A stretch of DNA of 64,000 bases, from positions 1,568,001 to 1,632,000 of the forward strand of contig CAXXDV010000001.1 of NCBI GenBank assembly GCA_963674745.2. Direction: 5' to 3'. Below, piece by piece: positions 1 to 64,000 of the stretch. The position numbers and the translations under genes were made by a program. Position 1 is the stretch's first letter. Each line of letters begins with the position of its first letter. The notes beneath the pieces are model-generated. The model was not told where the DNA came from and made no database searches. It saw nothing but the letters and a program-made list of their open reading frames with translations. Source of the stretch: Desulfosudaceae bacterium (GTDB lineage: Bacteria > Desulfobacterota > Desulfobacteria > Desulfobacterales > Desulfosudaceae).

Positions 1-113
1 CTGTGATGGGTAAGGAATGATAATTCGGGTTTTACTTTTCCGGACGGGGTGAATAAATACCGGCCGGCTGTTTCGGGGTAAAAACAGCCGGCCGGCAGAG
101 GGGGCGGGACTTT

Positions 114-2297
114 TTACAGGGACAACACCCGCTCAAGATCGGTCGTGTTGCTGACCGGGGGGTGGCAGGTGCGGCCGGAACAGGCAAATGCGGCAGGCTT
201 GCTGTCGCCGGGGACATATTCAAGAATATCGGGTATGTGTGGCTCCAGGAGGTCGACGGTGGCCGGGTTGTCAATGAGCAGAATATCGACATTTGCAGGT
301 GCAGCCTGCCGGGCTGTTTTGATCAGCGCGCGGGTGGCCGGGTCGTGTGGCTCTCCGAAAATGGCAATCCGGCTGTGTCCGGTGAGATATTGGCCCAGAG
401 CGGCCATCATCAGGGGCGCACTTGTGGGGTGCTTTTTCAAATCGCTTCGTGCGTTGGTCAGCAGGCTTATTGCGGCCTGCCCATACCGGCTTTTTCCGGT
501 CAGGGCGGACAGGCGCTGAAAAACCTTGGCCGCGGTTGATGTAACCGAGGGCAGAACATTGTCATGATCGTCAGCGGGCCGGAAAAGCAGGTGTCGGTCA
601 TGGTTGGCTGAAACGGCAAAACAGGTGCCGGTGGCTTGATCATAAAAACGGTCGTAAAATGATTCTGCCAGCTTCAGGGCCCAGGAAAGATGGGCCGGAT
701 CAAAATCGGTCTGGTAAAGATCGAGCAGGCCTTGAATCAAAAAGATATAATCTTCAGCCAGGCCGTCTATGCCGCTGTGACCGTCCCTCCAGCGCCGTTT
801 CAAAAGACGTCGGCTCTCAGGGTCATACAGGTTGTTCTGGATAAAGCAGGCTGTTTTTTTGGCGGCATCCAGAAAGGCCCGGTTTTTCAAATACAAAAAG
901 CCTTTGGAAAGGGCGGTCAGGGCCAGACCGTTCCAGGCGGTCAGAATTTTGTCATCCAGATGGGGTCGGGGTCGTCTCAACCGTTCCTGGAACATGATAT
1001 TCCGGCTGCGTGAGAGGATTTTGCGCACCTCTTCTTCGGAAAGGTTGAAATGTTCTGCGGTTTCTGCAGTTGAATGCGCCTTATAAAGGACGTTGGTTTC
1101 AACAAATTCACCAAAAGGATCGTGGCCGACATTGCCTTCCGGCCGCATGTCATAATAATATTTAACGATTTCAAAGTTTTCTGACGACAGCAGGGCACGC
1201 ACCGTTTCCGTTCGCCAGCCGTAAAAAGCGCCTTCCAGCTTGTTGCCGGTACCATCCGCGACCGGATAGCTGTCGGCGTCTTCAGCCGAGAAAAAACCGC
1301 CATCTTCGTTCATCAGGTCCCGGGTCATGTAAGTTAGAATTTCGGTGGCCACTTCGGCCGGCCAGGGTTCGTCGATCAGTGGTATGGCGTCAAGGTAAAC
1401 CGAAGCAAGCTGGGCATTGTCATAGAGCATTTTTTCAAAATGGGGCAGGTGCCACTTGTCATCGGTGGCATAGCGGTGAAATCCACCGCCGATATGGTCG
1501 AAAATGCCGCCTGCGGCCATTGACTTTAAAGTGTGTGCGGTCATATCCAGAGCGATCTTTCCTTGTCGGGGATCAATCATCTCAGCCGGGCCCAGGCGGG
1601 CCGCCTCGAGCAGAAAGGCCAGGGTGGGCGGCATGGGAAACTTGGGTGCCGGGCTGAATCCGCCGTTAGTTTTGTCATAATTAGCGGATAATACCTTTAC
1701 GGCATTTTCAATCAGATGCCTGTCATCTGTCTCATCCGTGTTCTGTCCGGTTGCCACCCGGCTGGAAAGGTGCTGTTTTAACACATCGTTCATGGCTTCG
1801 GCCGATGATAATATTTTTTCCTTTGTTTCCGGGGTGTTCCAGGCCTGTTCCACATGCAGCACAACATCTGTCCAGGACGGCATTCCGGGGCGTCCGACCG
1901 GCGGGAAATAGGTACCCCCAAAAAACGGGCGTCCGTCAGGGGTTAAAAAAACGTTCAGGGGCCAGCCGGCCGACCCGTTCAAAGCCGATACGGCGGTGAT
2001 GTAAATTTGGTCCAGGTCCGGCCGCTCTTCACGATCCAGCTTTATATTGATAAAAGCACGGTTCATGATCTCGGCCACGGCCGGATCGGAAAACGACTCA
2101 TCGGCCATGACATGGCACCAGTGGCAGGTGGAGTAGCCGATGGACAGAAGAACCGGTTTGTTCTCGGCAGCGGCCCTGGAAAGGGCTTCCTCTCCCCAGG
2201 CCTGCCAGTCAACCGGGTTGTGGGCATGCTGAAGCAGGTAAGGGCTTTTTTCGTTGATGAGTTTGTTCGTATATTTAATGGTGTCGGTCGTATTCAT
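114..2297 (-). CDS. Thioredoxin-domain protein, YyaL/SSP411 (DUF255) family
   Basis: N-terminal [30 protein letters not shown] thioredoxin-like motif, PKFP and [11 protein letters not shown] motifs. Confidence 0.92.
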
Positions 2298-2718
2298 AAG
2301 GCCACCTCCGGGATGGCTTGTTTGTCGTTTTTCGGGGTGTTCGGAATCGGTATCGGACTACCGATACCGATTCCGACCCTGATTATTGTTAAACACTCAA
2401 CCAACTGCATTTTCGATCCCATTCCTTGCTCAAGGGAATGATTCCGCAATCAGATAATTAAAAAGCAAAAATGGTGCCACAACCAATCCGGAGGCTTAAA
2501 AAACATTCGATCAGCCTGTTTCATGATGCTTTGGGGTTAATCGCTCAATACGAGCTGTTCTGTGTGACATATGTGTATCGTTGTTTTGTGATACAGTGGC
2601 GCTGTAATGATCAAAAAAATGAGACAGGCGGCGTGGACAAAACAATAATGATGGTTATATTTTTATTTAAATCAAATATATAATAAATCATATCATTTTG
2701 GAATGAAATATAAATATA

Positions 2719-2734
2719 TGGCACAGAAATTGTA
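2719..2734 (+). promoter_or_regulatory. Candidate sigma54 (-24/-12) promoter for cooS
   Basis: TGGCACagaaaTTGTa resembles TGGCAC-N5-TTGC (GT at -12); AT-rich tract upstream; about 75 nt before the cooS ATG. Confidence 0.45.
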
Positions 2735-2807
2735 ACGAAGAAAACATGCTACTCATAAAACGTATCTGTTAATTTCATGAGAAAACCACCTATTTTAAGG
2801 AGGCGAA

Positions 2808-4778
2808 ATGTCAGAAAATAAAAAACCTGAAAAGGATAAAAACTTACTTGCTGCGCGCGATGTCACTAGTTGTGAAGCTACAGCGCAAATGCTTGAAAAA
2901 GCAAGAAGAGACGGGGTCGTCCTGGCTTTTGACCGGGCTGCCGCCATGAAGGCCTGTCCTATTGGAGCGGACTCGGCCTGCTGCAAGCACTGCTCAATGG
3001 GACCCTGTCGGCTCAATGCCAAAGATCCTTACGGCAAAGTCGGCGTTTGCGGCGCCACCATCGATACTATTATGGCCCGTAATTTTGCCCGTATGGTCGC
3101 TTCCGGCGCGGCGGCGCATACCGATCATGGTATGGCCATGCTGGATCTGTTCCGGGAAGTGGTCAACGGCAATATTACCGATTATGAAATCAAGGACACC
3201 CAAAAACTCGAGGAAGTGGCCAAGTCAATCAACATTGAGGTTGAAGGCCGCAGCGTCAAAGATATCGCTCTGGATGTTTACAGTGAACTGGAGCGGACCT
3301 ATACCCAGGTCGAAGGCGAAATCCCCTTTGTCTCCCGGGTGCCGGAAGCAACCCTGGAAACCTGGCGAAAACTGGGCATCGTGCCCCGGGGCGCCATGCG
3401 TGAAATCATGGAGTTGATGCACCGCACGCACATGGGTGTTGATCAGCATTATGAAAACATCACCAAACAGTGCAGCCGCACGGCCCTGTCCGACGGCTGG
3501 GGCGGATCAATGGTGGCCACCGATATTTCTGATATTCTTTACGGAACCCCCACGCCGGTGCAGGCCGATGTGAACATGGGTGTCCTCAAGGAGCACCAGG
3601 TCAATATTATTATTCATGGACATGAACCCAACCTGTTTGAATCCATGCTGGAATCGGTCAATTCCCCGGTACTGATCGAGGCGGCAAAAAACGCCGGCGC
3701 CGAAGGCATTAACCTGGTGGGCATGTGCTGTTCCGGGGCGGAAATGATGTCCCGTCACGGTATTCCCCATGCCGGTAACTTTACCTCTACCGAAGCGGTC
3801 CTGGTCACCGGCGCCGTGGACGCCATGGGTGTGGACATTCAGTGCATCAAGCAGGGGCTGGTCGAAGTGGCCAGGTGTTACGATACGGAATTGTTCACCA
3901 CCAATCCCCGGTGTCACATCGAAGGGGCCGTACACATTGAATTTAACGATCATCATCCCCTGGATTGTACCGACGAGATCGTCATCAAGGCCATCAGCCG
4001 GTTTAAAAACCGCAAGCACCCAATTGAAATTCCCAAGATTACCAACCCCGGTATTCACGGCTTTTCTTATGAATACATCAACTACATGCTGGGCGGATCA
4101 TTCCGTTCGACCTACACGCCTTTGAACGATAATATTATTAATGGCCGAATCCGGGGCGTGGCCGGTGTCGTGGGGTGTACCAACCCGCGGGTGAAACAGG
4201 ACTATGTTCACGTCGAACTGGTCAAGGAGCTGATCAAGAACGACGTGCTGGTGCTCCAGACCGGGTGCTCCCAGATTGCTCTGGCCAAGGCCGGGATGAT
4301 GACGCCCGAAGCCGGTGCTCTGGCCGGCCCGGGCCTGAGCGAAGTCTGCGAAACCGTTGGTATGCCGCCGGTGCTGGGCTTCGGTTCCTGCGTGGATAAC
4401 AGCCGGATCCTGATGGCTGCATCCGAGATGGTAAAGACCGGCGGGCTGGGCAACAGCATTGCGGATCTGCCGGTGGCCGGCGCGGCACCGGAATGGATGA
4501 GTGAAAAAGCCATCTCCATTGGTCACTACTTCGTCGCCTCCGGTGTTTACACCGTCTTCGGCGTAACGTTTCCGATTACGGAAAACACCCGCTTCCACGA
4601 TCTGCTGTTCAACGGGCTGGAGAAAACCGGCCTGGGCAAATGGGGATTTTCCCCTGACCCTAAAGAAATGGCGAAAATGATGATTGCACATATTGACAAG
4701 AAACGGAAAGCGCTGGGCATAGACAAGGCCCGGGAACGTGTCCTGGTAGATATGCAGGACCGCCGGGCGCTTGATTAG
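2808..4778 (+). CDS. cooS: Anaerobic NiFe carbon monoxide dehydrogenase catalytic subunit
   Basis: CCKHCSMGPC/GVCG B-cluster motifs, HTDH, GHEP, GMCC, DIQC, VGC, TGC and GSCVD C-cluster ligands, EKA lysine; AAGGAGG RBS. Confidence 0.96.
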   Translation: MSENKKPEKDKNLLAARDVTSCEATAQMLEKARRDGVVLAFDRAAAMKACPIGADSACCKHCSMGPCRLNAKDPYGKVGVCGATIDTIMARNFARMVASGAAAHTDHGMAMLDLFREVVNGNITDYEIKDTQKLEEVAKSINIEVEGRSVKDIALDVYSELERTYTQVEGEIPFVSRVPEATLETWRKLGIVPRGAMREIMELMHRTHMGVDQHYENITKQCSRTALSDGWGGSMVATDISDILYGTPTPVQADVNMGVLKEHQVNIIIHGHEPNLFESMLESVNSPVLIEAAKNAGAEGINLVGMCCSGAEMMSRHGIPHAGNFTSTEAVLVTGAVDAMGVDIQCIKQGLVEVARCYDTELFTTNPRCHIEGAVHIEFNDHHPLDCTDEIVIKAISRFKNRKHPIEIPKITNPGIHGFSYEYINYMLGGSFRSTYTPLNDNIINGRIRGVAGVVGCTNPRVKQDYVHVELVKELIKNDVLVLQTGCSQIALAKAGMMTPEAGALAGPGLSEVCETVGMPPVLGFGSCVDNSRILMAASEMVKTGGLGNSIADLPVAGAAPEWMSEKAISIGHYFVASGVYTVFGVTFPITENTRFHDLLFNGLEKTGLGKWGFSPDPKEMAKMMIAHIDKKRKALGIDKARERVLVDMQDRRALD

Positions 4779-4881
4779 TCCTGACATATCTGACACCCCC
4801 TCCCCGCTCTTTCCGGAGTAAGGCGGCGATCCTTCCCCCTCCTCCCCCGACGCCGCCTTACTCATTTCTCTTTTTTTAACA

Positions 4882-4950
4882 GTAGGGGCGACCCGCCGGT
4901 CGCCCCCAGGTTCGTGGCATCCAGGTGTAGGGGCGACCGGCGGGTCGCCC
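4882..4950. repeat. Two GTAG-type REP palindromes
   Basis: gtaggggcgacccgccggtcgcccc and gtaggggcgaccggcgggtcgccc. Confidence 0.75.
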
Positions 4951-5110
4951 TTTTATGCTGGTTGCCGAATTCTGACACAGGCTTTAAAGCCCTTCGCTGC
5001 TTCACCGGTTTTCGCCTTGACCAAGTTCCGGGGTTTCCATATCATAAGAAGGTTGAAAAACTTATGAAACATCAGGTTTAAAGACGAATCTCAAAAAATC
5101 GGGGGTAGCC

Positions 5111-6883
5111 ATGCAACTGGACATTATTCTTGAAAACGCACTCATTGTTGATGGTTCCGGCGGCAGCCCCTATCAGGCGGATGTCGGTTTACAGGGCCGT
5201 TTTATTGTGGCCGTTGGTGACTTGAGCAAAAGTGATGCCGCACAACGCCGGGATGTGACCGGGCGGGTGGTCTGCCCGGGATTTATCGATGTCCATTCCC
5301 ATGCGGACCTGGCGTTTTTCAGGCCGGATCACGACGATATGCTGACCCCCCTGGTGGAGCAGGGTATCACCACTTTTGTCGGTGGCAACTGCGGTATGGC
5401 CCTGGCCCCGATCACCCGTGACAACCGGGAGGGCATTAAAACCTACCTGGAAGTGTTCACGCAGATGGATTTTGATCGGGATATCAAGTGGTCCACAATG
5501 GGGTCCTATATGGACCACATGGACACAAAAGGACTGTTGCTGAATTCCGCCCAGCTGACGCCCCACGGCGTCATGCGCATTTCCGCCCTGGGGTTGTCCG
5601 ACAAGCCGGCCGATGATAAAGCCATCGCCCTGATGCAGAAACTTCTGGAAGAAAGTCTTGAAGCCGGGGCCTTTGGATTGTCTACCGGCCTGCAATACGC
5701 CCCGGGCCTGCATTCCGACACCCGGGAGCTGTCAATGATATCCAAACCGTTGACTGATTATGACGCCGTATTTACCAGCCATTTGCGTTCCTATACCAGC
5801 AACTGTATGGACAATGCCATTGATGAAGTGGCCCGCGTGGCCGCTGACAACAATATCCGGGGGCAGATTTCCCATATCTTCTCAGTCCCCTGGACAGGTC
5901 CGCTGCTGCACCCCCTGGCGCTGAAAGTGATCAAATGGCTGGCCCGTCATGGAGAGAGCGCGGTTAAATGGATTCCGGATTCTTTGCTGGATATGGAGAT
6001 GAACCGCATTCTGGAAAAAGTGGCCCGGGTCAGGCAGAGCGGTGTCGGTATGGGCATGGATATTATGCCCACCACAACCGGCTTTACCCATCTGCTGGCC
6101 TTTTTCCCGCCCTGGTCGTTGACCGGCGACCGGCAGGCGGTCCTGGAACGCCTGCAGGACAGGCAGACCCGCCGGGAGATACGGAAGGATATCGAGCAGG
6201 GGCGGCCCATCTGGCCGCACCGGGAAAAAAACACCTGGTCTTTGAATCTCATCCGGCAGATGGGCTGGGACGCCCTGATTGTCATGGCCGTCAACAGCGA
6301 CAAGAACAAGCCGCTGGAAGGCCGGCGGTTCACCGACATAGCCGAAGAACAGAACAAGCACCCCTTTGATGTCATGTGCGACCTGCTGCTGGAAGAGGAC
6401 GGACAGGTCCTGGCCTTTGAAACCATGAGCGATCCGGACGATGTGTTTACGGAGCGATACACCTTTCCGGGTATCAAGGACCCGGATACAATGATATCCA
6501 CCGATACCATCCTGCTGGGCATGGGCCGGCCGTCATATCTCTTTTACGGCTGTTATCCGAAATTCATCAACCGTTATGTTTATCAGAAGAACCTGCTTGA
6601 TCTGCCTGCGGCCATTGCCAAGTGCACAGCGATCCCGGCCGACCATTTCGGCATCAAGTATCGGGGACGGATTAAAGAAGGTTTTTTTGCCGATCTGCTG
6701 GTGATCGACGCGGAAAACTTCAGGACCCGGGCGAATTTTGTCGATCCCTGTCATGGCGCCGAAGGCCTGGACATGGTTTTCATTAACGGCTGCCAGGTAG
6801 TCTCAAACGGTAAGCGGATCAATAAAGACCTGCCCGGAAAAATGCTGCGCAAAAACAATCAACCCGCCCCGGAAGTCCAGTAA
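5111..6883 (+). CDS. N-acyl-D-amino-acid deacylase family amidohydrolase
   Basis: PGFIDVHSHAD, GITTFVGGNCG, GLSTGL, SHLR, RGRIKEGFFADL motifs. Confidence 0.9.
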   Translation: MQLDIILENALIVDGSGGSPYQADVGLQGRFIVAVGDLSKSDAAQRRDVTGRVVCPGFIDVHSHADLAFFRPDHDDMLTPLVEQGITTFVGGNCGMALAPITRDNREGIKTYLEVFTQMDFDRDIKWSTMGSYMDHMDTKGLLLNSAQLTPHGVMRISALGLSDKPADDKAIALMQKLLEESLEAGAFGLSTGLQYAPGLHSDTRELSMISKPLTDYDAVFTSHLRSYTSNCMDNAIDEVARVAADNNIRGQISHIFSVPWTGPLLHPLALKVIKWLARHGESAVKWIPDSLLDMEMNRILEKVARVRQSGVGMGMDIMPTTTGFTHLLAFFPPWSLTGDRQAVLERLQDRQTRREIRKDIEQGRPIWPHREKNTWSLNLIRQMGWDALIVMAVNSDKNKPLEGRRFTDIAEEQNKHPFDVMCDLLLEEDGQVLAFETMSDPDDVFTERYTFPGIKDPDTMISTDTILLGMGRPSYLFYGCYPKFINRYVYQKNLLDLPAAIAKCTAIPADHFGIKYRGRIKEGFFADLLVIDAENFRTRANFVDPCHGAEGLDMVFINGCQVVSNGKRINKDLPGKMLRKNNQPAPEVQ

Positions 6884-7780
6884 TTACGAGGCCAGTGATT
6901 TTTGTAAAGCGCTGTGAATGTCCGGATACTGAAAGATAAAGCCGCCTGACAGCAGTTTGCCGGGGGTCGTCCGCTGACTGTACAATACCAGGCTGCCCAG
7001 TTCTCCGGCGACAAACCGCAGAGCCATAGAGGGTACCGTAAAAAAGGTCGGCCGATGAAGGGTTTTCCCCAGGGCTTTTGTAAACTGGCTGTTTCTGACC
7101 GTCTGCGGGGCGCAGAAATTGACAGGCCCCTTCAGCTTGTCTGTTTCTATGGCAAACCGGGTGGCCGCAATCAGGTCGGAAAGTTGAATCCATGGAAACC
7201 ACTGGCGGCCGGAGCCGATTTTGCCGCCCAGGCCAAGCCGAAAGGGGGGCAGCATTTTGGCAAGGGCACCCCCGGCTTGATCCAGCACAACACCAAACCG
7301 CGCAACCACCACCCGCACCCCCTTTTTTTTCGCCGCAAAAGCCTCTTTTTCCCAGTCAACGCAGACCTTGGCCAGAAAATCATCGCCGGCCGGGCTTTCT
7401 TCGTTCAGCAGCCTGTCACCACGGTCCCCGTAATAACCGGCAGCCGAGGTGCTCAGCAAAACGCAATGGCCGTTGGAAGGCAGGGCCGCTACCAGGTTGC
7501 GGGTGGTCAAAATCCGGCTGTCGTAAATAGCCTGTTTGTATTTCTCGGTCCAACGATTGAATATGTTGACGCCGGCCAGGTTGATGATGGCATTGACACC
7601 CGTGGCCGCTTTCTGCCAGTCACCGGGTTGGGTGGTATCGGCTTGAATAAAGGTAAAGCGCTCGTGTTCGATACTTTTGTGGCGATACCCCAGCCCGATA
7701 ATGTCGTGGCCGTCTTCCAGCAAAGCGCCTGCCAGGTGGCGGCCGACAAACCCGGAACTGCCGGTAATTAAAATTTTCAT
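6884..7780 (-). CDS. TIGR01777-family NAD-dependent epimerase/oxidoreductase (YfcH-like)
   Basis: ITGSSGFVG Rossmann motif, INLAG, SAAGYYG, GSGRQWFPWI. Confidence 0.92.
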   Translation of the reverse strand: MKILITGSSGFVGRHLAGALLEDGHDIIGLGYRHKSIEHERFTFIQADTTQPGDWQKAATGVNAIINLAGVNIFNRWTEKYKQAIYDSRILTTRNLVAALPSNGHCVLLSTSAAGYYGDRGDRLLNEESPAGDDFLAKVCVDWEKEAFAAKKKGVRVVVARFGVVLDQAGGALAKMLPPFRLGLGGKIGSGRQWFPWIQLSDLIAATRFAIETDKLKGPVNFCAPQTVRNSQFTKALGKTLHRPTFFTVPSMALRFVAGELGSLVLYSQRTTPGKLLSGGFIFQYPDIHSALQKSLAS

Positions 7781-7979
7781 GTGTGTTTTCCTTTAACGAC
7801 AAGCCCGATATTTCACCCTTCCGGCGAGTCGTCTTGAACGCTTCTGCTGTATCGCAATGTAGGGGCACGGCGCGCCGTGCCCATTGACGCGCCGTGCCCG
7901 ATTGTGAATCACGTTTGGGTGCCCTTTCATCGGGCGGCCCCAGGACCCCTGGCCCAAACCATTTTGTGATATGTCTGAA

Positions 7980-8453
7980 CTAATCGACCAGCAGTACAGA
8001 CGCTTTGTGGACCCCATGCAGTACTTTCTGGGAAACACTGCCCATAATAAATTCCATGATGCCCGACAACCCCCTTCTGCCGAGAACAACCAGGTCAAAG
8101 CCGCCGCTGTTGGCTTCGGAAATAATGTCCCGGGCAATGCCTTTATTACGCTCAACGGTTTTGGTTTTAATCCGTTTTTCGTCGAAACCCTGCTGGATCA
8201 GTTTTTGCCTGGCTTTTTCAAGCGCTTCTTTCATCAGCTCCTTTTTCTTGTCCTCCAGTATGCAGAAGGAGGACTGCTCCGCCACAAAGTACGGCGTCAA
8301 CGCAGGCCCCTGCATGGCGCACATGGCTTCCGTGTTCAGCAGTACGCTGAACAGGAGAATGTCGGCATCCTGCTTGATGCATTTGCCGACAAACTCTACC
8401 GCCCGGGCCGAATTGTCAGACTCATCCATTGCTATCAGAATTTTTTGTGCCAT
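7980..8453 (-). CDS. Universal stress protein (UspA family)
   Basis: KILIAMDES and DLVVLGRRGLSG..GSVSQKVLH motifs. Confidence 0.92.
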   Translation of the reverse strand: MAQKILIAMDESDNSARAVEFVGKCIKQDADILLFSVLLNTEAMCAMQGPALTPYFVAEQSSFCILEDKKKELMKEALEKARQKLIQQGFDEKRIKTKTVERNKGIARDIISEANSGGFDLVVLGRRGLSGIMEFIMGSVSQKVLHGVHKASVLLVD

Positions 8454-8490
8454 TTTTAACGCCCTCCTAATTGTATTAAGGTTGCGAACC

Positions 8491-9255
8491 CTATCCCAGT
8501 AAATTGTCCAGGGCCATCATAATAATAAAGCCGACCAGGACGCCATAAGTGGCCGGTCGGGATTTGCCTTCGGAATGGGTTTCTGGAATGATTTCATCAC
8601 TGATGACAAACAGCATGGCGCCGGCGGCAAAAGCCAGGGCCAGGGGCAGAACCGGGTTGAAAAGGGTTACCGCGCCGGCGCCCAGCAAACCGCCCACCGG
8701 CTCAACCATCCCGGTTACCGTTGCAATGCCCAGGGCTTTTAAACGGCTGTAACCCAGGCCGATCAGCGGCAGGGCCACGGCCAGACCTTCGGGCATGTTC
8801 TGCAGGCCGATACCGATGGCCAGGCTGGTGCCGGCCCCGACATCACCGGTGCCGAATCCGACACCCACGGCCATGCCTTCCGGAAAATTATGAATGGTGA
8901 TGGCAATGATAAACAGCCAGATCCGCTTCATCCGTGATGACGGCCCTTCCGGTCCTTTGATGAAATGTTCGTGCGGCATTTTTTTGTCAATGATATCAAG
9001 TATAATCCCGCCCAGAAGAATGCCGAACATCATTATGTAGACGCCATAACCCGGCCAGACAAGGTCGCCATGTGCGATTCCGGGTATAATCAGGGAAAAA
9101 GAGGTGGCCGCCAGCATAACACCGGCTGAGGCACCCAGCATAATAGAAAGTGTTTTACGGGAAACATGACCGACAAAAAGAACCGGCAGTGCCCCGAGCC
9201 CGGTTCCCAGGCCGGCCAGCGCGCTGGCAATGACGCCATATAAGAAAAGACTCAT
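8491..9255 (-). CDS. ZIP family divalent metal transporter (GufA/ZupT-like)
   Basis: HNFPEGMAVG, QNMPEG and EIIPE motifs; multiple TM segments. Confidence 0.93.
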   Translation of the reverse strand: MSLFLYGVIASALAGLGTGLGALPVLFVGHVSRKTLSIMLGASAGVMLAATSFSLIIPGIAHGDLVWPGYGVYIMMFGILLGGIILDIIDKKMPHEHFIKGPEGPSSRMKRIWLFIIAITIHNFPEGMAVGVGFGTGDVGAGTSLAIGIGLQNMPEGLAVALPLIGLGYSRLKALGIATVTGMVEPVGGLLGAGAVTLFNPVLPLALAFAAGAMLFVISDEIIPETHSEGKSRPATYGVLVGFIIMMALDNLLG

Positions 9256-9577
9256 GATGTTTGCCCTGTTTGCCGGTTTGATCGGTTATTTTTAACGCCG
9301 ATGAAGATAGCGTTGATTATTCAACAATATAATAGAAACATATAAGCAGCAAGAATAAATCAATAAAACCGGTATTCCACGAATTGATTGAACCCGGTCG
9401 CCTGGCTGCTTCTGCCGGGCTCAGGACTCGAATTCATGCAGGGGCACGGCGTGCCGTGCCCGTTTGTTTTTGATGTTTATCAAAAAAAATGTGAAATATC
9501 GGGCTAAAAAGGTTGGCCCAAGGCTCTGGCTTGAGTAAAATAGAGAACAGATCAACCGCAAAAAAAATATTTGAGCA

Positions 9578-9757
9578 ATGGATGATGCCACCAGAAAAAA
9601 CCGGTTGGAAAAATTGATCAAGGCATTGAAGTCCTGGAAAGGTGCCAAACCGGATTACGACAACCTGGATTTCTCCCGCTACCGTCAGACTGAAGAGGCG
9701 TATCAGGAAGAGCAGCGGGAGTGGCTTAACAGCCGCCGCAAAAAGAAGCCGCAGTAA
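9578..9757 (+). CDS. Small 59-aa charged hypothetical protein (below ORF-track cutoff)
   Basis: ATG..TAA frame MDDATRKNRLEKLIKALKSWKGAKPDYDNLDFSRYRQTEEAYQEEQREWLNSRRKKKPQ filling an intergenic gap; weak RBS. Confidence 0.55.
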   Translation: MDDATRKNRLEKLIKALKSWKGAKPDYDNLDFSRYRQTEEAYQEEQREWLNSRRKKKPQ

Positions 9758-10010
9758 GTCTTTTTGTTCGCGTCACGATCATTTTGGGCGGCCTTAAAAT
9801 CTTTCTCTAAACGGCTCGAACTCGGGCTAACGCCCTCAGACAGCGAGCAGTTCTTTACGCGAAAGCTTTTAAGGCCTTTTCTCCCAAAATGATCGGATGC
9901 CGCTCACAAAAAGACTTACTGCGGGACCGGCGGAAGGTATCGCCTTACGCCTCGAGACTTGCGCGCCTTGACCTTGAACCTCAATCCAATCTTCGTCATC
10001 CCGGGCCCTG

Positions 10011-10148
10011 GAGACTGTGTCGCAATTCAAAACAAGCCGGAAAAAGAGTGTTTTCCGGAATGGTTTTACCATTAAAATTCAAAGAAAGTTCGTTATACGA
10101 CAAATTAGGAAGTCGCTTTTTTTGAATAAACAATTGTGACACAGTCTC
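10011..10148. mobile_element. MITE, 138 bp, 17-bp terminal inverted repeats, 4-bp target duplication
   Basis: gagactgtgtcgcaatt ... aattgtgacacagtctc (1 mismatch) flanked on both sides by cctg. Confidence 0.75.
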
Positions 10149-10388
10149 CCTGACACGGGATGACGATTTGACGGACAATTTCAGTGTTTTTGGACATGGG
10201 GGTTGAGATTTTGCAGTGACGAATGGTGCTTATTGCGTTGTCGTAATGCCCACATCAAGGGCACCTCGCAGTGGCGATCTGGATTCCGGCTTTCGCCGGA
10301 ATGACGGGCGCACGTCAACATTTATTCTCGTCCACAATCCACTTCGACGGGTGGCACGGGCGAAGCGAAGCTTGCCCGTGGAAAGGCG

Positions 10389-11516
10389 TTACAGCAGCTC
10401 CTTGAGTTCCGGCAGAAGTTTATGCATGGCCTTGTGAAGGGCGAATTCCGACAGGTCGGCCGGTTTTATCCAGCGAAAATCATCCGGTCCGTCCAGACGG
10501 ACCCGGCCGGACAGTATGCGGCAGACAAAGGCGTCCAGGTCCAGTTTAAAGTGGGTATAGGCATGCTGAATCCGGGCCAGGGGTTTTTCAACCGTTACCT
10601 TCAGCCTGACGGTCCGGTAAACCGCTTCCCGGCAGGCTGATTCCGCAGACTGCCCTTTTTCTAACGGACCTGAGGGAAACTCCCACAGCCCGCCCAGCAG
10701 CCCCCGGGCAGGTCGACGGACAATCAGGATCTTTCCCTGTTTGATAATAATAGCCGCGGTCTGGTGCCGGTGAGGCGTTTTTCTGCCGGGAACGCGTACG
10801 GGGAAATCCTGTACCCGCCTTAGTTGAAAAGCGCCGCATTCTTTTTGGGCGGGGCACCGGTCGCATTTCGGCTGACGGGGCGAACAGACCAGGGCGCCCA
10901 GTTCCATCATGGCCTGGTTCCAGGTGCCGGGGTCGTGGTGGTCCAGAAGCAGGCCGGCCAGTTCCCGGTAGCTTTTGTATGAACCGGCCTGGTTGACCGG
11001 GTCCGGTTTTAAAAACAGCCTGGCCAGTACCCGTTTGACGTTTCCGTCTACCACCGGCAATCGATGGCCGAAAGCAATACTTTGAACGGCGGCATTGATA
11101 TAGTCGCCCACCCCCGGTAACAGGATAAAATGCACCGGGCTGTCCGGTACCCGGGGCGTTCCCATGGAAACCAGATTTCTGGCGGCCAGGTGAAGGTTTC
11201 TGGCCCGCGAGTAATAGCCCAGGCCTTCCCAGGCTTTGAGGACACGGTCCGGATCTGCTTCGGCCAGGGACGAGAGGTTCGGAAACTGTTGAATAAAACG
11301 GTTAAAATAATCGACTACCGTGGCCACCTGGGTCTGCTGCAGCATCACTTCCGATACCCAGATATGGTAAGGGTCTGCGGTTGTCCGCCAGGGAAGATCG
11401 CGCCGGTTGGTTTGATACCAGCGAAGCAGCCGTTTTTGAAAAGCGGCAATTGTACCGGCCTCGGTATTGTCCGCCAGGGATTGTTTTGATCGACCGGAAC
11501 GGAAAGCTTTTTTCAT
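10389..11516 (-). CDS. mutY: A/G-specific adenine glycosylase
   Basis: WVSEVMLQQTQV, WEGLGYYSRARNL, VDGNVKRV, C-x6-C-x2-C-x5-C FeS motif, C-terminal NUDIX-like domain. Confidence 0.96.
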   Translation of the reverse strand: MKKAFRSGRSKQSLADNTEAGTIAAFQKRLLRWYQTNRRDLPWRTTADPYHIWVSEVMLQQTQVATVVDYFNRFIQQFPNLSSLAEADPDRVLKAWEGLGYYSRARNLHLAARNLVSMGTPRVPDSPVHFILLPGVGDYINAAVQSIAFGHRLPVVDGNVKRVLARLFLKPDPVNQAGSYKSYRELAGLLLDHHDPGTWNQAMMELGALVCSPRQPKCDRCPAQKECGAFQLRRVQDFPVRVPGRKTPHRHQTAAIIIKQGKILIVRRPARGLLGGLWEFPSGPLEKGQSAESACREAVYRTVRLKVTVEKPLARIQHAYTHFKLDLDAFVCRILSGRVRLDGPDDFRWIKPADLSEFALHKAMHKLLPELKELL

Positions 11517-11559
11517 TTGTCTTTACGATTATTCCGAAAGAGGCCGGACGCAAACACAC

Positions 11560-11703
11560 GTAGGGGCACCCCCCTGTGGGTGCCCTTTCACGGGCAGGCA
11601 CGGGGGCCTGCCCCTACAATATGCATGAACTCCCGCCTCGATCCGTAGGGGCACCCCCCTGTGGGTGCCCTTTTTTCGGGCGGCCACAAGAGGCCGCCCT
11701 TAC
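11560..11703. repeat. Cluster of GTAG-type REP palindromes
   Basis: gtaggggcacccccctgtgggtgccc twice, each with a paired second hairpin. Confidence 0.8.
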
Positions 11704-11734
11704 GTTTATTGAAAGATGCCATGAAAGGATCGGG

Positions 11735-13072
11735 CTACAGGCTTTGCTGAATTTCAGACATGATGGTTATTGGCAGCGTGTAAGTTCCCTTTCCTGTGAT
11801 CTGATCGACCAGTCGCTGTGAGGCAATGCGGTAGCAAAGCCGGGCGGTCACCGTCAGTCCGGTGTCCGGGGCGGTTTCGGGCAGATAAAAGGTCTGCGAG
11901 GCCGATTTGCGGGGCGGGATCCGATTGTCTGACAGAACTTCACGGGCTTTGGCCAGGTTGTCCACCGGTCGCCCCTGCCCGTCACCGAAAACCGTCTGGT
12001 AGAGCAGGACATCGTCTCTCAGGTAACCGTTTTTGTCGGGCTGCCCCGAGGCGTAAACCACACGGCCGGATTTTTTTTCGGTGACCGTTATGTCCAGCCA
12101 CATCTGGCGTACGTTGCTCAAACCGGTGGGCAGTTTATGGCCGGCGCCGGTGTTGGTGATCGTAATGATAAAGCTGTTGCCTTTAATGCCAGGGCTTTTC
12201 AGGGCCAGGGAGGCGGCGTTTTTCAGCCGCTCTTCAGCCATTTGAACCTTGTCCTGTCCGCCAAAGGCGGCCGGCAAAAAATTATTGCCGCCCACAAAAT
12301 TGTGGGTGAAGACATGGGGCCGTTCGGGCCCGATCTCCGAGGCATGTCCCGGATTGTCCGGCCGGGGGGTGCTGCCGGTGGCCGGTATACCCGGTCGCTG
12401 GAACATGTGGCAGCCCTGGCAGGTTACCCGCTTTTTGGGGTCACGGGCGTTGTAAGAGCTGTTGCGCCATTCATCGTAGGTGGTTTCCAGGTCGATATCA
12501 AAGGCCACATGTTTGACATTATGGCAGGTACCGCAGATACCCGGATTGACATGAAATTCCGAGTAGGCTGCATCATGAAATTCAGGTTCAGGGTCTTTTC
12601 TCGGACCGCGTTTTACGCCGGGGTCGTCTTCACCGAATCCGGGCGAGAGAATCATCCCGTTATTGTACATCCGGGTGGCGCCGACGGCTGAGTGACAAAA
12701 ATCGCATTGTACGCCAAAGGTGGCGATTTCCGGGACAGCCGACAGATCATCGGATGTTTTCCGGGGGTTGCCTGAAGCCACGCCGACCGGTGTGTGGCAC
12801 TTGACGCAGGCTTCGGCTTCCTCGATTTCTCCGGCGTCGGTCAGGCCCTTGAGAAAATATTTGGCCACGGCATTGTAGACCGGGTCCTGGTGGGACAGAT
12901 TATGGGTCGAGTTTTCCCACTGGCTGTGAATTTCGGCGTGACAATCACTGCAGACCGAAGGGTCAATAAAGCGGTCAACCACGAACGTCTCACCCGCGTG
13001 TGCCGTTAAGGCAAAAACCAGCGGTAGACACAGCAAAACGGTCGCCAAACCGCGTCCAACAAAAATATTCAT
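11735..13072 (-). CDS. Periplasmic multiheme c-type cytochrome (5 CxxCH; c554-like)
   Basis: Signal peptide; CSDCH, CVKCH, CDFCH, CGTCH, CQGCH; GAGHKLPTG motif. Confidence 0.88.
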   Translation of the reverse strand: MNIFVGRGLATVLLCLPLVFALTAHAGETFVVDRFIDPSVCSDCHAEIHSQWENSTHNLSHQDPVYNAVAKYFLKGLTDAGEIEEAEACVKCHTPVGVASGNPRKTSDDLSAVPEIATFGVQCDFCHSAVGATRMYNNGMILSPGFGEDDPGVKRGPRKDPEPEFHDAAYSEFHVNPGICGTCHNVKHVAFDIDLETTYDEWRNSSYNARDPKKRVTCQGCHMFQRPGIPATGSTPRPDNPGHASEIGPERPHVFTHNFVGGNNFLPAAFGGQDKVQMAEERLKNAASLALKSPGIKGNSFIITITNTGAGHKLPTGLSNVRQMWLDITVTEKKSGRVVYASGQPDKNGYLRDDVLLYQTVFGDGQGRPVDNLAKAREVLSDNRIPPRKSASQTFYLPETAPDTGLTVTARLCYRIASQRLVDQITGKGTYTLPITIMSEIQQSL

Positions 13073-13219
13073 GTGTCACCTTTATAGAAGATAGCGCCTA
13101 TAGCATATTACAAATATAATTAACTTATTGTGAGGGTAGTGACTTATAAAAATTGGTTTTTACCTAATAATATGACAAAAGATTTTTATAAACATATTAA
13201 CTCGTATAGGAAAAAACGG

Positions 13220-13344
13220 GATGGCCAAGTAAAACGTTCAAGATCAAGGCGCCACAAATCTCGAGGAATGCAGCGTACATGGTAGTACGTGAAATTCCGA
13301 GAGATGCAGTGCAACGCAGATATTGGACGTTTTACTTGGCCATC
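13220..13344. mobile_element. MITE-like palindromic element, about 125 bp
   Basis: gatggccaagtaaaacgttcaa ... ttggacgttttacttggccatc terminal inverted repeats with internal hairpins. Confidence 0.7.
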
Positions 13345-13348
13345 AAAC

Positions 13349-13822
13349 CTACTTCAACTGTTCAAGCTTGTCGGTCAATAACACCAGGTGGCTCATTTCT
13401 TCCTTGATAATGCCATTGATCTTTTCTTTTCCAAGACCGGCGCCAACCAGCTCCCGCATACCGACATAAAAAGCAATCGAATCCTTTTCGGTTACAATGG
13501 CTTCTTTCAGCACTTCTTCCATCGAGTTCAGGTCTATGGCTTTTTCATCAAAAACCCGACGGTCGGCCAGGGCTTTCAAATACCTGGCGGTTTCGTCCTC
13601 AGGGTCAAAGGCCCCTGGTTTTTTGTCACTATCTGACAGCTCGGCCCTTAAACCGGCAAACGTCTTTTCATGCTGGTCTTCCATCCCGGCCAGCTCTTCG
13701 AGCATATTCCGGGTCGTCTCATCCGGCGCCCCTTTGGCTGCTGTGCGGTAGAAAGCCGCGCCGTTACGTTCGATCTCTTCGGCAATGGCCAGTATCTCAT
13801 CAATATTAAAATCAAACCCCAT
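13349..13822 (-). CDS. Ferritin-like/rubrerythrin diiron domain protein
   Basis: ERNGAAFY, EDQH, EKDSIAFY, EEMSH diiron motifs. Confidence 0.9.
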   Translation of the reverse strand: MGFDFNIDEILAIAEEIERNGAAFYRTAAKGAPDETTRNMLEELAGMEDQHEKTFAGLRAELSDSDKKPGAFDPEDETARYLKALADRRVFDEKAIDLNSMEEVLKEAIVTEKDSIAFYVGMRELVGAGLGKEKINGIIKEEMSHLVLLTDKLEQLK

Positions 13823-13843
13823 TTTCAGCTCCTTTTAGCCGCT

Positions 13844-14308
13844 TCAGGCATTCTTGAGCAGTTCGCTCAGCAGCCGGATGTGGCCCATTTCTTCTTTGAT
13901 GATGGCTTCGACTTTCATTTTGCCGCTTTCATCCGGCACCATGGCCTTGATGCCCAGGTAATAAACAACAGAATCTTTTTCGGCCATAATGGCTTCATGC
14001 AGGATGGTTTTCATGGAAGAAAGGTCGATCTCTCTTTTGAAGAACACCTCGGTATCAACGATTGACTTCAGGTAAGCGGCCGCTTCTCCGTCAGGGTCAA
14101 AGTAGTCTGGATTGTCTGCGCCAAGCTGATCGCGAAGCGAATTGAATGTCTTTTCATGGTCGACTTCCATTTCCGCCAGGTCAAGCAGGATCTTCTTGTT
14201 TTTTTCGTCCTTGATGGAATCTGCGGCCTGCCGATAAAAAGCGGCCCCGTTTTGCTCCATTTTTACTGCCATTTCAAACACTTCACCTGCATTAAAAATC
14301 TGGGTCAT
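13844..14308 (-). CDS. Ferritin-like/rubrerythrin diiron domain protein (paralog)
   Basis: EQNGAAFY, EVDH, EKDSVVYY, EEMGH. Confidence 0.9.
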   Translation of the reverse strand: MTQIFNAGEVFEMAVKMEQNGAAFYRQAADSIKDEKNKKILLDLAEMEVDHEKTFNSLRDQLGADNPDYFDPDGEAAAYLKSIVDTEVFFKREIDLSSMKTILHEAIMAEKDSVVYYLGIKAMVPDESGKMKVEAIIKEEMGHIRLLSELLKNA

Positions 14309-14356
14309 AATGATGGCTCCTTATATTAATCGAAATTGTGTTATTTAAAAAAGGTA

Positions 14357-14557
14357 CTATAACATAGAATCAAAAGATTTCTTGGTGGCCCCGCAAACCG
14401 GGCACTTCCACTCTTCCGGAAGGTCGCAAAAAAGCGTATTTTTGCAGATTTTACCCTTTCGGTCCCCTTTTTCGGAATTGTATATGTATCCACAATTCGT
14501 GGTCCGGCAGCGGTGCATATCAAGTTTATTATCCGTTTTGTTCTCTTCCTGGCCCAT
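14357..14557 (-). CDS. Rubredoxin
   Basis: CRTTNCGYIY ... DLPEEWKCPVCGA; start moved to ATG at 14557, which has a GGAGG RBS. Confidence 0.88.
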   Translation of the reverse strand: MGQEENKTDNKLDMHRCRTTNCGYIYNSEKGDRKGKICKNTLFCDLPEEWKCPVCGATKKSFDSML

Positions 14558-14783
14558 ATTGTCCTCCCTGATGATTTTGTATTTTAAATTTAAAATAGTA
14601 TCAAAATGAGACAAATCAAGGCAAGGGGTTTTTTATAAAGGCCGGGGCGGGGAAGAACGGGCGCGACCCGCGGAGCAATACCGGACCCCGGTTCTCAGCG
14701 GCATAAAATTTCTTGCTCCGGAAAAGGCCTCTTGTTATATCTTATGGTGGTCAAGAATAAAACACTCATCTTTGGGGTAAAAC

Positions 14784-16493
14784 ATGAATTCTCTGGTACT
14801 GGTGGTTCTGGTCGGGGGGGCTTTTGTTCTGGCGTATTACACGTATGGCCGTTTTCTGGCAAAACGGATTTTTCAGATTGAACCGGAAAATGAATGCCCG
14901 AGCTGCACGCTGCAGGACAACTATGATTACATTCCCACCCCGAAACATGTCCTGTTCGGGCATCATTTTACATCCATTGCCGGCCTGGGGCCCATCGTGG
15001 GGCCGGCCATCGTGGTGATCTGGGGCTGGGTTCCGGCCATGCTCTGGATTGTGTTCGGGGCGATCTTCTTCGGCGCGGTGCACGACTTCGGCGCCCTGGT
15101 TGTTTCCCTGCGCAAAGACGGCCGGTCCATCGGTGATGTGGCCGCCGACCTGATCGGTCCCCGGGTCCGTTTTTTGTTTCTGCTGATTATTTTTTTCGAG
15201 CTCTGGCTGATCATCGCCATATTCGCCATGATCATCGCCATGTTGTTTACCCTGTATCCTCAGTCCGTTATTCCGGTATGGTCGGAAATTCCCATCGCCA
15301 TGGTGCTTGGCTGGTGGGTCTATGCCAGAAAAGGGGACATCTTTTGGCCCAGCATCCTGGCGGTGGGGCTCATGTATGTGTTTGTCTGGGTGGGTGCTCT
15401 GGTGCCGGTCGATCTGGCCGCCCTGGGGTTGACGTCTAACCCGCTGATCACCTGGATTATTATCATCGCGTTGTATGCGTTGATCGCCTCGTTGTTGCCG
15501 GTCCAGGTTTTGTTGCAGCCGCGGGATTTTATCAATTCACACCAGCTCATGATTGCCGGCGGCCTTCTTCTGGCCGGTGTCGTCTGGGTTCACCCCCCGA
15601 TAATGGCGCCGGCTGTACATCTTCACCCGGCCGGTGCGCCGCCCATGCTGCCGCTTCTTTTCGTCATTATGGCCTGCGGTGCGATTTCCGGCTTTCACTG
15701 CCTGGTCAGTTCCGGCACCTCTTCCAAGCAATGCGAAAACGAGCGGGACGCGCAATTTATTTCATACGGCAGCATGCTGATGGAAGGCGCCCTGGCTACT
15801 TTGGTTGTTGTCGCCTGCACGGCCGGTCTGACCCTGGGGCTTAAAGTCGGGGGTGAGAAGCTGGGCGGGGCCGCCGCCTTTAATGCCCACTATGCCAGCT
15901 GGCAGGCTGCCAGCGGTTTGTCGGCCAAACTGGATGCCTTTATCCAGGGGGCATCCAATCTGCTGGAAGGGATGGGTATTCCCGAGTCTTTCTGCCTGGC
16001 TGTCATGGCGGTATTTATTGTTTCATTCGCAGCCACAACAATAGACTCGGCCACGCGTATTCAGCGCTATATCGTGGTCGAACTGGGCAAGGCGACCAAG
16101 ATCAAGCCTTTGACCGGAAATACAGCCGCCACGTTTTTTGCCATCATAACGGCACTGCTGCTGGCCTTTTATGACGGTACCGGCAAGGGCGCTTTACGTC
16201 TCTGGCCGCTGTTTGGGACCGTTAATCAGCTTTTGGCCGGTCTGGCCCTGCTGGCCGTAACCATTTTCCTGGCCCGGAAGAAAATCAGCATCCGCTATAC
16301 GCTTACACCGATGGTGCTGATGCTGGTTGTCACCGGCTGGGCCATGGTGCTGAATATCAGGACGTTTTACGATGCCCAGAACTGGCTGCTGCTGGTCATC
16401 GGCCTCCTGGTCATGGGCCTGAACGTCTGGCTTGTTCTGGAAGGCCTGGTGGCCTTAAAGGGTTTTGTGACGAAACCGGATCGGACCGATTAA
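14784..16493 (+). CDS. cstA: Carbon starvation protein A family transporter
   Basis: GHHFTSIAGLGPIVGP, GAVHDF, ACGAISGFH, LWPLFGTVNQLLA. Confidence 0.94.
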   Translation: MNSLVLVVLVGGAFVLAYYTYGRFLAKRIFQIEPENECPSCTLQDNYDYIPTPKHVLFGHHFTSIAGLGPIVGPAIVVIWGWVPAMLWIVFGAIFFGAVHDFGALVVSLRKDGRSIGDVAADLIGPRVRFLFLLIIFFELWLIIAIFAMIIAMLFTLYPQSVIPVWSEIPIAMVLGWWVYARKGDIFWPSILAVGLMYVFVWVGALVPVDLAALGLTSNPLITWIIIIALYALIASLLPVQVLLQPRDFINSHQLMIAGGLLLAGVVWVHPPIMAPAVHLHPAGAPPMLPLLFVIMACGAISGFHCLVSSGTSSKQCENERDAQFISYGSMLMEGALATLVVVACTAGLTLGLKVGGEKLGGAAAFNAHYASWQAASGLSAKLDAFIQGASNLLEGMGIPESFCLAVMAVFIVSFAATTIDSATRIQRYIVVELGKATKIKPLTGNTAATFFAIITALLLAFYDGTGKGALRLWPLFGTVNQLLAGLALLAVTIFLARKKISIRYTLTPMVLMLVVTGWAMVLNIRTFYDAQNWLLLVIGLLVMGLNVWLVLEGLVALKGFVTKPDRTD

Positions 16494-16595
16494 CGGGCAC
16501 ACAGGGCTCTTCTAGAATCCATCGATTTGACTGAGCATTAGACAATTTGTTTACTACCATTAATCCGGAGATGAACCAAAAATAAGGAGCGTCTT

Positions 16596-17759
16596 ATGAG
16601 TACTGACCAGCCGGCTGCCGGGACCTACCAGCAGTATTTCAACAAGGAACACGACATGCTGCGCAAGGCCTTGCGCGAATTTGTCAAAAAGGAAATTACC
16701 CCCTTTGTCCAGGAATGGGAGGAAGCCGGTGAATTTCCCCGGGAGCTTTATAAAAAAGCCGGTGAGCTGGGTTATCTGGGTATTGGTTTTCCCGAAGAGA
16801 TGGACGGCAGCGGCGGAGACGTTTTTACCACCGTTGTCTTCAATGAAGAAATGATGCGCTGCGGCTCCGCCGGTCTGGTGGCCAGCCTGGGTTCGCACGG
16901 TATCGGGCTGCCGCCCATCGCCATGCACGGCACGCCGGACCAGATCGAACGCTTTGTTAAGCCGGTTCTTGCCGGTGACCGTATCGCGGCCCTGGGCATT
17001 ACCGAACCCGGCGGCGGGTCGGACGTGGCCAGCCTGAAAACCACGGCCGTCCGGGACGGTGACCATTACATCGTCAACGGCAGTAAAATATTCATTACCA
17101 GCGGGATTCGGGCCGACCAGCTCACCTGTGCCGTTCGCACCGGTGAAGAAGGCGCCCATGGCATCAGTTTTCTGCTGATCGAATCCGATACCCCCGGGTA
17201 TTCCACCGGGCAGAAACTGAAAAAAATGGGCTGGCTGGCATCGGACACGGCGGAAATCTTTTTTGACGATTGCCGGGTGCCGGCTGAAAATCTGATCGGT
17301 GAAGAGAACAAGGGTTTTTACATCATCATGGAAAACTTCCAGATGGAACGGTTGATGCTGTCTATCATGGCCAATATGACCGCCCAGCTGGCCTTAGAAG
17401 AGTCCGTCAAGTACGCCCGGGAGCGGGAAGCCTTCGGCAAGCCGCTGAAAGGGTTTCAGGTGACGCGGCACAAGCTGGCCGACATGGCCACCCTGGTCGA
17501 AGCCAGCCGGGAGTTTACCTATCGTGTGGCGGCCAAAATCAACGCCGGTGTAAACCAGGTCAAGGAAATCTCCATGGCCAAGAATTTTGCCTGCCAGGTC
17601 AGTGACAAAGTCACCTATGACGCGGTACAGATTTTCGGCGGTTACGGATACATGCGGGAATACCTGGTCGAGCGGCTTTACCGGGACAATCGTATTCTGA
17701 CCATCGGCGGCGGCACCACCGAAATCATGAGAGAAATCATATCCGGGTTTGTCGTGTAA
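16596..17759 (+). CDS. Acyl-CoA dehydrogenase
   Basis: ALGITEPGGGSD, NGSKIFIT, QIFGGYGY, IGGGTTEIM. Confidence 0.95.
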   Translation: MSTDQPAAGTYQQYFNKEHDMLRKALREFVKKEITPFVQEWEEAGEFPRELYKKAGELGYLGIGFPEEMDGSGGDVFTTVVFNEEMMRCGSAGLVASLGSHGIGLPPIAMHGTPDQIERFVKPVLAGDRIAALGITEPGGGSDVASLKTTAVRDGDHYIVNGSKIFITSGIRADQLTCAVRTGEEGAHGISFLLIESDTPGYSTGQKLKKMGWLASDTAEIFFDDCRVPAENLIGEENKGFYIIMENFQMERLMLSIMANMTAQLALEESVKYAREREAFGKPLKGFQVTRHKLADMATLVEASREFTYRVAAKINAGVNQVKEISMAKNFACQVSDKVTYDAVQIFGGYGYMREYLVERLYRDNRILTIGGGTTEIMREIISGFVV

Positions 17760-17835
17760 AAAAGGGTTCAAGGATTCAAGGGCGCTGAAAACAATACCGC
17801 TTATTCATTACAACTGATTGGGATATAAAGAAAAT

Positions 17836-18681
17836 ATGATCCAGGACGCCCTGACCGTTGTCGGCAACCGGCACGTTTCCGGCAACAACTATAAAATAAC
17901 CCTGGCCGGACCGGGTATCGCGGCTACAGCGCAGCCGGGTCAGTTTGTCATGGTGCGCCCGGATGACGGGCTGAAGCCTTTTTTGCCCCGTCCGTTTTCC
18001 ATTCACCGCGTTGATCAACAAAACCGGGAACTGGCACTGCTTTATAAAGTTGTGGGGCACGGCACCAGGCGTCTGTCGGAACTGGTTCCCGGAAACCGGT
18101 TGAATGTGGTCGGCCCCCTGGGTAAAGGGTTTTACATAGATCAAGCCCTTGAAAAGATTGACCTTATTGCCGGCGGAATCGGCGTGGCGCCACTGGTTTT
18201 CCTGGCGGATGTCCTGGCCGCCCGGGGTCTCTCTGCCGACCGGGTTCGGGTTTTTATCGGCGGTGCCGCTGCTGACGATGTTTTGTGCCAGGATGTTTTC
18301 ACCGACATGGAGATGGTGGTCAAAACGGCTACGGATGACGGCAGTGTCGGTTTTCACGGCTTTGTAACGGAGCCGTTTGAAAAAGCCCTAAAAGACAGAC
18401 GTCCGGATATGGTCTTTGCCTGTGGACCGCCGGCCATGCTCCGGACGGTTGCCCGGATTGCGGCTGCCGAAAATATTCCCTGCCAGGTGTCTGTTGAAAG
18501 CATGATGGCCTGCGGTATGGGCGCCTGCCTGGGGTGTGCGATAAAAACAAATACAAATACAATTAATTACAAGCATGTCTGTCGCGACGGGCCGGTGTTT
18601 TTGAGTACGGTTCTGGATTTTGACAACCTGGTCGACAATCTGGGCGAAAGACATCGCGTTCGACATCAAGTCAAAACATAG
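17836..18681 (+). CDS. pyrK: Dihydroorotate dehydrogenase electron-transfer subunit (FAD/2Fe-2S); no pyrD adjacent
   Basis: PGQFVMV, RPFS, GPLGKGF, GGIGVAP, MACGMGACLGC..VCRDGPVF; first ATG at 17836. Confidence 0.85.
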   Translation: MIQDALTVVGNRHVSGNNYKITLAGPGIAATAQPGQFVMVRPDDGLKPFLPRPFSIHRVDQQNRELALLYKVVGHGTRRLSELVPGNRLNVVGPLGKGFYIDQALEKIDLIAGGIGVAPLVFLADVLAARGLSADRVRVFIGGAAADDVLCQDVFTDMEMVVKTATDDGSVGFHGFVTEPFEKALKDRRPDMVFACGPPAMLRTVARIAAAENIPCQVSVESMMACGMGACLGCAIKTNTNTINYKHVCRDGPVFLSTVLDFDNLVDNLGERHRVRHQVKT

Positions 18682-18767
18682 CGGGTTCTTTACATGTCGT
18701 TTTTGGGTTGACTTGTCAGAATGCAGTGTGATATGTAAACCTCTTTGAATTTTATAAACGGTTTGTC

Positions 18768-19019
18768 ATGGAAGAACAGACAAAACGTGCGATCAGGGAT
18801 CTGGGTTATTACAGCAGCCTGGGTTTATCCGTCGCACTGGCCATTTTTATCGGCGTGTTTACAGGCGTCTTTCTTGACAGGGCATTGGGAACCGGGCCGA
18901 AGTTGATGTTTGTTTTTTTAGGGCTTGGTATTCTGGCCGGGTTCCGTAACATCTGGCATGCCAAAAACCGTATAGAAAGAAGGGATAAAGAAGATACGTC
19001 CGATGAACGATCAGATTGA
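18768..19019 (+). CDS. AtpZ/AtpI-family small membrane protein
   Basis: Two TM helices with G..LD motif; first gene of the F0 operon. Confidence 0.85.
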   Translation: MEEQTKRAIRDLGYYSSLGLSVALAIFIGVFTGVFLDRALGTGPKLMFVFLGLGILAGFRNIWHAKNRIERRDKEDTSDERSD

Positions 19020-19395
19020 ACAACGATTGTTGACCTTTATAAACAGAGCCAACTGGACCCTGCTGGTCGGCTTGGCTTTGCTGGGTCTTTTTCTGACAGA
19101 CGCGAAAGTGAACCTGGGGCTTATCTGCGGCGGCCTGATCGCCACCGTCAATTTTCACCTGCTTCACAGAACGCTGAAGAAAGCGTTCAGCCTGTCGAGT
19201 CTGCCGTCCCGGGGACTGGTTATGGCAAAATACTATCTCCGGTTTACGGTCAGCGGACTGATTCTGTTTCTTCTGGTTTCAAAACACCTGGTTGACCCGC
19301 TGGCGCTGTTTGCGGGCCTTTCCGTTGTGGTGGCCAGTATTTTCCTGGCAACCCTGTCTGAAGTAAAGAAACTCATATTCAAGGAGGCGGTGTAA
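19003..19395 (+). CDS. atpI: ATP synthase subunit I
   Basis: Four TM helices, NF..L and KYYLRF motifs; directly upstream of atpB. Confidence 0.85.
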   Translation: MNDQIEQRLLTFINRANWTLLVGLALLGLFLTDAKVNLGLICGGLIATVNFHLLHRTLKKAFSLSSLPSRGLVMAKYYLRFTVSGLILFLLVSKHLVDPLALFAGLSVVVASIFLATLSEVKKLIFKEAV

Positions 19396-19396
19396 G

Positions 19397-20086
19397 TTGG
19401 AACATCCATATCTTTTATTCGTGAATCTGTTTGAAATGTTTGGGCTGGAGCACTTTGCGGCCGCTTATAAACATGTTATTTACTCCTGGGTGGTTATGAT
19501 CTTACTGATCGTTCTGGGGGCCCTGGGTGCCAGAAACGTCAGCATGATCCCGGGCAAGGCGCAGAACATCTTTGAAATCATTATTGCCGGCATTGAAGAT
19601 TTCATGGTCAGCATCACCGGTGAAGAGGGTCGCTGGTTTTTTCCGCTGGCGGCGACCATCGCGCTTTATGTTTTCGCAAGCAATATCCTGGGGCTTGTCC
19701 CGGGTTTCTTCCCGCCCACGGCCAACATCAACACCCCTCTCTCCTGTGCCATAGTGGTCTTTTGTTTTACCCATTTTGTAGGCGTTAAATATCACGGCGT
19801 CGCATATATCAAACATTTTCTGGGACCATCCATGGCCTTGGCACCGCTGATGCTGCCGATTGAGATCATCGGCCATCTGGCCCGTGTGCTTTCACTGACC
19901 TTTCGTCTTTTCGGAAACATGATGGGCCATGAACTGGTCCTCATGATTCTGTTCGGTCTGGCCGGCGCCTTTTTCGCGCCCCTGCCGATCATGGCGCTGG
20001 GCATTTTGGTCTGCTTTATCCAGGCCTTTATTTTCTTTATTCTGTCGGTCATGTACTTTACCGCCTCAATGGAGCACGCCCACTAA
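19397..20086 (+). CDS. atpB: F0F1 ATP synthase subunit a
   Basis: PPTANIN, SLTFRLFGNM, IQAFIF; TTG start after AAGGAGG. Confidence 0.96.
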   Translation: MEHPYLLFVNLFEMFGLEHFAAAYKHVIYSWVVMILLIVLGALGARNVSMIPGKAQNIFEIIIAGIEDFMVSITGEEGRWFFPLAATIALYVFASNILGLVPGFFPPTANINTPLSCAIVVFCFTHFVGVKYHGVAYIKHFLGPSMALAPLMLPIEIIGHLARVLSLTFRLFGNMMGHELVLMILFGLAGAFFAPLPIMALGILVCFIQAFIFFILSVMYFTASMEHAH

Positions 20087-20144
20087 GCATTATTGAAGAA
20101 GCAAGCATTGGTTAATATAAGGAAGAAGCATTAAATTTCACTAA

Positions 20145-20450
<306 letters not shown>

Positions 20451-20479
20451 GCCGAACAATAGCCGAACATAATACCAAC

Positions 20480-20515
20480 AAAAAAGGCCGTGCATATTAT
20501 GCACGGCCTTTTTTT
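20480..20515 (+). terminator. Intrinsic terminator after atpE
   Basis: aaaaaaggccgtgcat-att-atgcacggcc followed by a T run. Confidence 0.85.
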
Positions 20516-20520
20516 ATGGG

Positions 20521-20675
20521 TTAAAGGTTTTAGAGTGTTAAAGTTTTAGGGTTTTAGGGTTTGGGGGGGCGCGGTTTTCTGGGGGTTAGAAGACAAGGTG
20601 TTTATGTGATTAAGTCTTTAAGTGATTATGTGTTTAAGTGTTTAAGTGATTATGTGGTCGGGGTTTGAGGGGGTG
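20521..20675. repeat. Degenerate 8-nt tandem repeats (left arm of an inverted pair)
   Basis: (GTTTTAGG)-like and (TTAAGTGN)-like arrays; reverse complements at 21287-21346 and 22689-22750. Confidence 0.7.
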
Positions 20676-20828
20676 GGTTTTTTTAGTAGGCCTTTTTTAA
20701 TGGGTGCCACGGGCGAAGCGACAGCTTGCCCGTGTAAGAAAATTGTTACTGGAAAATCCCGGCCAAGCCTGTGCGGCCTGGCCCGTGCCATCCAACGAAG
20801 GTGTACGAGTGAACGGATTGTTGGCCTC

Positions 20829-21260
20829 TTAACAGTATCGCCCATTACTCAGCGTCCAGGTATCCCTGGACAATCGTTCAGCTCTTCTGACAACGCCGCA
20901 GATAAAGTCTTCTGGCGGAAGATATCCATGATCAACAACATAGTGTATGACGAGATCCGGTGCGGCATAGAGCGCATTCTCTCCTTGAACACGGATCTCT
21001 CCGGTTCCCAATACATGATTCTCGCCATTCAAGTTCAAGCAACACACATCAAAATCGGAGTGAGCGCAAAAAGGGCATAAATGAAACCCTCGTGTTTGAT
21101 TCACCCGTTCATGTATACATAGCCAGGCCAAACCTTCAATGAAATCGTCACTAACTTTGCCCGCTTTAAATTTGTAACCCACTTCCAACCACCCAACGTT
21201 AAGCTCGCCCGCGTCGGATTTAAGGTAGGTGTAGGATGTTAGATCTTTGAAGTACGACAT
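20829..21260 (-). CDS. Hypothetical protein with HxCxxC and HY..H motifs (possible Zn binding)
   Basis: VGWL, TRGFHLCPFC, LGTGEIRV, YAAPDLVIHYVVDHGYLPP; first ATG at 21260; more AT-rich than flanking genes. Confidence 0.75.
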   Translation of the reverse strand: MSYFKDLTSYTYLKSDAGELNVGWLEVGYKFKAGKVSDDFIEGLAWLCIHERVNQTRGFHLCPFCAHSDFDVCCLNLNGENHVLGTGEIRVQGENALYAAPDLVIHYVVDHGYLPPEDFICGVVRRAERLSRDTWTLSNGRYC

Positions 21261-21346
21261 TTTATCCAAGGCCAATCATTTTACTACTTAACCACTTAAC
21301 ACTTAAAACCCTAAAACTCTAAAACCTTAACACTCAAAAAACTTTA

Positions 21347-22680
21347 GGTTCTTCTCCCAATTAGTGGGAGGAAAAGGCCTGTATGACCTTTAATGTAAAG
21401 TATCTATCGTCATGAAATCCATAGGATTTTCGTTTTATGACCTTAATTTTATTATTAACACCTTCTATTTTACTGGTATGAATCGGATAATCGCAATGGT
21501 TCAGGATGCCGTAAGCGTGCCTTTCAAGCATGTCGGCAAATTTCTGTACGGGCCTGTGGCTCACCGTTCTGGCCAGGGCACACCATTCATCCAATCTCTT
21601 TTTGGCCCAGCCCCTTTTTTGATAGTCCCATATTCGCTTCAGACAATCTTTCAAAATCATGACCGTAGATATGGTTTCATTAATTTCAAGAAGCTGCCGC
21701 AAATGCTGCCGGGCCTCACTGCTATGAATATTCTGGGGATTGGACAGCAGCAAATACTTGGTTCCTTTGTATATCGCCTGGTCCGGCTTCGTCGCTTTTC
21801 TAAACTCTTCTATTCGAACTTTGTCGATCACCTTATTAAATGCGTGAACCACATGAAAAAGATCAAACACGATCTTTACATGAGGCACATTCTCTCGAAC
21901 CGTTTTAATGTAAGGATCCCACATATCCATGGCGATGGCTTCCAGCGCCTGTTTCTGTTCCTGGCTCATGCCGGCGAAAAAGACTTGAAGCGTCTCCACG
22001 GATCGGCCCCTGCCAAGCCATACCACCCGACCGGTTTGATAGTCCAAAACAACAGTCATATACGTATGGCCTTTATGGATGGCGATTTCATCAACCGCCA
22101 GTATGCTCAAGTCGCTGTAGTCCGTCCTTCCAAACGATTCTTCCAAAAAGTTTTTATCAATATTTTTGACCGTCTTCCAGTTGAGCTCCAAATGCGCGGC
22201 CACTTCAGAGACCGTCAAAATCTTACACAACTCATGGATATAAAGGGCCAGTCTTTTGGTAACCCGCTGGTACGGATTGAAAAAGTCCAGGTCTTCAACC
22301 CGAATACCCTGGCAACGGGGGCAATAAATTTTACGATATCTGCAGTTGATCCATACATTTGCGGCCCCAAGGTTCAAATCCCGCAACGGACGTCTGGCCT
22401 GGTCATGAACGCCTTGAGCCGGGCTGCCGCAACTATAACAAATAGGGCGATAGCGCTCGTCTGGCTCGGCAATTATCATCGCCATATCTCCGGCGTCAGA
22501 AACCGTTTGTTTTGTAAAACGGACTCGACAAAAAGGGAGATAGGGCTTTATACTCATAGCGGACATCATCGGTCTCCTTTCTTCCAGAATTGTCTCTCAA
22601 CTTTCTGGATAGAAGAAAGAACTGATGATGTCCATTTTTTATTAGCAGCTTAACTCCTCCCACTAATTGGGAGAAGAACC
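21347..22680 (-). mobile_element. ISL3-family insertion sequence, 1334 bp
   Basis: Perfect 26-bp IRs ggttcttctcccaattagtgggagga; 8-bp target duplication aaacttta at 21339-21346 and 22681-22688. Confidence 0.95.
21361..22569 (-). CDS. ISL3-family transposase
   Basis: CYSCG/CPRC zinc finger, AVDE, AMDMWDPY, FDLFHV, EGVNNKIKVIKRKSYGF. Confidence 0.96.
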   Translation of the reverse strand: MMSAMSIKPYLPFCRVRFTKQTVSDAGDMAMIIAEPDERYRPICYSCGSPAQGVHDQARRPLRDLNLGAANVWINCRYRKIYCPRCQGIRVEDLDFFNPYQRVTKRLALYIHELCKILTVSEVAAHLELNWKTVKNIDKNFLEESFGRTDYSDLSILAVDEIAIHKGHTYMTVVLDYQTGRVVWLGRGRSVETLQVFFAGMSQEQKQALEAIAMDMWDPYIKTVRENVPHVKIVFDLFHVVHAFNKVIDKVRIEEFRKATKPDQAIYKGTKYLLLSNPQNIHSSEARQHLRQLLEINETISTVMILKDCLKRIWDYQKRGWAKKRLDEWCALARTVSHRPVQKFADMLERHAYGILNHCDYPIHTSKIEGVNNKIKVIKRKSYGFHDDRYFTLKVIQAFSSH

Positions 22681-22818
22681 AAACTTTAAAACCCAAAACC
22701 CCCTCAAACCCCGACCACCTAATCACCTAACCACCTAACCACATAACCACTTCGTCTTTCAAACACCTGAAGGCCTCGCTCCCCGACGCCTCAAACCCTG
22801 AACCCTGAACCTAAAACC

Positions 22819-24708
22819 TCAACCCCCTAAAACCTGTGGCGTCAGATGGCATGACGAGGTCGAAAACATATCCTTATCAACCGTACTGACCAGTTGCCAG
22901 CCGGCTTTTGTCAGGAACGCCTCTACAGCCGGCCGTTCGGGCTCAAAAACCATGAAACAGACGTTGTCCTTTGGCTTGAAGCGGGTGTTGTGGCCGGTGG
23001 GTGACAGTTTGCCGTTTTTTCGAATGGCCACACCGAGCAATCCGTTTCCGGAATAGTCGGCCGGCAGGGTTACTTCCGATGATTCGGACGGGGTCTCTTC
23101 AACAAATTTCCAGGTCTGGAGGTAAACCTGCCTGGCATCAAGGCGGTGGCACCAGGCATCAACATCCACCGGCGCGCCGAAGGCCACCTCAACACCGGCC
23201 TGGTGGAGCATTTTTTCGGTCAGGGACGTGGTATCGGCCTGCAGGGCGGCAAACAGGTCAATTTCTCTGGCTTCTATCTTTACCTTCTGGGCAAAAAGGA
23301 AATTGACCTCGTCATTGACGGTCAGGGCCAGGGCCCCCTGGCGGGTATCGATTCCGGCCCGTTTTAAATACCTGGCCTGTAGGCCGTTGCCGTAAAGAAC
23401 CCGTGTGCAGTCTTCCTGGGCGGCATTGCAGTTGTCGGCATTGGAGTCGATGCAGACCACCTCCTGGCCGTCCTCCTTGAACAGCCTGGCCAGGGCACGT
23501 GCCAGGGCATTGGCCCCGAGAATGACCCAGCCCATTCCGCTGGGCCGCCGCAAACCCAGCGCCCCGGCCATGATGCCGCCGGTCAGGCCGGCGAAAATCA
23601 CCGTTACGGCGATGACCAGAAAAACCAGGGCGCGAAGTTCATATCCGCCGGGCATGCCTTTGGATGAAAAAGCCGCGGCAAAAAAAGAAGCCACGGCTGC
23701 GGCTACGATGCCCCGCGGGCCGATCCAGGAGACAAACCATTTTTCTTTTAAGGTCAGCCCGGAAAACATGGTGCCGGCAAACACCGCCAGCGGCCGGACC
23801 AGAAACATCAACACCAGAACAACACCGACAGCCGGCCAGCCCAGATCGATGACCTGGGACAGGCGGACATCGGCTGCCAGCAGCACGAACAGCATACCGA
23901 TCAGCAGAACCGTCAGCTCCTCTTTGAACTCGAGCAGTTCCCGCAAAGCATAGGAACTGAAATTGCCGACGCCGATACCGGCCACGATCACGGCGGCAAT
24001 ACCGCTTTCCGGCACAATCATGTTGGTGCCCTGAAACAGGACCAGTACAATCGACAGCGTAAAGACGTTGGTGCTGCCTTCCGGAATCCAGCGTTTTGTC
24101 TGGCACAGAAAGATCAACAAAGCGGCCGCGACACTGCCGCAGGCAGCACCGAAGCCGATGCGGAACAATATATGCCAGGCCCATATCAGCGGGCTGCCTT
24201 GATCGGGGCTCAAGGCCGCTTCCAGAGCCACCATGGCCACCACCGCGCCGACAGCGTCAATCAATACGCCTTCAGCTTCCAGTACGGTGGCCACGGAACG
24301 TTTCACTTTGAGCCGTTTTAAAAGCGGATTGATTACCGTGGGACCGGTAACCATGACCAGAGTACCGAAAAGTACGGCGTTTTTCCAGGGCCAGCCGAGA
24401 ATATAGTGAACGGCTACCGCGCCGCCGGTCACCGTCACCAGGCCGCCGATGGTGATCAGCTGGCGAATGGAGCGCCGGGCACGCTTAAGTTGCCTGCCCT
24501 TAAGGTTCATGCCGCCTTCAAAAAGAATAACGGCCACGGCGAAACCGATCAGGATGTTCAGGGCGGACCCCAGTTCGGCCGGGTGTATCATGCCCGCGCC
24601 GTCCGGGCCGAAAGCAACACCGGCGGCCAGCAGCAAAACGATGCCCGGTACCCGCAGGTGATGTGCCAGCGACTGCGCGATCATGCCCAGGGCCAGGGCC
24701 AGGGCCAT
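22819..24708 (-). CDS. CPA1/NhaP-type cation:proton antiporter with C-terminal TrkA-N (RCK) domain
   Basis: ILFEGG, TGPTVI, EGVLIDAVG, GPRGIVAA; then ILGAN Rossmann-like domain. Confidence 0.9.
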   Translation of the reverse strand: MALALALGMIAQSLAHHLRVPGIVLLLAAGVAFGPDGAGMIHPAELGSALNILIGFAVAVILFEGGMNLKGRQLKRARRSIRQLITIGGLVTVTGGAVAVHYILGWPWKNAVLFGTLVMVTGPTVINPLLKRLKVKRSVATVLEAEGVLIDAVGAVVAMVALEAALSPDQGSPLIWAWHILFRIGFGAACGSVAAALLIFLCQTKRWIPEGSTNVFTLSIVLVLFQGTNMIVPESGIAAVIVAGIGVGNFSSYALRELLEFKEELTVLLIGMLFVLLAADVRLSQVIDLGWPAVGVVLVLMFLVRPLAVFAGTMFSGLTLKEKWFVSWIGPRGIVAAAVASFFAAAFSSKGMPGGYELRALVFLVIAVTVIFAGLTGGIMAGALGLRRPSGMGWVILGANALARALARLFKEDGQEVVCIDSNADNCNAAQEDCTRVLYGNGLQARYLKRAGIDTRQGALALTVNDEVNFLFAQKVKIEAREIDLFAALQADTTSLTEKMLHQAGVEVAFGAPVDVDAWCHRLDARQVYLQTWKFVEETPSESSEVTLPADYSGNGLLGVAIRKNGKLSPTGHNTRFKPKDNVCFMVFEPERPAVEAFLTKAGWQLVSTVDKDMFSTSSCHLTPQVLGG

Positions 24709-24756
24709 GGTGGTTCCCGGATTGTGAAAGATTGACGTATCTATTTTTCCGGCCTG

Positions 24757-25413
24757 TTATTTTATTGATTTTATTTTTCCCAGGTCTGATTCCCGGCCCA
24801 GGATAATAAGAATATCACTTTCCTTGATGACAAAATCGGCTCCCGGAACCATCACAAAGCGTTCCGGATGCCGCTCCTTGACTGCGATTATGTTGATTTC
24901 ATAACGTTTTCTCAAGCTCAGGTCCTTCAGGGATTTGTCAACAAACGAAGGCGGCGGCTCTATCTGGACGATGGTAAAACCTTCTTCCAAGGGGAGAAAG
25001 TCCAGAATGTTTGGAGAAGTCAGCCGCAGGGCCAGACGGTAGGCCATGTCCACGCCCGGCAGAATGATTTCCGACGCGCCCAGTTGTTTGAGAATTTCGC
25101 CATGATCATCATCTTCGGCCTTGACGATAATACGTTTTATTCCCAGCCGGGCAAGATAATGACAGATCAGGATACTGGGTTTGATATCATCGCCGGTACT
25201 GACGATAACCGCGTCCGCCTCCTCCAGTCCCAGCCCCTTGAGGGCCTCGAAATCGGTAAGGTCCTGAACGATGGCGCTGGTGCAGTGTGGCGCAATGCCC
25301 TGAACCCGTTCTTTGTCCCGGTCAAATACGATGACTTCGTTTTTGTTTTCATAAAGGGATTTGGCAACGTAATATCCGAACTTTCCGGCGCCCACAACGG
25401 CGAATCGTTTCAT
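24757..25413 (-). CDS. ktrA: Ktr/Trk K+ uptake NAD-binding subunit
   Basis: VVGAGKFG RCK-N domain plus TrkA-C domain. Confidence 0.88.
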   Translation of the reverse strand: MKRFAVVGAGKFGYYVAKSLYENKNEVIVFDRDKERVQGIAPHCTSAIVQDLTDFEALKGLGLEEADAVIVSTGDDIKPSILICHYLARLGIKRIIVKAEDDDHGEILKQLGASEIILPGVDMAYRLALRLTSPNILDFLPLEEGFTIVQIEPPPSFVDKSLKDLSLRKRYEINIIAVKERHPERFVMVPGADFVIKESDILIILGRESDLGKIKSIK

Positions 25414-25497
25414 TTGTTCCTCTCCTTAACCCGAATGTTTCACGGGTTGATTTGGACCCGAACCCCTGGCTCCTTCTAAAATACGCAGGCCACGATG

Positions 25498-25555
25498 TAG
25501 GGGCACCCCCCTGTGGGTGCCCTTTTCCCGGGCGGCCACAGGGGGCCGCCCCTAC
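25498..25555. repeat. Composite GTAG REP doublet
   Basis: gtaggggcacccccctgtgggtgccc..gggcggccacagggggccgcccctac; near-identical to 55557-55615. Confidence 0.8.
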
Positions 25556-25578
25556 AACATTTGTGAGCAGCCTGTAAC

Positions 25579-26934
25579 TTAGCCGATCATCATGTTTTCT
25601 TCCGCATACTGAACACCTTTGGTCGTACCGCCGCCGGCAATAATATACGTAAACACCGGCACACCCACCCGACCGATAATCATCAAGAAGATAATGACCA
25701 GTTTTCCGGACCAGGTCAGTACCGGGGTGACGCCCATGGACAGTCCGACCGTGCCAAAGGCCGAGACGGTTTCAAAAAGATAGCTCAAAAACTGGCGGTT
25801 TCCCTGGGTGCGGATACCGTGAGACGGGTCCAGAAACAGGATTAAAAAGACAGCCAGGCAAATGGCACTCAGGGAGAAAAGCAGCACGGATATACTCTTG
25901 TTGACCGTATTGGCAGGAATGGTTTTTTTGAACAGGTTGGTGCACTTGTGGTGTCTCAGGCGGTTCCATGAAAATGACGCCAGAACGGCCAGGGTGGTGG
26001 TTTTTATGCCGCCGCCGCAGGAACCCGGTGAAGCACCCACCAGCATCAGAAACATCATGAACAGCAGGGTGGCCGTATTCAAGGATGCTATGTCAAGGGT
26101 ATTGAAACCGGCGGTGCGACAGGTGATGGATTGAAAAAGGGCTGCCAACAGATCATCGGCCGTGTTCGGAGAAGTCGTCAGGATCCGTTCGGACACAAAA
26201 ATAACCAGGGTTCCGCCGACAATCAACCAGGCGGTTACCGCCAGTACGCTTTTGGTCTGGATCGACATTTTGCCGGTTTTTTTTCGGATGAGGCGGCCGT
26301 AGAGTTCGTAAACCACTGGAAATCCGATTCCGCCCAGCAATATCAGGCTGCAGATAATCATGTTCAGCGGGATGGAGGTTCGCTCGTCAATAAAGCTGTT
26401 GTTAAACAGAGAGAAGCCGGCGTTACAGAAGGCTGAGACAGCATGAAAGGCGGCATTGAAACTGGCCTCGGGCAACGGAAAAGCCGATCGCCAGTGAAAA
26501 AACAGGGCCATAGCGCCCATGGCTTCGACCGTAATCGTAAAAATAAATATCGAGCGGATCAGCCGGTAAATATCTTTGCGTGGGGTATGGGAAAAGGTCT
26601 CCTGCATGGCCATTCGCTGCTGAAAGACGACTTTCTTTCCGATCAGCTGAAACAGGGCCACGGATATGGTCATGATGCCCAGGCCGCCGATTTGAATCAG
26701 CGCCAGGATAATTGACTGTCCGAAAAGGGTAAAGCAGGTGCCGGTATCCACCACCACCAGGCCAGTGACACACACGGCCGAGGTCGCCGTAAACAGGGCG
26801 TCAAGCAGGCCGATGTGGCCCGCCGCTACGGTCGCAACCGGCAGCATGAGCATGATCGTGCCGATCGCAATTGCCACCAGATAACTGGTCAGCAGCAGCG
26901 TGCTTGGGTGAGCGTGCTGAAACCAGGCGCGCAT
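25579..26934 (-). CDS. ktrB: Ktr/TrkH K+ uptake membrane subunit
   Basis: SAVCVTGL, SAFCNAGF, RTAGF, SAFGTVGLS pore loops. Confidence 0.9.
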   Translation of the reverse strand: MRAWFQHAHPSTLLLTSYLVAIAIGTIMLMLPVATVAAGHIGLLDALFTATSAVCVTGLVVVDTGTCFTLFGQSIILALIQIGGLGIMTISVALFQLIGKKVVFQQRMAMQETFSHTPRKDIYRLIRSIFIFTITVEAMGAMALFFHWRSAFPLPEASFNAAFHAVSAFCNAGFSLFNNSFIDERTSIPLNMIICSLILLGGIGFPVVYELYGRLIRKKTGKMSIQTKSVLAVTAWLIVGGTLVIFVSERILTTSPNTADDLLAALFQSITCRTAGFNTLDIASLNTATLLFMMFLMLVGASPGSCGGGIKTTTLAVLASFSWNRLRHHKCTNLFKKTIPANTVNKSISVLLFSLSAICLAVFLILFLDPSHGIRTQGNRQFLSYLFETVSAFGTVGLSMGVTPVLTWSGKLVIIFLMIIGRVGVPVFTYIIAGGGTTKGVQYAEENMMIG

Positions 26935-27091
26935 CCAGGGCCTCCATCAGTTGTTAATTCGGATATTCCACGAGTTGATGCGGACCCGAACCTTTGGCTC
27001 CTTCTGCAAGGCGCAGGCCGCGAACTCATCAAGGGGCACCCCCCTGTGGGAGCCCTTTCATCGCTCTAAATAGCCCCGCTGCGCATTTCTG

Positions 27092-28045
27092 TCAATGCTG
27101 ATGACTTTCGCAGGTGCTGTCGCCCGGTTCACATCCTGTTTTGCGGCAGAGCAGTTCGCCCCGGCCGCAGGCGGAGGTCTCAAACTGCAGTACCGGATGA
27201 TCAATGCCGAAGTTATCCATCAATATATCATTTATCGTCATCGTCAGGCTTTCGGTGGCACTGATCAACTGGTCGGGTACCACGACATGTGCGGTCAAGG
27301 CTACAGAGCGGTTTCCCATGCTCCAGGCGTGAAGGTAGTGAACGCTGTCGACGCCGTCTATGGATTCCAGGGCGGTTTTGACGGCCTCGAGATCCAGCCC
27401 CCGGGGCACGCCGTTCATCAGCACATGGACCGCTTCTTTTACCAGCACCACGCTGTTCCATACGATATACACCACAATGGCCAGGCTCAGGGCCGGATCC
27501 AGCCACGGCAGGTCGGCCACCTGCATGACCAGCGCGCCGACCAGAACCGCTACCGATGTCAGCATGTCGCCGATCATGTGGAGAAAAGCGCCCCTGGCGT
27601 TGAGGTTGTGTTCAGAGTCGCGGTGCAGCAGCCAGGCGGCGGCCCCGTTGCCCGCGATACCCAGAAGCGCCAGCCAGAATACGATGGTCAGGTTGATGGG
27701 CCGGGGATCGGCCAGTCGGGCCAGCGCTTCAGCCGCTATATACATGGCGGCACCGCACAAAAGCGCGGCATTGACGAGGGCGGCCAGAATTTCGATACGC
27801 TGCAGACCGAAGGTGTGCTGCACAGACGGGCCCCGTTTTGCGGCCCGGTGGGCGCCGTAGGCCACCACCAGGGCGGCAAAGTCTCCCAGGTTATGGACCG
27901 CGTCCGAAATCAGGGCCACACTTCCGGCTAAGAGGCCGCCGATGATTTGAGCCGCCGGAATCAGCAGATTGATCACCATGGCCAGCATCAGCCGTCTGCC
28001 GAGGGTCTCGGTAAGTGAGTGGTTATGTGAGTGGTGCGGGTTCAT
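27092..28045 (-). CDS. Cation diffusion facilitator (CzcD/ZitB-like)
   Basis: His-rich N-terminus, SDAVHNLGD, AFLHMIGD, HYLHAW; Cys-rich C-tail. Confidence 0.93.
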   Translation of the reverse strand: MNPHHSHNHSLTETLGRRLMLAMVINLLIPAAQIIGGLLAGSVALISDAVHNLGDFAALVVAYGAHRAAKRGPSVQHTFGLQRIEILAALVNAALLCGAAMYIAAEALARLADPRPINLTIVFWLALLGIAGNGAAAWLLHRDSEHNLNARGAFLHMIGDMLTSVAVLVGALVMQVADLPWLDPALSLAIVVYIVWNSVVLVKEAVHVLMNGVPRGLDLEAVKTALESIDGVDSVHYLHAWSMGNRSVALTAHVVVPDQLISATESLTMTINDILMDNFGIDHPVLQFETSACGRGELLCRKTGCEPGDSTCESHQH

Positions 28046-28054
28046 TTCCTGTAT

Positions 28055-28963
28055 TTAAAAAGTTAAAGAAATCCCCCCCTGAACAATGTGCTGGTCATAA
28101 TCATAAATATCTACATTTGAGTGGGTATGGACAAACGTGTAGCGGGCCATAAAACCCAACATGTCATTGATTTGAAAGCCGTATTCAATGCCCATGCTGG
28201 TTAAATTGTCCTCGCGCCGGTCAGAGGAGGTTCCGTTAAGATAATCCCAGGCCCGGGCATCATAATCAATCTGCTGGTAATCGCCGAGAATCCGGAAGAT
28301 GTTCCGGTCTTTAAGGCTGATAAGGTAAGACATGCCGCCGCCAAGGGCGCGTCCGTCTTCATCAAATGTCGGGTATTCGTCCACATCCTCGATCTGGGAT
28401 ATTGTTGCGTAAAAATCAACGGCCTGATTTATTTCGGGAAAACTTATCGTGACCGTGGGCGATGCCGTATAACGATGATAACTGGATTCATTGTCTTCTC
28501 TGGAATAAATGTATTTCAGCGGCAGGCTGAAGATGACGTTTCCCCGGTACCACTGCGGTTCTATGGACAACAGCTGGTCGAGTACATCATTTTCTTTGAA
28601 CTCCTCGTGAAGATCCGCATAAACATTGTAGTCGGCCCGGAGTCCGAAACCGTCGCTGAATTTGTGCTGCCAGTAAGTCGACAGGCTGATAAATCCGGCA
28701 TAATCATCCGGGTCGTCATCGGTGTAGGCAGCGTCCAGGTTCTCGACAATGTGTGAATCGTATTTGGCGCCAATGAGAACGGAAGCACCGAAATTACGGG
28801 TTTTTTCCGTCTGGTTTTTTATTCTGTCCTGAATTTTGGCTCCCCCGACCTGGGAGAGGCTCTGCGACGTGGCACTGCAGCCTCACCCCGCCGCCCAGGC
28901 CATGGTTGTGTTCATCATGTATAAAACGATAAATACGGTCAGGATACCAACTTGTTTCTTCAT
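28055..28963 (-). CDS. Secreted outer-membrane beta-barrel-like protein, 302 codons, with in-frame TGA at codon 27 (candidate selenoprotein; alternatively a nonsense pseudogene)
   Basis: Manual translation: MKKQVGILTVFIVLYMMNTTMAWAAG-TGA-GCSATSQ... is open into the 28055-28570 ORF; alternating aromatic strands; C-terminal ISLTF. Confidence 0.75.
28840..28858 (-). promoter_or_regulatory. Candidate bacterial SECIS hairpin
   Basis: CUCUCCC-AGGUC-GGGGGAG, 7-bp stem; loop starts 31 nt after the UGA; loop resembles the E. coli fdhF AGGUCU. Confidence 0.6.
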
Positions 28964-29160
28964 AATAATGACCTTTTTTGTTTGTAAAATAATTTGATCG
29001 ATTGGTTATAGGCAATTAAAACGCTTTTATCATATTCTTTCTGGAGTGGACCGGTTTACTACCTGGCGCCCGACCCGTTGGCGTGGTCCGGGAAATGCCG
29101 GGTGTGTGTCAGGCAGGATCTCTCATACAAAGAAAAGGGGCAGAGAAGATATCTTTTTTA

Positions 29161-29454
29161 TCAAAACTGGCCAAGCGGCCTGGTGAACGTAAACCGGGCC
29201 GGTTCGACAACCAGTGTACTGGCGATCTGGCCGACGTTGTCACCCATTGCTGAAAACGGCAGCGAGACGATAAACAATGTTGAGCCGATAATCGTAGCCG
29301 CAAAACCAAGGGGGCGACACAGCAGGAAATCACCCGCTACTGATGCGTCCGATACGCGGCTGGAAGACATCTCCATGGCCGGCGCGGTAATCGGCGCCGT
29401 CAGCAGTGCCGCAACCAAAAGCAGAGTGGTAAATCGACGCATCAATTTCATCAT
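29161..29454 (-). CDS. Small exported/membrane hypothetical protein (97 aa)
   Basis: Signal peptide, then D.L..RPLG..ATI.G...F.VSLPF...EPA.FTF.RPLG pattern; GGAGG RBS before ATG 29454. Confidence 0.8.
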   Translation of the reverse strand: MMKLMRRFTTLLLVAALLTAPITAPAMEMSSSRVSDASVAGDFLLCRPLGFAATIIGSTLFIVSLPFSAMGDNVGQIASTLVVEPARFTFTRPLGQF

Positions 29455-29509
29455 TTTTTTTGCCTCCAGAAAAGCATTAACCGAAAGTTTTCGGATTGTT
29501 GTTTTATTA

Positions 29510-29538
29510 ACTATAATTATGCAAAAACCGTCTGTCAA
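29510..29538 (-). promoter_or_regulatory. Sigma70 promoter
   Basis: Minus strand TTGACA-N17-TATAGT upstream of the 29454 gene. Confidence 0.6.
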
Positions 29539-29887
29539 CTGTAATTGGTTTTCTGAATAATCGCTTAGGCCCATTTTAAATCATATTAAAATTATTAAAA
29601 AACAGATTCTTTTAACTTTTAAAAAGGGGCGGATAAGGATTGAAAAAACCTATTCCTATGGTAGGATATGAAATCATTGTTTTTGATGCCGCGGCATCCG
29701 TTTTTCTTATTGGAAAAACACCTGAATTGACATTTAATGAAAAGAGAATATATTGGTTAACAACATTTGCTCACCATATTTTCTGCAGATTATGCGTTAA
29801 TGAAAAAAATGATTTGTTTTCAGAATGCTTGACTCACATAAGCAGCCATTAATTTAGGATCATCAACAGATTGTCAAGGAGGGGGAC

Positions 29888-32443
29888 ATGAAACGTATAA
29901 ATGCAGTTCTATTAATTGTTTTATGGGTGGTCTTTCTTTCACCCGGTCTTACCGCAGCCGGAACAGGTGAAGAAGATATTATCCCGACTGTTAAATCAAG
30001 CACCCCGGTTAACCCGGATTTATTTAAGAGCGTGGTGCCCGACTACGCTCGAGCCGTCGGTGATGTGTTGACGGTTTCAATCGATTCCAGCGGGTTCCCG
30101 GTCATTCTGTTGACGGTCACGCTTCAGAGTTCAACCGGAGACCCCATCAGCAATTTGATGATCGATGACTTTCAGGTGTCCGAACAGTCTGACCAGGAAA
30201 GCGCACCGACCGTTGAAGCCATTGATTCAGTAAATGAAACCGTTGAAAGCAGCGGCGCTTCACTGGGCTTGTTGTTCGACCTCAGCGGCAGCATGCTGTT
30301 AAATGGACGTGTCGACATGGCCAGGCAGGATGCCTTGTGCTTGTTAGATCTAATGGGATCAAATGATCGTGTCATGCTGATGTCGTTTTCCGGACCTGGT
30401 TCAGCGATGGAAATTCTGCCCCCCGGCCCGTTTACCCGGGATGCGGATGGAAACGGCCGGTATGACATTATCGAAGCGGTGAACAGCCTGTCGACGACAA
30501 AAGGCTTCAGCACAGCTGTTTACGATGCCGTGGGCATGGCAATCAGCGCCATGCAGGCGGAATCTCAGCCAAAGGGCATCGTGCTGTTCTCTGACGGCCT
30601 GTCAAACAACGATAATGTCTATGACATTAATGCTGCCATTCAAATGGCAACAAACGCCGGTATTCCTGTTGCGACACTGATTTATGGGAATGAAAACCAG
30701 CAGATTGACGGCCTTGCCGCCGGAACCGGCGGGGTGGCGTTTAATGACCCGGCCTGTCAGGACATGGACGGACTCTACAATTCATATACAACCGCTACAA
30801 CCAGCACCTATACCATCACCTATACCTCCCATAATCCTGAAGAAGACGGAACCAATCGTACGGTGAACGTGACTTATGACGGCGCTACGGGTACGGCGAC
30901 TTATGCGGTCTCCGGAACAACGCCGGTTGAGCCGGGCCAGTGCACCGAAAATTGTGGTGGTGGAACGGGCTGTTTTGTGCAAACCATGGGCGGTAATACG
31001 CTTTCCAGTCTTCGGGTTTTTTCGTATGTTTTGTTCTCGGCGCTGGTGGCGGGGCTGATTCTCTTTTTGCTCAGGCGATTTTCCGCCAGGCAGAACATCA
31101 CTTTTCTGCTGGTGATTTTTGTCCTGGCCCTGTCGGGCATGGCAAACAATCCGGCACAGGCCGGTTTGCGCAAAGGCGCCTTTTCCATCAGTCCCATGGC
31201 CGGTATTTATTATTTTGATGATGACCAGGAAATCGAAAAAGACCCTGTGGCCGGTTTCGGTCTTGGTTATCAGTTTGCCGATAACTGGGGCGTCGAACTT
31301 ATGTTGAACCATGGCCGGTATGATTATCATTACCTGGTGGCCGCCCAGTGCCTTTGCGAGACGGATGATGTCAGCGCCGACCTGGGAAGAATTGACTTGT
31401 TATATCATCTGTGGCCGGAAAGCGACCTGGTGCCGTATCTGGCTGTCGGCTTCGGGGGCATAAGCCTTGATTTTGACAGTTTTGATAAAGAAGACGACAT
31501 TTTTGCCGATTACGGCGGCGGTCTTCTCTACTTTTTGTCCGAGGACATCGCCTTTCGGGCTGATGTGCGGGGAATACACACCTTTGACGATTCTTACAAC
31601 AATCTGGCCGCTACGGTCGGCGTTTCTTTTCTGTTGGGTGGAAAACACAAAGCCGGTGCGCCCTGCGAAACGGCGGCAAAGCCTGTTCCGCCCACAACCC
31701 CTGTTGGAAAAGGGGCAATTGCCCCGGCCCCGGTTATGGCCGCCAGACCGGCCGACTTTCATATCCTGTTCGATTTTAACAAAACGGCGGTTAATCCAAA
31801 ATACTATAATAATTTCAAATCGGTAGCAGATTACCTGAAGGCCTATAAGCAAATTGTGTTAAGGATTGAGGGGTATGCCGACGCCATCGGTTCAGAGGCC
31901 TATAACCAGGCGCTTTCTCTGCGTCGGGCACAAAGCGTCAGCGCTTATCTGTCCACCAACTTTAATGTATCACGGTCACGAATGTACGTTGTCGGATTAG
32001 GTGAGCAGCATCCGGTTGCCGACAACAGCACCAGAGAAGGTCGGCGCCTGAACCGGCGGGCGGAATTGAATTATCTGGTTCCTGTGGCCACACCTCCGGA
32101 GGTCGGTTTTGACATCCGGTTCGGGTTTGACAAAACGGACGTCAACCCGGCCCTGGCGGGCAGTTTTGAACAGGTGGCCGAATATCTGAATAATTATAAC
32201 GAAATCGTATTGGGTATAGAAGGTAATACCGACGTCACCGGCCCCCAGTCATATAACCGCGAACTTTCCATGCGTCGGGCCTTGAGCGTCGGTAACTATC
32301 TGTCCGCAAGCTTCAATATTCCGTATTCACGGATGCAGTTTGCCGGTTTCGGCGAAAGCAGCCCCACGGCTGATAATGCGACGTTGACAGGCCGGAGGGC
32401 GAATCGCCGCGTTGATTTAAAGTGTTTTAAAGTGGCAGAATAG
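29888..32443 (+). CDS. VWA-domain / OmpA-family fusion protein (beta-barrel plus two OmpA C-terminal domains)
   Basis: MIDAS DLSGS..T..SDG; GGGTGCF plus two hydrophobic segments; barrel strands; two N..LS.RRA..V / NRR peptidoglycan-binding domains. Confidence 0.85.
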   Translation: MKRINAVLLIVLWVVFLSPGLTAAGTGEEDIIPTVKSSTPVNPDLFKSVVPDYARAVGDVLTVSIDSSGFPVILLTVTLQSSTGDPISNLMIDDFQVSEQSDQESAPTVEAIDSVNETVESSGASLGLLFDLSGSMLLNGRVDMARQDALCLLDLMGSNDRVMLMSFSGPGSAMEILPPGPFTRDADGNGRYDIIEAVNSLSTTKGFSTAVYDAVGMAISAMQAESQPKGIVLFSDGLSNNDNVYDINAAIQMATNAGIPVATLIYGNENQQIDGLAAGTGGVAFNDPACQDMDGLYNSYTTATTSTYTITYTSHNPEEDGTNRTVNVTYDGATGTATYAVSGTTPVEPGQCTENCGGGTGCFVQTMGGNTLSSLRVFSYVLFSALVAGLILFLLRRFSARQNITFLLVIFVLALSGMANNPAQAGLRKGAFSISPMAGIYYFDDDQEIEKDPVAGFGLGYQFADNWGVELMLNHGRYDYHYLVAAQCLCETDDVSADLGRIDLLYHLWPESDLVPYLAVGFGGISLDFDSFDKEDDIFADYGGGLLYFLSEDIAFRADVRGIHTFDDSYNNLAATVGVSFLLGGKHKAGAPCETAAKPVPPTTPVGKGAIAPAPVMAARPADFHILFDFNKTAVNPKYYNNFKSVADYLKAYKQIVLRIEGYADAIGSEAYNQALSLRRAQSVSAYLSTNFNVSRSRMYVVGLGEQHPVADNSTREGRRLNRRAELNYLVPVATPPEVGFDIRFGFDKTDVNPALAGSFEQVAEYLNNYNEIVLGIEGNTDVTGPQSYNRELSMRRALSVGNYLSASFNIPYSRMQFAGFGESSPTADNATLTGRRANRRVDLKCFKVAE

Positions 32444-32471
32444 TTTTCCTGCCGTTACATACGTTTAGCTG

Positions 32472-32510
32472 AAAAAAGAGGGCGAACAAAAAGTTCGCCC
32501 TCTTTTTTTT
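32472..32510 (+). terminator. Intrinsic terminator
   Basis: aaaaaagagggcgaac-aaaaa-gttcgccctc followed by a T run. Confidence 0.85.
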
Positions 32511-33019
32511 GCCTCTATGGCATCCGGGCTGCCTTTGTGTTTAAATATCCTGTTATTCCGATATTTTATATTGGCATCGGCCTGCCAGATGCTTTTTGTG
32601 TTTATGGTATCCCGGCTGGTCGTGACTTGAAATGTGATACGCTTGTAAAAAGTCAAAGGCTAATATTTTATTATTTAAAGAAAAAGGCGGATTAGGGAAT
32701 AATTCTATTTTTTGGTAGGAATTAAGGGGGAAAGTACAAGGCATTAATTTGTCATTAAGTCGCGTCGTTTCTTGCTTTTTTTGACTTTTTCACTTGACTT
32801 TTGAAGCTGTTTTTTGATAAAAAAATCACTTGTAAAAATGTTTTTGGGGAAGGAAAAGACTACCACAATATGCAAAAGGGCTTTTTTAGCGGGCGGAGCG
32901 CATGCGCCCCGGGGCGTACTTAAGGCGTATTTCTGCTTTCGGTCGTTCTTTTACTGAAAAGCCTTGTTTGCGATTTGATTACAGGACCATCTTTATTGTC
33001 TGCCGGAAAAGGAGAAACT

Positions 33020-34282
33020 ATGAAAAAGATATTTCTTGTGGTTCTAATGGCTGGTGTGCTGTCGGTTTCCGTTGCGGGGGCGGAAGATTTGAATGATGCC
33101 GTAACAGGCATGCTGGCGTCACATGACCGGATGGCCGCGGCTGAAGCGGATGTCTTGGCGGCCGAGAATTCCGCCAGAGTGGCGCTGGGGGGATGGTTTC
33201 CAAACATATCCCTGACCGGGGAGTACGGCGCTTCCAGAAACCATTACGAAGATACGGATATCATGCATCTGGACCCGGCCCTGTTCGAGGCCAGGCTGAC
33301 CCAGCGTCTCTGGGACTTCGGCAAAACAAACGGCGAGGTTCGTAAAGCCAAAGCCGCATATGAGCGGGCACTGGCTGCAAGAGACAATACCCGGCAGGAA
33401 TTGATTTTAGAAGGCGTAACCGCCTACCTCAAGCTCAAGCAGGCTGAAGAGCTGTTAAAGTACTCCAGAAAATCTGTGGAAAATATCAAAGAACAAACCA
33501 GCATGGAAAGCACCCGGATTTCCGCCGGTCAGGGGTACTCAACCGACGTGTTGCAGGCCAAGGCCCAGCTTCTTGGCGCCGAGGCCAGATTGAGCCGGGT
33601 GGAAGGCATGCTCCAGGGCGCCAAAAACAGGGTGCTGAACGCTTTTAAACGACCGGCCGGAGAAATTTCCGCGCTCACCATGGGTGAGTCGGTTGTCAAG
33701 CTTCTGCCGGCAACCCTGGAGGAGGCCGAGGGTGTTGCCTTAAAAGCCAATCCCAGACTCAAAGTGGCTGACGCCATTGTCCAGGAAGCCGAAGAAAACG
33801 CCAATACCCGCACGGCCGGGGCTTACTATCCCACCATCAACGGTGTGCTGGACTATAACTACAAAGATGACTACGGCGCCATCGAAGGCTGGCGAAAAGA
33901 AGGGCTGGCCAAGGTCGAAGTGAGATATGATTTTGATCTGGGCTTTACATCCGTGAACGTCTCAAAAGCGGCTGATGAAACCTATAAAGCCGCTTTGAAA
34001 GGCCGGGAAGATGTGAAACAGCAGGTCCTTGAAAACGTCCGCAATGCCTGGCAGAATGTTCTGACGGCCGACAAGAACGCCAGGCTGTTAAGAGACCAGG
34101 CCGATATCGTGGCCCAGTTTCTGGAACTGGCCCGTAAAGAACGGAAGATGGGACGGCGTTCGCTGCTTGATGTGCTGAGCGCAGAAGTCTCCCTGATCAA
34201 TGCCCGCAGCGACGCGGCCGCGGCTGAGGCCGATGTGAATGTTTATGCCTATACCCTGATGCAGGCCATGGGCAAACTTTAA
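33020..34282 (+). CDS. TolC-family outer membrane channel of a type I secretion system
   Basis: Signal peptide, LTQRLWDFG, GRRSLLDVL; AAGGAG RBS before ATG 33020. Confidence 0.93.
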   Translation: MKKIFLVVLMAGVLSVSVAGAEDLNDAVTGMLASHDRMAAAEADVLAAENSARVALGGWFPNISLTGEYGASRNHYEDTDIMHLDPALFEARLTQRLWDFGKTNGEVRKAKAAYERALAARDNTRQELILEGVTAYLKLKQAEELLKYSRKSVENIKEQTSMESTRISAGQGYSTDVLQAKAQLLGAEARLSRVEGMLQGAKNRVLNAFKRPAGEISALTMGESVVKLLPATLEEAEGVALKANPRLKVADAIVQEAEENANTRTAGAYYPTINGVLDYNYKDDYGAIEGWRKEGLAKVEVRYDFDLGFTSVNVSKAADETYKAALKGREDVKQQVLENVRNAWQNVLTADKNARLLRDQADIVAQFLELARKERKMGRRSLLDVLSAEVSLINARSDAAAAEADVNVYAYTLMQAMGKL

Positions 34283-34349
34283 TTCGAAAAAAGTGTTTTG
34301 TTAAATATATGGTTTTTGTTTTTGTAGTTTAATTTCTTGGAGGTGCCAG

Positions 34350-37300
34350 ATGGCAGAGACCCAGACTGTATTGACCCAAACCATGACAGCCGCTAAAGCA
34401 GCCTTTCTATCGTCCATGGGGCAGAATGTGCCTTCCATGGATGCCGCTGAGGCCGGTTTTAACGCGATGGAAGCATCTTTTAAGGCGATGTTCGGAGATG
34501 CTCCGGCCGATTTCGCGGAACTGAAAGCCGCGGCCATGGCCCAGTTCAATCAGGCCTTGAGCGACGGCATGTCGGCAGAAAGCGCCTTTAACAGCGCTTT
34601 GGCCAATTTCTCCACCGCCATGGCCGAGACCGATTTTGGCGGACAGACAGAGGGCGGGTCAATCACTCTTGATGAGGTCATCAGCATTTCCAGAGATATT
34701 GACGGAATGCTCGATCTGGGCGATCTGGGGCTGGACGGTGAGTTTGGCGGGTCCGGAAATGGTTATGTCGGCCATGGCGAAGACAATTCCCTTTTCGCAG
34801 GTAAAATCGGCGCCTTCGGCGGCCATCAATATGGCGGAGGCAGCGGGCAGGAGTTTGATGATCCCACTGATTACATGCTACATGGTGGTGGAGACGGTCC
34901 GGGTCCGGGTCCGGGTCCGGGTCCTGGTCCGGGTCCTGGTCCGGGAACGCCGGCCTCTTTTGCCATCCAGGCCGATGTCGCTTCTGTCCTTGAAGGCGAT
35001 TCCGGCACTACGCTTTATACATTCACGGTTACCCGGGCCGGAGATACCGGCGGCACCCATCAGGTCGACTGGGATGTGTCCGGCAGCGGCACCAATCCGG
35101 CCGACAACGCGGATTTTTCCGGTTTGCTGATGCCGTCCGGCATGCTGACTTTTGCGCCCGGCGAGACCACCAAGACCATTACCGTGGAGATTGCCGGCGA
35201 TATGATGGTTGAGAACACGGAAACCTTTACCGTAAATCTTTCAAATCCCACCGGCACCGGATCCCAGATCACCACCGCCTCGGCCCAGGGCACCATCATT
35301 AATGATGATGCCGGTGATACTGGTGACGGAGCCCTGTTTACCATTGCCGCCGACAGTCCGGTGGACCAGAAAGAGATGGATACCGGTGAGACAACCTATT
35401 ATACCTTTAATGTCAACCGGTCCGGTAATACCGACGTTGAACACACCATTGACTGGAAGGTGATCGGCAGCGGAGACCATCCGGCTGATGCCATTGACTT
35501 CGGCGGTGTGATGCCGGGCGGTGTCCTGACCTTTGCCGCCGGTGAAACCACCAAAACCATTACCGTGGAAGTGGCTGGAGACCTGGACATTGAAGACCAC
35601 GAAACTTTTGAGGTTATCATTTTCAACGCTTCCGGCGGCGCCCAGATCGGCATGCCCTTTGTGCTGGCCACGATTGTAAACAATGACAGCCCGGTTGGGA
35701 CGGACCCCTGTGCCCCCTGCACCCTGCAGGCGGTTAACATGGCCACCGCGACGACGAATATCACCCTGACCGGTGATGATTTTTGTGACTACCTGCAAGT
35801 CAACCTGACCAATACAACCGGCGGTGTCAGCGGCTATAACATCAACCTGGACGGCATGGCCTGCGGAGACACGATCATTCCCAGATTGATCGGCAGCAAT
35901 GTCTCAAACAACAGTGTTAACATTCTGGGCGGGGACAGCAGCGATACCATCAGGGTCACCATGCAGGCGTCGGACGCTTCTTCCGGTTCCTGGGGATCGG
36001 CATCGGCCGATGTCAACGGCAATATCATCAACATTGATGCCGGGGCCTGCAATGATAACGTGTCGGTCCTTTTAGGGGCATATGCCCAGGCCAGCAATAC
36101 GGGTTCGACTTCGGCCGCTGTCAGTTCCGTTACGGCCTCTGTCTATTCCAATAACGTCGTCATGCTGGGCGGCACCGGCAACGACACCCTCTCTCTGACC
36201 CTGGAGGCCGAGGCCACAGCTTATGCCAGCGCCTCATCGCCGGCTTCTTCCGCGACCGCTTCTGCTTATTCTGCCAATGCTTCCATTTACAGCAATATCG
36301 TCACCATGTCCGGCCAGGATGGCAATGACACCCTGACCGCCATGCTCAGGGCGTCGGCAAGAAGTTCCGCCATTGCCCATGCCGGCGGAACCCATGATGC
36401 TCAAGCTTCGGCTGCCTACTACTCACCCGAGGCATCTGTATACAATAACACCATCAATATGCATGGCGGCACAGGCTATGATATGCTCAGCCTAACCCTT
36501 TCAGCCGATGTTGCCGTTTACGCTTTTGCCTCTGCGGCCTTAGGCTCCGCTTCAATCACCGAAGCCGTTGAAGAAAATGCCTATGCTTATGTGTACAGCA
36601 ACCATGTTTCCATGACCGGCGGTGATGGAAATGACACCCTGTCCGCCAGGCTGGCCGCGAATCTGCATGTAACCGCCTCCGCCATTGGTTACAGTGATGC
36701 TTTAGTCGACACAGTTGCGTCCGGTTATCTTACAGCCATTGTTTCCAGCAACACCGTCACCATGGACGGCGGGGCCGGCAACGACACCCTGAGCCTGAAT
36801 GCCACGGCTGATATGTCAATTTACGCACTCGCGTCAGCAGAAACAGGCTCTGCTGCCGTTTATTACGTCTGTTATTCATATGTTTATAACTCTGTTGATA
36901 GCAATACCTTCAACCTGCTCGGCGGTGATGGAGACGACTCACTCTCCGCCCTTTTGGCGGCTAACGGCAGGTTAACGGCATCGGCCATTGGCAGCACAAG
37001 CGCGTCGTTATATTCTATCGCTTATTATACCCTTTCCGCGTATGTCGGCAGCAACGATGTTTTCATGACCGGCGGTGATGGAAATGACACCCTGAGCCTG
37101 ACCGCCGCAGCTGACTGGTCGATATACGGACTTGCTTCGGCTGATTCTGGCAATGCCTACATTTATTATTTTCTTTACTATTCTGTCTTAGCCACTGTCG
37201 AGAGCAACGACTTTACCATGACCGGCGGCGCCGGAAACGACTCGCTGTCCGCTTTACTGGCGGCCGATATCCAGGTGACGGCATCGCTTCTTGCCGGTGA

Positions 37301-40300
37301 TGGATATGCGACCATGAGCTACGTCAATTATTCCTACGCCACCGCCTCCGTTCACAGCAACTATGTCAGTATGGACGGCGGCGCCGGCATGGACACTCTG
37401 ACGCTGGGTCTTATGGCCGAAAATAACATCTACGTATATGCCTCGGCACAGAGCGATTCAGCCGAAGCCAGTATATACTACTATGTCCAGGCTGACATCT
37501 CGGGAAATACCATTCACATGTTCGGCGGCGGTAGCCACGACGAACTGGATCTTCAGCTGATGGCCAATGCCCAGGCCCGGGCAACCGCGATCGCTAACGG
37601 CCCCGGTGGAACCAGCTACGGCGCGGATGCTGTCGCCTATACGGTTACCGCTTCCATAAACCATAACACCATCACCATGACCGGCGGGACCGATGCCGCC
37701 AACGACACCCTGACCGCCATGCTGGCAGCTTCTGCCAAAGCCACGGCTATTGCCGTCGGCGGAACCGGAACATCGGGTGCGAGTGCATCCGCATACTATG
37801 CCTACGCCTATGTTTCCTACAATGATATTAGCATGGACGCCGGCCCGGGCGATGACACCCTGTCCCTCACCCTTTTCGCCGATGCCCAGGTTTATGCCGA
37901 CGCCTCGGCGCCGTCAGGGGATGCGTCTGCTTATGGTTACGATGCGACTGCCTATGTCACAAACAACACCATTGACATGTACGGCGGCGCGGGCAATGAT
38001 TCACTCTCGGCCCTGCTGACCGCTTCTGCCAGAATCACGGCTTTTGCCGAAGCCGGAGATTCAGGGGATGCGACCGCTTCTGCCTATTCGGCTGAGGCCA
38101 ATATTACCGGCAATGACATTTTTATGGGTGGCGCCTCCGGTACCGACACCCTGTCCCTGGGCCTTTTGGCCCGGGCCGCGCTCTATGCATCGGCTGTGGC
38201 AACATCGTCCGGAGATGCCTTTGCCTCTAATTATGATGTCGACGCTTCAGTATATTCAAATACCATCACCATGGTTGGTGGCGGCGGGCATGACACCATC
38301 AATCTGACCATAACGGCTGATGTGTCCATGTACGCCCGTGCGGCTGCCACGTCTGGTCATGCCTCAATCGACTTAGCATCCTCCACGATCTATGCTTATG
38401 TCGCCAGCAACAATATTTCCATGCTCGGCAGCGGCGGTGACGATAATCTGTTCGCCCTGATGAGCGCCCATATTAACGGTACGGCCTCCGTTCTGGCCGG
38501 TGGTACCAGTGGTGTCAGCGGCTCGGCGACCATGAGCTATGACCCGTATTATTATATTTATGCCAGCAATGTCAGTAACACCGTTTTCATGGGCGGCGGG
38601 ACCGGTAACGACACCCTCGGCCTGACCATGGCGGCCCGCATGGAATTTGACTTCCTGGCTTCAGCAGCATCCTATTCCGCCAGCATCAATGAACCCTTTT
38701 ACTCCACGGCCAGCGCCAATGTCTCCAACAACACCGTTACCATGACCGGCGGATCCGGAAACGATACCCTGACGGCACGGTTGACCGCCAGCTTTGCGGC
38801 CGCTTTTACGGCCCGGGCCGGCGGCACCGGTTCAGCAAGCATTGATTCTGCCCCGTACTATTATATTTACGCTGATAATAACGATAACATTATTTTCATG
38901 TACGGTAGCGGCGGCGATGATACCCTGGGACTGACCATGGCGGCCAACATGACGTTCTCCTTCCTGGCTTCCGCAGAATCCAGTGATGCCACCATATCTT
39001 CCGCGCCTTACTCCACGGTCAGCGCCAATGTTTACAGCAACGATATATCCATGACCGGCGGCACGGGCGCGGACCATCTGACAGCCCGGCTGAGCGCGCA
39101 CGGCGAGTTTGACTATGCGGCCATTGCCGACAATGGCGGTGATGTCTACATTTATTATGCTCCCTACTCTTATGTCACGGCGTCGGTATACAGCAACGAT
39201 ATTTTTATGGGCGGGGGCACGGGAAATGATGTCCTTACCCTGACCATGGCGGCGGACATGGAACTTGACTATTTAGCTTCCGCACCGATGGGCACAGCCT
39301 CCATATACTCGGGCCTCTATTACACTGCCTACGCCAATGTGTTCAGCAATACCGTAGCCATGACCGGCGGCGACGGCGTTGACTCCATTAACGTTCTGCT
39401 GGCCGCTTCAATCAGGGTTGACGAGTCCGTCATTGCCGGTAACGACGCCAGTATATATTATGGTTGTTATTACGCGCCTTACGCGGAGGTTTACAGCAAT
39501 GATGTTGACATGTTCGGCAACGCCGGCAACGACTCCCTGAACCTGACGCTGGCGGCCCAGGCCACGGTCCATGTCTTTGCAAACGCAGGATCATCCGCCA
39601 TTGCTTCAAATTATTATGGCGGCTCCGCGCTGGTAAGCAGTAATACAATTTCCATGACAGGTGGGACCGGCAACGACAGCCTTCATGCTTTACTGACAGC
39701 CGTCGACAACATTACCGGCACAGCCTACGGCGATACATCCGCTAATGCATATGCTTATGATGGGCAAGCCTTTATCAGCAATAACACGCTTAATATGTTT
39801 GGCAGCAGTGGCCAAGATCTTTTGTCTGCCACGTTTGCGGCCTGGGGGTCAGCCGATGCCTTGGCCAGAGCAGTAACCGTTTCAGCCAGTGCCTATGCCT
39901 CGGCCTCGGTTTCTGCCACTATACAAAGCAACAACCTTCTCATGTCAGGCGGTTCGGGCAACGATACGCTTTCGGCTGCGTTTTCCGCAGGAGCCAATGC
40001 CTCGGCAACTGCGGTGGCACCGGGCTTCCTCGGCAGCGCCAGCGCTGATGCCTCTGCTTACGCCTATGTAAGCAACAATAGCATCACCATGATCGGCGGT
40101 AGTGGAACAGGCCACCTGTCCCTGACCTTGAAGGCGACGGCATCGGCCTTTGCATGGGCGAATTCCCCGGGTTCCGAAAGTGCAAGTGCTTCTGTCGATG
40201 CCAGAGTCAATAACAATGTCGTCGATATGAACGGCGGATCAGGCAGTGACACCCTGTCGTTGAACATGACCGCCTCGGCCTTTGCCTCAGCCTCGGCCTC

Positions 40301-40898
40301 TGTCACCTCCGTATCGGCAACGGCCAGTATTACCGGAAACACCGTGCGGATGTCCGGTGGCAGCGGCACAGACCACATGAGCCTGGCGGTTAATATCAGC
40401 GCCACACAGTCGGCATTTTCCGGAAACGTATTCACCCTGACCGGCGGGTCCGGTAACGACCACATCAACATTGCCTTTGACGTGGCCTCCGGTCCGACCC
40501 TCACCAACAATACCGCCGTGGTCTGGGGTGGGGTTGGCAGCGATACCATCTCCATCGCGGCCGATACTTCGGATGCCATGTTTATCTTCAAATATGCGGG
40601 TACGAATGAGCTCGGAGACAACATCAATGGATTGACGGCCGGCCACAGCATTGGCTTCTCGTTCAATAATACCGCATTTAACGGCACGGCTACAGTTATC
40701 CCGGGTGTCCTGAACACGGATTGTTTTGTCCTCGGCACCGCATCTGCAGCTGCTGATGCCAATGATTTCTGGATCTATAACTCGGCTACCAACGCCCTTT
40801 ATTATGACGCCGACGCCAATGGCGCCGGGGCGGCCGTCCAGGTGGCTCAGTTTGATGCCAATGTGGGCCTGACAGCAGGACATATATCGTTCTACTAA
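34350..40898 (+). CDS. 2182-aa RTX-like T1SS passenger (two Calx-beta domains plus about 35 spaced GGxGxD repeats)
   Basis: LTFAPGETTKTITV Calx-beta motif twice; GGxGNDxL motifs; C-terminal IYN..T.ALYYDADANG secretion-signal-like segment; no Sec signal peptide. Confidence 0.9.
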   Translation: MAETQTVLTQTMTAAKAAFLSSMGQNVPSMDAAEAGFNAMEASFKAMFGDAPADFAELKAAAMAQFNQALSDGMSAESAFNSALANFSTAMAETDFGGQTEGGSITLDEVISISRDIDGMLDLGDLGLDGEFGGSGNGYVGHGEDNSLFAGKIGAFGGHQYGGGSGQEFDDPTDYMLHGGGDGPGPGPGPGPGPGPGPGTPASFAIQADVASVLEGDSGTTLYTFTVTRAGDTGGTHQVDWDVSGSGTNPADNADFSGLLMPSGMLTFAPGETTKTITVEIAGDMMVENTETFTVNLSNPTGTGSQITTASAQGTIINDDAGDTGDGALFTIAADSPVDQKEMDTGETTYYTFNVNRSGNTDVEHTIDWKVIGSGDHPADAIDFGGVMPGGVLTFAAGETTKTITVEVAGDLDIEDHETFEVIIFNASGGAQIGMPFVLATIVNNDSPVGTDPCAPCTLQAVNMATATTNITLTGDDFCDYLQVNLTNTTGGVSGYNINLDGMACGDTIIPRLIGSNVSNNSVNILGGDSSDTIRVTMQASDASSGSWGSASADVNGNIINIDAGACNDNVSVLLGAYAQASNTGSTSAAVSSVTASVYSNNVVMLGGTGNDTLSLTLEAEATAYASASSPASSATASAYSANASIYSNIVTMSGQDGNDTLTAMLRASARSSAIAHAGGTHDAQASAAYYSPEASVYNNTINMHGGTGYDMLSLTLSADVAVYAFASAALGSASITEAVEENAYAYVYSNHVSMTGGDGNDTLSARLAANLHVTASAIGYSDALVDTVASGYLTAIVSSNTVTMDGGAGNDTLSLNATADMSIYALASAETGSAAVYYVCYSYVYNSVDSNTFNLLGGDGDDSLSALLAANGRLTASAIGSTSASLYSIAYYTLSAYVGSNDVFMTGGDGNDTLSLTAAADWSIYGLASADSGNAYIYYFLYYSVLATVESNDFTMTGGAGNDSLSALLAADIQVTASLLAGDGYATMSYVNYSYATASVHSNYVSMDGGAGMDTLTLGLMAENNIYVYASAQSDSAEASIYYYVQADISGNTIHMFGGGSHDELDLQLMANAQARATAIANGPGGTSYGADAVAYTVTASINHNTITMTGGTDAANDTLTAMLAASAKATAIAVGGTGTSGASASAYYAYAYVSYNDISMDAGPGDDTLSLTLFADAQVYADASAPSGDASAYGYDATAYVTNNTIDMYGGAGNDSLSALLTASARITAFAEAGDSGDATASAYSAEANITGNDIFMGGASGTDTLSLGLLARAALYASAVATSSGDAFASNYDVDASVYSNTITMVGGGGHDTINLTITADVSMYARAAATSGHASIDLASSTIYAYVASNNISMLGSGGDDNLFALMSAHINGTASVLAGGTSGVSGSATMSYDPYYYIYASNVSNTVFMGGGTGNDTLGLTMAARMEFDFLASAASYSASINEPFYSTASANVSNNTVTMTGGSGNDTLTARLTASFAAAFTARAGGTGSASIDSAPYYYIYADNNDNIIFMYGSGGDDTLGLTMAANMTFSFLASAESSDATISSAPYSTVSANVYSNDISMTGGTGADHLTARLSAHGEFDYAAIADNGGDVYIYYAPYSYVTASVYSNDIFMGGGTGNDVLTLTMAADMELDYLASAPMGTASIYSGLYYTAYANVFSNTVAMTGGDGVDSINVLLAASIRVDESVIAGNDASIYYGCYYAPYAEVYSNDVDMFGNAGNDSLNLTLAAQATVHVFANAGSSAIASNYYGGSALVSSNTISMTGGTGNDSLHALLTAVDNITGTAYGDTSANAYAYDGQAFISNNTLNMFGSSGQDLLSATFAAWGSADALARAVTVSASAYASASVSATIQSNNLLMSGGSGNDTLSAAFSAGANASATAVAPGFLGSASADASAYAYVSNNSITMIGGSGTGHLSLTLKATASAFAWANSPGSESASASVDARVNNNVVDMNGGSGSDTLSLNMTASAFASASASVTSVSATASITGNTVRMSGGSGTDHMSLAVNISATQSAFSGNVFTLTGGSGNDHINIAFDVASGPTLTNNTAVVWGGVGSDTISIAADTSDAMFIFKYAGTNELGDNINGLTAGHSIGFSFNNTAFNGTATVIPGVLNTDCFVLGTASAAADANDFWIYNSATNALYYDADANGAGAAVQVAQFDANVGLTAGHISFY
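34896..34943 (+). repeat. (GGTCCG/T)x8 hexamer repeat encoding a (Gly-Pro)8 linker
   Basis: Direct reading of the sequence. Confidence 0.9.
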
Positions 40899-40915
40899 AC
40901 AGCAACAGGGTTTAT

Positions 40916-40951
40916 AAAAAAAGGGAGCCGGAAGTCCGGTTCCCTTTTTTT
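40916..40951 (+). terminator. Intrinsic terminator after the RTX-like gene
   Basis: aaaaaaagggagccgg-aagt-ccggttccc followed by a T run. Confidence 0.85.
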
Positions 40952-41046
40952 GGTGATTAGAATAAGACTTGAATTTTACCATCGGAACGATTACATTAAA
41001 AAGTCTTTAAAAAACAGGTAAAAACAGAAATATAGCAGGAGTTACT

Positions 41047-42834
41047 ATGGCGACAATGGAACAGAATCTGGCACTGGCCATGCAGCACATCAATGTCAAC
41101 CGCTTAAAAGAAGCCGAAGATCTCTGCGGGCCGTTATTGCAAAGCCATCCTCTGGAGCCGCAGGTGCTTCACGCCGCCGGGTTGATCAAGTACAAAAAAA
41201 TGGATTACAAGGGGGCCATCGAGCAGTTGTCCAAGGCCGTCCAGATTGACAAGAAAAATCCGCTATACTTCGGCAACCTGGGCGAGGCCTATCGCCGCGA
41301 CCGGCAGTTTGACAAGGCACTGGAAGCGTTTGAAGAGGCCATTGCCATGATGCCGGAGTTTCTCATGGGTCACCTGGGCATCGCCAACACCCTGCGGGAC
41401 CAGAGTAAGTTCAAACAAGCAACCTCCCGGTTCCGGCTGGCCCTGGCCATCAACCCCACCTTCGCACCCGCCTATCATTACCTGGGCCTGACGTTCGTGG
41501 ACCAGGAGCGTTTAAAAGAAGCCATTCCCCTGCTGCGCAAGGCTATTGCCCTGCGGCCGGGATACATCGAGGCCCAGCTCAGCCTGGCCAACACCCTGGA
41601 ACGGGATGGTCAGTCCGAAGAGGCCCTGGAGAGGTACCGCAGCATTCTGGAAAAACTGCCCAATCATGTGGGGATTATTAATAATATTGGAAATATCCTG
41701 AAAAACATGGGGCACATCGATGAAGCCATTATCCACTTTGAAAAAGCCCTGGAACTTGATCCGGACCATGTCTCGGCTTATTACAACCTTTCCCGCGCCC
41801 GGGTGGGTTCCAACCCGGAAGAATTGGCGCGCATGGAGAAAATGGCCACCGATGATCGCCTCAACCAGGAACAGCAATGCAGCATGCATTTCTCTTTAGG
41901 CAAACTGTATGACGATCTGGGGAAATACGATAAGGCCTTTTTCCATTTCAAACGCGGTAATGAGATGGACACCCGGGAAAAACCGTTTGACCCCAAACTG
42001 CACAGCCTGGCCATAGACCGCATGATGGCCACGTTCAACAAGGAGTTTTTTTCGGGTCGCCGGGGGTTCGGCAGCGAATCCGACCTGCCGGTGTTTGTTC
42101 TGGGCATGCCCCGTTCCGGGACCACACTGGTAGAGCAGACCCTGGCCAGCCATCCGGAGGTTTACGGGGCCGGTGAATTGAATACGATCGGCCAGATTAT
42201 CGGCGCCCTGCCGAACCTTCAGGGCCGGCTGGCCGGATATCCTGAATGCGCCACCTTGATCGACGCTATCAGCGCCTGTCAGCTTGGTGAAGAATATGTG
42301 AATCATTTAAGGTCCGTCGGCGGTAATGCCAAACGGGTGACCGATAAGATGCCGGGAAATTTTATCAATTTGGGATTTATCTCTTTGCTCCTGCCCAACG
42401 CCAAAATCGTTCATTGTCACCGTGAGCCCCTGGACACCTGCCTGTCCTGCTTCTTTCAACATTTTGCCATGGTCATGCCCTTTTCCCGCGACCTGACCTT
42501 TCTCGGCAAGTATTACCATGATTACAAGCGCATCATGGATCACTGGCGCCAGGTACTGCCGCAGCAGATTTTTCATGTTCGCTATGAAGATATGGTTGCC
42601 GACCATGAGGGCATGAGCCGTAAACTGATCGAATTTATCGGCCTGGAATGGGATGAGTCCTGCCTGAATTTTCACAAGACAGAGCGGACGGTCAAAACCG
42701 CCAGTAACTGGCAGGTGAGGCAGCCGGTTTATAAAAGCTCCATGGCCCGCTGGAAAAATTACGACGAGTTTATCACTCCCTTGAGAGAGGCATTAGGCGA
42801 CGCCCAGTCGGAAGAGTCGTTAAAAAAAGATTAA
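41047..42834 (+). CDS. TPR-repeat sulfotransferase
   Basis: Multiple TPRs; GMPRSGTTL 5'-PSB loop, DKMP, REPLDTCLS 3'-PB motif. Confidence 0.93.
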   Translation: MATMEQNLALAMQHINVNRLKEAEDLCGPLLQSHPLEPQVLHAAGLIKYKKMDYKGAIEQLSKAVQIDKKNPLYFGNLGEAYRRDRQFDKALEAFEEAIAMMPEFLMGHLGIANTLRDQSKFKQATSRFRLALAINPTFAPAYHYLGLTFVDQERLKEAIPLLRKAIALRPGYIEAQLSLANTLERDGQSEEALERYRSILEKLPNHVGIINNIGNILKNMGHIDEAIIHFEKALELDPDHVSAYYNLSRARVGSNPEELARMEKMATDDRLNQEQQCSMHFSLGKLYDDLGKYDKAFFHFKRGNEMDTREKPFDPKLHSLAIDRMMATFNKEFFSGRRGFGSESDLPVFVLGMPRSGTTLVEQTLASHPEVYGAGELNTIGQIIGALPNLQGRLAGYPECATLIDAISACQLGEEYVNHLRSVGGNAKRVTDKMPGNFINLGFISLLLPNAKIVHCHREPLDTCLSCFFQHFAMVMPFSRDLTFLGKYYHDYKRIMDHWRQVLPQQIFHVRYEDMVADHEGMSRKLIEFIGLEWDESCLNFHKTERTVKTASNWQVRQPVYKSSMARWKNYDEFITPLREALGDAQSEESLKKD

Positions 42835-42886
42835 ATCAACTCGTGAAATAGCCGGGTTATTATTTTTAGGATAGCGTTCTTATACG

Positions 42887-44569
42887 ATGCGTGAGTTAAT
42901 CAACCGCCTGAAATCAGCCCCGAGATTATCTCTGGAACTGCTGGTTTCTTCTTTTTTCATCAGCCTGCTGGCGCTTTCATCCCCCATGTTTGTCATGCTG
43001 GTGCTTAACCGTTATGTGATGCACGGTGTTGACAGTACCCTGTATACCTTGATAACAGGCGTTCTCATCGCGATCCTGATGGAGTTCGGGTTCCGGCAGG
43101 TCCGGTTAAAGCTGGCGATGGGGATCAGCATGGGCCCGGATGCCAGGATTGCGGGCGGGGCTTTTGCTTCTCTGACCAGTGCCCGCATGAGTGCCGTCGA
43201 AAAAATGCCACCAGGCTTGCGGCGGGAAGTGATGGGTGGGTTAACGGCCGTGCAACATGCCTACAGCCCGGAAAACATATCCACGGTTATGGATATGTTT
43301 TTTGCTTTTATGTATATTGTCGTGCTTTTCCTGATGGATCCGACCATCGGCGCAATTGTAACCGGTTTTATCTTCGTCATGTTTGTTTTCGCGCTGATCA
43401 GTCACAACCTGCTGGGTGGGCCCATGCAGGAACTCAACCAGGCGGCTGTTCGCAACAATGCCCTGGTGGGATCGGCTATCATGGCGACGGATTCAATTCG
43501 GAGTTTTAACGCGGCCAGGTTTCTCAAGGAACTGTGGGGAAAACAGCAGGCCCTGACCAATCGCCTGAGGAAGAAACTGACCACCCGGCAGGGACTTTCC
43601 CAGTCAATCACCATGAGCATCAACTCCCTGATGACAGTGGCTGTTATTGGCATGGGGGCGAAGCTTGTGGTCGCCGGCAACATGTCGGTCGGCGTTATGA
43701 TCGGCTTTAATATTCTGGCCGCCCGGGCATTGGCGCCCATCAGCCGTTTTGCCATGCTTGGCGCGGTGTTTACCAAGGCCCAGCAGGCGCTGGATCTTCT
43801 GGACGGGTTTTCCAACCTGCCTAGGGAATCAACCCGGGGCAGTGCCCTGCGAAATTACAGCGGCCGTCTGGAATTAAAGGATCTGGCTTTCTGGTTTCAG
43901 GGGTCGTCTGGTCCGCTGTTCGAATCTGTTTCCCTGACCCTTTCACCGGGCCAGGTCCTGTTGATTACCGGCGATAACGGCACCGGCAAAACGACCCTGG
44001 CCCGGGTGCTGCTGGGGCTTCTGGACTCGACCCGGGGGCAGGTGTTTGTGGACGGTCTCGATCTTCGCCAGGTCCTCCCGGAATGGTGGCGCCAACAGGT
44101 TATCTATCTTCCCCAGGAGCCGGTTTTTTTTGACGGTACCATTCGAGAAAATTTAGTTACCCTTAAACCGGATCTTGATGACCAAACACTGCAGCAGATC
44201 GTCAAACGGTCCGGTCTGACCCGTTTTCTGGATGAAAGTCCGGAGGGCCTTGCAACCAAGCTGGTTAACGGTGGGATGAATATCGCGGTCGGTATCCGTC
44301 GACGACTGGCCCTGGCCCGGGCGCTGGTATCCGACGGCATGCTGGTCGTGTTTGACGAACCGGTCGGCGGGCTGGACAATGATGGCATAATTGTTGTGTC
44401 AAATGTCATGCGGGAGCTTCTTCAGAACGGGCGGGCGCTGGTGGTGTGTTCTCATAACCCCAACATTCTTCAGGCCAACGGGTTTCGACTGGATTTAAAC
44501 AAAAAGCCGATTCCTGAAGTGAGCCGGTTTACAGCGGAAAAGCCCGCCATTCCGGAAAAGACGCCATGA
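42887..44569 (+). CDS. Type I secretion ABC transporter (no C39 domain)
   Basis: TM domain, GDNGTGKT Walker A, YLPQEP, VFDEP; divergent signature IAVGIRRR. Confidence 0.9.
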   Translation: MRELINRLKSAPRLSLELLVSSFFISLLALSSPMFVMLVLNRYVMHGVDSTLYTLITGVLIAILMEFGFRQVRLKLAMGISMGPDARIAGGAFASLTSARMSAVEKMPPGLRREVMGGLTAVQHAYSPENISTVMDMFFAFMYIVVLFLMDPTIGAIVTGFIFVMFVFALISHNLLGGPMQELNQAAVRNNALVGSAIMATDSIRSFNAARFLKELWGKQQALTNRLRKKLTTRQGLSQSITMSINSLMTVAVIGMGAKLVVAGNMSVGVMIGFNILAARALAPISRFAMLGAVFTKAQQALDLLDGFSNLPRESTRGSALRNYSGRLELKDLAFWFQGSSGPLFESVSLTLSPGQVLLITGDNGTGKTTLARVLLGLLDSTRGQVFVDGLDLRQVLPEWWRQQVIYLPQEPVFFDGTIRENLVTLKPDLDDQTLQQIVKRSGLTRFLDESPEGLATKLVNGGMNIAVGIRRRLALARALVSDGMLVVFDEPVGGLDNDGIIVVSNVMRELLQNGRALVVCSHNPNILQANGFRLDLNKKPIPEVSRFTAEKPAIPEKTP

Positions 44570-45963
44570 ACGAAGAGAAAACAGAACCTCGGGTGAACCA
44601 GGCCGAGGGTGATAATAACGTCGGCAAAGAGCTGGTCAAAACGGAAAACATTCCGGCCGAAGAATCGCGACCGGATTATGAATCTGTTGTTGAAGACGCT
44701 GTTGGCCAGTTCCCTCACTATTTTTTGGCCCTTTTTGTTTCAATGTGCCTGGCTTTTTTCTTCTGGGCAACGTTCAGCAAACTGGACATTTTCAGTATGG
44801 CCCAGGGAGAAGTGGTGCCTTCTTCCAAAGTAAAAAGCGTTCAGCACCTTGAGGGTGGAATTGTTCAGCGGATTCTTGTCCGGGAAGGGCAGCGGGTTAA
44901 AAAGGATGAAGCGCTGGTTGAGCTGCAGGCCACGGCCAGCGACGCTGATGTCCGGGAACTGAATGTGCGCATCACCTCCCTGAGAGTCGAAGGAGAACGG
45001 CTGGCGGCGGAGCTGGCCAACCGGGATGAGGTGAAGTTCAGTCCGGAGTTGGTGCAGGATCATCCGGATCTTGTCAGCCAGGCCCAGGAATTTTTTCATG
45101 CCCGTCGCCAGCGATTAAAATTGGATCAGGAGCGGCAAACCCAGCTGGTTAATCAGAGACGGCAGGAAATTAATGAAATTGAGGCCCGGTTGCGAAATCA
45201 CAAAAGCCGGCTGTTGCTGCTGGAAGAACAGATCGGCATCAGCGAAGAACTGCTCAAGGATGATTTGACCAACCGTTACACCCACCTGAATTTACTGAAA
45301 GAACAGAACGCCTTAAAAAGTGCCATTGAAGAAAACGAATCAGCCCTGAATCAGGCCGCGACCGCCTTGAAAGTGGAGCAGGTGCGATTGAACAGCATCC
45401 TTTCGGCTTACAATGAAGATGTTCAGAAGAGTCTGGATGAAAATCGCAGGAATTATGACGGTTACACTGAGCGCTTGCGAAAATTTAACGACAGCCTGGA
45501 TAGAACGGTCTTGCGGGCGCCGGTGGACGGGATTGTCAAAACACTTTACCTGGTGACCGAGGGCGGTGTCATTCGTCCCGGTGAAACTGTTCTGGATATC
45601 GTCCCGGAAGACGATCTGCTGATAGTCGAAGCACGGCTGCCGACCCAGGATATCGGCTATATTCATCTCGGCCAGAAAGCTCAGATTAAGTTGGCTTCAG
45701 CGGATGCCAGGCAATTCGGCACTATTCACGGTGAGGTGGTCAATATCAGTCCGGACACGCTGATTTCAGATAGGGGCCAACCTTATTACAAGGTCCGTAT
45801 CGCCACTGACCAGGCCTGTTTTGAGGGCAGAGGAGGGGCTGAATATTGCCTTTATCCGGGCATGATTCTGCAGGTGAGTATTCAGACCGGTAAGCGGACT
45901 GTACTGGACTACCTGATTGCGCCGTACTTTTCTTCCCTGGAAGATGCCTTTACCGAACGATAA
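44566..45963 (+). CDS. HlyD-family T1SS membrane fusion protein
   Basis: VQHLEGGIV, RAPVDGIV, TGKRTVLDYL; overlaps the ABC gene (ATGA). Confidence 0.94.
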   Translation: MNEEKTEPRVNQAEGDNNVGKELVKTENIPAEESRPDYESVVEDAVGQFPHYFLALFVSMCLAFFFWATFSKLDIFSMAQGEVVPSSKVKSVQHLEGGIVQRILVREGQRVKKDEALVELQATASDADVRELNVRITSLRVEGERLAAELANRDEVKFSPELVQDHPDLVSQAQEFFHARRQRLKLDQERQTQLVNQRRQEINEIEARLRNHKSRLLLLEEQIGISEELLKDDLTNRYTHLNLLKEQNALKSAIEENESALNQAATALKVEQVRLNSILSAYNEDVQKSLDENRRNYDGYTERLRKFNDSLDRTVLRAPVDGIVKTLYLVTEGGVIRPGETVLDIVPEDDLLIVEARLPTQDIGYIHLGQKAQIKLASADARQFGTIHGEVVNISPDTLISDRGQPYYKVRIATDQACFEGRGGAEYCLYPGMILQVSIQTGKRTVLDYLIAPYFSSLEDAFTER

Positions 45964-45968
45964 CTTGC

Positions 45969-47000
45969 TTAGACGATGTCCGGTTTTTCGGTGGAATCAG
46001 CCTGTTGCGGCCGTTCAGCTTTTCCCTGCCCCAGTTTTTTAAATTCATCCTTGAAGCTGCCGTCAATTTTATGTGCCCAGGCCGAGGCAAAGGGGGGGGC
46101 CAGGGCGGGGTTGAACACAAAATGGATAACATTCCAGGCCAGCCCGAATATGGTCTTTCTGCGGCCGCAGATCCTGAAGTTTCTAAAACCCATATCATAA
46201 ATGGTTTTCAGCTCCTGACGCCTTAAAACATTGGGGCGGACATGGGCCGGGTTTTTTTGGGAGGAAATAATGCCGAATTGGCCGGCACAATGTTTCTGCT
46301 TGATCTGTTTCAGCTCTTCCCCTAACTGCGGGGATCGCTGGATGTTAAACCGGGAGATGGCCATCAAATGACGTTTGCGAGTGGGGCACTTGTAAGCGCA
46401 TTCGTCATTAACAATAATCTCAACCTTGTCGCGGTCAAGCTGGTCAAGAAGCTCCAGATCAAACACATGATCAGGGTAAACAACCACCCGGTCAAAACGG
46501 TCCTGCATCTTTTTGTACCAGTTGACATCACCTTGAGGATTTTCAATGAGGGCTTTTTCATAGGAGCAGATTTGCTTTAAGCCCGGTTTTTTGTCCCTGA
46601 TGTAATTAGACAACAAATCGCTGGCAACAATTACACCGTTTAAGCCGCTGCTTTCATCCAGCTGCTCTAAAAGCGTGTTGGCTGTCGAATCGGCCAGATG
46701 CTGCTTTTCAAGAGCGATGTTGGTGAATGTCAGGTACACGGAGATATCATGCTTGTTCAAAACATCGGAAAAATTTTTTGCGTCCGTGTTGGGAACATTG
46801 GCATTCAGATAGCCGCCGTTCCAGGCCAGATCCGGACAGCCGTGAACAGCGCCGATAACAGGAAGAACATCATGGCTGTTCATGGTGTTGACGAAAATGC
46901 GCAGAAAAAGCCGGTAATTATATAACCCGGAGACGTTCCATTTTACTTCCGGCCAGTCCGGGTGAATTATACTCTCTTCACGTTCCGTTTTTAACAACAT
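45969..47000 (-). CDS. Hypothetical protein, distantly peptidase-U32-like; paralog of 47005-48021
   Basis: WNGG, YLTFTN, NGVIV, ECAYKCP.R..H, GFRNFRICGR. Confidence 0.7.
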   Translation of the reverse strand: MLLKTEREESIIHPDWPEVKWNVSGLYNYRLFLRIFVNTMNSHDVLPVIGAVHGCPDLAWNGGYLNANVPNTDAKNFSDVLNKHDISVYLTFTNIALEKQHLADSTANTLLEQLDESSGLNGVIVASDLLSNYIRDKKPGLKQICSYEKALIENPQGDVNWYKKMQDRFDRVVVYPDHVFDLELLDQLDRDKVEIIVNDECAYKCPTRKRHLMAISRFNIQRSPQLGEELKQIKQKHCAGQFGIISSQKNPAHVRPNVLRRQELKTIYDMGFRNFRICGRRKTIFGLAWNVIHFVFNPALAPPFASAWAHKIDGSFKDEFKKLGQGKAERPQQADSTEKPDIV

Positions 47001-47004
47001 AAAA

Positions 47005-48021
47005 TTATATTACCCCTTTTTCTTTGGCCAACCGGTTGTAATCGTTTTTTGTTTTTTGATCAATGCTGGAGTAGAGTATCCGCGCAAAAATGTAGGCCTG
47101 TTCCGGGTTGAATACCCAATTCAAAATATTCCAGGACATGCCGTATATTGTCTTGCGGCGGCCTGAAATTTTAAGGTGCCTGAAACCCATGTCATATATG
47201 GTCTTCACTTCGTCATGGTACAGATAACAGGACCTGAGCCATTTGGTGTTTTTTTCCTTGTTTAAGATGCCGCCACCGCCGGCGCATTTGTTCTGTCTGA
47301 TGGTGGTGATCTCTTCCATGGTTGCTTTGGCTTTTTCCTTATCTTCATACTGAGCGATATTGAAGACGGAATTAAGGGTTTGATGGGACGCGCGGTTGGG
47401 GCACTTGTAAATACATTCTTCGGTGATCAGAATTTCAGCCTTGTCGCGATCCAGCTTGTCGAGCAGGTCCAGGTCAAACATATGATCGGTATGAACAACT
47501 ACCCGGTCAAATTTTTCTTCCATTCTCCGGTACCAGTCAATATCGCCTTTGGGATTTTCAATAAACGATTTCACCACCGAAGCAACCAGCTTCACACCGG
47601 GTTTTTTCTTGCGAACATAATCGGCCATGAGGTCGTTTAATACGATTACCCCGTTAAGTCCGCACGACTCATCCAGACAATCCAGCAGTTGGTTGCCGGC
47701 CGGATCATCTAAATGCCGTTTTTCCAGAATAGCGTTGGTGAAGGTCAGGTAAACACCGATTCCCAGCTGATTAAGGGTTTTGAAGTAAGTGTCCACGTCC
47801 GTATAATTCGGCACCTGGGCATTGACGCGACCGCCGTTCCAGAGCAGGTCCGGTGCCCCGTGAAATGATTCCAGAACATGCGTTAATCCGTGGGGCCGCA
47901 TGGTCTTGACCAGGAAATTGATCAGGGGCCGATAATTGAACAGCCCGGAAATATTCCATTTGACTTCCGGCCAATCCGGATGAAGAAGATTGCCTTCCCG
48001 CTTCATGTTAAAAGTGGTCAT
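47005..48021 (-). CDS. Hypothetical protein, distantly peptidase-U32-like
   Basis: WNGGR, YLTFTN, NGVIV, ECIYKCP.R..H, GFRHLKISGR (compare U32 LKIEGR). Confidence 0.7.
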   Translation of the reverse strand: MTTFNMKREGNLLHPDWPEVKWNISGLFNYRPLINFLVKTMRPHGLTHVLESFHGAPDLLWNGGRVNAQVPNYTDVDTYFKTLNQLGIGVYLTFTNAILEKRHLDDPAGNQLLDCLDESCGLNGVIVLNDLMADYVRKKKPGVKLVASVVKSFIENPKGDIDWYRRMEEKFDRVVVHTDHMFDLDLLDKLDRDKAEILITEECIYKCPNRASHQTLNSVFNIAQYEDKEKAKATMEEITTIRQNKCAGGGGILNKEKNTKWLRSCYLYHDEVKTIYDMGFRHLKISGRRKTIYGMSWNILNWVFNPEQAYIFARILYSSIDQKTKNDYNRLAKEKGVI

Positions 48022-48238
48022 GATTTTTAACCTCTTAAAAATATTGCTGATAACAATTGTTATGCCTCCTGACCTAACCCGGGAGATAACTTTAAATAGA
48101 TATCATATGTTTGAATTGATTTACAGATTTTTTTGTCGATGATGGGATGCGTTTTACGACTATTTTCTGTGTTCGTCAAAAGCGGTGGTTTATGGTAAAA
48201 GATATTTGGAAGACAATCAAAACGTTGAAAGGTCTTAA

Positions 48239-49819
48239 ATGAAACGATTGTTTTTATTGTTAATTCTGTTTTTGACCGGGGCTTTCGGCCTGACCGTCGT
48301 TTTGCCGGCAAATGCCGAAACCTCAATGCCTGTATCGGAAAAAGCCTGGGTAATGCCGATTCTAAAAAATGGCAAAACCGGATGGCCCTGTCCGGTGGTG
48401 GTCTGGTTTGACCGGCAGTTTTTGGAAAACGGTGAGGCCTATCAGCAGAAGAAAATCGAATATTCCGGGCAGAAGCGGAGCGATCTGCGGCGCCGGGTGA
48501 CAGCGACCTTGAAGCAGTACAGTGATGATTCCTGGCGACAGGCCGCAGGCAAGATCGAGGCCCTGGAGCGGCAGAAAAAAATCGACCAGGTTGAACGGCA
48601 CTGGATCGTCAACGGTTTCAGCTGCCGGGTGAGCAGTGCCGGTGCCCTGGCCGATTTAGCCGCTGTTCCCGGGGTGGACAGGATTTTTGCCCGGGTGGAC
48701 GCGCTGCCGTTCCGGCCGAGCGCGGGACAGCCCCGATTTTATCCCGCGGCCGTCCTGGATGCGTTTAACCCGGGCGCGGTGGAGTGCCCCTGGTATATCA
48801 AGAAACTGGAGGCAGACCGGGTTTGGCGGGAGTTCGGTGTTTACGGCCAAAACACCCTTAATGTGATTCATGACAGCAATTTTACGATAACCCCCGGGCT
48901 GATTACCACGCTCTATCGTAATCCCGGTGAAATACCGGCCAACGGGAAAGATGACGATGGCAACGGCCGGGTTGATGATGTTCACGGCTTTAATTTTGAC
49001 AGTAACAATGCCGACCTGACGCCGATTCAGGATGCCGGCGGCAGAAAGGCCGCGGGGGTACGGCATGGCTCCTGGTGCGCCGCGATGGTGTGCGGGGCCG
49101 AACAGGGAAAGACGTCCTGGGTGCCGGGGCTGGCGCCCCGTGGCCGATGGGCCGGGATTATCGGCCATGGCCGGATAGAAGCCATGGTAGAGTGGGCGGT
49201 GGGAATTGGCGCCGATACATACAGTATGAGCTTTTCCCTGCCTGGTTTAGGTCAGTATCGCACCCATTGGCGTAAAGTCATGGAGCACGGCTCCCTGTGC
49301 GGACTGGTCTTTGTTTCAGGCGCCGGAAATTTCGCCCGCCGGGAAAAACGAAATTTTGCGCCGGTGCCCGTCCAGATGCGTGTTCCCGAGGATATCCCGG
49401 AAGCGGTTTTTTCTGCCGCCGGTGTGGGCCGGGACCTGGTCCGGCCGCCGTTTTCCAGCCAGGGGCCGGTTCAATGGATGACCGATTATTACCGGGACGG
49501 GCAGGTGCCCAAGCCGGATGTGTCAACCTTTAACGTCGCCATACCGGTATTGACGCCCGATGGCGAAATCAGCGGCCGCGGGGTTTCCGGCAACTCTTTT
49601 GCCGGGGCCATGCTCAGCGGCGCCGTTGCCCTGATCCTTTCGGCTGATCCGGAAACCCTGCCCTGGGACCTGCGCGACATCATGATCAAGACGGCCATGG
49701 ACGTCGATCCGGCCGGGTTTGACTACCAGACAGGCCATGGTTTGATTAACTGCTATCGCGCGGTTCAAGAGGTCCGGCGCCGGACGGGTCAATCACCCGG
49801 GACAAACAAGAAGGAATAA
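48239..49819 (+). CDS. Secreted S8 (subtilisin-like) serine peptidase
   Basis: Signal peptide, propeptide, IHDS, NGKDDDGNG.VDD, HGS, GAGN oxyanion Asn, SGNSFA. Confidence 0.88.
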   Translation: MKRLFLLLILFLTGAFGLTVVLPANAETSMPVSEKAWVMPILKNGKTGWPCPVVVWFDRQFLENGEAYQQKKIEYSGQKRSDLRRRVTATLKQYSDDSWRQAAGKIEALERQKKIDQVERHWIVNGFSCRVSSAGALADLAAVPGVDRIFARVDALPFRPSAGQPRFYPAAVLDAFNPGAVECPWYIKKLEADRVWREFGVYGQNTLNVIHDSNFTITPGLITTLYRNPGEIPANGKDDDGNGRVDDVHGFNFDSNNADLTPIQDAGGRKAAGVRHGSWCAAMVCGAEQGKTSWVPGLAPRGRWAGIIGHGRIEAMVEWAVGIGADTYSMSFSLPGLGQYRTHWRKVMEHGSLCGLVFVSGAGNFARREKRNFAPVPVQMRVPEDIPEAVFSAAGVGRDLVRPPFSSQGPVQWMTDYYRDGQVPKPDVSTFNVAIPVLTPDGEISGRGVSGNSFAGAMLSGAVALILSADPETLPWDLRDIMIKTAMDVDPAGFDYQTGHGLINCYRAVQEVRRRTGQSPGTNKKE

Positions 49820-50668
49820 ATGGATAAGGAAAGTATCACAGCAGCGATTGACCTGGGCGCGGCCGAGGTTCTGAACGTGAGTGAGCGCGGTGACGGCCGT
49901 CAGCAGATACTCAAAGTTCCCTGCCATGACGGGTTTATCATTCTCAAATGCTATGGCCTGAAACGGACCCGTTTGCGGGCGTTGATCCGGCAATTCGGAT
50001 CCTTTTTCCTGATCAGAAAGTCCTCGGTTACCGTAAGCGGCCGGCGCGCGACTGAACTTGCCGTGATGTCGCTCTGGAAGCAGGAGGGGTTTGATGTGCC
50101 GGAAGTTTACGACCTGCCCGAGCTGCCTCAGGACTTCCCTTTATGCATTGCCATGGAATGGATTCCCGGCCCCACCCTGGTGCAGGTGTTGAAAGACGAA
50201 AGTTATTCTCCGGATCTGAAAAAAGAGCTCATCGCCCGCTACGCAAAGGCCTGGGGAAAACGTCACGTGCGGGCCCTTGAGCTCAACGAGCCGCGGCTGC
50301 TCCAGGAAAACCCCACCCTGTCTCATGTGTTTTATTCAAACGACCGGCTGGTGCACTTTGATTTTGAAATCGTGTTTACCTGGAAAAAAGATATTGAGCG
50401 GCTGGTTCGCAGGGAAATCGTGGGGGTTGTCCACGCCCTGGCCAAGGCGGGTGGAGAAAATTTTGAACCCCTGCTCGACACGCTTCTGGATAACTATCCC
50501 GACCTGTCGCATTTCCGGCAGGCCGTGGCCGAGCTGAACCGATACGGCACCGTGCCGGAGGTGGGCTGGTCGGCCGTGCTTCACCTGCTGACGCGAAAAA
50601 GAAAACGGTATTTGAAGCGGCAGTATTTTACCGACGTGCTCGACCGGGCGTTACAAAAAAGGGCCTAA
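49820..50668 (+). CDS. Atypical protein-kinase-fold protein (Kdo/WaaP/Bud32-like)
   Basis: ILKCY, helix-C Glu, VPEVY, MEWIPG, HFDFE; catalytic loop degenerate. Confidence 0.6.
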   Translation: MDKESITAAIDLGAAEVLNVSERGDGRQQILKVPCHDGFIILKCYGLKRTRLRALIRQFGSFFLIRKSSVTVSGRRATELAVMSLWKQEGFDVPEVYDLPELPQDFPLCIAMEWIPGPTLVQVLKDESYSPDLKKELIARYAKAWGKRHVRALELNEPRLLQENPTLSHVFYSNDRLVHFDFEIVFTWKKDIERLVRREIVGVVHALAKAGGENFEPLLDTLLDNYPDLSHFRQAVAELNRYGTVPEVGWSAVLHLLTRKRKRYLKRQYFTDVLDRALQKRA

Positions 50669-50708
50669 CCCGGATATTTCACGAGTTCTTCCCATATTGC
50701 ACGCTATC

Positions 50709-50820
50709 GGGCACGGCACGCCGTGCCCCTACGTAGATTTTCCCCGAGCGCCTATGTAGGGGCACGGCGTGCCGTGCCCGATTGTTGAGGCCCGTAGGGG
50801 CACGGCGTGCCGTGCCCGAT
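50709..50820. repeat. Three GTAG-type REP palindromes
   Basis: gtaggggcacggcgtgccgtgccc twice plus one inverted copy, between convergent genes. Confidence 0.8.
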
Positions 50821-50824
50821 ATGG

Positions 50825-52045
50825 TTAAAGCACCAGCCGTGCCCTGAGAATGTATGAGGAATCCCGGTTGGTTCCGCCCAGGGTGGTCAGCTCGTGATCG
50901 GCGATGGTTTTGACCCAGCCGGCCGCAATCTGAAGTCCGGGCCGGGGAGACCAGCTCAAGTTGACGGTGGCGGTGCGGACCTCCTGGGTCGAAGGATCAT
51001 AGGCCGTCATGCCGGTATCAAACAGGGCGCGGTCGATGTCGGCATTGGAATAGCGGAACGCCAGTTCCAGGCACCCCGGCAGGTTTAAAAATGTCTGTCC
51101 GCGGCCGCTTTGGCGGGAAGACGGTTGCCAGCCGCCCCGCTCCCAGCGCATGGTTTCCCCGGTGATATTCCAGGAGGCGTACGCGGACCAGGAGGTTATT
51201 TGGTCAAATTCCTCGATTTCACACCTGACCCGCTCGGCCCCTATCCTGAACGGCCCGTTGTACCAGCCGGCTTCAAAGTGCCGGGATCTGTAATCATCGC
51301 CGTGAAGATTTCGAGTGGTGAAAACCGTTGAGCGCAGGGGTGTTTGAACAAAAATATTGTCATCATAATCCGGGCCCCAGGACAGCCCCAGGCCCGCAAA
51401 CCAGTTGGCCAGAAAATTCAGGTCGATAAATTGCGCCGGAAAGACAACCGTACGCAGTGCTAACAGGGGATCGGACCGGCGATTACCGTCCAGGTCGAAG
51501 CCGGCCCCGGCCGTGACAGTTGCCTCATACCAGATGCAATTGTTCAGCAAGGCCCCGTCAACTTGAACACCAAGATCGTACCGGCCGTCCAGATATGAGC
51601 TGAAACCATAATCCAGGCAGGGGAAATTTTCCGGACGGGTGGCCAGTTCCGTGTTCAAGGCCACTTTTACCTGGCCGGCCCGGAGGTGCAGGTCCGGGGT
51701 GATCCGCCAGCCCGCCCAGGCCTCGAACAGATTGTTTTTCGTGTCTATGCCCAGCAGGTCCGGCTCGACAAAGAAATCAAACCGGTCGCCATAATTGCCG
51801 CTTATCAGCAGATTAAGCGTTTCCCATCGCAGACCGTCGTTTTTCCGGTTATCCCGGTCATAGCCGATGGCGTCCACGGCCACCTGACCGCCGAAATAAA
51901 AATCCCAGCCCTGCCATTGCCGTTCGATGCCCGTTACGGATTTCCATTGAAAACGGGACGATGTCTGATCATCGGCGGCATAAAGGGCGGAAAAGAAGCC
52001 CAGCCCGATCAACAGGCTGAGACATGTCAAAAGATATTTTTTCAT
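50825..52045 (-). CDS. Porin, OprO/OprP-like beta-barrel
   Basis: Signal peptide, EAW...LRAGQ.K, RYDLGV, LELAFRYS. Confidence 0.75.
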   Translation of the reverse strand: MKKYLLTCLSLLIGLGFFSALYAADDQTSSRFQWKSVTGIERQWQGWDFYFGGQVAVDAIGYDRDNRKNDGLRWETLNLLISGNYGDRFDFFVEPDLLGIDTKNNLFEAWAGWRITPDLHLRAGQVKVALNTELATRPENFPCLDYGFSSYLDGRYDLGVQVDGALLNNCIWYEATVTAGAGFDLDGNRRSDPLLALRTVVFPAQFIDLNFLANWFAGLGLSWGPDYDDNIFVQTPLRSTVFTTRNLHGDDYRSRHFEAGWYNGPFRIGAERVRCEIEEFDQITSWSAYASWNITGETMRWERGGWQPSSRQSGRGQTFLNLPGCLELAFRYSNADIDRALFDTGMTAYDPSTQEVRTATVNLSWSPRPGLQIAAGWVKTIADHELTTLGGTNRDSSYILRARLVL

Positions 52046-52215
52046 AATTATTTTTTTCTGACGGCCCGGCCCGGTTTAAAACACGCCTTTCGCGAACCGG
52101 GTGGGGCAAAGTCGGATTTATAGGGTTGATTTATGACTCATAATACCTTAAACAATAACAATTTCAAATAAAACCGGCCAACCGGCGGCCAAATTAAATA
52201 ATGTGGAGAGATTCA

Positions 52216-53058
52216 ATGCCTTCCAATCAAAAAGAGGTGCTTCGTTTTGACGATTTGAGCCCCTACCTTCTTTTAAAGAACGGAAACTACCTGTATAAAG
52301 TCCCCTTTCGGGACGGGTTTGCCGTGCTCAAGGTCTACTATGGCTCCAGAAATCTTCCTGAACATATTGCCAAAAGCCTGGGTAACGTGTTGATCAATCA
52401 GCAAACGTCTTTTATGCCACTGGCCCGCTGGAAAACGGAATACGAGGCCTTAAACCTCTGGCGCGAGGCGGGATTCCGGGTGTTCGATACCTACGACGAT
52501 GTGCTGGTGGCGGGGTGTGTGCCCGATAAGGGGTGGCGCCTGTTCGAATACGTGGATCGACCCAGGTTTGTCAATTACTTTGCGGACCAAGCGGTGCCGC
52601 TTGATGAACGGCTGGATATGTGGAAACGATTTCTGCCCGTCTGGTACCGTCGCCATCAACTTGCCCTGGAGCGTCGCGAGCCCAGGCTGATTCATGAAAA
52701 CGGAGACCTCAAGCACGTCATGATCATGGAAGACGGCCAGTTTCTTTTTTTTGATTTTGAAATGGTATACTGGTCCCGGCGACAGGTGAAAACACTGGTG
52801 GCGCGGGAAATACTGGCCTACCTGAAATCCCTGGGCAATACCGTGGGAACGGACCATTGGGACACGTTTATGAAACTTACGGTGGAGACCTATCCGGATC
52901 ACGATCTCCTGGAGCATGCCTACACCGTGGCGTTTAAAAATCCGAATCCGCTGGTCCGCGCCGGGCGGGCCCTGGATTGGAAATTCAGCGCCAAGGCCAA
53001 CAAGCCCTGTTCGAAGTACAACGCCGCGCTCAAACTTCACAAACTCCTGCAGTCGTAA
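52216..53058 (+). CDS. Atypical kinase-fold protein, paralog of 49820-50668
   Basis: VLKVYYG, EPRLIHENGDLKHV, FFDFE, LVAREI; GGAG RBS before ATG 52216. Confidence 0.6.
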   Translation: MPSNQKEVLRFDDLSPYLLLKNGNYLYKVPFRDGFAVLKVYYGSRNLPEHIAKSLGNVLINQQTSFMPLARWKTEYEALNLWREAGFRVFDTYDDVLVAGCVPDKGWRLFEYVDRPRFVNYFADQAVPLDERLDMWKRFLPVWYRRHQLALERREPRLIHENGDLKHVMIMEDGQFLFFDFEMVYWSRRQVKTLVAREILAYLKSLGNTVGTDHWDTFMKLTVETYPDHDLLEHAYTVAFKNPNPLVRAGRALDWKFSAKANKPCSKYNAALKLHKLLQS

Positions 53059-53396
53059 AAAATGCAGGTGATTAAGTGATTATGTGTTTAAGTGTTTATG
53101 TGGTTAGTGCCGGCCCGTAATCAACCCGAAAAGTGAGACTGGAGACGGTTTTGGGTTTTTAAGTGTCAGGTGCTTAGGTGATTATAATAGCCGGGGGCAC
53201 CCGCGGCCGGGGCAATTAGAACTTACGGGGTTACTTGTACGGCCGGGGCGGCACTGACAACTTGTTGTCAGTGTGCAAAGCACAAGAGGATTGTATACGA
53301 GCTTTCATATAACAAATCATATCAATTTTATACTGGATTCCGCTTCGCTCCATTGCCCGGAATGACAAGTTGTTGGGCAGACTGTAAGGCCCTCCA

Positions 53397-54428
53397 TTAC
53401 ATCAGCAAATATTTTTCTCTTAATATCGTCGATACTTCCCGGACAGCTTCAAAAGCCCGTTCCACGGTAAGTGCTTTATCCGGATTCACCAGGCAGCAGG
53501 TGGCCGGCGACAGCATGCCGCGGGTGAGCAGCAGCTCCCGGTCCACGCCCTTTGACCAGAGGAATTCCCATATCGCTTCCAGCCGCTGGATCAGGGTAGA
53601 GACATCCTCTCCGGCAAAAGCCTCGAAACCCGTGGGCACGATGCCCCAGACAATGACCCCGCCCCGCTCAAGAAAATTTTTAATGGATCGGGCATAGGAT
53701 GAAATAATTTCCGCGTTGGTGTAAACATCCAGCGAAAGCACGTCCAGGTCGAGATTCAAAAGAAAATCCCAGTCCGGGTTGCCGCACAAATGAATGCCCC
53801 GGGGACGGTCGATCTGGGCGAAAAACCGGTCCAGGTCACCTTTGGCCTTGATATCGTCATATCCGGACAGGGCCGAAAACAGGAACTGCATGCCGGGTTC
53901 ATCCACAAACATGAAGGCATTGGGGTTGCGTTTTTGGAGCCGGGCCAGCTGTACGTTTACCCGCCGGGCCATGAAGTCGAACATGAACGGCCGGACCGTA
54001 TCGTCAAACAGGATGGGCCGGTCATCCTGATCCACGATATTAAAACCGAAACTGACCGGCCCCTCCATCTGCCCGCGGACAGCCGGCCGGTCGGCCAGGT
54101 CAAGGGCCAGAAAACGGTGATACACCGCCGAGTAGGTTTCGCTGACGTCAAAATAAACCGGGTCATCAAAGTGGGACAGGGCTTCTTCCAGTTCTTCGAC
54201 GAATTTTTCCATGGAAAAACGTAATGTGCGTTTACCCATATCGAGCAGGATACCGGGAAAATGCTCGGCTGCCTGGACATACATGTCTTCATAATAGTTG
54301 TAGTTGGGCAGTTGCGGCCAGAACGGCACATCCAGCGACAGGGCTGTTTCCAGGGCGCGGTCCACGTCCGTATGGGGCATGACCGCCATGGCGGTGGTGA
54401 GGAGGTTGCCGGGAATGGGGTTGTTCAT
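53397..54428 (-). CDS. Core (single-barrel) methionine synthase-like protein
   Basis: WPQLP, GP.S, FVDEP, IHLCGN (HxC Zn motif), WGIVPT, SPATCC. Confidence 0.7.
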   Translation of the reverse strand: MNNPIPGNLLTTAMAVMPHTDVDRALETALSLDVPFWPQLPNYNYYEDMYVQAAEHFPGILLDMGKRTLRFSMEKFVEELEEALSHFDDPVYFDVSETYSAVYHRFLALDLADRPAVRGQMEGPVSFGFNIVDQDDRPILFDDTVRPFMFDFMARRVNVQLARLQKRNPNAFMFVDEPGMQFLFSALSGYDDIKAKGDLDRFFAQIDRPRGIHLCGNPDWDFLLNLDLDVLSLDVYTNAEIISSYARSIKNFLERGGVIVWGIVPTGFEAFAGEDVSTLIQRLEAIWEFLWSKGVDRELLLTRGMLSPATCCLVNPDKALTVERAFEAVREVSTILREKYLLM

Positions 54429-54580
54429 AAGCGCATAGCCTGCAACAGGGGTTGTTTTGTAAACGTCATAACATATTTGTCAGAATATCTCAATTGACAG
54501 TTCCGGCCTGAATTGATATTTCTTATACCGGCAAGAGGGATCACACTTCTGAACACAAAAAAGCGGAGGGACCCGGCTTC

Positions 54581-55462
54581 ATGAAATATTTTTCCATTTT
54601 TTTCGCGTTGTTATTCGGCTTTGGCGCTTTTACGGGGTGCGCTCCCCGCTGGGTGCGGACCCCGGTTGTTGATCAGCGGGATATCACCGTCAGCCTGGAA
54701 CACAAAATCGTTAAAAAGCAGGTGGCTGATCAACAGTTTGATCATCCCTTCAGTGTTGATCAACAGGATCTGAGAACGTTGCTGTCGCAACTTGAATATA
54801 TGGCGGAACCCATGGTTTTTGGTGAACAGGAGCAGAAAACGGTCTTTCAGTCAGTGGAACTCGATCGGCTGGTGCCCGCCCTGGCAGATGCCCTGTCCAA
54901 AGCCGATCCAAATCAACGGGTGTGGTTTGTCTCTTATAACCGGGGTGGCGGGCTGCTGTTTAAAAAAAGACGCCAAACCACCGGCGTGGTTTTTGTCCGG
55001 GCAGGCAATCGCCTGAATCTGGCGTTTAAAGAAATCAATTTTGAAATACTGACCAATGAAATGGAAAATGTGCCGCAAAGGGATGAATATGCGGACCCCT
55101 TAAAGATCAAGTCGTCCTCCACGCCCATTGTCGCGCCGGATTATGTCGCGCATCCAAAAACGGAAAAAGGCAACCCCTTTCCCATGTGGATCGTGGTTGA
55201 AACAGATAAAGTACCGGCGCCTTCAAAACCCGATCCTGAGGCGCAAACCACAGCGTCGAAACCGGCAACACAAGAAAAAGCCGTAGTCGAATCACAGGCA
55301 CCGGTCGAGGGAATGCCTGCCCTGCAGAACGCTGATTCCTGGGAAACCCGCCGCCAGGAAAACACAGAAAAGCTGGAATACTTAAAAGAGCTTTTCGAAT
55401 CCGGGTTGATCGACGAACAAGAGTATAAGGCCCAGAAAGAAAAGCTGCTGGATCAACTGTGA
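54581..55462 (+). CDS. Lipoprotein with C-terminal SHOCT domain
   Basis: Lipobox FTGC; LEYLKELFESGLIDEQEYKAQKEKLL. Confidence 0.85.
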   Translation: MKYFSIFFALLFGFGAFTGCAPRWVRTPVVDQRDITVSLEHKIVKKQVADQQFDHPFSVDQQDLRTLLSQLEYMAEPMVFGEQEQKTVFQSVELDRLVPALADALSKADPNQRVWFVSYNRGGGLLFKKRRQTTGVVFVRAGNRLNLAFKEINFEILTNEMENVPQRDEYADPLKIKSSSTPIVAPDYVAHPKTEKGNPFPMWIVVETDKVPAPSKPDPEAQTTASKPATQEKAVVESQAPVEGMPALQNADSWETRRQENTEKLEYLKELFESGLIDEQEYKAQKEKLLDQL

Positions 55463-55556
55463 TGGCATTTTTTTGGGAGTACCCTAACATCTTGATGTTT
55501 CGTGATTTTAGCCCGAGCCATGAGCCCCTTCTGCAAGATACAGGATGCGACCTCAT

Positions 55557-55615
55557 GTAGGGGCACCCCCCCGTGGGTGCCCTTCTATCGGGCGGCCACA
55601 GGGGGCCGCCCCTAC
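55557..55615. repeat. Composite GTAG REP doublet
   Basis: Near-identical to 25498-25555. Confidence 0.8.
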
Positions 55616-55718
55616 AACATCGTCAGCGGCCTGAAGCGCAACAGGCGCGTTCAAGGAGACTCGTCCGGTCTGTTGGAAAATTTCATGAAACATTGGACTA
55701 AACCGTCAGGAGGTAGCC

Positions 55719-57374
55719 ATGGCCCTTCATGAGTTGGCCGGCAAACCGGCGCCGGATTATTTGCTGGAAAACATTCCCCGACTGGTAACCGCTTATTATA
55801 CCCGTAAACCCGATGCCTCTGACCCGGGACAGCGGGTGGTCTTCGGCACTTCCGGGCACCGGGGCACGTCGGGCAACGGCAGTTTCAATGAAGACCATAT
55901 CCTGGCCATCTGCCAGGCGATTTGTGAATACCGCCAATCCAAAAGTATAACCGGCCCTTTGTTTCTGGGTATCGATACCCACGCCCTGTCTGAACCGGCC
56001 ATGGCTACTGCCCTGGAAGTCTTTGCCGCACAGGGGGTTGTCGTCATGATTGATGAAAACCTCCGCTATACCCCGACCCCGGTCATTTCCCACGCGATTT
56101 TAACCTGTAATAATCGTAAAGACCGTCGGGGATTGGCCGACGGAGTGGTGATAACACCGTCGCATAATCCGCCCGGAGACGGCGGTTTCAAGTACAATCC
56201 GCCCCATGGGGGGCCGGCCGACAGTGATACGACTTCGGCCATCGCCGCCCGGGCCAATGAAATCCTCGAAAGCGGCACCAATGCCGTCCGGCGTGTCCCT
56301 TACCAAAGGGCGCTCAAGGCGGAAACCACCATCTACTATGACTACATCACCCCGTATGTGACCGACCTGGCCAACGTGATCGATATGCCGGCCATTGCTT
56401 CCGCGGGGCTGAAAATCGGTGTCGACCCGTTGGGCGGTTCGGTGGTCGATTTCTGGGCGCCCATTGCTGAAAAATACGGGCTGTCCATGGAACTGGTCAG
56501 CACTCGCACGGACCCGGCCTTTTCCTTCATGACCCTGGACAAGGACGGCAAGATCCGGATGGACTGTTCGTCCGCCTATGCCATGCAGCGGCTGCTCGGG
56601 ATCAAAGACAGCTTTGATGTTGCCTTTGGCAACGATCCCGACGGTGACCGGCATGGGATTGTGACGAAAAGCGCCGGGCTGCTGAATCCCAATCACTACC
56701 TGTCGGTGGCCATCTGGTACCTGTTTCAGAACCGTCCCGGCTGGAAACCCGGGGCCGCGGTGGGCAAAACCCTGGTGTCCACCTCTATGATCGACCGGAT
56801 CGCCGGGCATCTCCAGCGGCCTTTACGGGAAGTGCCGGTGGGGTTCAAGTGGTTCGTGGACGGCCTGGTTGACGGTTCATTCGGCTTTGGCGGTGAAGAA
56901 AGCGCCGGCGCGTCTTTTTTGAGAAAAGACGGTACGGTCTGGACAACGGACAAGGACGGCATCATCATGAACCTTCTGTCCGCCGAAATTATGGCCAGAA
57001 CCGAAAAAGATCCGGGCGAGTTGTACCGGGACCTGGAGGAGCGGTTCGGCGCCTGTGTGTATGAGCGGATGGATGCGCCGGCCGACGCCCGCCAGAAAAA
57101 GATTTTAAAGAGCCTGTCCAGGGAGGCGATTGTTGATAACGAACTGGCCGGAGAGCCGATTAAAGAAATTCTGACCAGGACGCCATTTAATGACGCCCCT
57201 ATCGGCGGTCTCAAGGTGGTCGCAGAAAACGGGTGGTTTGCCGCCCGCCCGTCAGGTACTGAAGATATATACAAAATTTACGCGGAAAGTTTTAACGGCA
57301 AAGACCACTTGAAGCAGATTCAGCAGGAGGCCATGGATATTGTCGGCCGGGCTTTTGAATCAGGTGGCAGCTGA
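55719..57374 (+). CDS. pgm: Phosphoglucomutase
   Basis: [33 protein letters not shown]. Confidence 0.96.
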
Positions 57375-57479
57375 ATTCAACTCGTTTAGTGATACCTGAA
57401 CCGTTAATCCGCTAAGGCCTTTCCGGCTGGCATAAAAAACCTGTTTTTTTGGGTGGATTGGGAAAACACTTGGGAAAAA

Positions 57480-57508
57480 TTGACATCTCATGCCTGATAA
57501 TGTATAAT
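57480..57508 (+). promoter_or_regulatory. Perfect-consensus sigma70 promoter
   Basis: TTGACA-N17-TATAAT. Confidence 0.8.
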
Positions 57509-57584
57509 AAGTTTAAAAGTTATCATTGAATGTCGAAAGCCCCTGTCGCTTTTCGTTTTTCATCAGTTTAAGTGGAGACGCACC

Positions 57585-57989
57585 ATGCGTTTCAAATCAA
57601 TCATCACGATCATAACAATTGCCGCTTTTTTGCTGGCCGGGTGGGCTTTTGCCGGAAGCCTTTCCCCTCAGGCACCGCCTACCACAAACTTTACTTTTTA
57701 TAATGACAATGATTTTCCGGTAAAAATCAGGGCCTCGGTCTTTCTGCAAAGTAAAAACCCGTCTTTGCCGGCCAGGTTTCTGGATGTCGAGGCCAATGTC
57801 GCGCCTTACGGCACCTATACCAAAACCGAAGTCTACGAAGCCCACTACAGGGGGGTGGGGGCGTCCGGATCGGTCTGGTTTGAAGGCCGTACTCTTCGCC
57901 AGGATTGTACCTGCCAGGGTGTAAAAAACGTGTCCGTACGGGCGCTCAAACCGTTGAATGTCAGCACCAACTGCTCCGGCGGAAATTAA
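57585..57989 (+). CDS. Small secreted hypothetical protein
   Basis: Signal peptide ending AFA; GGAG RBS; consensus promoter upstream; beta-rich with 3 Cys. Confidence 0.75.
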   Translation: MRFKSIITIITIAAFLLAGWAFAGSLSPQAPPTTNFTFYNDNDFPVKIRASVFLQSKNPSLPARFLDVEANVAPYGTYTKTEVYEAHYRGVGASGSVWFEGRTLRQDCTCQGVKNVSVRALKPLNVSTNCSGGN

Positions 57990-58063
57990 TTTCCTTCAGG
58001 AAAATACGATAAAAAATCCGAACCCCGCGGGTGACCTCCCCGAATTTTCACGAAAAATATCCG

Positions 58064-59284
58064 TCATTGCGGCAGATGAAAGGTCCGGGGCAGTTGCTCA
58101 AAAGCAGGCCCGGCAAACAGCAGGCCCTGGTAGAACCGGATGCCTTCCTGGCGCAGCCATTCAAATTCACCTGTCGTCTCAACGCCTTCGGCAATAATAT
58201 CAATACCGAGGTCGAGGCATGTCCGGGCAATGCCCCGGACAATCGCCTGGCGGGGGCCGTTGCCGTCGATACCGCGCATCAGGTGCATGTCCAGCTTGAT
58301 GAATTCAGGCTGAAATTCGGAAAGTAGGTTCAGGCCGGCATAACCGGCCCCGAAATCATCAATGGCAACCTTCATTCCGGAATCACGATGCCTGTTGATC
58401 GCCTTTTTGAACCCCTCATAATCGGTAATGATTTCCCGTTCCAGAATTTCCAGGATCAGTTGCCCGGGGTCGACCCGGCAACGGGCGGCAGCATTGAGCA
58501 TCGAAGAAATGACCGTTGGCGAGGTTTCCACGCTCAGGGGAAGAAAATTGAGGTTCAGGCAGGACGTCAACCCCATTTGAGCCGCCATGTTAATGGCCGT
58601 GTTCCGGCACTGCTCGTCAAAAGTATGCATGTCGGCCGGGTCAACCCGGGACAGAACCGTTCCGGCGGACTCATTGTTTCGGCCTCGAATCAGGGCTTCA
58701 TAAGAGAAAATGGTTGCATCGGAAATGTTGATGATGGGTTGGAACGCGAAAGAATAGTCGTCGTTCGGGGATTCCACGGATGCCGTCTTTTCCGGTGATT
58801 CAATCTCAACCGATATGTCCGGGCCGATCGATAAAGGGGTGCCGGTTTTGCTCAGTCTTGACCGCCAGCGCCCGTGCATAAAGGCGGCGAGCAGTTTTTT
58901 GGCCCTGCCGGGGCTTAACCGGGCAAAGCTCTCACCTTTGCTGAAGAAGTCATTGACACCCAGAATCGTGTCCGCCTCCCGGGGTGAAATATCGGCGTAC
59001 CCCATGGTCCAGTCACCAAAAGCGCGTCTGGCAATGGGTTCACGGATAATGACCGTTACTTTTTGATGCCGCTCATCACCGGTAATCCTGGAAAATAGAT
59101 TGTCAACCGTGTCCGGTTCGCCTTCCAGCACCTGGAAAAAACTGCCCTCAGAATAGAGCAGCATACCGCTTACATTTAATTCAATATTCCGGCGACGCGC
59201 CACAACAAGAAGGTCCGTCAGCTCTTTCCGGCTGAAAGAATAGGTGGCGGCACTGGTGTATATCAGGTGAATCAGTTTTGACAT
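58064..59284 (-). CDS. BLUF-EAL blue-light-regulated c-di-GMP phosphodiesterase (BlrP1-like)
   Basis: BLUF LIYTS..N..FFQVLEG..RH..WTM; EAL YEAL, LNF, LEILE, DDFGAGY, IKLD, AEGVE, QG. Confidence 0.93.
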   Translation of the reverse strand: MSKLIHLIYTSAATYSFSRKELTDLLVVARRRNIELNVSGMLLYSEGSFFQVLEGEPDTVDNLFSRITGDERHQKVTVIIREPIARRAFGDWTMGYADISPREADTILGVNDFFSKGESFARLSPGRAKKLLAAFMHGRWRSRLSKTGTPLSIGPDISVEIESPEKTASVESPNDDYSFAFQPIINISDATIFSYEALIRGRNNESAGTVLSRVDPADMHTFDEQCRNTAINMAAQMGLTSCLNLNFLPLSVETSPTVISSMLNAAARCRVDPGQLILEILEREIITDYEGFKKAINRHRDSGMKVAIDDFGAGYAGLNLLSEFQPEFIKLDMHLMRGIDGNGPRQAIVRGIARTCLDLGIDIIAEGVETTGEFEWLRQEGIRFYQGLLFAGPAFEQLPRTFHLPQ

Positions 59285-59311
59285 GGTTTGCCCCTTTCCA
59301 ACAAAAAAGCA

Positions 59312-59794
59312 TCATTCGTCTTTTTTCTTTTTCAAAGGGTATTCCAGAAAATCCTCATCATTGACCGTCCGGCTCAACAACTCATTTTTTTCCGCAGCCA
59401 GTTCAACCAGAAAGCCGACAGCATTTTCCGCATTCATGCCGAAGGGATCAAAATCCGGGCTGGCGGAATACTTGAAAAGCACGGATTGGTCGGCTTTTCG
59501 TGTTGAGACATAAGCCATCGACCATTTTTCAAAAGAGCGCCGGCCGATTTCCTGGTAATCCAGAATCGTGATGTTAAGATGCCGCGGGTCTTTGACGATG
59601 TCGGCATAAATGCGGTTGACAGCGTCACGGGGGCCTTCCAGCCATTGCATGAAATACTTCGGATCATAACAGAGCACACCGGTGACACCGGTCTTTTCAT
59701 TGTTTTGTCTGGCAACGCTGAGTATCTCTTTGAGACCGTCAACGTCCATCTTATCCGTCATTTGGCTGACATAGATCAAACGAACCAGGGGCAT
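59312..59794 (-). CDS. Stand-alone BLUF domain protein
   Basis: LIYVS, NN..GVTG.L, FMQWLEG, DPRH, WSM; start at ATG 59794 with AAGGAGG. Confidence 0.92.
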   Translation of the reverse strand: MPLVRLIYVSQMTDKMDVDGLKEILSVARQNNEKTGVTGVLCYDPKYFMQWLEGPRDAVNRIYADIVKDPRHLNITILDYQEIGRRSFEKWSMAYVSTRKADQSVLFKYSASPDFDPFGMNAENAVGFLVELAAEKNELLSRTVNDEDFLEYPLKKKKDE

Positions 59795-60205
59795 GGGGCG
59801 CCTCCTTTTTTGATGATTGGCAGGTGCTATTTTGATGCATGATGCAGATGTTAATGATATCAAATCAGTAAATAAATGTCGAGACGATTTTTCTCTGTTA
59901 GAAAAGGGCACGGCACGGTGTTTCCCTTCGTTGTTCAGGCGCTCACGCCGACCCTCTCCCGGAGGCGGGAGACCAGGGCCTTCATTTCTTGACTGAGGCC
60001 AATTCCCGACCCCCCAAAAGATTGACATTAGATACACGATACCATATGGCATAACAATTGAACTGTTCGTATGGTTTGCTGAAAAACGTCAGGCTATGGC
60101 AAAAAAGGGCTTTACATAAGCTTTCTGCGTTCTATCAAAACAAACACCACGGGCAGGGCGGGTCCATGGCCCCCAGGCCCCTAAAAGGAGAGGACAAAAA
60201 GCATC

Positions 60206-61603
60206 ATGAGAGACGTTTTTTTTAAAAGTGTTCGCCGTTGTTGGGTATGGCCCTTTTTTGCGGCCATCATTCTTTTTGCAATTGCCCCGCCGTATGTATC
60301 GGCGGCAAAGGCCGCTCAAAAAGAGGTTCAGGCGACGGTCGTAAAAAGCATGGAAGCCGTGTGGACCGGAGAAGCATTCGGACCTGATTTACTGCAAAAA
60401 CAGCAAAAACTGAAAACCATGCTTGACTCGGGCCTTGTAACCAGGGACGAACTTGAAGCGATTATAAAAAAGACGGTTCCCTCCTTGATGAATCATCACG
60501 CAACATCCAGATATTATTTGCAGAAAATGTCCGGGCGCATTGATGCGCTTTTTTCTTCTCACATAAACTGGGAAGAGATTAAAAAGATGGTCTGGAAAGA
60601 GATGGCGTCCGTGGTTAAGGATGGCGACCAGATGGTTTTCAAGGTCGGCACCCTTGCCCCAAAGGGTACGCCCTGGCTGAACGTGCCCGAAAAAATGCTG
60701 ATCCCTGATATGGAAAAACTAAGTGACGGAAAAATCACGCTGAAGCTGTATGGCGGGGGCGTCATGGGGGAAGATGAAGATATTCTGAGAAAAATCGATA
60801 TCGGCCAGCTTGATGTCTGTGGCGCCACAACGCTGGGCATGCTGGCCGCTTCCCCGGAAACCGCCGTGTTCATGCTGCCGGGACTTTTCAAAAACTATAA
60901 AGAAGTCGACTATATATATGAAAAATTCAGAAGACGTATAGACGCCGGCTTTGAAAAAAAAGGCTATATTCTGGCGGCCCTTATCGACACCGGATATTTT
61001 CACTGCTATTCAAAAAACCGGATAGGCAGCCTTGCGGATTTGAGAAGGCAAAAGGTCCTCTCCTGCTGGGGGACGGTTGAAGGCGCCCTGTTTAAGGAAC
61101 TCGGGATCAGCGCCATACCGGTGGCGGTGCCGGAGGTTATGTCGGCACTCAGCTCCGGGCTGGCCAACACCACCCTGGCGCCTGCGGCGTGGATGCTCGG
61201 CATGCAGGCATATCAATACGCCGGATACTATATCACCCCGCCGCTGCTCTATTCACCCGCTGTTGTTATCATGGGGCTCCAGGCGGTAAAAAGGATACAG
61301 CGGCAGTTCGAGTTATCGGATACCCTTACCTACAATATTCAGGAAGTGCTCGTGTTTGAAGTCGGCCTGTTTGAAGGCGCCTGGAGAGACCAGATCAGAA
61401 CTTACGAATCACGGGCCCTGCATGCCTTTGAAACCAGGACCGGCATGGAAGCCGTGACGCTTTCCGCCGAAGATCAGGAAGCGATCGCGCAGGCGGGCTT
61501 AAGGATCAGAAAAGAACTGGCCGGCAAAATTTTTTCCGAGGCGCTCATGAATGACGTGCTCAATGCGCTTGAATCATTCCGGAAGGTTCCGGCACAGCCA
61601 TGA
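60206..61603 (+). CDS. TRAP transporter solute-binding protein (DctP-like) with N-terminal extension
   Basis: KVGTLAPKGTPW, YGGGVMGEDEDILRKIDIGQLD. Confidence 0.85.
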   Translation: MRDVFFKSVRRCWVWPFFAAIILFAIAPPYVSAAKAAQKEVQATVVKSMEAVWTGEAFGPDLLQKQQKLKTMLDSGLVTRDELEAIIKKTVPSLMNHHATSRYYLQKMSGRIDALFSSHINWEEIKKMVWKEMASVVKDGDQMVFKVGTLAPKGTPWLNVPEKMLIPDMEKLSDGKITLKLYGGGVMGEDEDILRKIDIGQLDVCGATTLGMLAASPETAVFMLPGLFKNYKEVDYIYEKFRRRIDAGFEKKGYILAALIDTGYFHCYSKNRIGSLADLRRQKVLSCWGTVEGALFKELGISAIPVAVPEVMSALSSGLANTTLAPAAWMLGMQAYQYAGYYITPPLLYSPAVVIMGLQAVKRIQRQFELSDTLTYNIQEVLVFEVGLFEGAWRDQIRTYESRALHAFETRTGMEAVTLSAEDQEAIAQAGLRIRKELAGKIFSEALMNDVLNALESFRKVPAQP

Positions 61604-61700
61604 AGATCCCCACCCGCACGAACACTGGCATGGTGGCTATTTGAGGAACGTTTCGAAAAAGTGGGCAAGAGGTTGGAAATCAATTTTCCAACCAAATAAA

Positions 61701-61728
61701 AAGGGCTTACGATAACTCGTAAGCCCTT
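61701..61728. terminator. Hairpin between dctP and the tRNA 3' end
   Basis: aagggcttacga-taac-tcgtaagccctt; T run on the minus strand. Confidence 0.65.
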
Positions 61729-61737
61729 GATATAATT

Positions 61738-61813
61738 TGGCTCCCCAGCGCGGACTCGAACCACGGACACGGTGGTTAACAGCCACCTGCTCTGCCGACT
61801 GAGCTACTGGGGA
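61738..61813 (-). tRNA. tRNA-Asn (GTT)
   Basis: tccccagtagctcagtcggcagagcaggtggctGTTaaccaccgtgtccgtggttcgagtccgcgctggggagcca; cloverleaf with encoded CCA. Confidence 0.97.
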
Positions 61814-61902
61814 TCAGTCAATTAACCAGAATTAAATATATAAATTTCACGGCAAAGTCAAGCCAAAACAAAAAATTTTTTATTACAGGCGGTCGGGGAC
61901 GG

Positions 61903-64000
<2,098 letters not shown>

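Follow-up and report, generated by a model that had tools for sequence, protein, structure and literature searches.

In the 64,000 nucleotides analysed here (hereafter the window), which come from the genome of a Desulfosudaceae bacterium, one reading frame of the minus strand is broken by a single TGA near its 5' end, and the question that it raises is whether this triplet ends a short gene or encodes selenocysteine (Sec) in a longer one. The frame (28055..28963, 302 codons and a stop) runs from an ATG at 28963 to a TAA at 28057-28055, and its sole interruption is codon 27 (28883..28885). A first-pass annotation had read it as one gene for an exported outer-membrane selenoprotein of an undescribed class, and both the frame with its single TGA and the U-G-C motif behind a signal peptide (A-G-U-G-C-S after A-W-A) are present as it described them. 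The Cys of this motif, Cys29 (TGC, 28877..28879, minus strand), would be the partner of the Sec residue. It is invariant in alignment A2 (8/8), and U-x-C is kept in all 20 Sec forms of the family.

Homologues carry most of the answer. All 20 distinct Sec-type homologues have TGA at the aligned site, with protein identities going down to 25%, and the six full-length matches found in 401 genomes of the order have exactly one TGA apiece. Cys replaces Sec in seven other homologues. P0016 (WAGCGCN) and P0018 (WAGCVCS) carry it at the identical position, both in a C-x-C motif, and the Cys is shifted by one or two residues in L043, L057, L058 and P0062, which have CxxC, and in P0010, which has CxxxC. 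Neither Trp nor Arg nor Gly was found at the site among these 20 Sec and 7 Cys homologues, so that the search for TGA or Cys at the aligned position, which had been suggested as a check, came out in favour of Sec.

Standard gene callers treat the TGA as a stop, on which view the locus would be a pseudogene, would have been misassembled or would comprise two genes, one for a leader peptide of 26 codons and one for the barrel. The database gene calls for close homologues are those expected from such callers: 7/7 begin 3' of the TGA and lack the signal peptide, and the protein is consequently invisible as an exported one in current annotation. Inspection of the raw reads, another check proposed at the outset, shows the TGA covered with 0 differences, but the only run that spans it probably provided the assembly and hence gives no independent support. 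Against a true stop, independent assemblies of genomes and metagenomes contain the triplet at 20 distinct loci, where the coding sequence is conserved before and after it; the TGA is thus neither strain-specific nor a read error. Moreover, the barrel part would be left without a signal peptide, and the Cys forms are uninterrupted reading frames. Termination at this codon appears extremely improbable.

The genome encodes the whole machinery for Sec insertion, whose presence the first-pass annotation had asked to be confirmed: a tRNA-Sec (75.1 bits, anticodon TCA), SelA (527 bits), the SelB wing domain (71.8 bits) and SelD (368.6 bits) were all found. SelD is itself a Sec-containing protein with its own in-frame TGA, and three FdhA-like genes are further TGA-bearing selenoprotein genes of this genome. 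SelA was also detected in 5/5 other host genomes tested, that is, in 6/6 with the genome of the window.

A SECIS-type hairpin (28840..28858, minus strand) follows, with 31 nt between the UGA and its loop. Its 5' arm CUCUCCC (28858-28852), loop AGGUC (28851-28847) and 3' arm GGGGGAG (28846-28840) form a stem of seven pairs including one G.U, which corresponds to the 7-bp hairpin of the first-pass annotation. According to the bSECIS model, the upper stem has 4-16 bp, the loop 3-9 nt with a G in one of its first two positions, the distance from the UGA is 16-37 nt and the folding energy is -7.5 kcal/mol or lower (PMC13188914). With 7 bp, AGGUC, 31 nt and -10.5 kcal/mol for the isolated hairpin, the window element satisfies all four of these criteria. 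Like the E. coli fdhF-type SECIS and the bSECIS consensus, it is a stem-loop that follows the UGA closely, inside the reading frame, and its small apical loop opens with G-G/U. Most family members have an additional upstream hairpin (GCUCCG-UCA-CGGAGC) that the window gene lacks.

Folding of the single sequence was tried as evidence for this hairpin and dropped, as the 66-nt stretch does not fold better than its shuffled versions (z = 0.62, 143/200 shuffles as good); the comparison of homologues was used instead. Across 20 sequences, 97.5% of the cells in the hairpin columns are paired, and sliding the pairing partner by 1-3 columns drops this value to 47-60%. Compensatory changes on both sides affect two pairs (6 cells), with a covariation score matched by 0/500 shuffles, although close relationships among many of the 20 sequences leave few independent events behind the covariation. 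The GG of the loop is invariant. In 10 loci that encode the same peptide, third-codon positions within the hairpins are nearly fixed (entropy 0-0.47, and 0.88 for the Val codon of the loop), whereas 8 of 10 flanking codons vary (0.72-1.85), the exceptions being an Ile/Leu codon (0) and a Glu codon (0.47). Spacing is 22-34 nt in 19/20 loci and energy is -7.5 kcal/mol or lower in 19/20; the outliers are L019, whose spacing of 43 nt is beyond the published range, and L049, whose minimal hairpin is weak (-6.1 kcal/mol). The conserved hairpin that had been predicted is therefore borne out, and this comparative sequence evidence is decisive in placing the TGA column together with the hairpin beyond chance.

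The same hairpin could merely slow the ribosome or promote read-through, in which case the UGA would be decoded as Trp, Cys or Arg by a near-cognate tRNA. Stop-codon read-through stimulated by downstream structures does exist, and the window loop is farther from its UGA than those of the FdhA genes of the same genome (31 versus 18 nt). However, Cys is the only residue that replaces Sec at the site (seven forms), the hairpin retains the loop GG typical of SelB-binding bSECIS loops, and SelA accompanies the gene in every host genome tested. Near-cognate read-through is thus very unlikely, and the gene is very probably a genuine, if predicted, selenoprotein gene. In naked RNA of the window gene the hairpin has a pair probability of only 5-6.5%, since its 5' arm has the UGA-GGCU bases as a competing partner; when the first 12 nt past the UGA are omitted, as they would be under a ribosome, it becomes the minimum-energy fold. 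Decoding, the well-supported part of the proposed mechanism, can be viewed as follows: a ribosome arriving at UGA27 would melt the competing pairing around this codon, and the freed hairpin would recruit SelB with Sec-tRNA(Sec), leading to the insertion of Sec and not to termination.

In a tree that includes TPR-barrel proteins as outgroup, the Cys forms fall into two nested clades and the Sec forms branch basally. The ancestral state of the family was therefore probably Sec, with Cys substituted twice, as judged from these sequences. One Cys form, L043, retains the hairpin with a loop that lacks the GG. The natural UxC/CxC/CxxC/CxxxC series, in which Sec has apparently given way to Cys twice and a SECIS is decaying, constitutes a compact system for studying the reasons for retaining Sec and the constraints that SECIS elements impose on coding sequences.

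The predicted product starts with a signal peptide (residues 1-24, 28892..28963, minus strand), in which MKKQ, a hydrophobic core and A-W-A were recognized by eye in the translation; the cut by signal peptidase I is predicted after Ala24, and the A-W-A/A-G end is the one noted in the first-pass annotation. Homologues whose record includes the N-terminus also have an in-frame hydrophobic leader with a small-x-small end ahead of the TGA, and in the 20 distinct TGA loci U-x-C starts 0-3 residues behind this cleavage motif. The following residues 25-57 (28793..28891, minus strand) would form the N-terminal arm of the mature protein, disordered at residues 25-41, where U-G-C is located, and helical at 41-52 in the AlphaFold2 model (pLDDT < 50 at residues 16-41). 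Its periplasmic placement is assumed from the general topology of beta-barrels.

An aside of the first-pass annotation was that A-A-G-U resembles a lipobox. On such a reading, Sec27 would be the lipidated +1 residue of a seleno-lipoprotein matured by Lgt and signal peptidase II. Gly or Ala does precede U in 19/20 Sec forms, and L018 reads L-W-A-U. Nevertheless, the family does not conform to the lipobox pattern [LVI][ASTVI][GAS]C, whose last residue (+1) is the modified one: Pro is found at -1 in L038 and Asp at -2 in L015, most members carry Ala or Trp at -3 where Leu, Val or Ile would be required, and the first Cys of the CxxC forms is preceded by Asp or Ser. Small residues suit signal peptidase I just as well, a selenoether would presumably waste the chemistry that repays the cost of Sec, and integral beta-barrels are seldom lipoproteins. 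Lipidation of Sec27 is highly improbable, and cleavage by signal peptidase I is preferred.

Residues 58-302 (28058..28792, minus strand) are predicted to fold as an outer-membrane beta-barrel. The AlphaFold2 model shows about 12 strands (pTM 0.74), and the top Foldseek matches are all outer-membrane barrels of 12-14 strands, with E-values down to 5.6e-9. The window protein ends in Phe, and F or Y is terminal in 25 of the 27 members of alignment A5. Both the barrel and the terminal Phe noticed at first sight are thus upheld, and the modelled protein has the features of an integral outer-membrane beta-barrel (a signal peptide, an antiparallel barrel with an even number of strands and an aromatic C-terminal residue), its leader being judged by eye. 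Pfam matches across the family are weak and include OMP_b-brl, BBP2_2, SlipAM and DUF481. The last (PF04338) is matched at E <= 0.01 by 12/27 members, and the window protein scores 19.0 bits (E 0.0015), short of the 21.1-bit gathering cut-off. The Pfam searches with the window protein and the family gave no redox domain, thioredoxin-like or other, and a search of PDB sequences with the family profile returned nothing at E <= 1.

By sequence, the closest relatives that could be detected for the barrel are TPR-plus-barrel proteins of about 500 aa, retrieved by the family profile with hmmsearch (E 1e-33 to 1e-15). Four of the five tested pass the cut-off of PF04575 (Slam), which 15/27 family members match weakly and the window protein does not match at E <= 0.01. 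Judging from these similarities, the barrel is distantly related to TPR-barrel, Slam-like proteins. The family itself does not belong to Slam/DUF560, for which a barrel above the cut-off and a TPR domain are needed, since it lacks the TPR domain; conversely, the N-terminal Sec/Cys motif is absent from the TPR-barrel relatives inspected (P0031, P0036 and P0033). By analogy with these relatives, Sec or Cys might bond to a partner protein or cargo through an intermolecular selenenylsulfide or disulfide, the arm tethering or handing over a protein at a Slam-like barrel. Published abstracts describe the transfer of proteins to the cell surface by Slam barrels, and a parallel can be drawn with MtrB, a Shewanella barrel with an N-terminal CxxC: Fe(III) reduction is reported to be lost in its C42A mutant, and a heterologous disulfide is cited as a hypothesis (PMC12175506). 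This tethering is pure analogy, though, for a family in which the TPR domain is missing and whose window member reaches no Slam score, and no conserved cargo gene was found in the neighbourhoods examined, near the window gene included; it is considered unlikely.

The family seems to be an uncatalogued outer-membrane selenoprotein family of sulfate-reducing bacteria, according to sequence searches. The window protein matched no NCBIfam model, and none of the 27 members matched a selenoprotein model of this collection. None of the 119 selenoprotein families listed in a 2026 review resembles it; in this list, the families of Haft and Tolstoy 2025 bear NF-series (NCBIfam) accessions (PMC13188914). 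Searches of the literature on outer-membrane, barrel, porin, Slam, DUF560 or DUF481 selenoproteins found no description of the family. The family OS_HP2 of Zhang and Gladyshev 2007 might conceivably be the same protein. The earlier claim of an undescribed class has to be narrowed, as outer-membrane barrel selenoproteins are already listed, namely an MtrB/PioB-family barrel and a TonB-dependent receptor (PMC13188914); it holds for the window family, which is absent from that list.

Neither of these two families contains the window protein, since 0/27 members match NF041027 (GSU2204 family) or NF049945 (TonB receptor, FCYXU type) at E <= 0.01. NF041027 is likewise a predicted integral outer-membrane barrel selenoprotein of anaerobic, deltaproteobacteria-type organisms and thus provides a precedent for the combination of a barrel with Sec, but it has a CXXCH motif and an MtrB/PioB barrel, whereas the window family has Sec at the mature N-terminus, U-x-C and a small Slam-like barrel. 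NF049945, an outer-membrane barrel selenoprotein found in Desulfosarcina, of the same order-level group as the window, differs by its 22 strands and its CxxU motif. The Cu/Zn efflux selenoprotein SO_0444 (NF033936; PMC13188914, Table 1) shares with the window family a UxC motif and a link with divalent-metal efflux, provided in the window by the adjacent CDF gene, but it is a non-homologous inner-membrane transporter, whereas the Sec of the window would be carried by a separate outer-membrane protein. Recognition of the family would add one to the approximately 119 catalogued, and few envelope selenoproteins are known. It would place selenium chemistry at the outer membrane and periplasm of sulfate reducers, where sulfide renders soft metals scarce or toxic.

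What the arm might do can be approached from the gene neighbourhood. A CDF-family cation efflux gene (27092..28045, minus strand; Pfam Cation_efflux 1.1e-43, TIGR01297 1.1e-75) starts 9 nt past the stop of the window gene. At the same-genus locus L013, the family gene is directly followed by a rhodanese-domain gene and then by a CDF orthologue (51% identity), so the CDF gene is likely an operon partner in this genus. A CDF neighbour was found only in these two of 22 loci (the window and 21 others), and no operon partner is conserved family-wide in the neighbourhoods examined. The commonest arrangement in the remaining loci is the gene alone, with a divergent Fe-alcohol dehydrogenase gene on one side and a convergent thiolase gene on the other. 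The proximity of the CDF gene makes the capture of soft metals by the arm a tentative reading, and, should the link with the pump be functional, an unrecognised metal route across the outer membrane would emerge. The copper-resistance barrel PcoB (PDB 7pge; Foldseek E 6e-6, TM 0.56 on target) is also a small outer-membrane barrel encoded in a metal-resistance operon, and its N-terminal region is disordered and binds metal. Its likeness to the window barrel is that of a generic fold, however, since autotransporter barrels, CymA and OmpG score better, and sequence similarity is absent.

The arm may instead be a redox or sulfur-relay site, a possibility that is equally tentative and nearly as likely. 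U-x-C would cycle between selenenylsulfide and selenol/thiol or, in a variant, carry sulfane sulfur or selenium as perselenide or persulfide at the outer membrane, in concert with rhodanese-type proteins of the periplasm. Besides the rhodanese gene of L013, a gene for a CoA-disulfide-reductase/rhodanese fusion precedes two Cys forms, L043 and L058, on the same strand and at a distance of 44-77 nt; rhodanese-type neighbours nonetheless occur in just 3/21 loci (the window not counted), and in L057, which shares about 96% similarity with L043, the upstream gene is another one and such a neighbour is lacking. The Cys forms include the classical CxxC redox motif, and CXC peptides such as C-G-C have been described as mimics of protein disulfide isomerase. 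In the review, a redox role is considered probable for most uncharacterised selenoproteins with UxxC or CxxU, and two families of its list have a U-G-C motif (PMC13188914). The absence of redox domains speaks against this role, and a finely constructed active site is hard to reconcile with a disordered arm on which the spacing varies among UxC, CxC, CxxC and CxxxC.

Combining capture by the arm with the predicted export and fold, the following model can be drawn, on the basis of the sequence and the structural model. The signal peptide would export the pre-protein and be cut off at or just before Sec, most likely after A-W-A, so that the mature protein would start with A-G-U-G-C. The C-terminal 245 residues would fold into a barrel of about 12 strands in the outer membrane, and the first 30 or so mature residues would extend into the periplasm as a flexible arm. 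The selenolate/thiolate pair at its tip would capture a thiophilic ligand, candidates being a soft metal ion (such as Zn, Cd or Cu) that the presumably co-transcribed CDF pump brings to the periplasm, or sulfane-sulfur or selenium species, and the arm would pass this ligand to or through the barrel. Hence, a Slam-like barrel might have swapped its periplasmic TPR domain for a short Sec/Cys-tipped arm and turned into a gate of the outer membrane, at which soft metals or chalcogen species would be captured by selenolate chemistry, in an uncatalogued and ancestrally Sec-dependent family. This composite proposal is speculative, but if it is true, the protein would be the first with Sec at the very N-terminus of its mature exported form that serves metal or sulfur traffic of the envelope, in sulfidic habitats.

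Concerning expression, no conserved promoter or operator block was seen when the 240 nt upstream of the gene were aligned between the window and L013, and promoter and terminator scans of the interval between the gene and the CDF gene returned nothing. A metatranscriptome contig of 151 nt aligns with 28684-28834, with 8 differences and with the TGA outside of the aligned segment; at most, it may reflect transcription of the gene of a relative.

The candidate gene, on the minus strand, runs as one frame of 302 codons from ATG at 28963 to TAA at 28057–28055, and its sole in-frame interruption is a TGA at codon 27 (28885–28883). Residues 1–24 of its product (MKKQVGILTVFIVLYMMNTTMAWA) are built like a signal peptide and are followed by A-G-U-G-C-S (U being selenocysteine, Sec), and the C-terminal residue is Phe. 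A hairpin of seven pairs including one G.U (CUCUCCC/AGGUC/GGGGGAG, 28858–28840, minus strand) is found 31 nt beyond the UGA. As frame, TGA, leader, U-G-C, hairpin and terminal Phe were each confirmed in the sequence, every point of the observation made in the first-pass annotation is correct. This is very probably a real, conserved selenoprotein gene that standard gene calling hides.

A database search with the read-through protein gave seven close relatives, all of whose gene calls start downstream of the TGA position and therefore lack a signal peptide. A six-frame search of 401 genomes from the same order as the window's organism gave full-length matches in six of them (100, 61, 41, 38, 39 and 35% identity), every one interrupted by a single TGA. 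Two remoter matches (29–30% identity) were first flagged as stop-free because the matched part started downstream of the TGA; their DNA shows the same TGA behind a signal peptide. A one-genome-per-species scan returned 15 loci (four duplicates, two C-terminal fragments, eight new TGA forms and one Cys form), the named hosts being Desulfobacterales-type MAGs plus one Syntrophaceae label and two vague labels, and a metagenome scan returned eight (four TGA forms, two Cys forms and two, L053 and L059, with an unreadable or broken N-terminus). In all 20 distinct TGA forms, the TGA lies 0–3 residues behind a small-x-small motif ending an in-frame hydrophobic leader and is followed by x-Cys. The motif is mostly W-A-A-G-U-G-C-S-A-P-S, with G-G-U-N-C-S at locus L017 and L-W-A-U-A-C-D at locus L018. 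Judged from these 20 forms, drawn from order-wide, per-species and metagenome searches, the TGA is conserved and neither a sequencing error nor strain-specific, the two outcomes that had been named as refuting.

Cys forms, anticipated together with the TGA forms, were also found, and Trp, Arg or Gly, named beforehand as refuting residues, occupy the Sec site in none of the homologues inspected (20 TGA forms plus the Cys forms). Three loci (L043, L057 and L058) carry D-[DE]-C-x-x-C-S where Sec forms carry U-x-C. A profile search covering 1.8 billion representatives added two proteins with Cys exactly at the Sec position, P0016 (W-A-G-C-G-C-N) and P0018 (W-A-G-C-V-C-S), and two others of Cys type, P0010 (D-C-S-T-S-C) and the fragment P0062 (E-S-C-S-A-C-S). 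In a maximum-likelihood tree of 19 Sec forms, six Cys forms and four TPR-barrel outgroup barrels, the family is a single clade (support 100/100); the basal branches are Sec forms and the Cys forms make two nested clades, under a rooting decided by the distant outgroup. Five truncated gene calls were excluded since their state at the Sec site is not known, as were the partial L056 and P0062. At the place homologous to the hairpin, read by eye, L043 keeps 6 bp (AUUCCC-UGCU-GGGAAU), L057 has one mismatch and L058 retains four pairs, and the loop GG is gone in all three, so that the weakened hairpin looks like a fossil of a SECIS after Sec-to-Cys replacement. The data fit a Sec ancestor followed by two such replacements and SECIS decay, a scenario that hangs on the distant outgroup.

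Single-sequence folding does not mark out the hairpin of the candidate gene. In isolation it folds at -10.5 kcal/mol, and a 66-nt stretch is not better folded than shuffles (z = 0.62). In naked RNA its pair probability is only 5–6.5%, because competing pairing takes the UGA itself and the next bases, though forcing the hairpin costs just 0.9 kcal/mol relative to the optimum; with the first 12 nt downstream of the UGA left out, as under a ribosome paused at that codon, the hairpin is within the minimum-energy fold. In an alignment of the 66 nt from the TGA of the 20 Sec forms, 97.5% of the cells in the hairpin columns are paired, sliding the 3' partner by 1–3 columns lowers pairing to 47–60%, and both G residues at loop positions 2–3 are invariant. 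Two of six pairs show changes on both sides (C-G to U-A in two sequences, U-A to C-G in four), and the covariation score was matched by none of 500 shuffles, although many of the 20 sequences are closely related and kinship inflates such counts. A second line of evidence, independent of pairing statistics, comes from the synonymous sites of ten loci with the identical peptide G-C-S-A-P-S-R-S-T-S-P-V-G-K-G-G. Third-codon positions inside the hairpins are near-fixed (entropy 0–0.47; 0.88 for the loop Val codon) while eight of ten flanking codons vary (0.72–1.85; Ile/Leu codon 0, Glu codon 0.47), which shows constraint on the RNA itself and not on the peptide alone.

The published model of the bacterial SECIS comprises an upper stem of 4–16 bp, a loop of 3–9 nt whose first or second position is G, a UGA-loop spacing of 16–37 nt and a free energy no higher than -7.5 kcal/mol (PMC13188914); the hairpin of the candidate gene agrees with all four elements of this model. 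Spacing is 22–34 nt in 19 of the 20 loci (43 nt in L019) and energy -8.5 kcal/mol or lower in 19 (-6.1 in L049). Two points depart from the textbook SECIS: in FdhA-type genes of the same genome the loop (GGUCU or AGUCU) follows the UGA by only 18 nt, against 31 nt here, and most members have an extra hairpin, GCUCCG-UCA-CGGAGC, that comes after the UGA and ahead of the conserved one. This extra hairpin, at nt +10 to +24 after the TGA in L014, L016, L037, L038, L040, L041, L046, L052, L054 and L055, is missing from the candidate gene and from L013, a locus of the same genus. Its synonymous sites are frozen as well, and it could serve an extended SECIS as a spacer helix. The likeness to a SECIS claimed at first reading is thus borne out by pairing, covariation, the invariant loop GG, frozen synonymous sites and agreement with the published model, and on this comparative evidence the conserved hairpin behaves as a SECIS.

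The genome encodes the Sec machinery on which this reading had been made to depend: a tRNA-Sec (75.1 bits, anticodon TCA), SelA, SelB (main match at C1:1156268), a SelD that itself holds a TGA, and three FdhA-like genes with one TGA each. SelA occurs in all five other host genomes tested, including one host of a Cys form. The SelB winged-helix domain is matched once more, less strongly (29 bits; G000:C3:1795409-1795540, outside the window), in an open frame of 678 aa that may encode a SelB paralogue.

An AlphaFold2 model of the protein, from an alignment of 27 members (mean pLDDT 74.9, pTM 0.74), has a leader helix, a disordered segment with the U-G-C (residues 16–41, pLDDT below 50), a helix (41–52) and, from residue 58 onwards, a roughly 12-strand barrel that runs to the C-terminus. 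The PDB structures matched by Foldseek were exclusively outer-membrane barrels, so the fold class is clear, and no single closest family stands out among them (the autotransporter barrels EstA and NalP, CymA, OmpG, the COG4313 channel with TM 0.55, LpxR, and PcoB with E 6e-6). The protein itself has no NCBIfam match and stays below the Pfam cut-offs (DUF481, 19.0 bits against 21.1; OMP_b-brl, 16.6 against 28.7); across the 27 members, matches at E <= 0.01 were to OMP_b-brl (26), BBP2_2 (17), SlipAM (15) and DUF481 (12). The family profile matched 1480 proteins at E <= 0.001, those beyond the family being mostly of about 500 aa with the barrel as their C-terminal 290 residues. All five inspected have N-terminal TPR matches and four reach the Pfam cut-off for the barrel of Slam (surface lipoprotein assembly modifier), and these profile matches therefore point to a distant relationship with Slam-like TPR-barrel proteins; where the latter have a TPR domain, the family has a short arm that carries Sec and Cys at its tip. 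With conserved TGA, hairpin, machinery and barrel model, the proposed exported outer-membrane barrel selenoprotein is strongly supported. The lipobox reading of A-A-G-U, suggested in passing, was not.

None of the 27 members matches an NCBIfam selenoprotein model (release 20.0), and no description of such a protein was found in the full-text literature searched, Haft and Tolstoy (2025) and the deep-Sep supplements standing outside the comparison. Table 1 of a 2026 review lists 119 prokaryotic selenoprotein families (PMC13188914), and no small DUF481-, OMP_b-brl- or Slam-like barrel is among its relevant entries; OS_HP2 of Zhang and Gladyshev (2007), which carries no description in the passages covered, could conceivably be the same protein. 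The table does include two outer-membrane barrels, the GSU2204/MtrB-PioB family (NF041027) and a TonB-dependent receptor with FCYXU (NF049945), as well as two families with a U-G-C motif and several metal-transport selenoproteins (PMC13188914). Given these precedents for barrels and for UxC metal or redox motifs, this is a new selenoprotein family, not the undescribed class first suspected; among the families listed it does not appear. The motif of NF041054 ('ResA-like WAxxUGC motif-containing protein') also fits W-A-A-G-U-G-C, but here W-A belongs to the signal-peptide cleavage motif, and comparison of the protein with that model gave no match at E <= 0.01, which makes coincidence the probable source of the likeness. 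The family bears on the selenium biology and the cell envelope of sulfate reducers.

A CDF cation-efflux gene (27092–28045, minus; Cation_efflux 1.1e-43, TIGR01297 1.1e-75) starts 9 nt past the stop codon and opens a cation-transport run on the same strand (22819–28045) with, from Pfam, TrkH (25579–26934), TrkA (24757–25413) and a Kef-type Na/H exchanger with a TrkA_N domain (22819–24708). Gaps of about 160 nt (CDF-TrkH and TrkH-TrkA) suggest that CDF, TrkH and TrkA may be separate transcription units. An ISL3-family transposase (21361–22569, minus) adjoins this cluster. In L013, a rhodanese-domain gene lies 53 nt downstream of the family gene and precedes a CDF orthologue (51% identity); the upstream regions of the candidate gene and of L013 share no conserved element. 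Among the 21 homologous loci examined, L013 included, there is otherwise no constant neighbour; most commonly the gene stands by itself, with a divergent Fe-alcohol dehydrogenase on one side and a convergent SCP-x-type thiolase on the other.

The working of the protein can be drawn as follows. In a strongly supported first step, the conserved hairpin assists the reading of UGA27 as Sec; the leader would be cut after A-W-A or directly before Sec, which would place Sec among the first three mature residues. N-terminal parts of such barrels are generally periplasmic, and the arm would be so too, its selenolate/thiolate pair binding a thiophilic ligand. A site that chelates or exchanges ligands flexibly accords better than a rigid enzyme centre with the disorder of the arm and the varied spacing of its residues (UxC, CxC, CxxC, CxxxC). 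We tentatively favour capture of a soft metal by the arm, linked to the CDF pump, because of the CDF operon in this genus and of the same UxC in the catalogued Cu/Zn efflux selenoprotein SO_0444 (PMC13188914). A close second, itself doubtful, is a relay (redox, or of sulfane sulfur or selenium) in which rhodanese-type proteins are the partners. The Cys forms L043 and L058 sit 44–77 nt behind a CoA-disulfide-reductase/rhodanese fusion, which is absent upstream of L057, a close relative of L043. An intermolecular selenenylsulfide between arm and partner, of the kind proposed for the Shewanella barrel MtrB and its N-terminal CxxC (PMC12175506), would be distinctly improbable.

Divergent from the candidate gene lies an unusual 851-aa fusion (29888–32443, plus) in which a von Willebrand A domain is combined with an OMP_b-brl/OprF-type barrel and a pair of OmpA peptidoglycan-binding domains. 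A further plus-strand run (32975–42834) begins with a TolC-like outer-membrane efflux protein (32975–34282), continues with a 2182-aa protein whose only Pfam match is one Calx-beta domain (34350–40898) and then a TPR-sulfotransferase fusion (41047–42834); the 2182-aa and TolC-like proteins may be a type I secretion substrate and its outer-membrane factor.

Follow-up and report, generated by a model that had tools for sequence, protein, structure and literature searches.

A type I secretion operon of a Desulfosudaceae bacterium encodes a TPR-fused, TPST-like sulfotransferase directly after a giant predicted beta-solenoid cargo

The single canonical type I secretion (T1SS) operon of this genome is located at positions 33020..45963 of the window, which is the 64,000-nucleotide stretch of DNA analyzed here. 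It contains, in order on the + strand, tolC, a giant cargo gene, an intrinsic terminator, a TPR-sulfotransferase gene, an ABC exporter gene, and hlyD, and these six elements are the ones listed, in the same order, by the initial annotation. The source organism is a sulfate reducer, and the enzyme gene lies directly 3' of the cargo gene. The available hints make sulfation of the cargo before export plausible. The full reading, in which the single T1SS exports a giant Calx-beta/beta-solenoid protein and a dedicated cytoplasmic enzyme O-sulfates the unfolded cargo beforehand, is our preferred one and is held tentatively, as somewhat short of probable. The features of the locus are listed in Table 1.

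Table 1. Features of the T1SS locus, in window coordinates.
Feature	Position	Strand	Basis or composition
tolC, TolC-family outer-membrane channel	33020..34282	+	Pfam OEP (PF02321), E 9.7e-56
Cargo gene, 2182 aa	34350..40898	+	Translation; Calx-beta; repeat table
Gly/Pro-rich linker of cargo	34848..34949	+	Candidate site Y175, the most TPST-like tyrosine; EFDDPTDYMLHGGGDG, then PG repeats
Two Calx-beta domains of cargo	34959..35669	+	PF03160, two stretches, best at residues 204-320, E 4.1e-18
About 30 repeats of about 50 aa in cargo	35985..40619	+	SN.V.M.GG.GNDTLSL...ASA...YY..A.VY; predicted beta-solenoid
Intrinsic terminator	40916..40951	+	A7, GGGAGCCGG, loop AAGT, CCGGTTCCC, T7; 9-bp G+C stem
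TPR-sulfotransferase, 595 aa	41047..42834	+	PF13469, E 7.5e-48, and many TPR families
T1SS ABC exporter, 560 aa	42887..44569	+	ABC_membrane PF00664, ABC_tran PF00005
hlyD, HlyD-family T1SS adaptor	44566..45963	+	TIGR01843, 397.6 bits (cut-off 208.65), E 6.8e-119

An HlyD adaptor, an ABC exporter with a fused membrane domain, and a TolC-family protein are all encoded at the locus. Its hlyD is the only match above the TIGR01843 cut-off in the whole genome and shares 4 bases with the ABC gene. The best NCBIfam matches of the ABC exporter are TIGR03375, TIGR01842, and TIGR01846 (E 4.5e-99 to 6.5e-73; all under their curated cut-offs), and no peptidase, C39, or C39-like N-terminal domain is present in its Pfam listing. 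The TolC protein scores 199 bits against TIGR01844, which is under the cut-off of 225, and begins with an ATG at 33020 followed by the signal-peptide-like sequence MKKIFLVVLMAGVLSVSVAGA.

The intergenic RNA between the cargo and enzyme genes has a folding energy of −34.3 kcal/mol (z of −3.7), which was equaled by 0 of 200 shuffles. This terminator is absent from the list given by the consensus terminator scan. The same hairpin is found 3' of the cargo gene in the sister species G002. Because a strong terminator stands between the cargo and enzyme genes, their co-transcription is not assured. Tight coupling of the two genes, with a 5-nucleotide gap, occurs only in G027. As for the sulfate donor, the check for an APS kinase (cysC) proposed earlier was positive: the genome contains a 581-aa fusion of PUA_2, ATP-sulfurylase, and APS-kinase domains, a PAPS-synthase-type gene that, judged by its sequence, could be the PAPS source for the enzyme.

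The enzyme is composed of a TPR superhelix (residues 1 to about 336) and a TPST-like domain (residues 343-595), and its AF2 model has a pLDDT of 96.1 and a pTM of 0.92. It contains no signal peptide and is, by its sequence, cytoplasmic and TPST-like, which supports the cytoplasmic modification inferred in the initial annotation. A profile built from 10 ST domains matches human TPST1 (E 2.4e-21), tick TPST (8e-20), and TPST2 (6e-17), with polyketide sulfotransferases (1e-14) and SULT1 enzymes (1e-9) ranked lower; no sulfotransferase of the heparan-sulfate or Nod-factor type appears by name in the rows at E <= 0.001. The fold comparison of residues 343-595 gives a similar ranking. TPST1 (5wri) aligns over 240 residues with a Z of 22.5 and an rmsd of 2.7 Å, tick TPST has a Z of 22.5, TPST2 a Z of 22.2, and the next sulfotransferase (4gox) a Z of 18.5. 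Residues G353, R356, E377, K434, R459, and S553 are invariant in all 121 full-length relatives. In the 121 sequences, the GMPRSGTT sequence (5'-PSB), R459...S467 (3'-PB), and E377 show little or no variation, and they align to TPST1 motifs, with E377 at the second Glu of "GEE" and K434 at the Lys of "NKDP". Role names for these positions follow those of the TPST residues R78, E99, K158, and S285. By its motifs and modeled fold, the protein is a PAPS-dependent sulfotransferase of the TPST-like branch of PF13469. For the TPR half, the nearest match is the TPR domain of OGT (Z 23.2; phmmer E 5.8e-52), so that the front half of the enzyme is OGT-like. The library search returned 18,503 cluster representatives of this enzyme family at E <= 1e-30.

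The cargo contains (N to C) an Ala-rich region, a Gly-rich linker, two Calx-beta domains, the repeats, and a tail ending in HISFY. Its composition is acidic and Cys-poor. Each repeat unit is centered on a GGxGxD motif, for a total of about 30 motifs. Pfam HemolysinCabind has no match in the cargo but is recorded for two relatives, P0003 and P0005. An AF2 model of residues 595-999 is all-beta with a pLDDT of 95.8. The best VIA-align rows for this model (Z 10-14) belong to proteins with a beta-helix or solenoid, and a Foldseek search against the PDB gave zero matches at E <= 0.001. The G002 cargo is 43% identical across its length and also contains the Calx-beta pair. The corresponding linker contains ELEDYW in G002 and GEEYDIFGPGG in the relative P0004, although these do not share a single alignment column.

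Taken in full, the initial annotation would make the enzyme a true tyrosylprotein sulfotransferase with the dense tyrosine clusters of the repeats as its sites. The clusters that it named (YYVCYSYVY, YIYYFLYY, and PYYYIY) are all present in the cargo translation, which has 113 tyrosines (5.2%), mostly between residues 600 and 1800. The G002 orthologue has 8.5% tyrosine, three of the four enzyme-linked cargoes have a C-terminal tyrosine, and the nearest solved relatives of the enzyme are TPSTs, all of which favors tyrosine clusters as targets. The step from a tyrosine-rich cargo to tyrosine as the target did not hold up. The clusters occupy a constant place in the repeat, within predicted solenoid strands, and sulfate on core-facing strand residues would be expected to hamper folding of the solenoid. 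Tyrosines preceded by an acidic residue are rarer than in shuffled sequences, both in this cargo (4 versus 10.7 +/- 3.1) and in the G002 cargo (10 versus 16 +/- 3.6). The acidic surroundings that typify TPST sites are thus lacking around the tyrosines of this cargo. Of the other three linked cargoes, two contain little tyrosine (G049, 1.4%; G027, 2.9%). The clusters are probably structural, and their role as the sulfation sites of a true tyrosylprotein sulfotransferase is very unlikely. If tyrosine is the acceptor, the few tyrosines of the acidic Gly-rich linker, such as Y175, are better candidates.

The cargo-then-enzyme order is also present in the T1SS loci of three other genomes of the order, G002, G027, and G049, where the enzyme gene is again directly 3' of the cargo gene and the cargoes include two further, unrelated types. 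Gene order in G002 is identical to that of the present locus. The G027 locus contains TolC, a 1278-aa Big_9/cadherin/RTX cargo, the enzyme, ABC, and HlyD, and the G049 locus contains SapC, TolC, ABC, HlyD, a 2039-aa cadherin cargo, and the enzyme. Between G000 and G027, identity is 47% for HlyD, 42% for ABC, and 33% for the sulfotransferase, and the cargoes are unrelated. In G003, a truncated ORF is followed by two tandem enzymes, and its C-terminus resembles the tail of the G027 cargo (E 4e-5). Chance alone does not account for the arrangement.

The exporter lineage was sampled separately. Within a set of 400 genomes of the order, 11 others encode an HlyD with an identity of 40% or more. The enzyme adjoins the HlyD locus in 2 of the 11, the contig is too short in 2, and the enzyme was not found in the remaining 7 within the approximately 15 kb examined on one side. 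Since most close HlyD homologues are without a nearby enzyme, this exporter lineage does not carry the enzyme as a constant component. Both this sample and the terminator preceding the enzyme gene could be taken to mean that the adjacency is functionally meaningless, or that the protein is a non-catalytic TPR holder for the cargo. We consider this improbable, with little weight to be given to it, as the order is found in three or four families whose enzymes are 33-35% identical, and no variation is seen at the PAPS-binding and catalytic positions (121/121).

A family-wide survey covered 161 loci, in which ORFs were sorted into those near the enzyme gene (within 3 ORFs; 695 ORFs) and those far from it (the rest; 747 ORFs). 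The near ORFs contain 7 autotransporter, 5 TPS, 3 HlyD, and 14 TonB-receptor ORFs, while the far ORFs of the same loci contain none of these four. Counted by locus, TonB receptors are present at 13, autotransporters at 7, and TPS proteins at 4; Pfam confirmed five autotransporters and one TpsA. No ABC/HlyD pair lies beside the enzyme in the 153 loci from outside the relatives of the order, and the majority of surveyed loci have no secretion gene close by. Together with the T1SS cargo, these neighbors would fit an enzyme that modifies exported envelope proteins generally, such as outer-membrane receptors, porins, and adhesins, and RaxST is described as also sulfating Omp1X (PMC4892823). We regard such generality as distinctly unlikely, because in four of four T1SS cases the enzyme gene is the one immediately 3' of the cargo gene, which points to a local partner. 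The commonest neighbors of the enzyme family are TonB receptors and TPR-GT41 proteins, so other substrates may exist for the family. A broader proposal, that the large TPR and TPST-like family sulfates unfolded surface or secreted proteins before export (T1SS adhesins, autotransporters, TPS exoproteins, and perhaps TonB receptors), is possible but doubtful.

A non-protein acceptor was also considered, which could be a cargo glycan, an exopolysaccharide, a lipid, or a small molecule, with the operon position reflecting co-regulation only. A GT4 glycosyltransferase gene lies directly 3' of hlyD in G027, relatives of the enzyme are often beside TPR-GT41 glycosyltransferases, TonB receptors, and SapC, and PF13469 is a broad family with about 15 stretches in this genome. 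The glycan alternative of the initial annotation is nevertheless weakened here, because the ORFs tested in 22.8-57.4 kb of the window gave no match to a glycosyltransferase family; the GT4 gene of G027 keeps part of it in place. The lead of TPSTs in the profile search also speaks against a non-protein acceptor, as do the TPR-enzyme fusions of known function compared here (OGT and FlmG), which act on proteins. Overall, it is an unlikely explanation of the locus.

Under the preferred reading of cargo sulfation before export, the enzyme would have an OGT- or FlmG-like layout in which the N-terminal TPR superhelix holds an extended polypeptide. It would most likely bind the still-unfolded cargo in the low-calcium cytoplasm. 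The C-terminal TPST-type domain would then transfer sulfate from PAPS to some hydroxyl side chains of the cargo, and ABC/HlyD/TolC would thread the modified chain out. Three points of this scheme are inferred, namely the cargo as the substrate, the timing of its modification ahead of export, and the residue that is modified.

The RaxX peptide of Xanthomonas is the sole well-documented bacterial protein sulfation in the literature cited here. Should enzymes of this TPR-fused, TPST-like type prove to tailor giant adhesins ahead of export, bacterial surfaces would gain a new and strongly charged modification, with consequences for adhesion, calcium binding, the biofilm matrix, and the mimicry of sulfated molecules of the host. 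A family of tens of thousands of members would also acquire a function. Under the doubtful family-wide proposal, protein O-sulfation would be a widespread bacterial surface modification rather than a Xanthomonas curiosity, and in the present organism it would decorate a new kind of tyrosine-laddered beta-solenoid. As a test case the locus is compact: the genome has a single T1SS, with a single cargo, enzyme, and PAPS-synthase gene.

Cytoplasmic tailoring enzymes encoded beside an exported giant protein include the HlyC/CyaC acyltransferases of RTX toxins and the TibC/Aah/HMW1C glycosyltransferases of type V adhesins. Their chemistry differs from that of the present enzyme and their folds are unrelated to it. 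The best profile and fold matches of the catalytic domain are TPST1/TPST2 (5wri, 3ap1/3ap3) and tick TPST (8w5z), with which it shares the 5'-PSB Arg, the Glu base position, the Lys, and the 3'-PB Arg/Ser. The animal TPSTs are about 20% identical and are described as membrane-anchored in the Golgi lumen (PMC9372746), whereas this enzyme is predicted to be soluble, cytoplasmic, and TPR-fused.

In two-part design, the enzyme is like OGT (TPR and GT41) and FlmG, having an N-terminal TPR superhelix and a C-terminal transferase in one chain of the AF2 model. Caulobacter FlmG is about the same size (596 aa, TPR 1-313); its TPR domain is reported to bind flagellins, and these receive their modification in the cytoplasm prior to export (PMC7591256). 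The catalytic domain of FlmG and OGT is a glycosyltransferase, while here it is a sulfotransferase, and FlmG serves flagellar export rather than a T1SS.

The closest parallel in logic, and the one drawn initially, is raxX-raxSTAB, where a cytoplasmic, TPST-like, PAPS-dependent enzyme is likewise encoded together with an exporter of the ABC type (RaxB) and an HlyD-type adaptor (RaxA). RaxST is described as working in the cytoplasm ahead of export (PMC9372746, PMC6637879), and a 2022 review cites such gene neighborhoods as unpublished observations (PMC9372746). The proposed order of sulfation followed by ABC/MFP export is retained in the parallel, while membership is not: the locus has no small GG-leader precursor, no ABC with a C39 peptidase, and no stand-alone enzyme of RaxST length. 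RaxX is given as a 60-residue precursor with a double-glycine leader cut by RaxB (PMC6637879), compared with a cargo of 2182 aa and an ABC without a listed peptidase domain here. RaxST homologues are, by the published account, about the length of RaxST, which was compared by description only, and this enzyme has about 340 residues of TPR. The tolC gene is inside the operon here and is described as a housekeeping gene in Xanthomonas (PMC6637879).

The five genes between 33.0 and 46.0 kb of the window are co-directional and lie on the + strand. Every element reported in the initial annotation was recovered, the gene order and terminator included, and the tyrosine strings that it quoted are present in the translation of the cargo, the giant protein presumed to be exported by the type I secretion system (T1SS).

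Coordinates of features in the window, in the same genome (G000), and at two related loci
Feature	Sequence	Position (nt unless stated)	Strand	Remarks
VWA/outer-membrane beta-barrel protein gene, 851 aa	window	29888-32443	+	just 5' of tolC; also encodes two OmpA-family stretches
tolC	window	33020-34282	+	ATG at 33020, then a signal-peptide-like N-terminus
Cargo gene, 2182 aa	window	34350-40898	+	
Cargo repeat region	window	35985-40619		cargo residues ~546-2090
Intrinsic terminator	window	40916-40951	+	18 bases past the cargo stop codon; 9-bp G+C stem, A7/T7 flanks
TPR-sulfotransferase gene, 595 aa	window	41047-42834	+	
ABC exporter gene, 560 aa	window	42887-44569	+	
hlyD	window	44566-45963	+	4-base overlap with the ABC gene
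Two ORFs, 343 and 338 aa	window	45969-48021	-	adjoin the 3' side of hlyD
Second, shorter repeat copy	G000, contig C2	999-2324		839-aa open frame at the contig start
Three PF13469 matches	G000, contig C3	542-556 kb		L006, L007, L009
SapC-family gene (PF07277)	L193 (G049)	6158-6895		enzyme-bearing locus
SapC-family gene (PF07277)	L035 (G003)	7717-8409		enzyme-bearing locus

The intergenic RNA between the cargo gene and the TPR-sulfotransferase gene has a folding energy of −34.3 kcal/mol (z −3.7). A consensus terminator scan did not include the hairpin 3' of the cargo gene among its calls; an equivalent hairpin is present 3' of the cargo gene in the sister species of the genus (G002). Only the HlyD of the window, one of 17 matches in the 5.55-Mb genome, passes the TIGR01843 cut-off, and the locus is therefore the single canonical T1SS of the organism. 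The two ORFs beyond hlyD could be assigned to no family with confidence, the sole match being a weak one to U32 (E 4e-4), and returned no match in a PHROGs search. The sister species carries ORFs of 345 and 369 aa at the equivalent place and relative orientation, a likeness of size and position.

The cargo is composed (N to C) of an Ala-rich region, a Gly/Pro linker, two Calx-beta domains, approximately 30 units of about 50 aa, and a tail ending in HISFY. The units follow the pattern SN.V.M.GG.GNDTLSL...ASA...YY..A.VY, within which the tyrosine clusters keep a constant position. A 405-residue model of eight units is all-beta with a pLDDT of 95.8. Its best structural neighbours are beta-helix and solenoid proteins, namely curli CsgA (Z 14.0), SufB (Z 13.9), the EtpA TPS domain (Z 13.8, rmsd 2.9 Å over 203 residues), and the HMW1 and FHA secretion domains (Z 10.7-11.1). 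Foldseek gave no match for this model in the PDB at E ≤ 0.001, and the repeat matched no Pfam family. Homologues of the repeat were limited to three proteins among 8,000 scored candidates from a collection of 5.8 billion sequences, and to 2 of the 401 genomes of the order, both in the cargo's own genus. The Tyr-laddered repeat may be an undescribed type of solenoid repeat. The shorter copy on contig C2 is 36-45% identical to the repeats of the window and may represent either a paralogue of the cargo or a repeat gene interrupted by an assembly break.

The TPR-sulfotransferase (the enzyme) begins with MATMEQNLALAMQH and lacks a hydrophobic leader. Its AlphaFold2 model, built on an alignment of 121 relatives, has a pLDDT of 96.1 and a pTM of 0.92, and consists of a TPR superhelix (residues 1 to ~336) and an alpha/beta domain (343-595). 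When compared with 48,161 PDB representatives using VIA-align, the TPR half has the O-GlcNAc transferase TPR domain (1w3b) as its best row, with Z 23.2. The catalytic half aligns with human TPST1 (5wri; Z 22.5, rmsd 2.7 Å over 240 residues), tick TPST (Z 22.5), and TPST2 (Z 22.2), and the next sulfotransferase is an olefin-synthase domain (4gox) at Z 18.5. Foldseek with the full model returned TPR proteins only; matches to the catalytic domain appeared only with VIA-align. A profile search with ten sulfotransferase domains agrees that the TPSTs are nearest to the catalytic half, with E values of 2.4e-21 for TPST1, 6e-17 for TPST2, 1e-14 for polyketide sulfotransferases, and 1e-9 for SULT1 enzymes. 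G353, R356, E377, K434, R459, and S553 are invariant in all 121 relatives. R356 lies within the 5'-PSB motif GMPRSGTT, E377 aligns with the TPST1 glutamate, and K434 aligns with the lysine of the TPST1 NKDP motif. The role names for these positions (for example, base for the glutamate aligned with E377) are those we take over from TPST2. Complex prediction of the enzyme with cargo residues 1-215 scored 0.00 in both runs, a result that counts neither for nor against binding.

Linkage of cargo and enzyme was followed in a synteny sample of 60 relatives, in which a match covering the sulfotransferase domain was found in nine genomes. The sister species has a gene order identical to that of the window. 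In G027, from another family, TolC precedes a 1278-aa Big_9/cadherin/RTX cargo; the enzyme gene begins 5 nt after the cargo gene and is followed by ABC, HlyD, and GT4. G049, from a third family, carries SapC, TolC, ABC, HlyD, a 2039-aa cadherin cargo, and then the enzyme. In a further genome, G003, two tandem enzymes follow an ORF cut off by the contig end; the final 63 residues of this ORF are similar to the tail of the G027 cargo (E 4e-5). The enzyme gene is directly 3' of the cargo gene in each of these cases. Between G000 and G027, HlyD is 47% identical, ABC 42%, and the enzyme 33%, and the cargoes are unrelated. The SapC-family gene of G049 is immediately 5' of its tolC-ABC-hlyD-cargo-enzyme cluster. 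SapC was first named from the S-layer T1SS locus of Campylobacter fetus.

A FastTree phylogeny of 109 sulfotransferase domains places the T1SS-linked enzymes at three positions, with each G003 copy sister to one of them. In the AU test, a clade of the four T1SS-linked enzymes alone was rejected (p 0.0008), and a clade of six that includes both G003 enzymes was not rejected (p 0.31). The group of six was chosen after the tree was seen, and the T1SS-linked enzymes may accordingly have arisen once or several times independently.

Counting G000, 20 of the 401 genomes of the order have an HlyD match at E ≤ 1e-60. The exporter was compared in eleven other genomes with an HlyD at least 40% identical. 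The enzyme is adjacent to the HlyD homologue in two (G002 and G027), and the contig stops at or before the ABC gene in two others (G109 and G054). In the remaining seven (G126, G170, G124, G357, G337, G296, and G208), neither the enzyme nor a giant cargo gene was recognised in the approximately 15 kb examined upstream. G155, whose T1SS is less closely related and has a 3593-aa neighbour, likewise lacks the enzyme. The enzyme is therefore associated with particular cargo genes and not with the exporter. On co-occurrence, a check proposed with the initial annotation, the cargo-then-enzyme order recurs in three other genomes, and the enzyme is missing beside most close HlyD homologues in the stretch examined. 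In four of the seven genomes (L197-L200; G170, G124, G357, and G337, a neighbouring family), a gene of about 990 aa precedes the orthologous tolC-ABC-hlyD cluster. Its product, checked with Pfam in G170 and G357, is a fusion of a periplasmic-binding domain and a mechanosensitive channel, not a cargo.

At E ≤ 0.001 the enzyme family has 57,839 cluster representatives, of which 18,503 remain at E ≤ 1e-30, and many of its proteins carry several sulfotransferase stretches. The neighbourhoods of 161 loci were surveyed, 76 from genome contigs, 8 from relatives, and 77 from metagenome contigs. The metagenome loci were obtained with an alignment query; a single-protein query gave no relative. The ORF filter called no enzyme ORF in a few loci, such as L049, L056, L124, L141, L152, and L162.

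Neighbours of enzyme-family genes, counted within 3 ORFs of the enzyme gene and further out
Neighbour	Loci within 3 ORFs	ORFs near (of 695)	ORFs further out (of 747)
TonB receptor	13	14	0
TPR-GT41	9	11	5
Autotransporter	7	7	0
TPS exoprotein	4	5	0
HlyD	3	3	0
ABC	4	4	8

The three HlyD loci are relatives already counted for cargo-enzyme synteny. Autotransporter beta-domains were confirmed with Pfam at five loci (G004, L051, L079 of Pseudomonas putida, and L109 and L111 of Paraburkholderia), and a TPS domain at one (L059). The L079 homologue is three ORFs, or about 1.6 kb, 5' of its autotransporter gene. From these counts and confirmations, genes of the family tend overall to lie near those encoding exported envelope proteins; for most members, no such neighbour was seen. 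Some relatives are very large proteins with numerous TPR blocks (1865 and 3077 aa; L038 of G044, L039 of G025), and others have two to six sulfotransferase stretches per chain (for example, P0007, 2492 aa, with four). TPR-GT41 (OGT-like) genes repeatedly adjoin TPR-sulfotransferase genes, sometimes several of each (L043, L053, L119, L121, L159, and others), and such groupings may form islands of modifying enzymes guided by TPRs.

Tyrosine makes up 5.2% of the cargo and 8.5% of its G002 orthologue. Asp or Glu precedes Tyr 4 times in the window cargo versus 10.7 ± 3.1 in shuffled sequences, a depletion, and 10 times in the G002 cargo versus 16 ± 3.6. In the window cargo, 14 tyrosines have two or more acidic neighbours and no Lys or Arg, versus 24 ± 4.3 in shuffled sequences. 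By sequence, this context differs from that of known TPST or RaxST sites. The enzyme-linked cargoes of G049 and G027 contain only 1.4% and 2.9% Tyr, so Tyr richness belongs to the cargo of this genus and not to cargoes linked to the enzyme. Prediction places the Tyr-rich segments in solenoid strands, for which a structural role is the simplest reading. The proposal that the Tyr clusters are sulfation sites is thus probably incorrect. Within the cargo, only Y175 (EFDDPTDYMLHGGGDG), which lies in the disordered linker, resembles a classical site. An acidic Tyr also occurs in the linker of G002 (ELEDYW) and of a relative, P0004 (GEEYDIFGPGG). The three fall in different alignment columns, which weakens positional conservation and leaves Y175 as a lead only, a candidate site. 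Acidic-context Tyr is enriched in the G049 cargo (11 versus 4.6 ± 1.9 shuffled) and the G027 cargo (23 versus 12.3 ± 2.9), and Tyr thereby stays possible as an acceptor in general.

A search for APS kinase, also proposed earlier, located the domain in a 581-aa gene on contig C3 that fuses PUA_2, ATP-sulfurylase, and APS-kinase. Going by its domains, this fusion could supply PAPS. The three PF13469 sulfotransferase matches on contig C3 lie within about 15 kb of one another, among 15 stretches in the genome, and may be a separate sulfation cluster.

The initial annotation proposed that the giant surface protein is sulfated in the cytoplasm before export, which is supported in part. Modification before export survives as the most likely reading, at slightly less than an even chance, and the Tyr clusters are probably not its sites. 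In this reading the enzyme would act as the cargo's own tailoring enzyme and sulfate it in the cytoplasm, while the chain is still unfolded, ahead of type I export.

Homologues of raxST are reported from diverse bacteria, mostly not beside raxA or raxB (Liu et al. 2019, PMC6637879), and sulfation of collagen-like and tail-collar proteins was proposed from other neighbourhoods (Iyer et al. 2010, PMC2938197). A literature search for TPR-sulfotransferases in T1SS or autotransporter loci led only to the Rax work, to the neighbourhood survey of Iyer et al. 2010 (PMC2938197), and to a one-line aside in a 2022 review (PMC9372746). No experimental or detailed account of one in an adhesin T1SS operon was found in the literature searched, which mostly excludes subscription journals. 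This kind of coupling is already known from Rax; new here are the phylum and the cargo fold, for which the coupling had no earlier description within that same partial coverage.

The proposed logic resembles raxX-raxSTAB of Xanthomonas, in which sulfation in the cytoplasm is followed by ABC/MFP export (PMC6637879, PMC9372746). The parallel drawn initially holds for this shared logic but not for three defining features: the system of the window has no small double-glycine precursor, its ABC protein has no peptidase domain, and its enzyme is not a stand-alone protein of RaxST length. The architecture of the enzyme, an N-terminal TPR region and a C-terminal transferase, parallels OGT and, most closely, FlmG of Caulobacter. 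FlmG is described as a protein of 596 aa; flagellins bind to its TPR region (1-313) and are modified by its C-terminal transferase while still in the cytoplasm, prior to export (PMC7591256).
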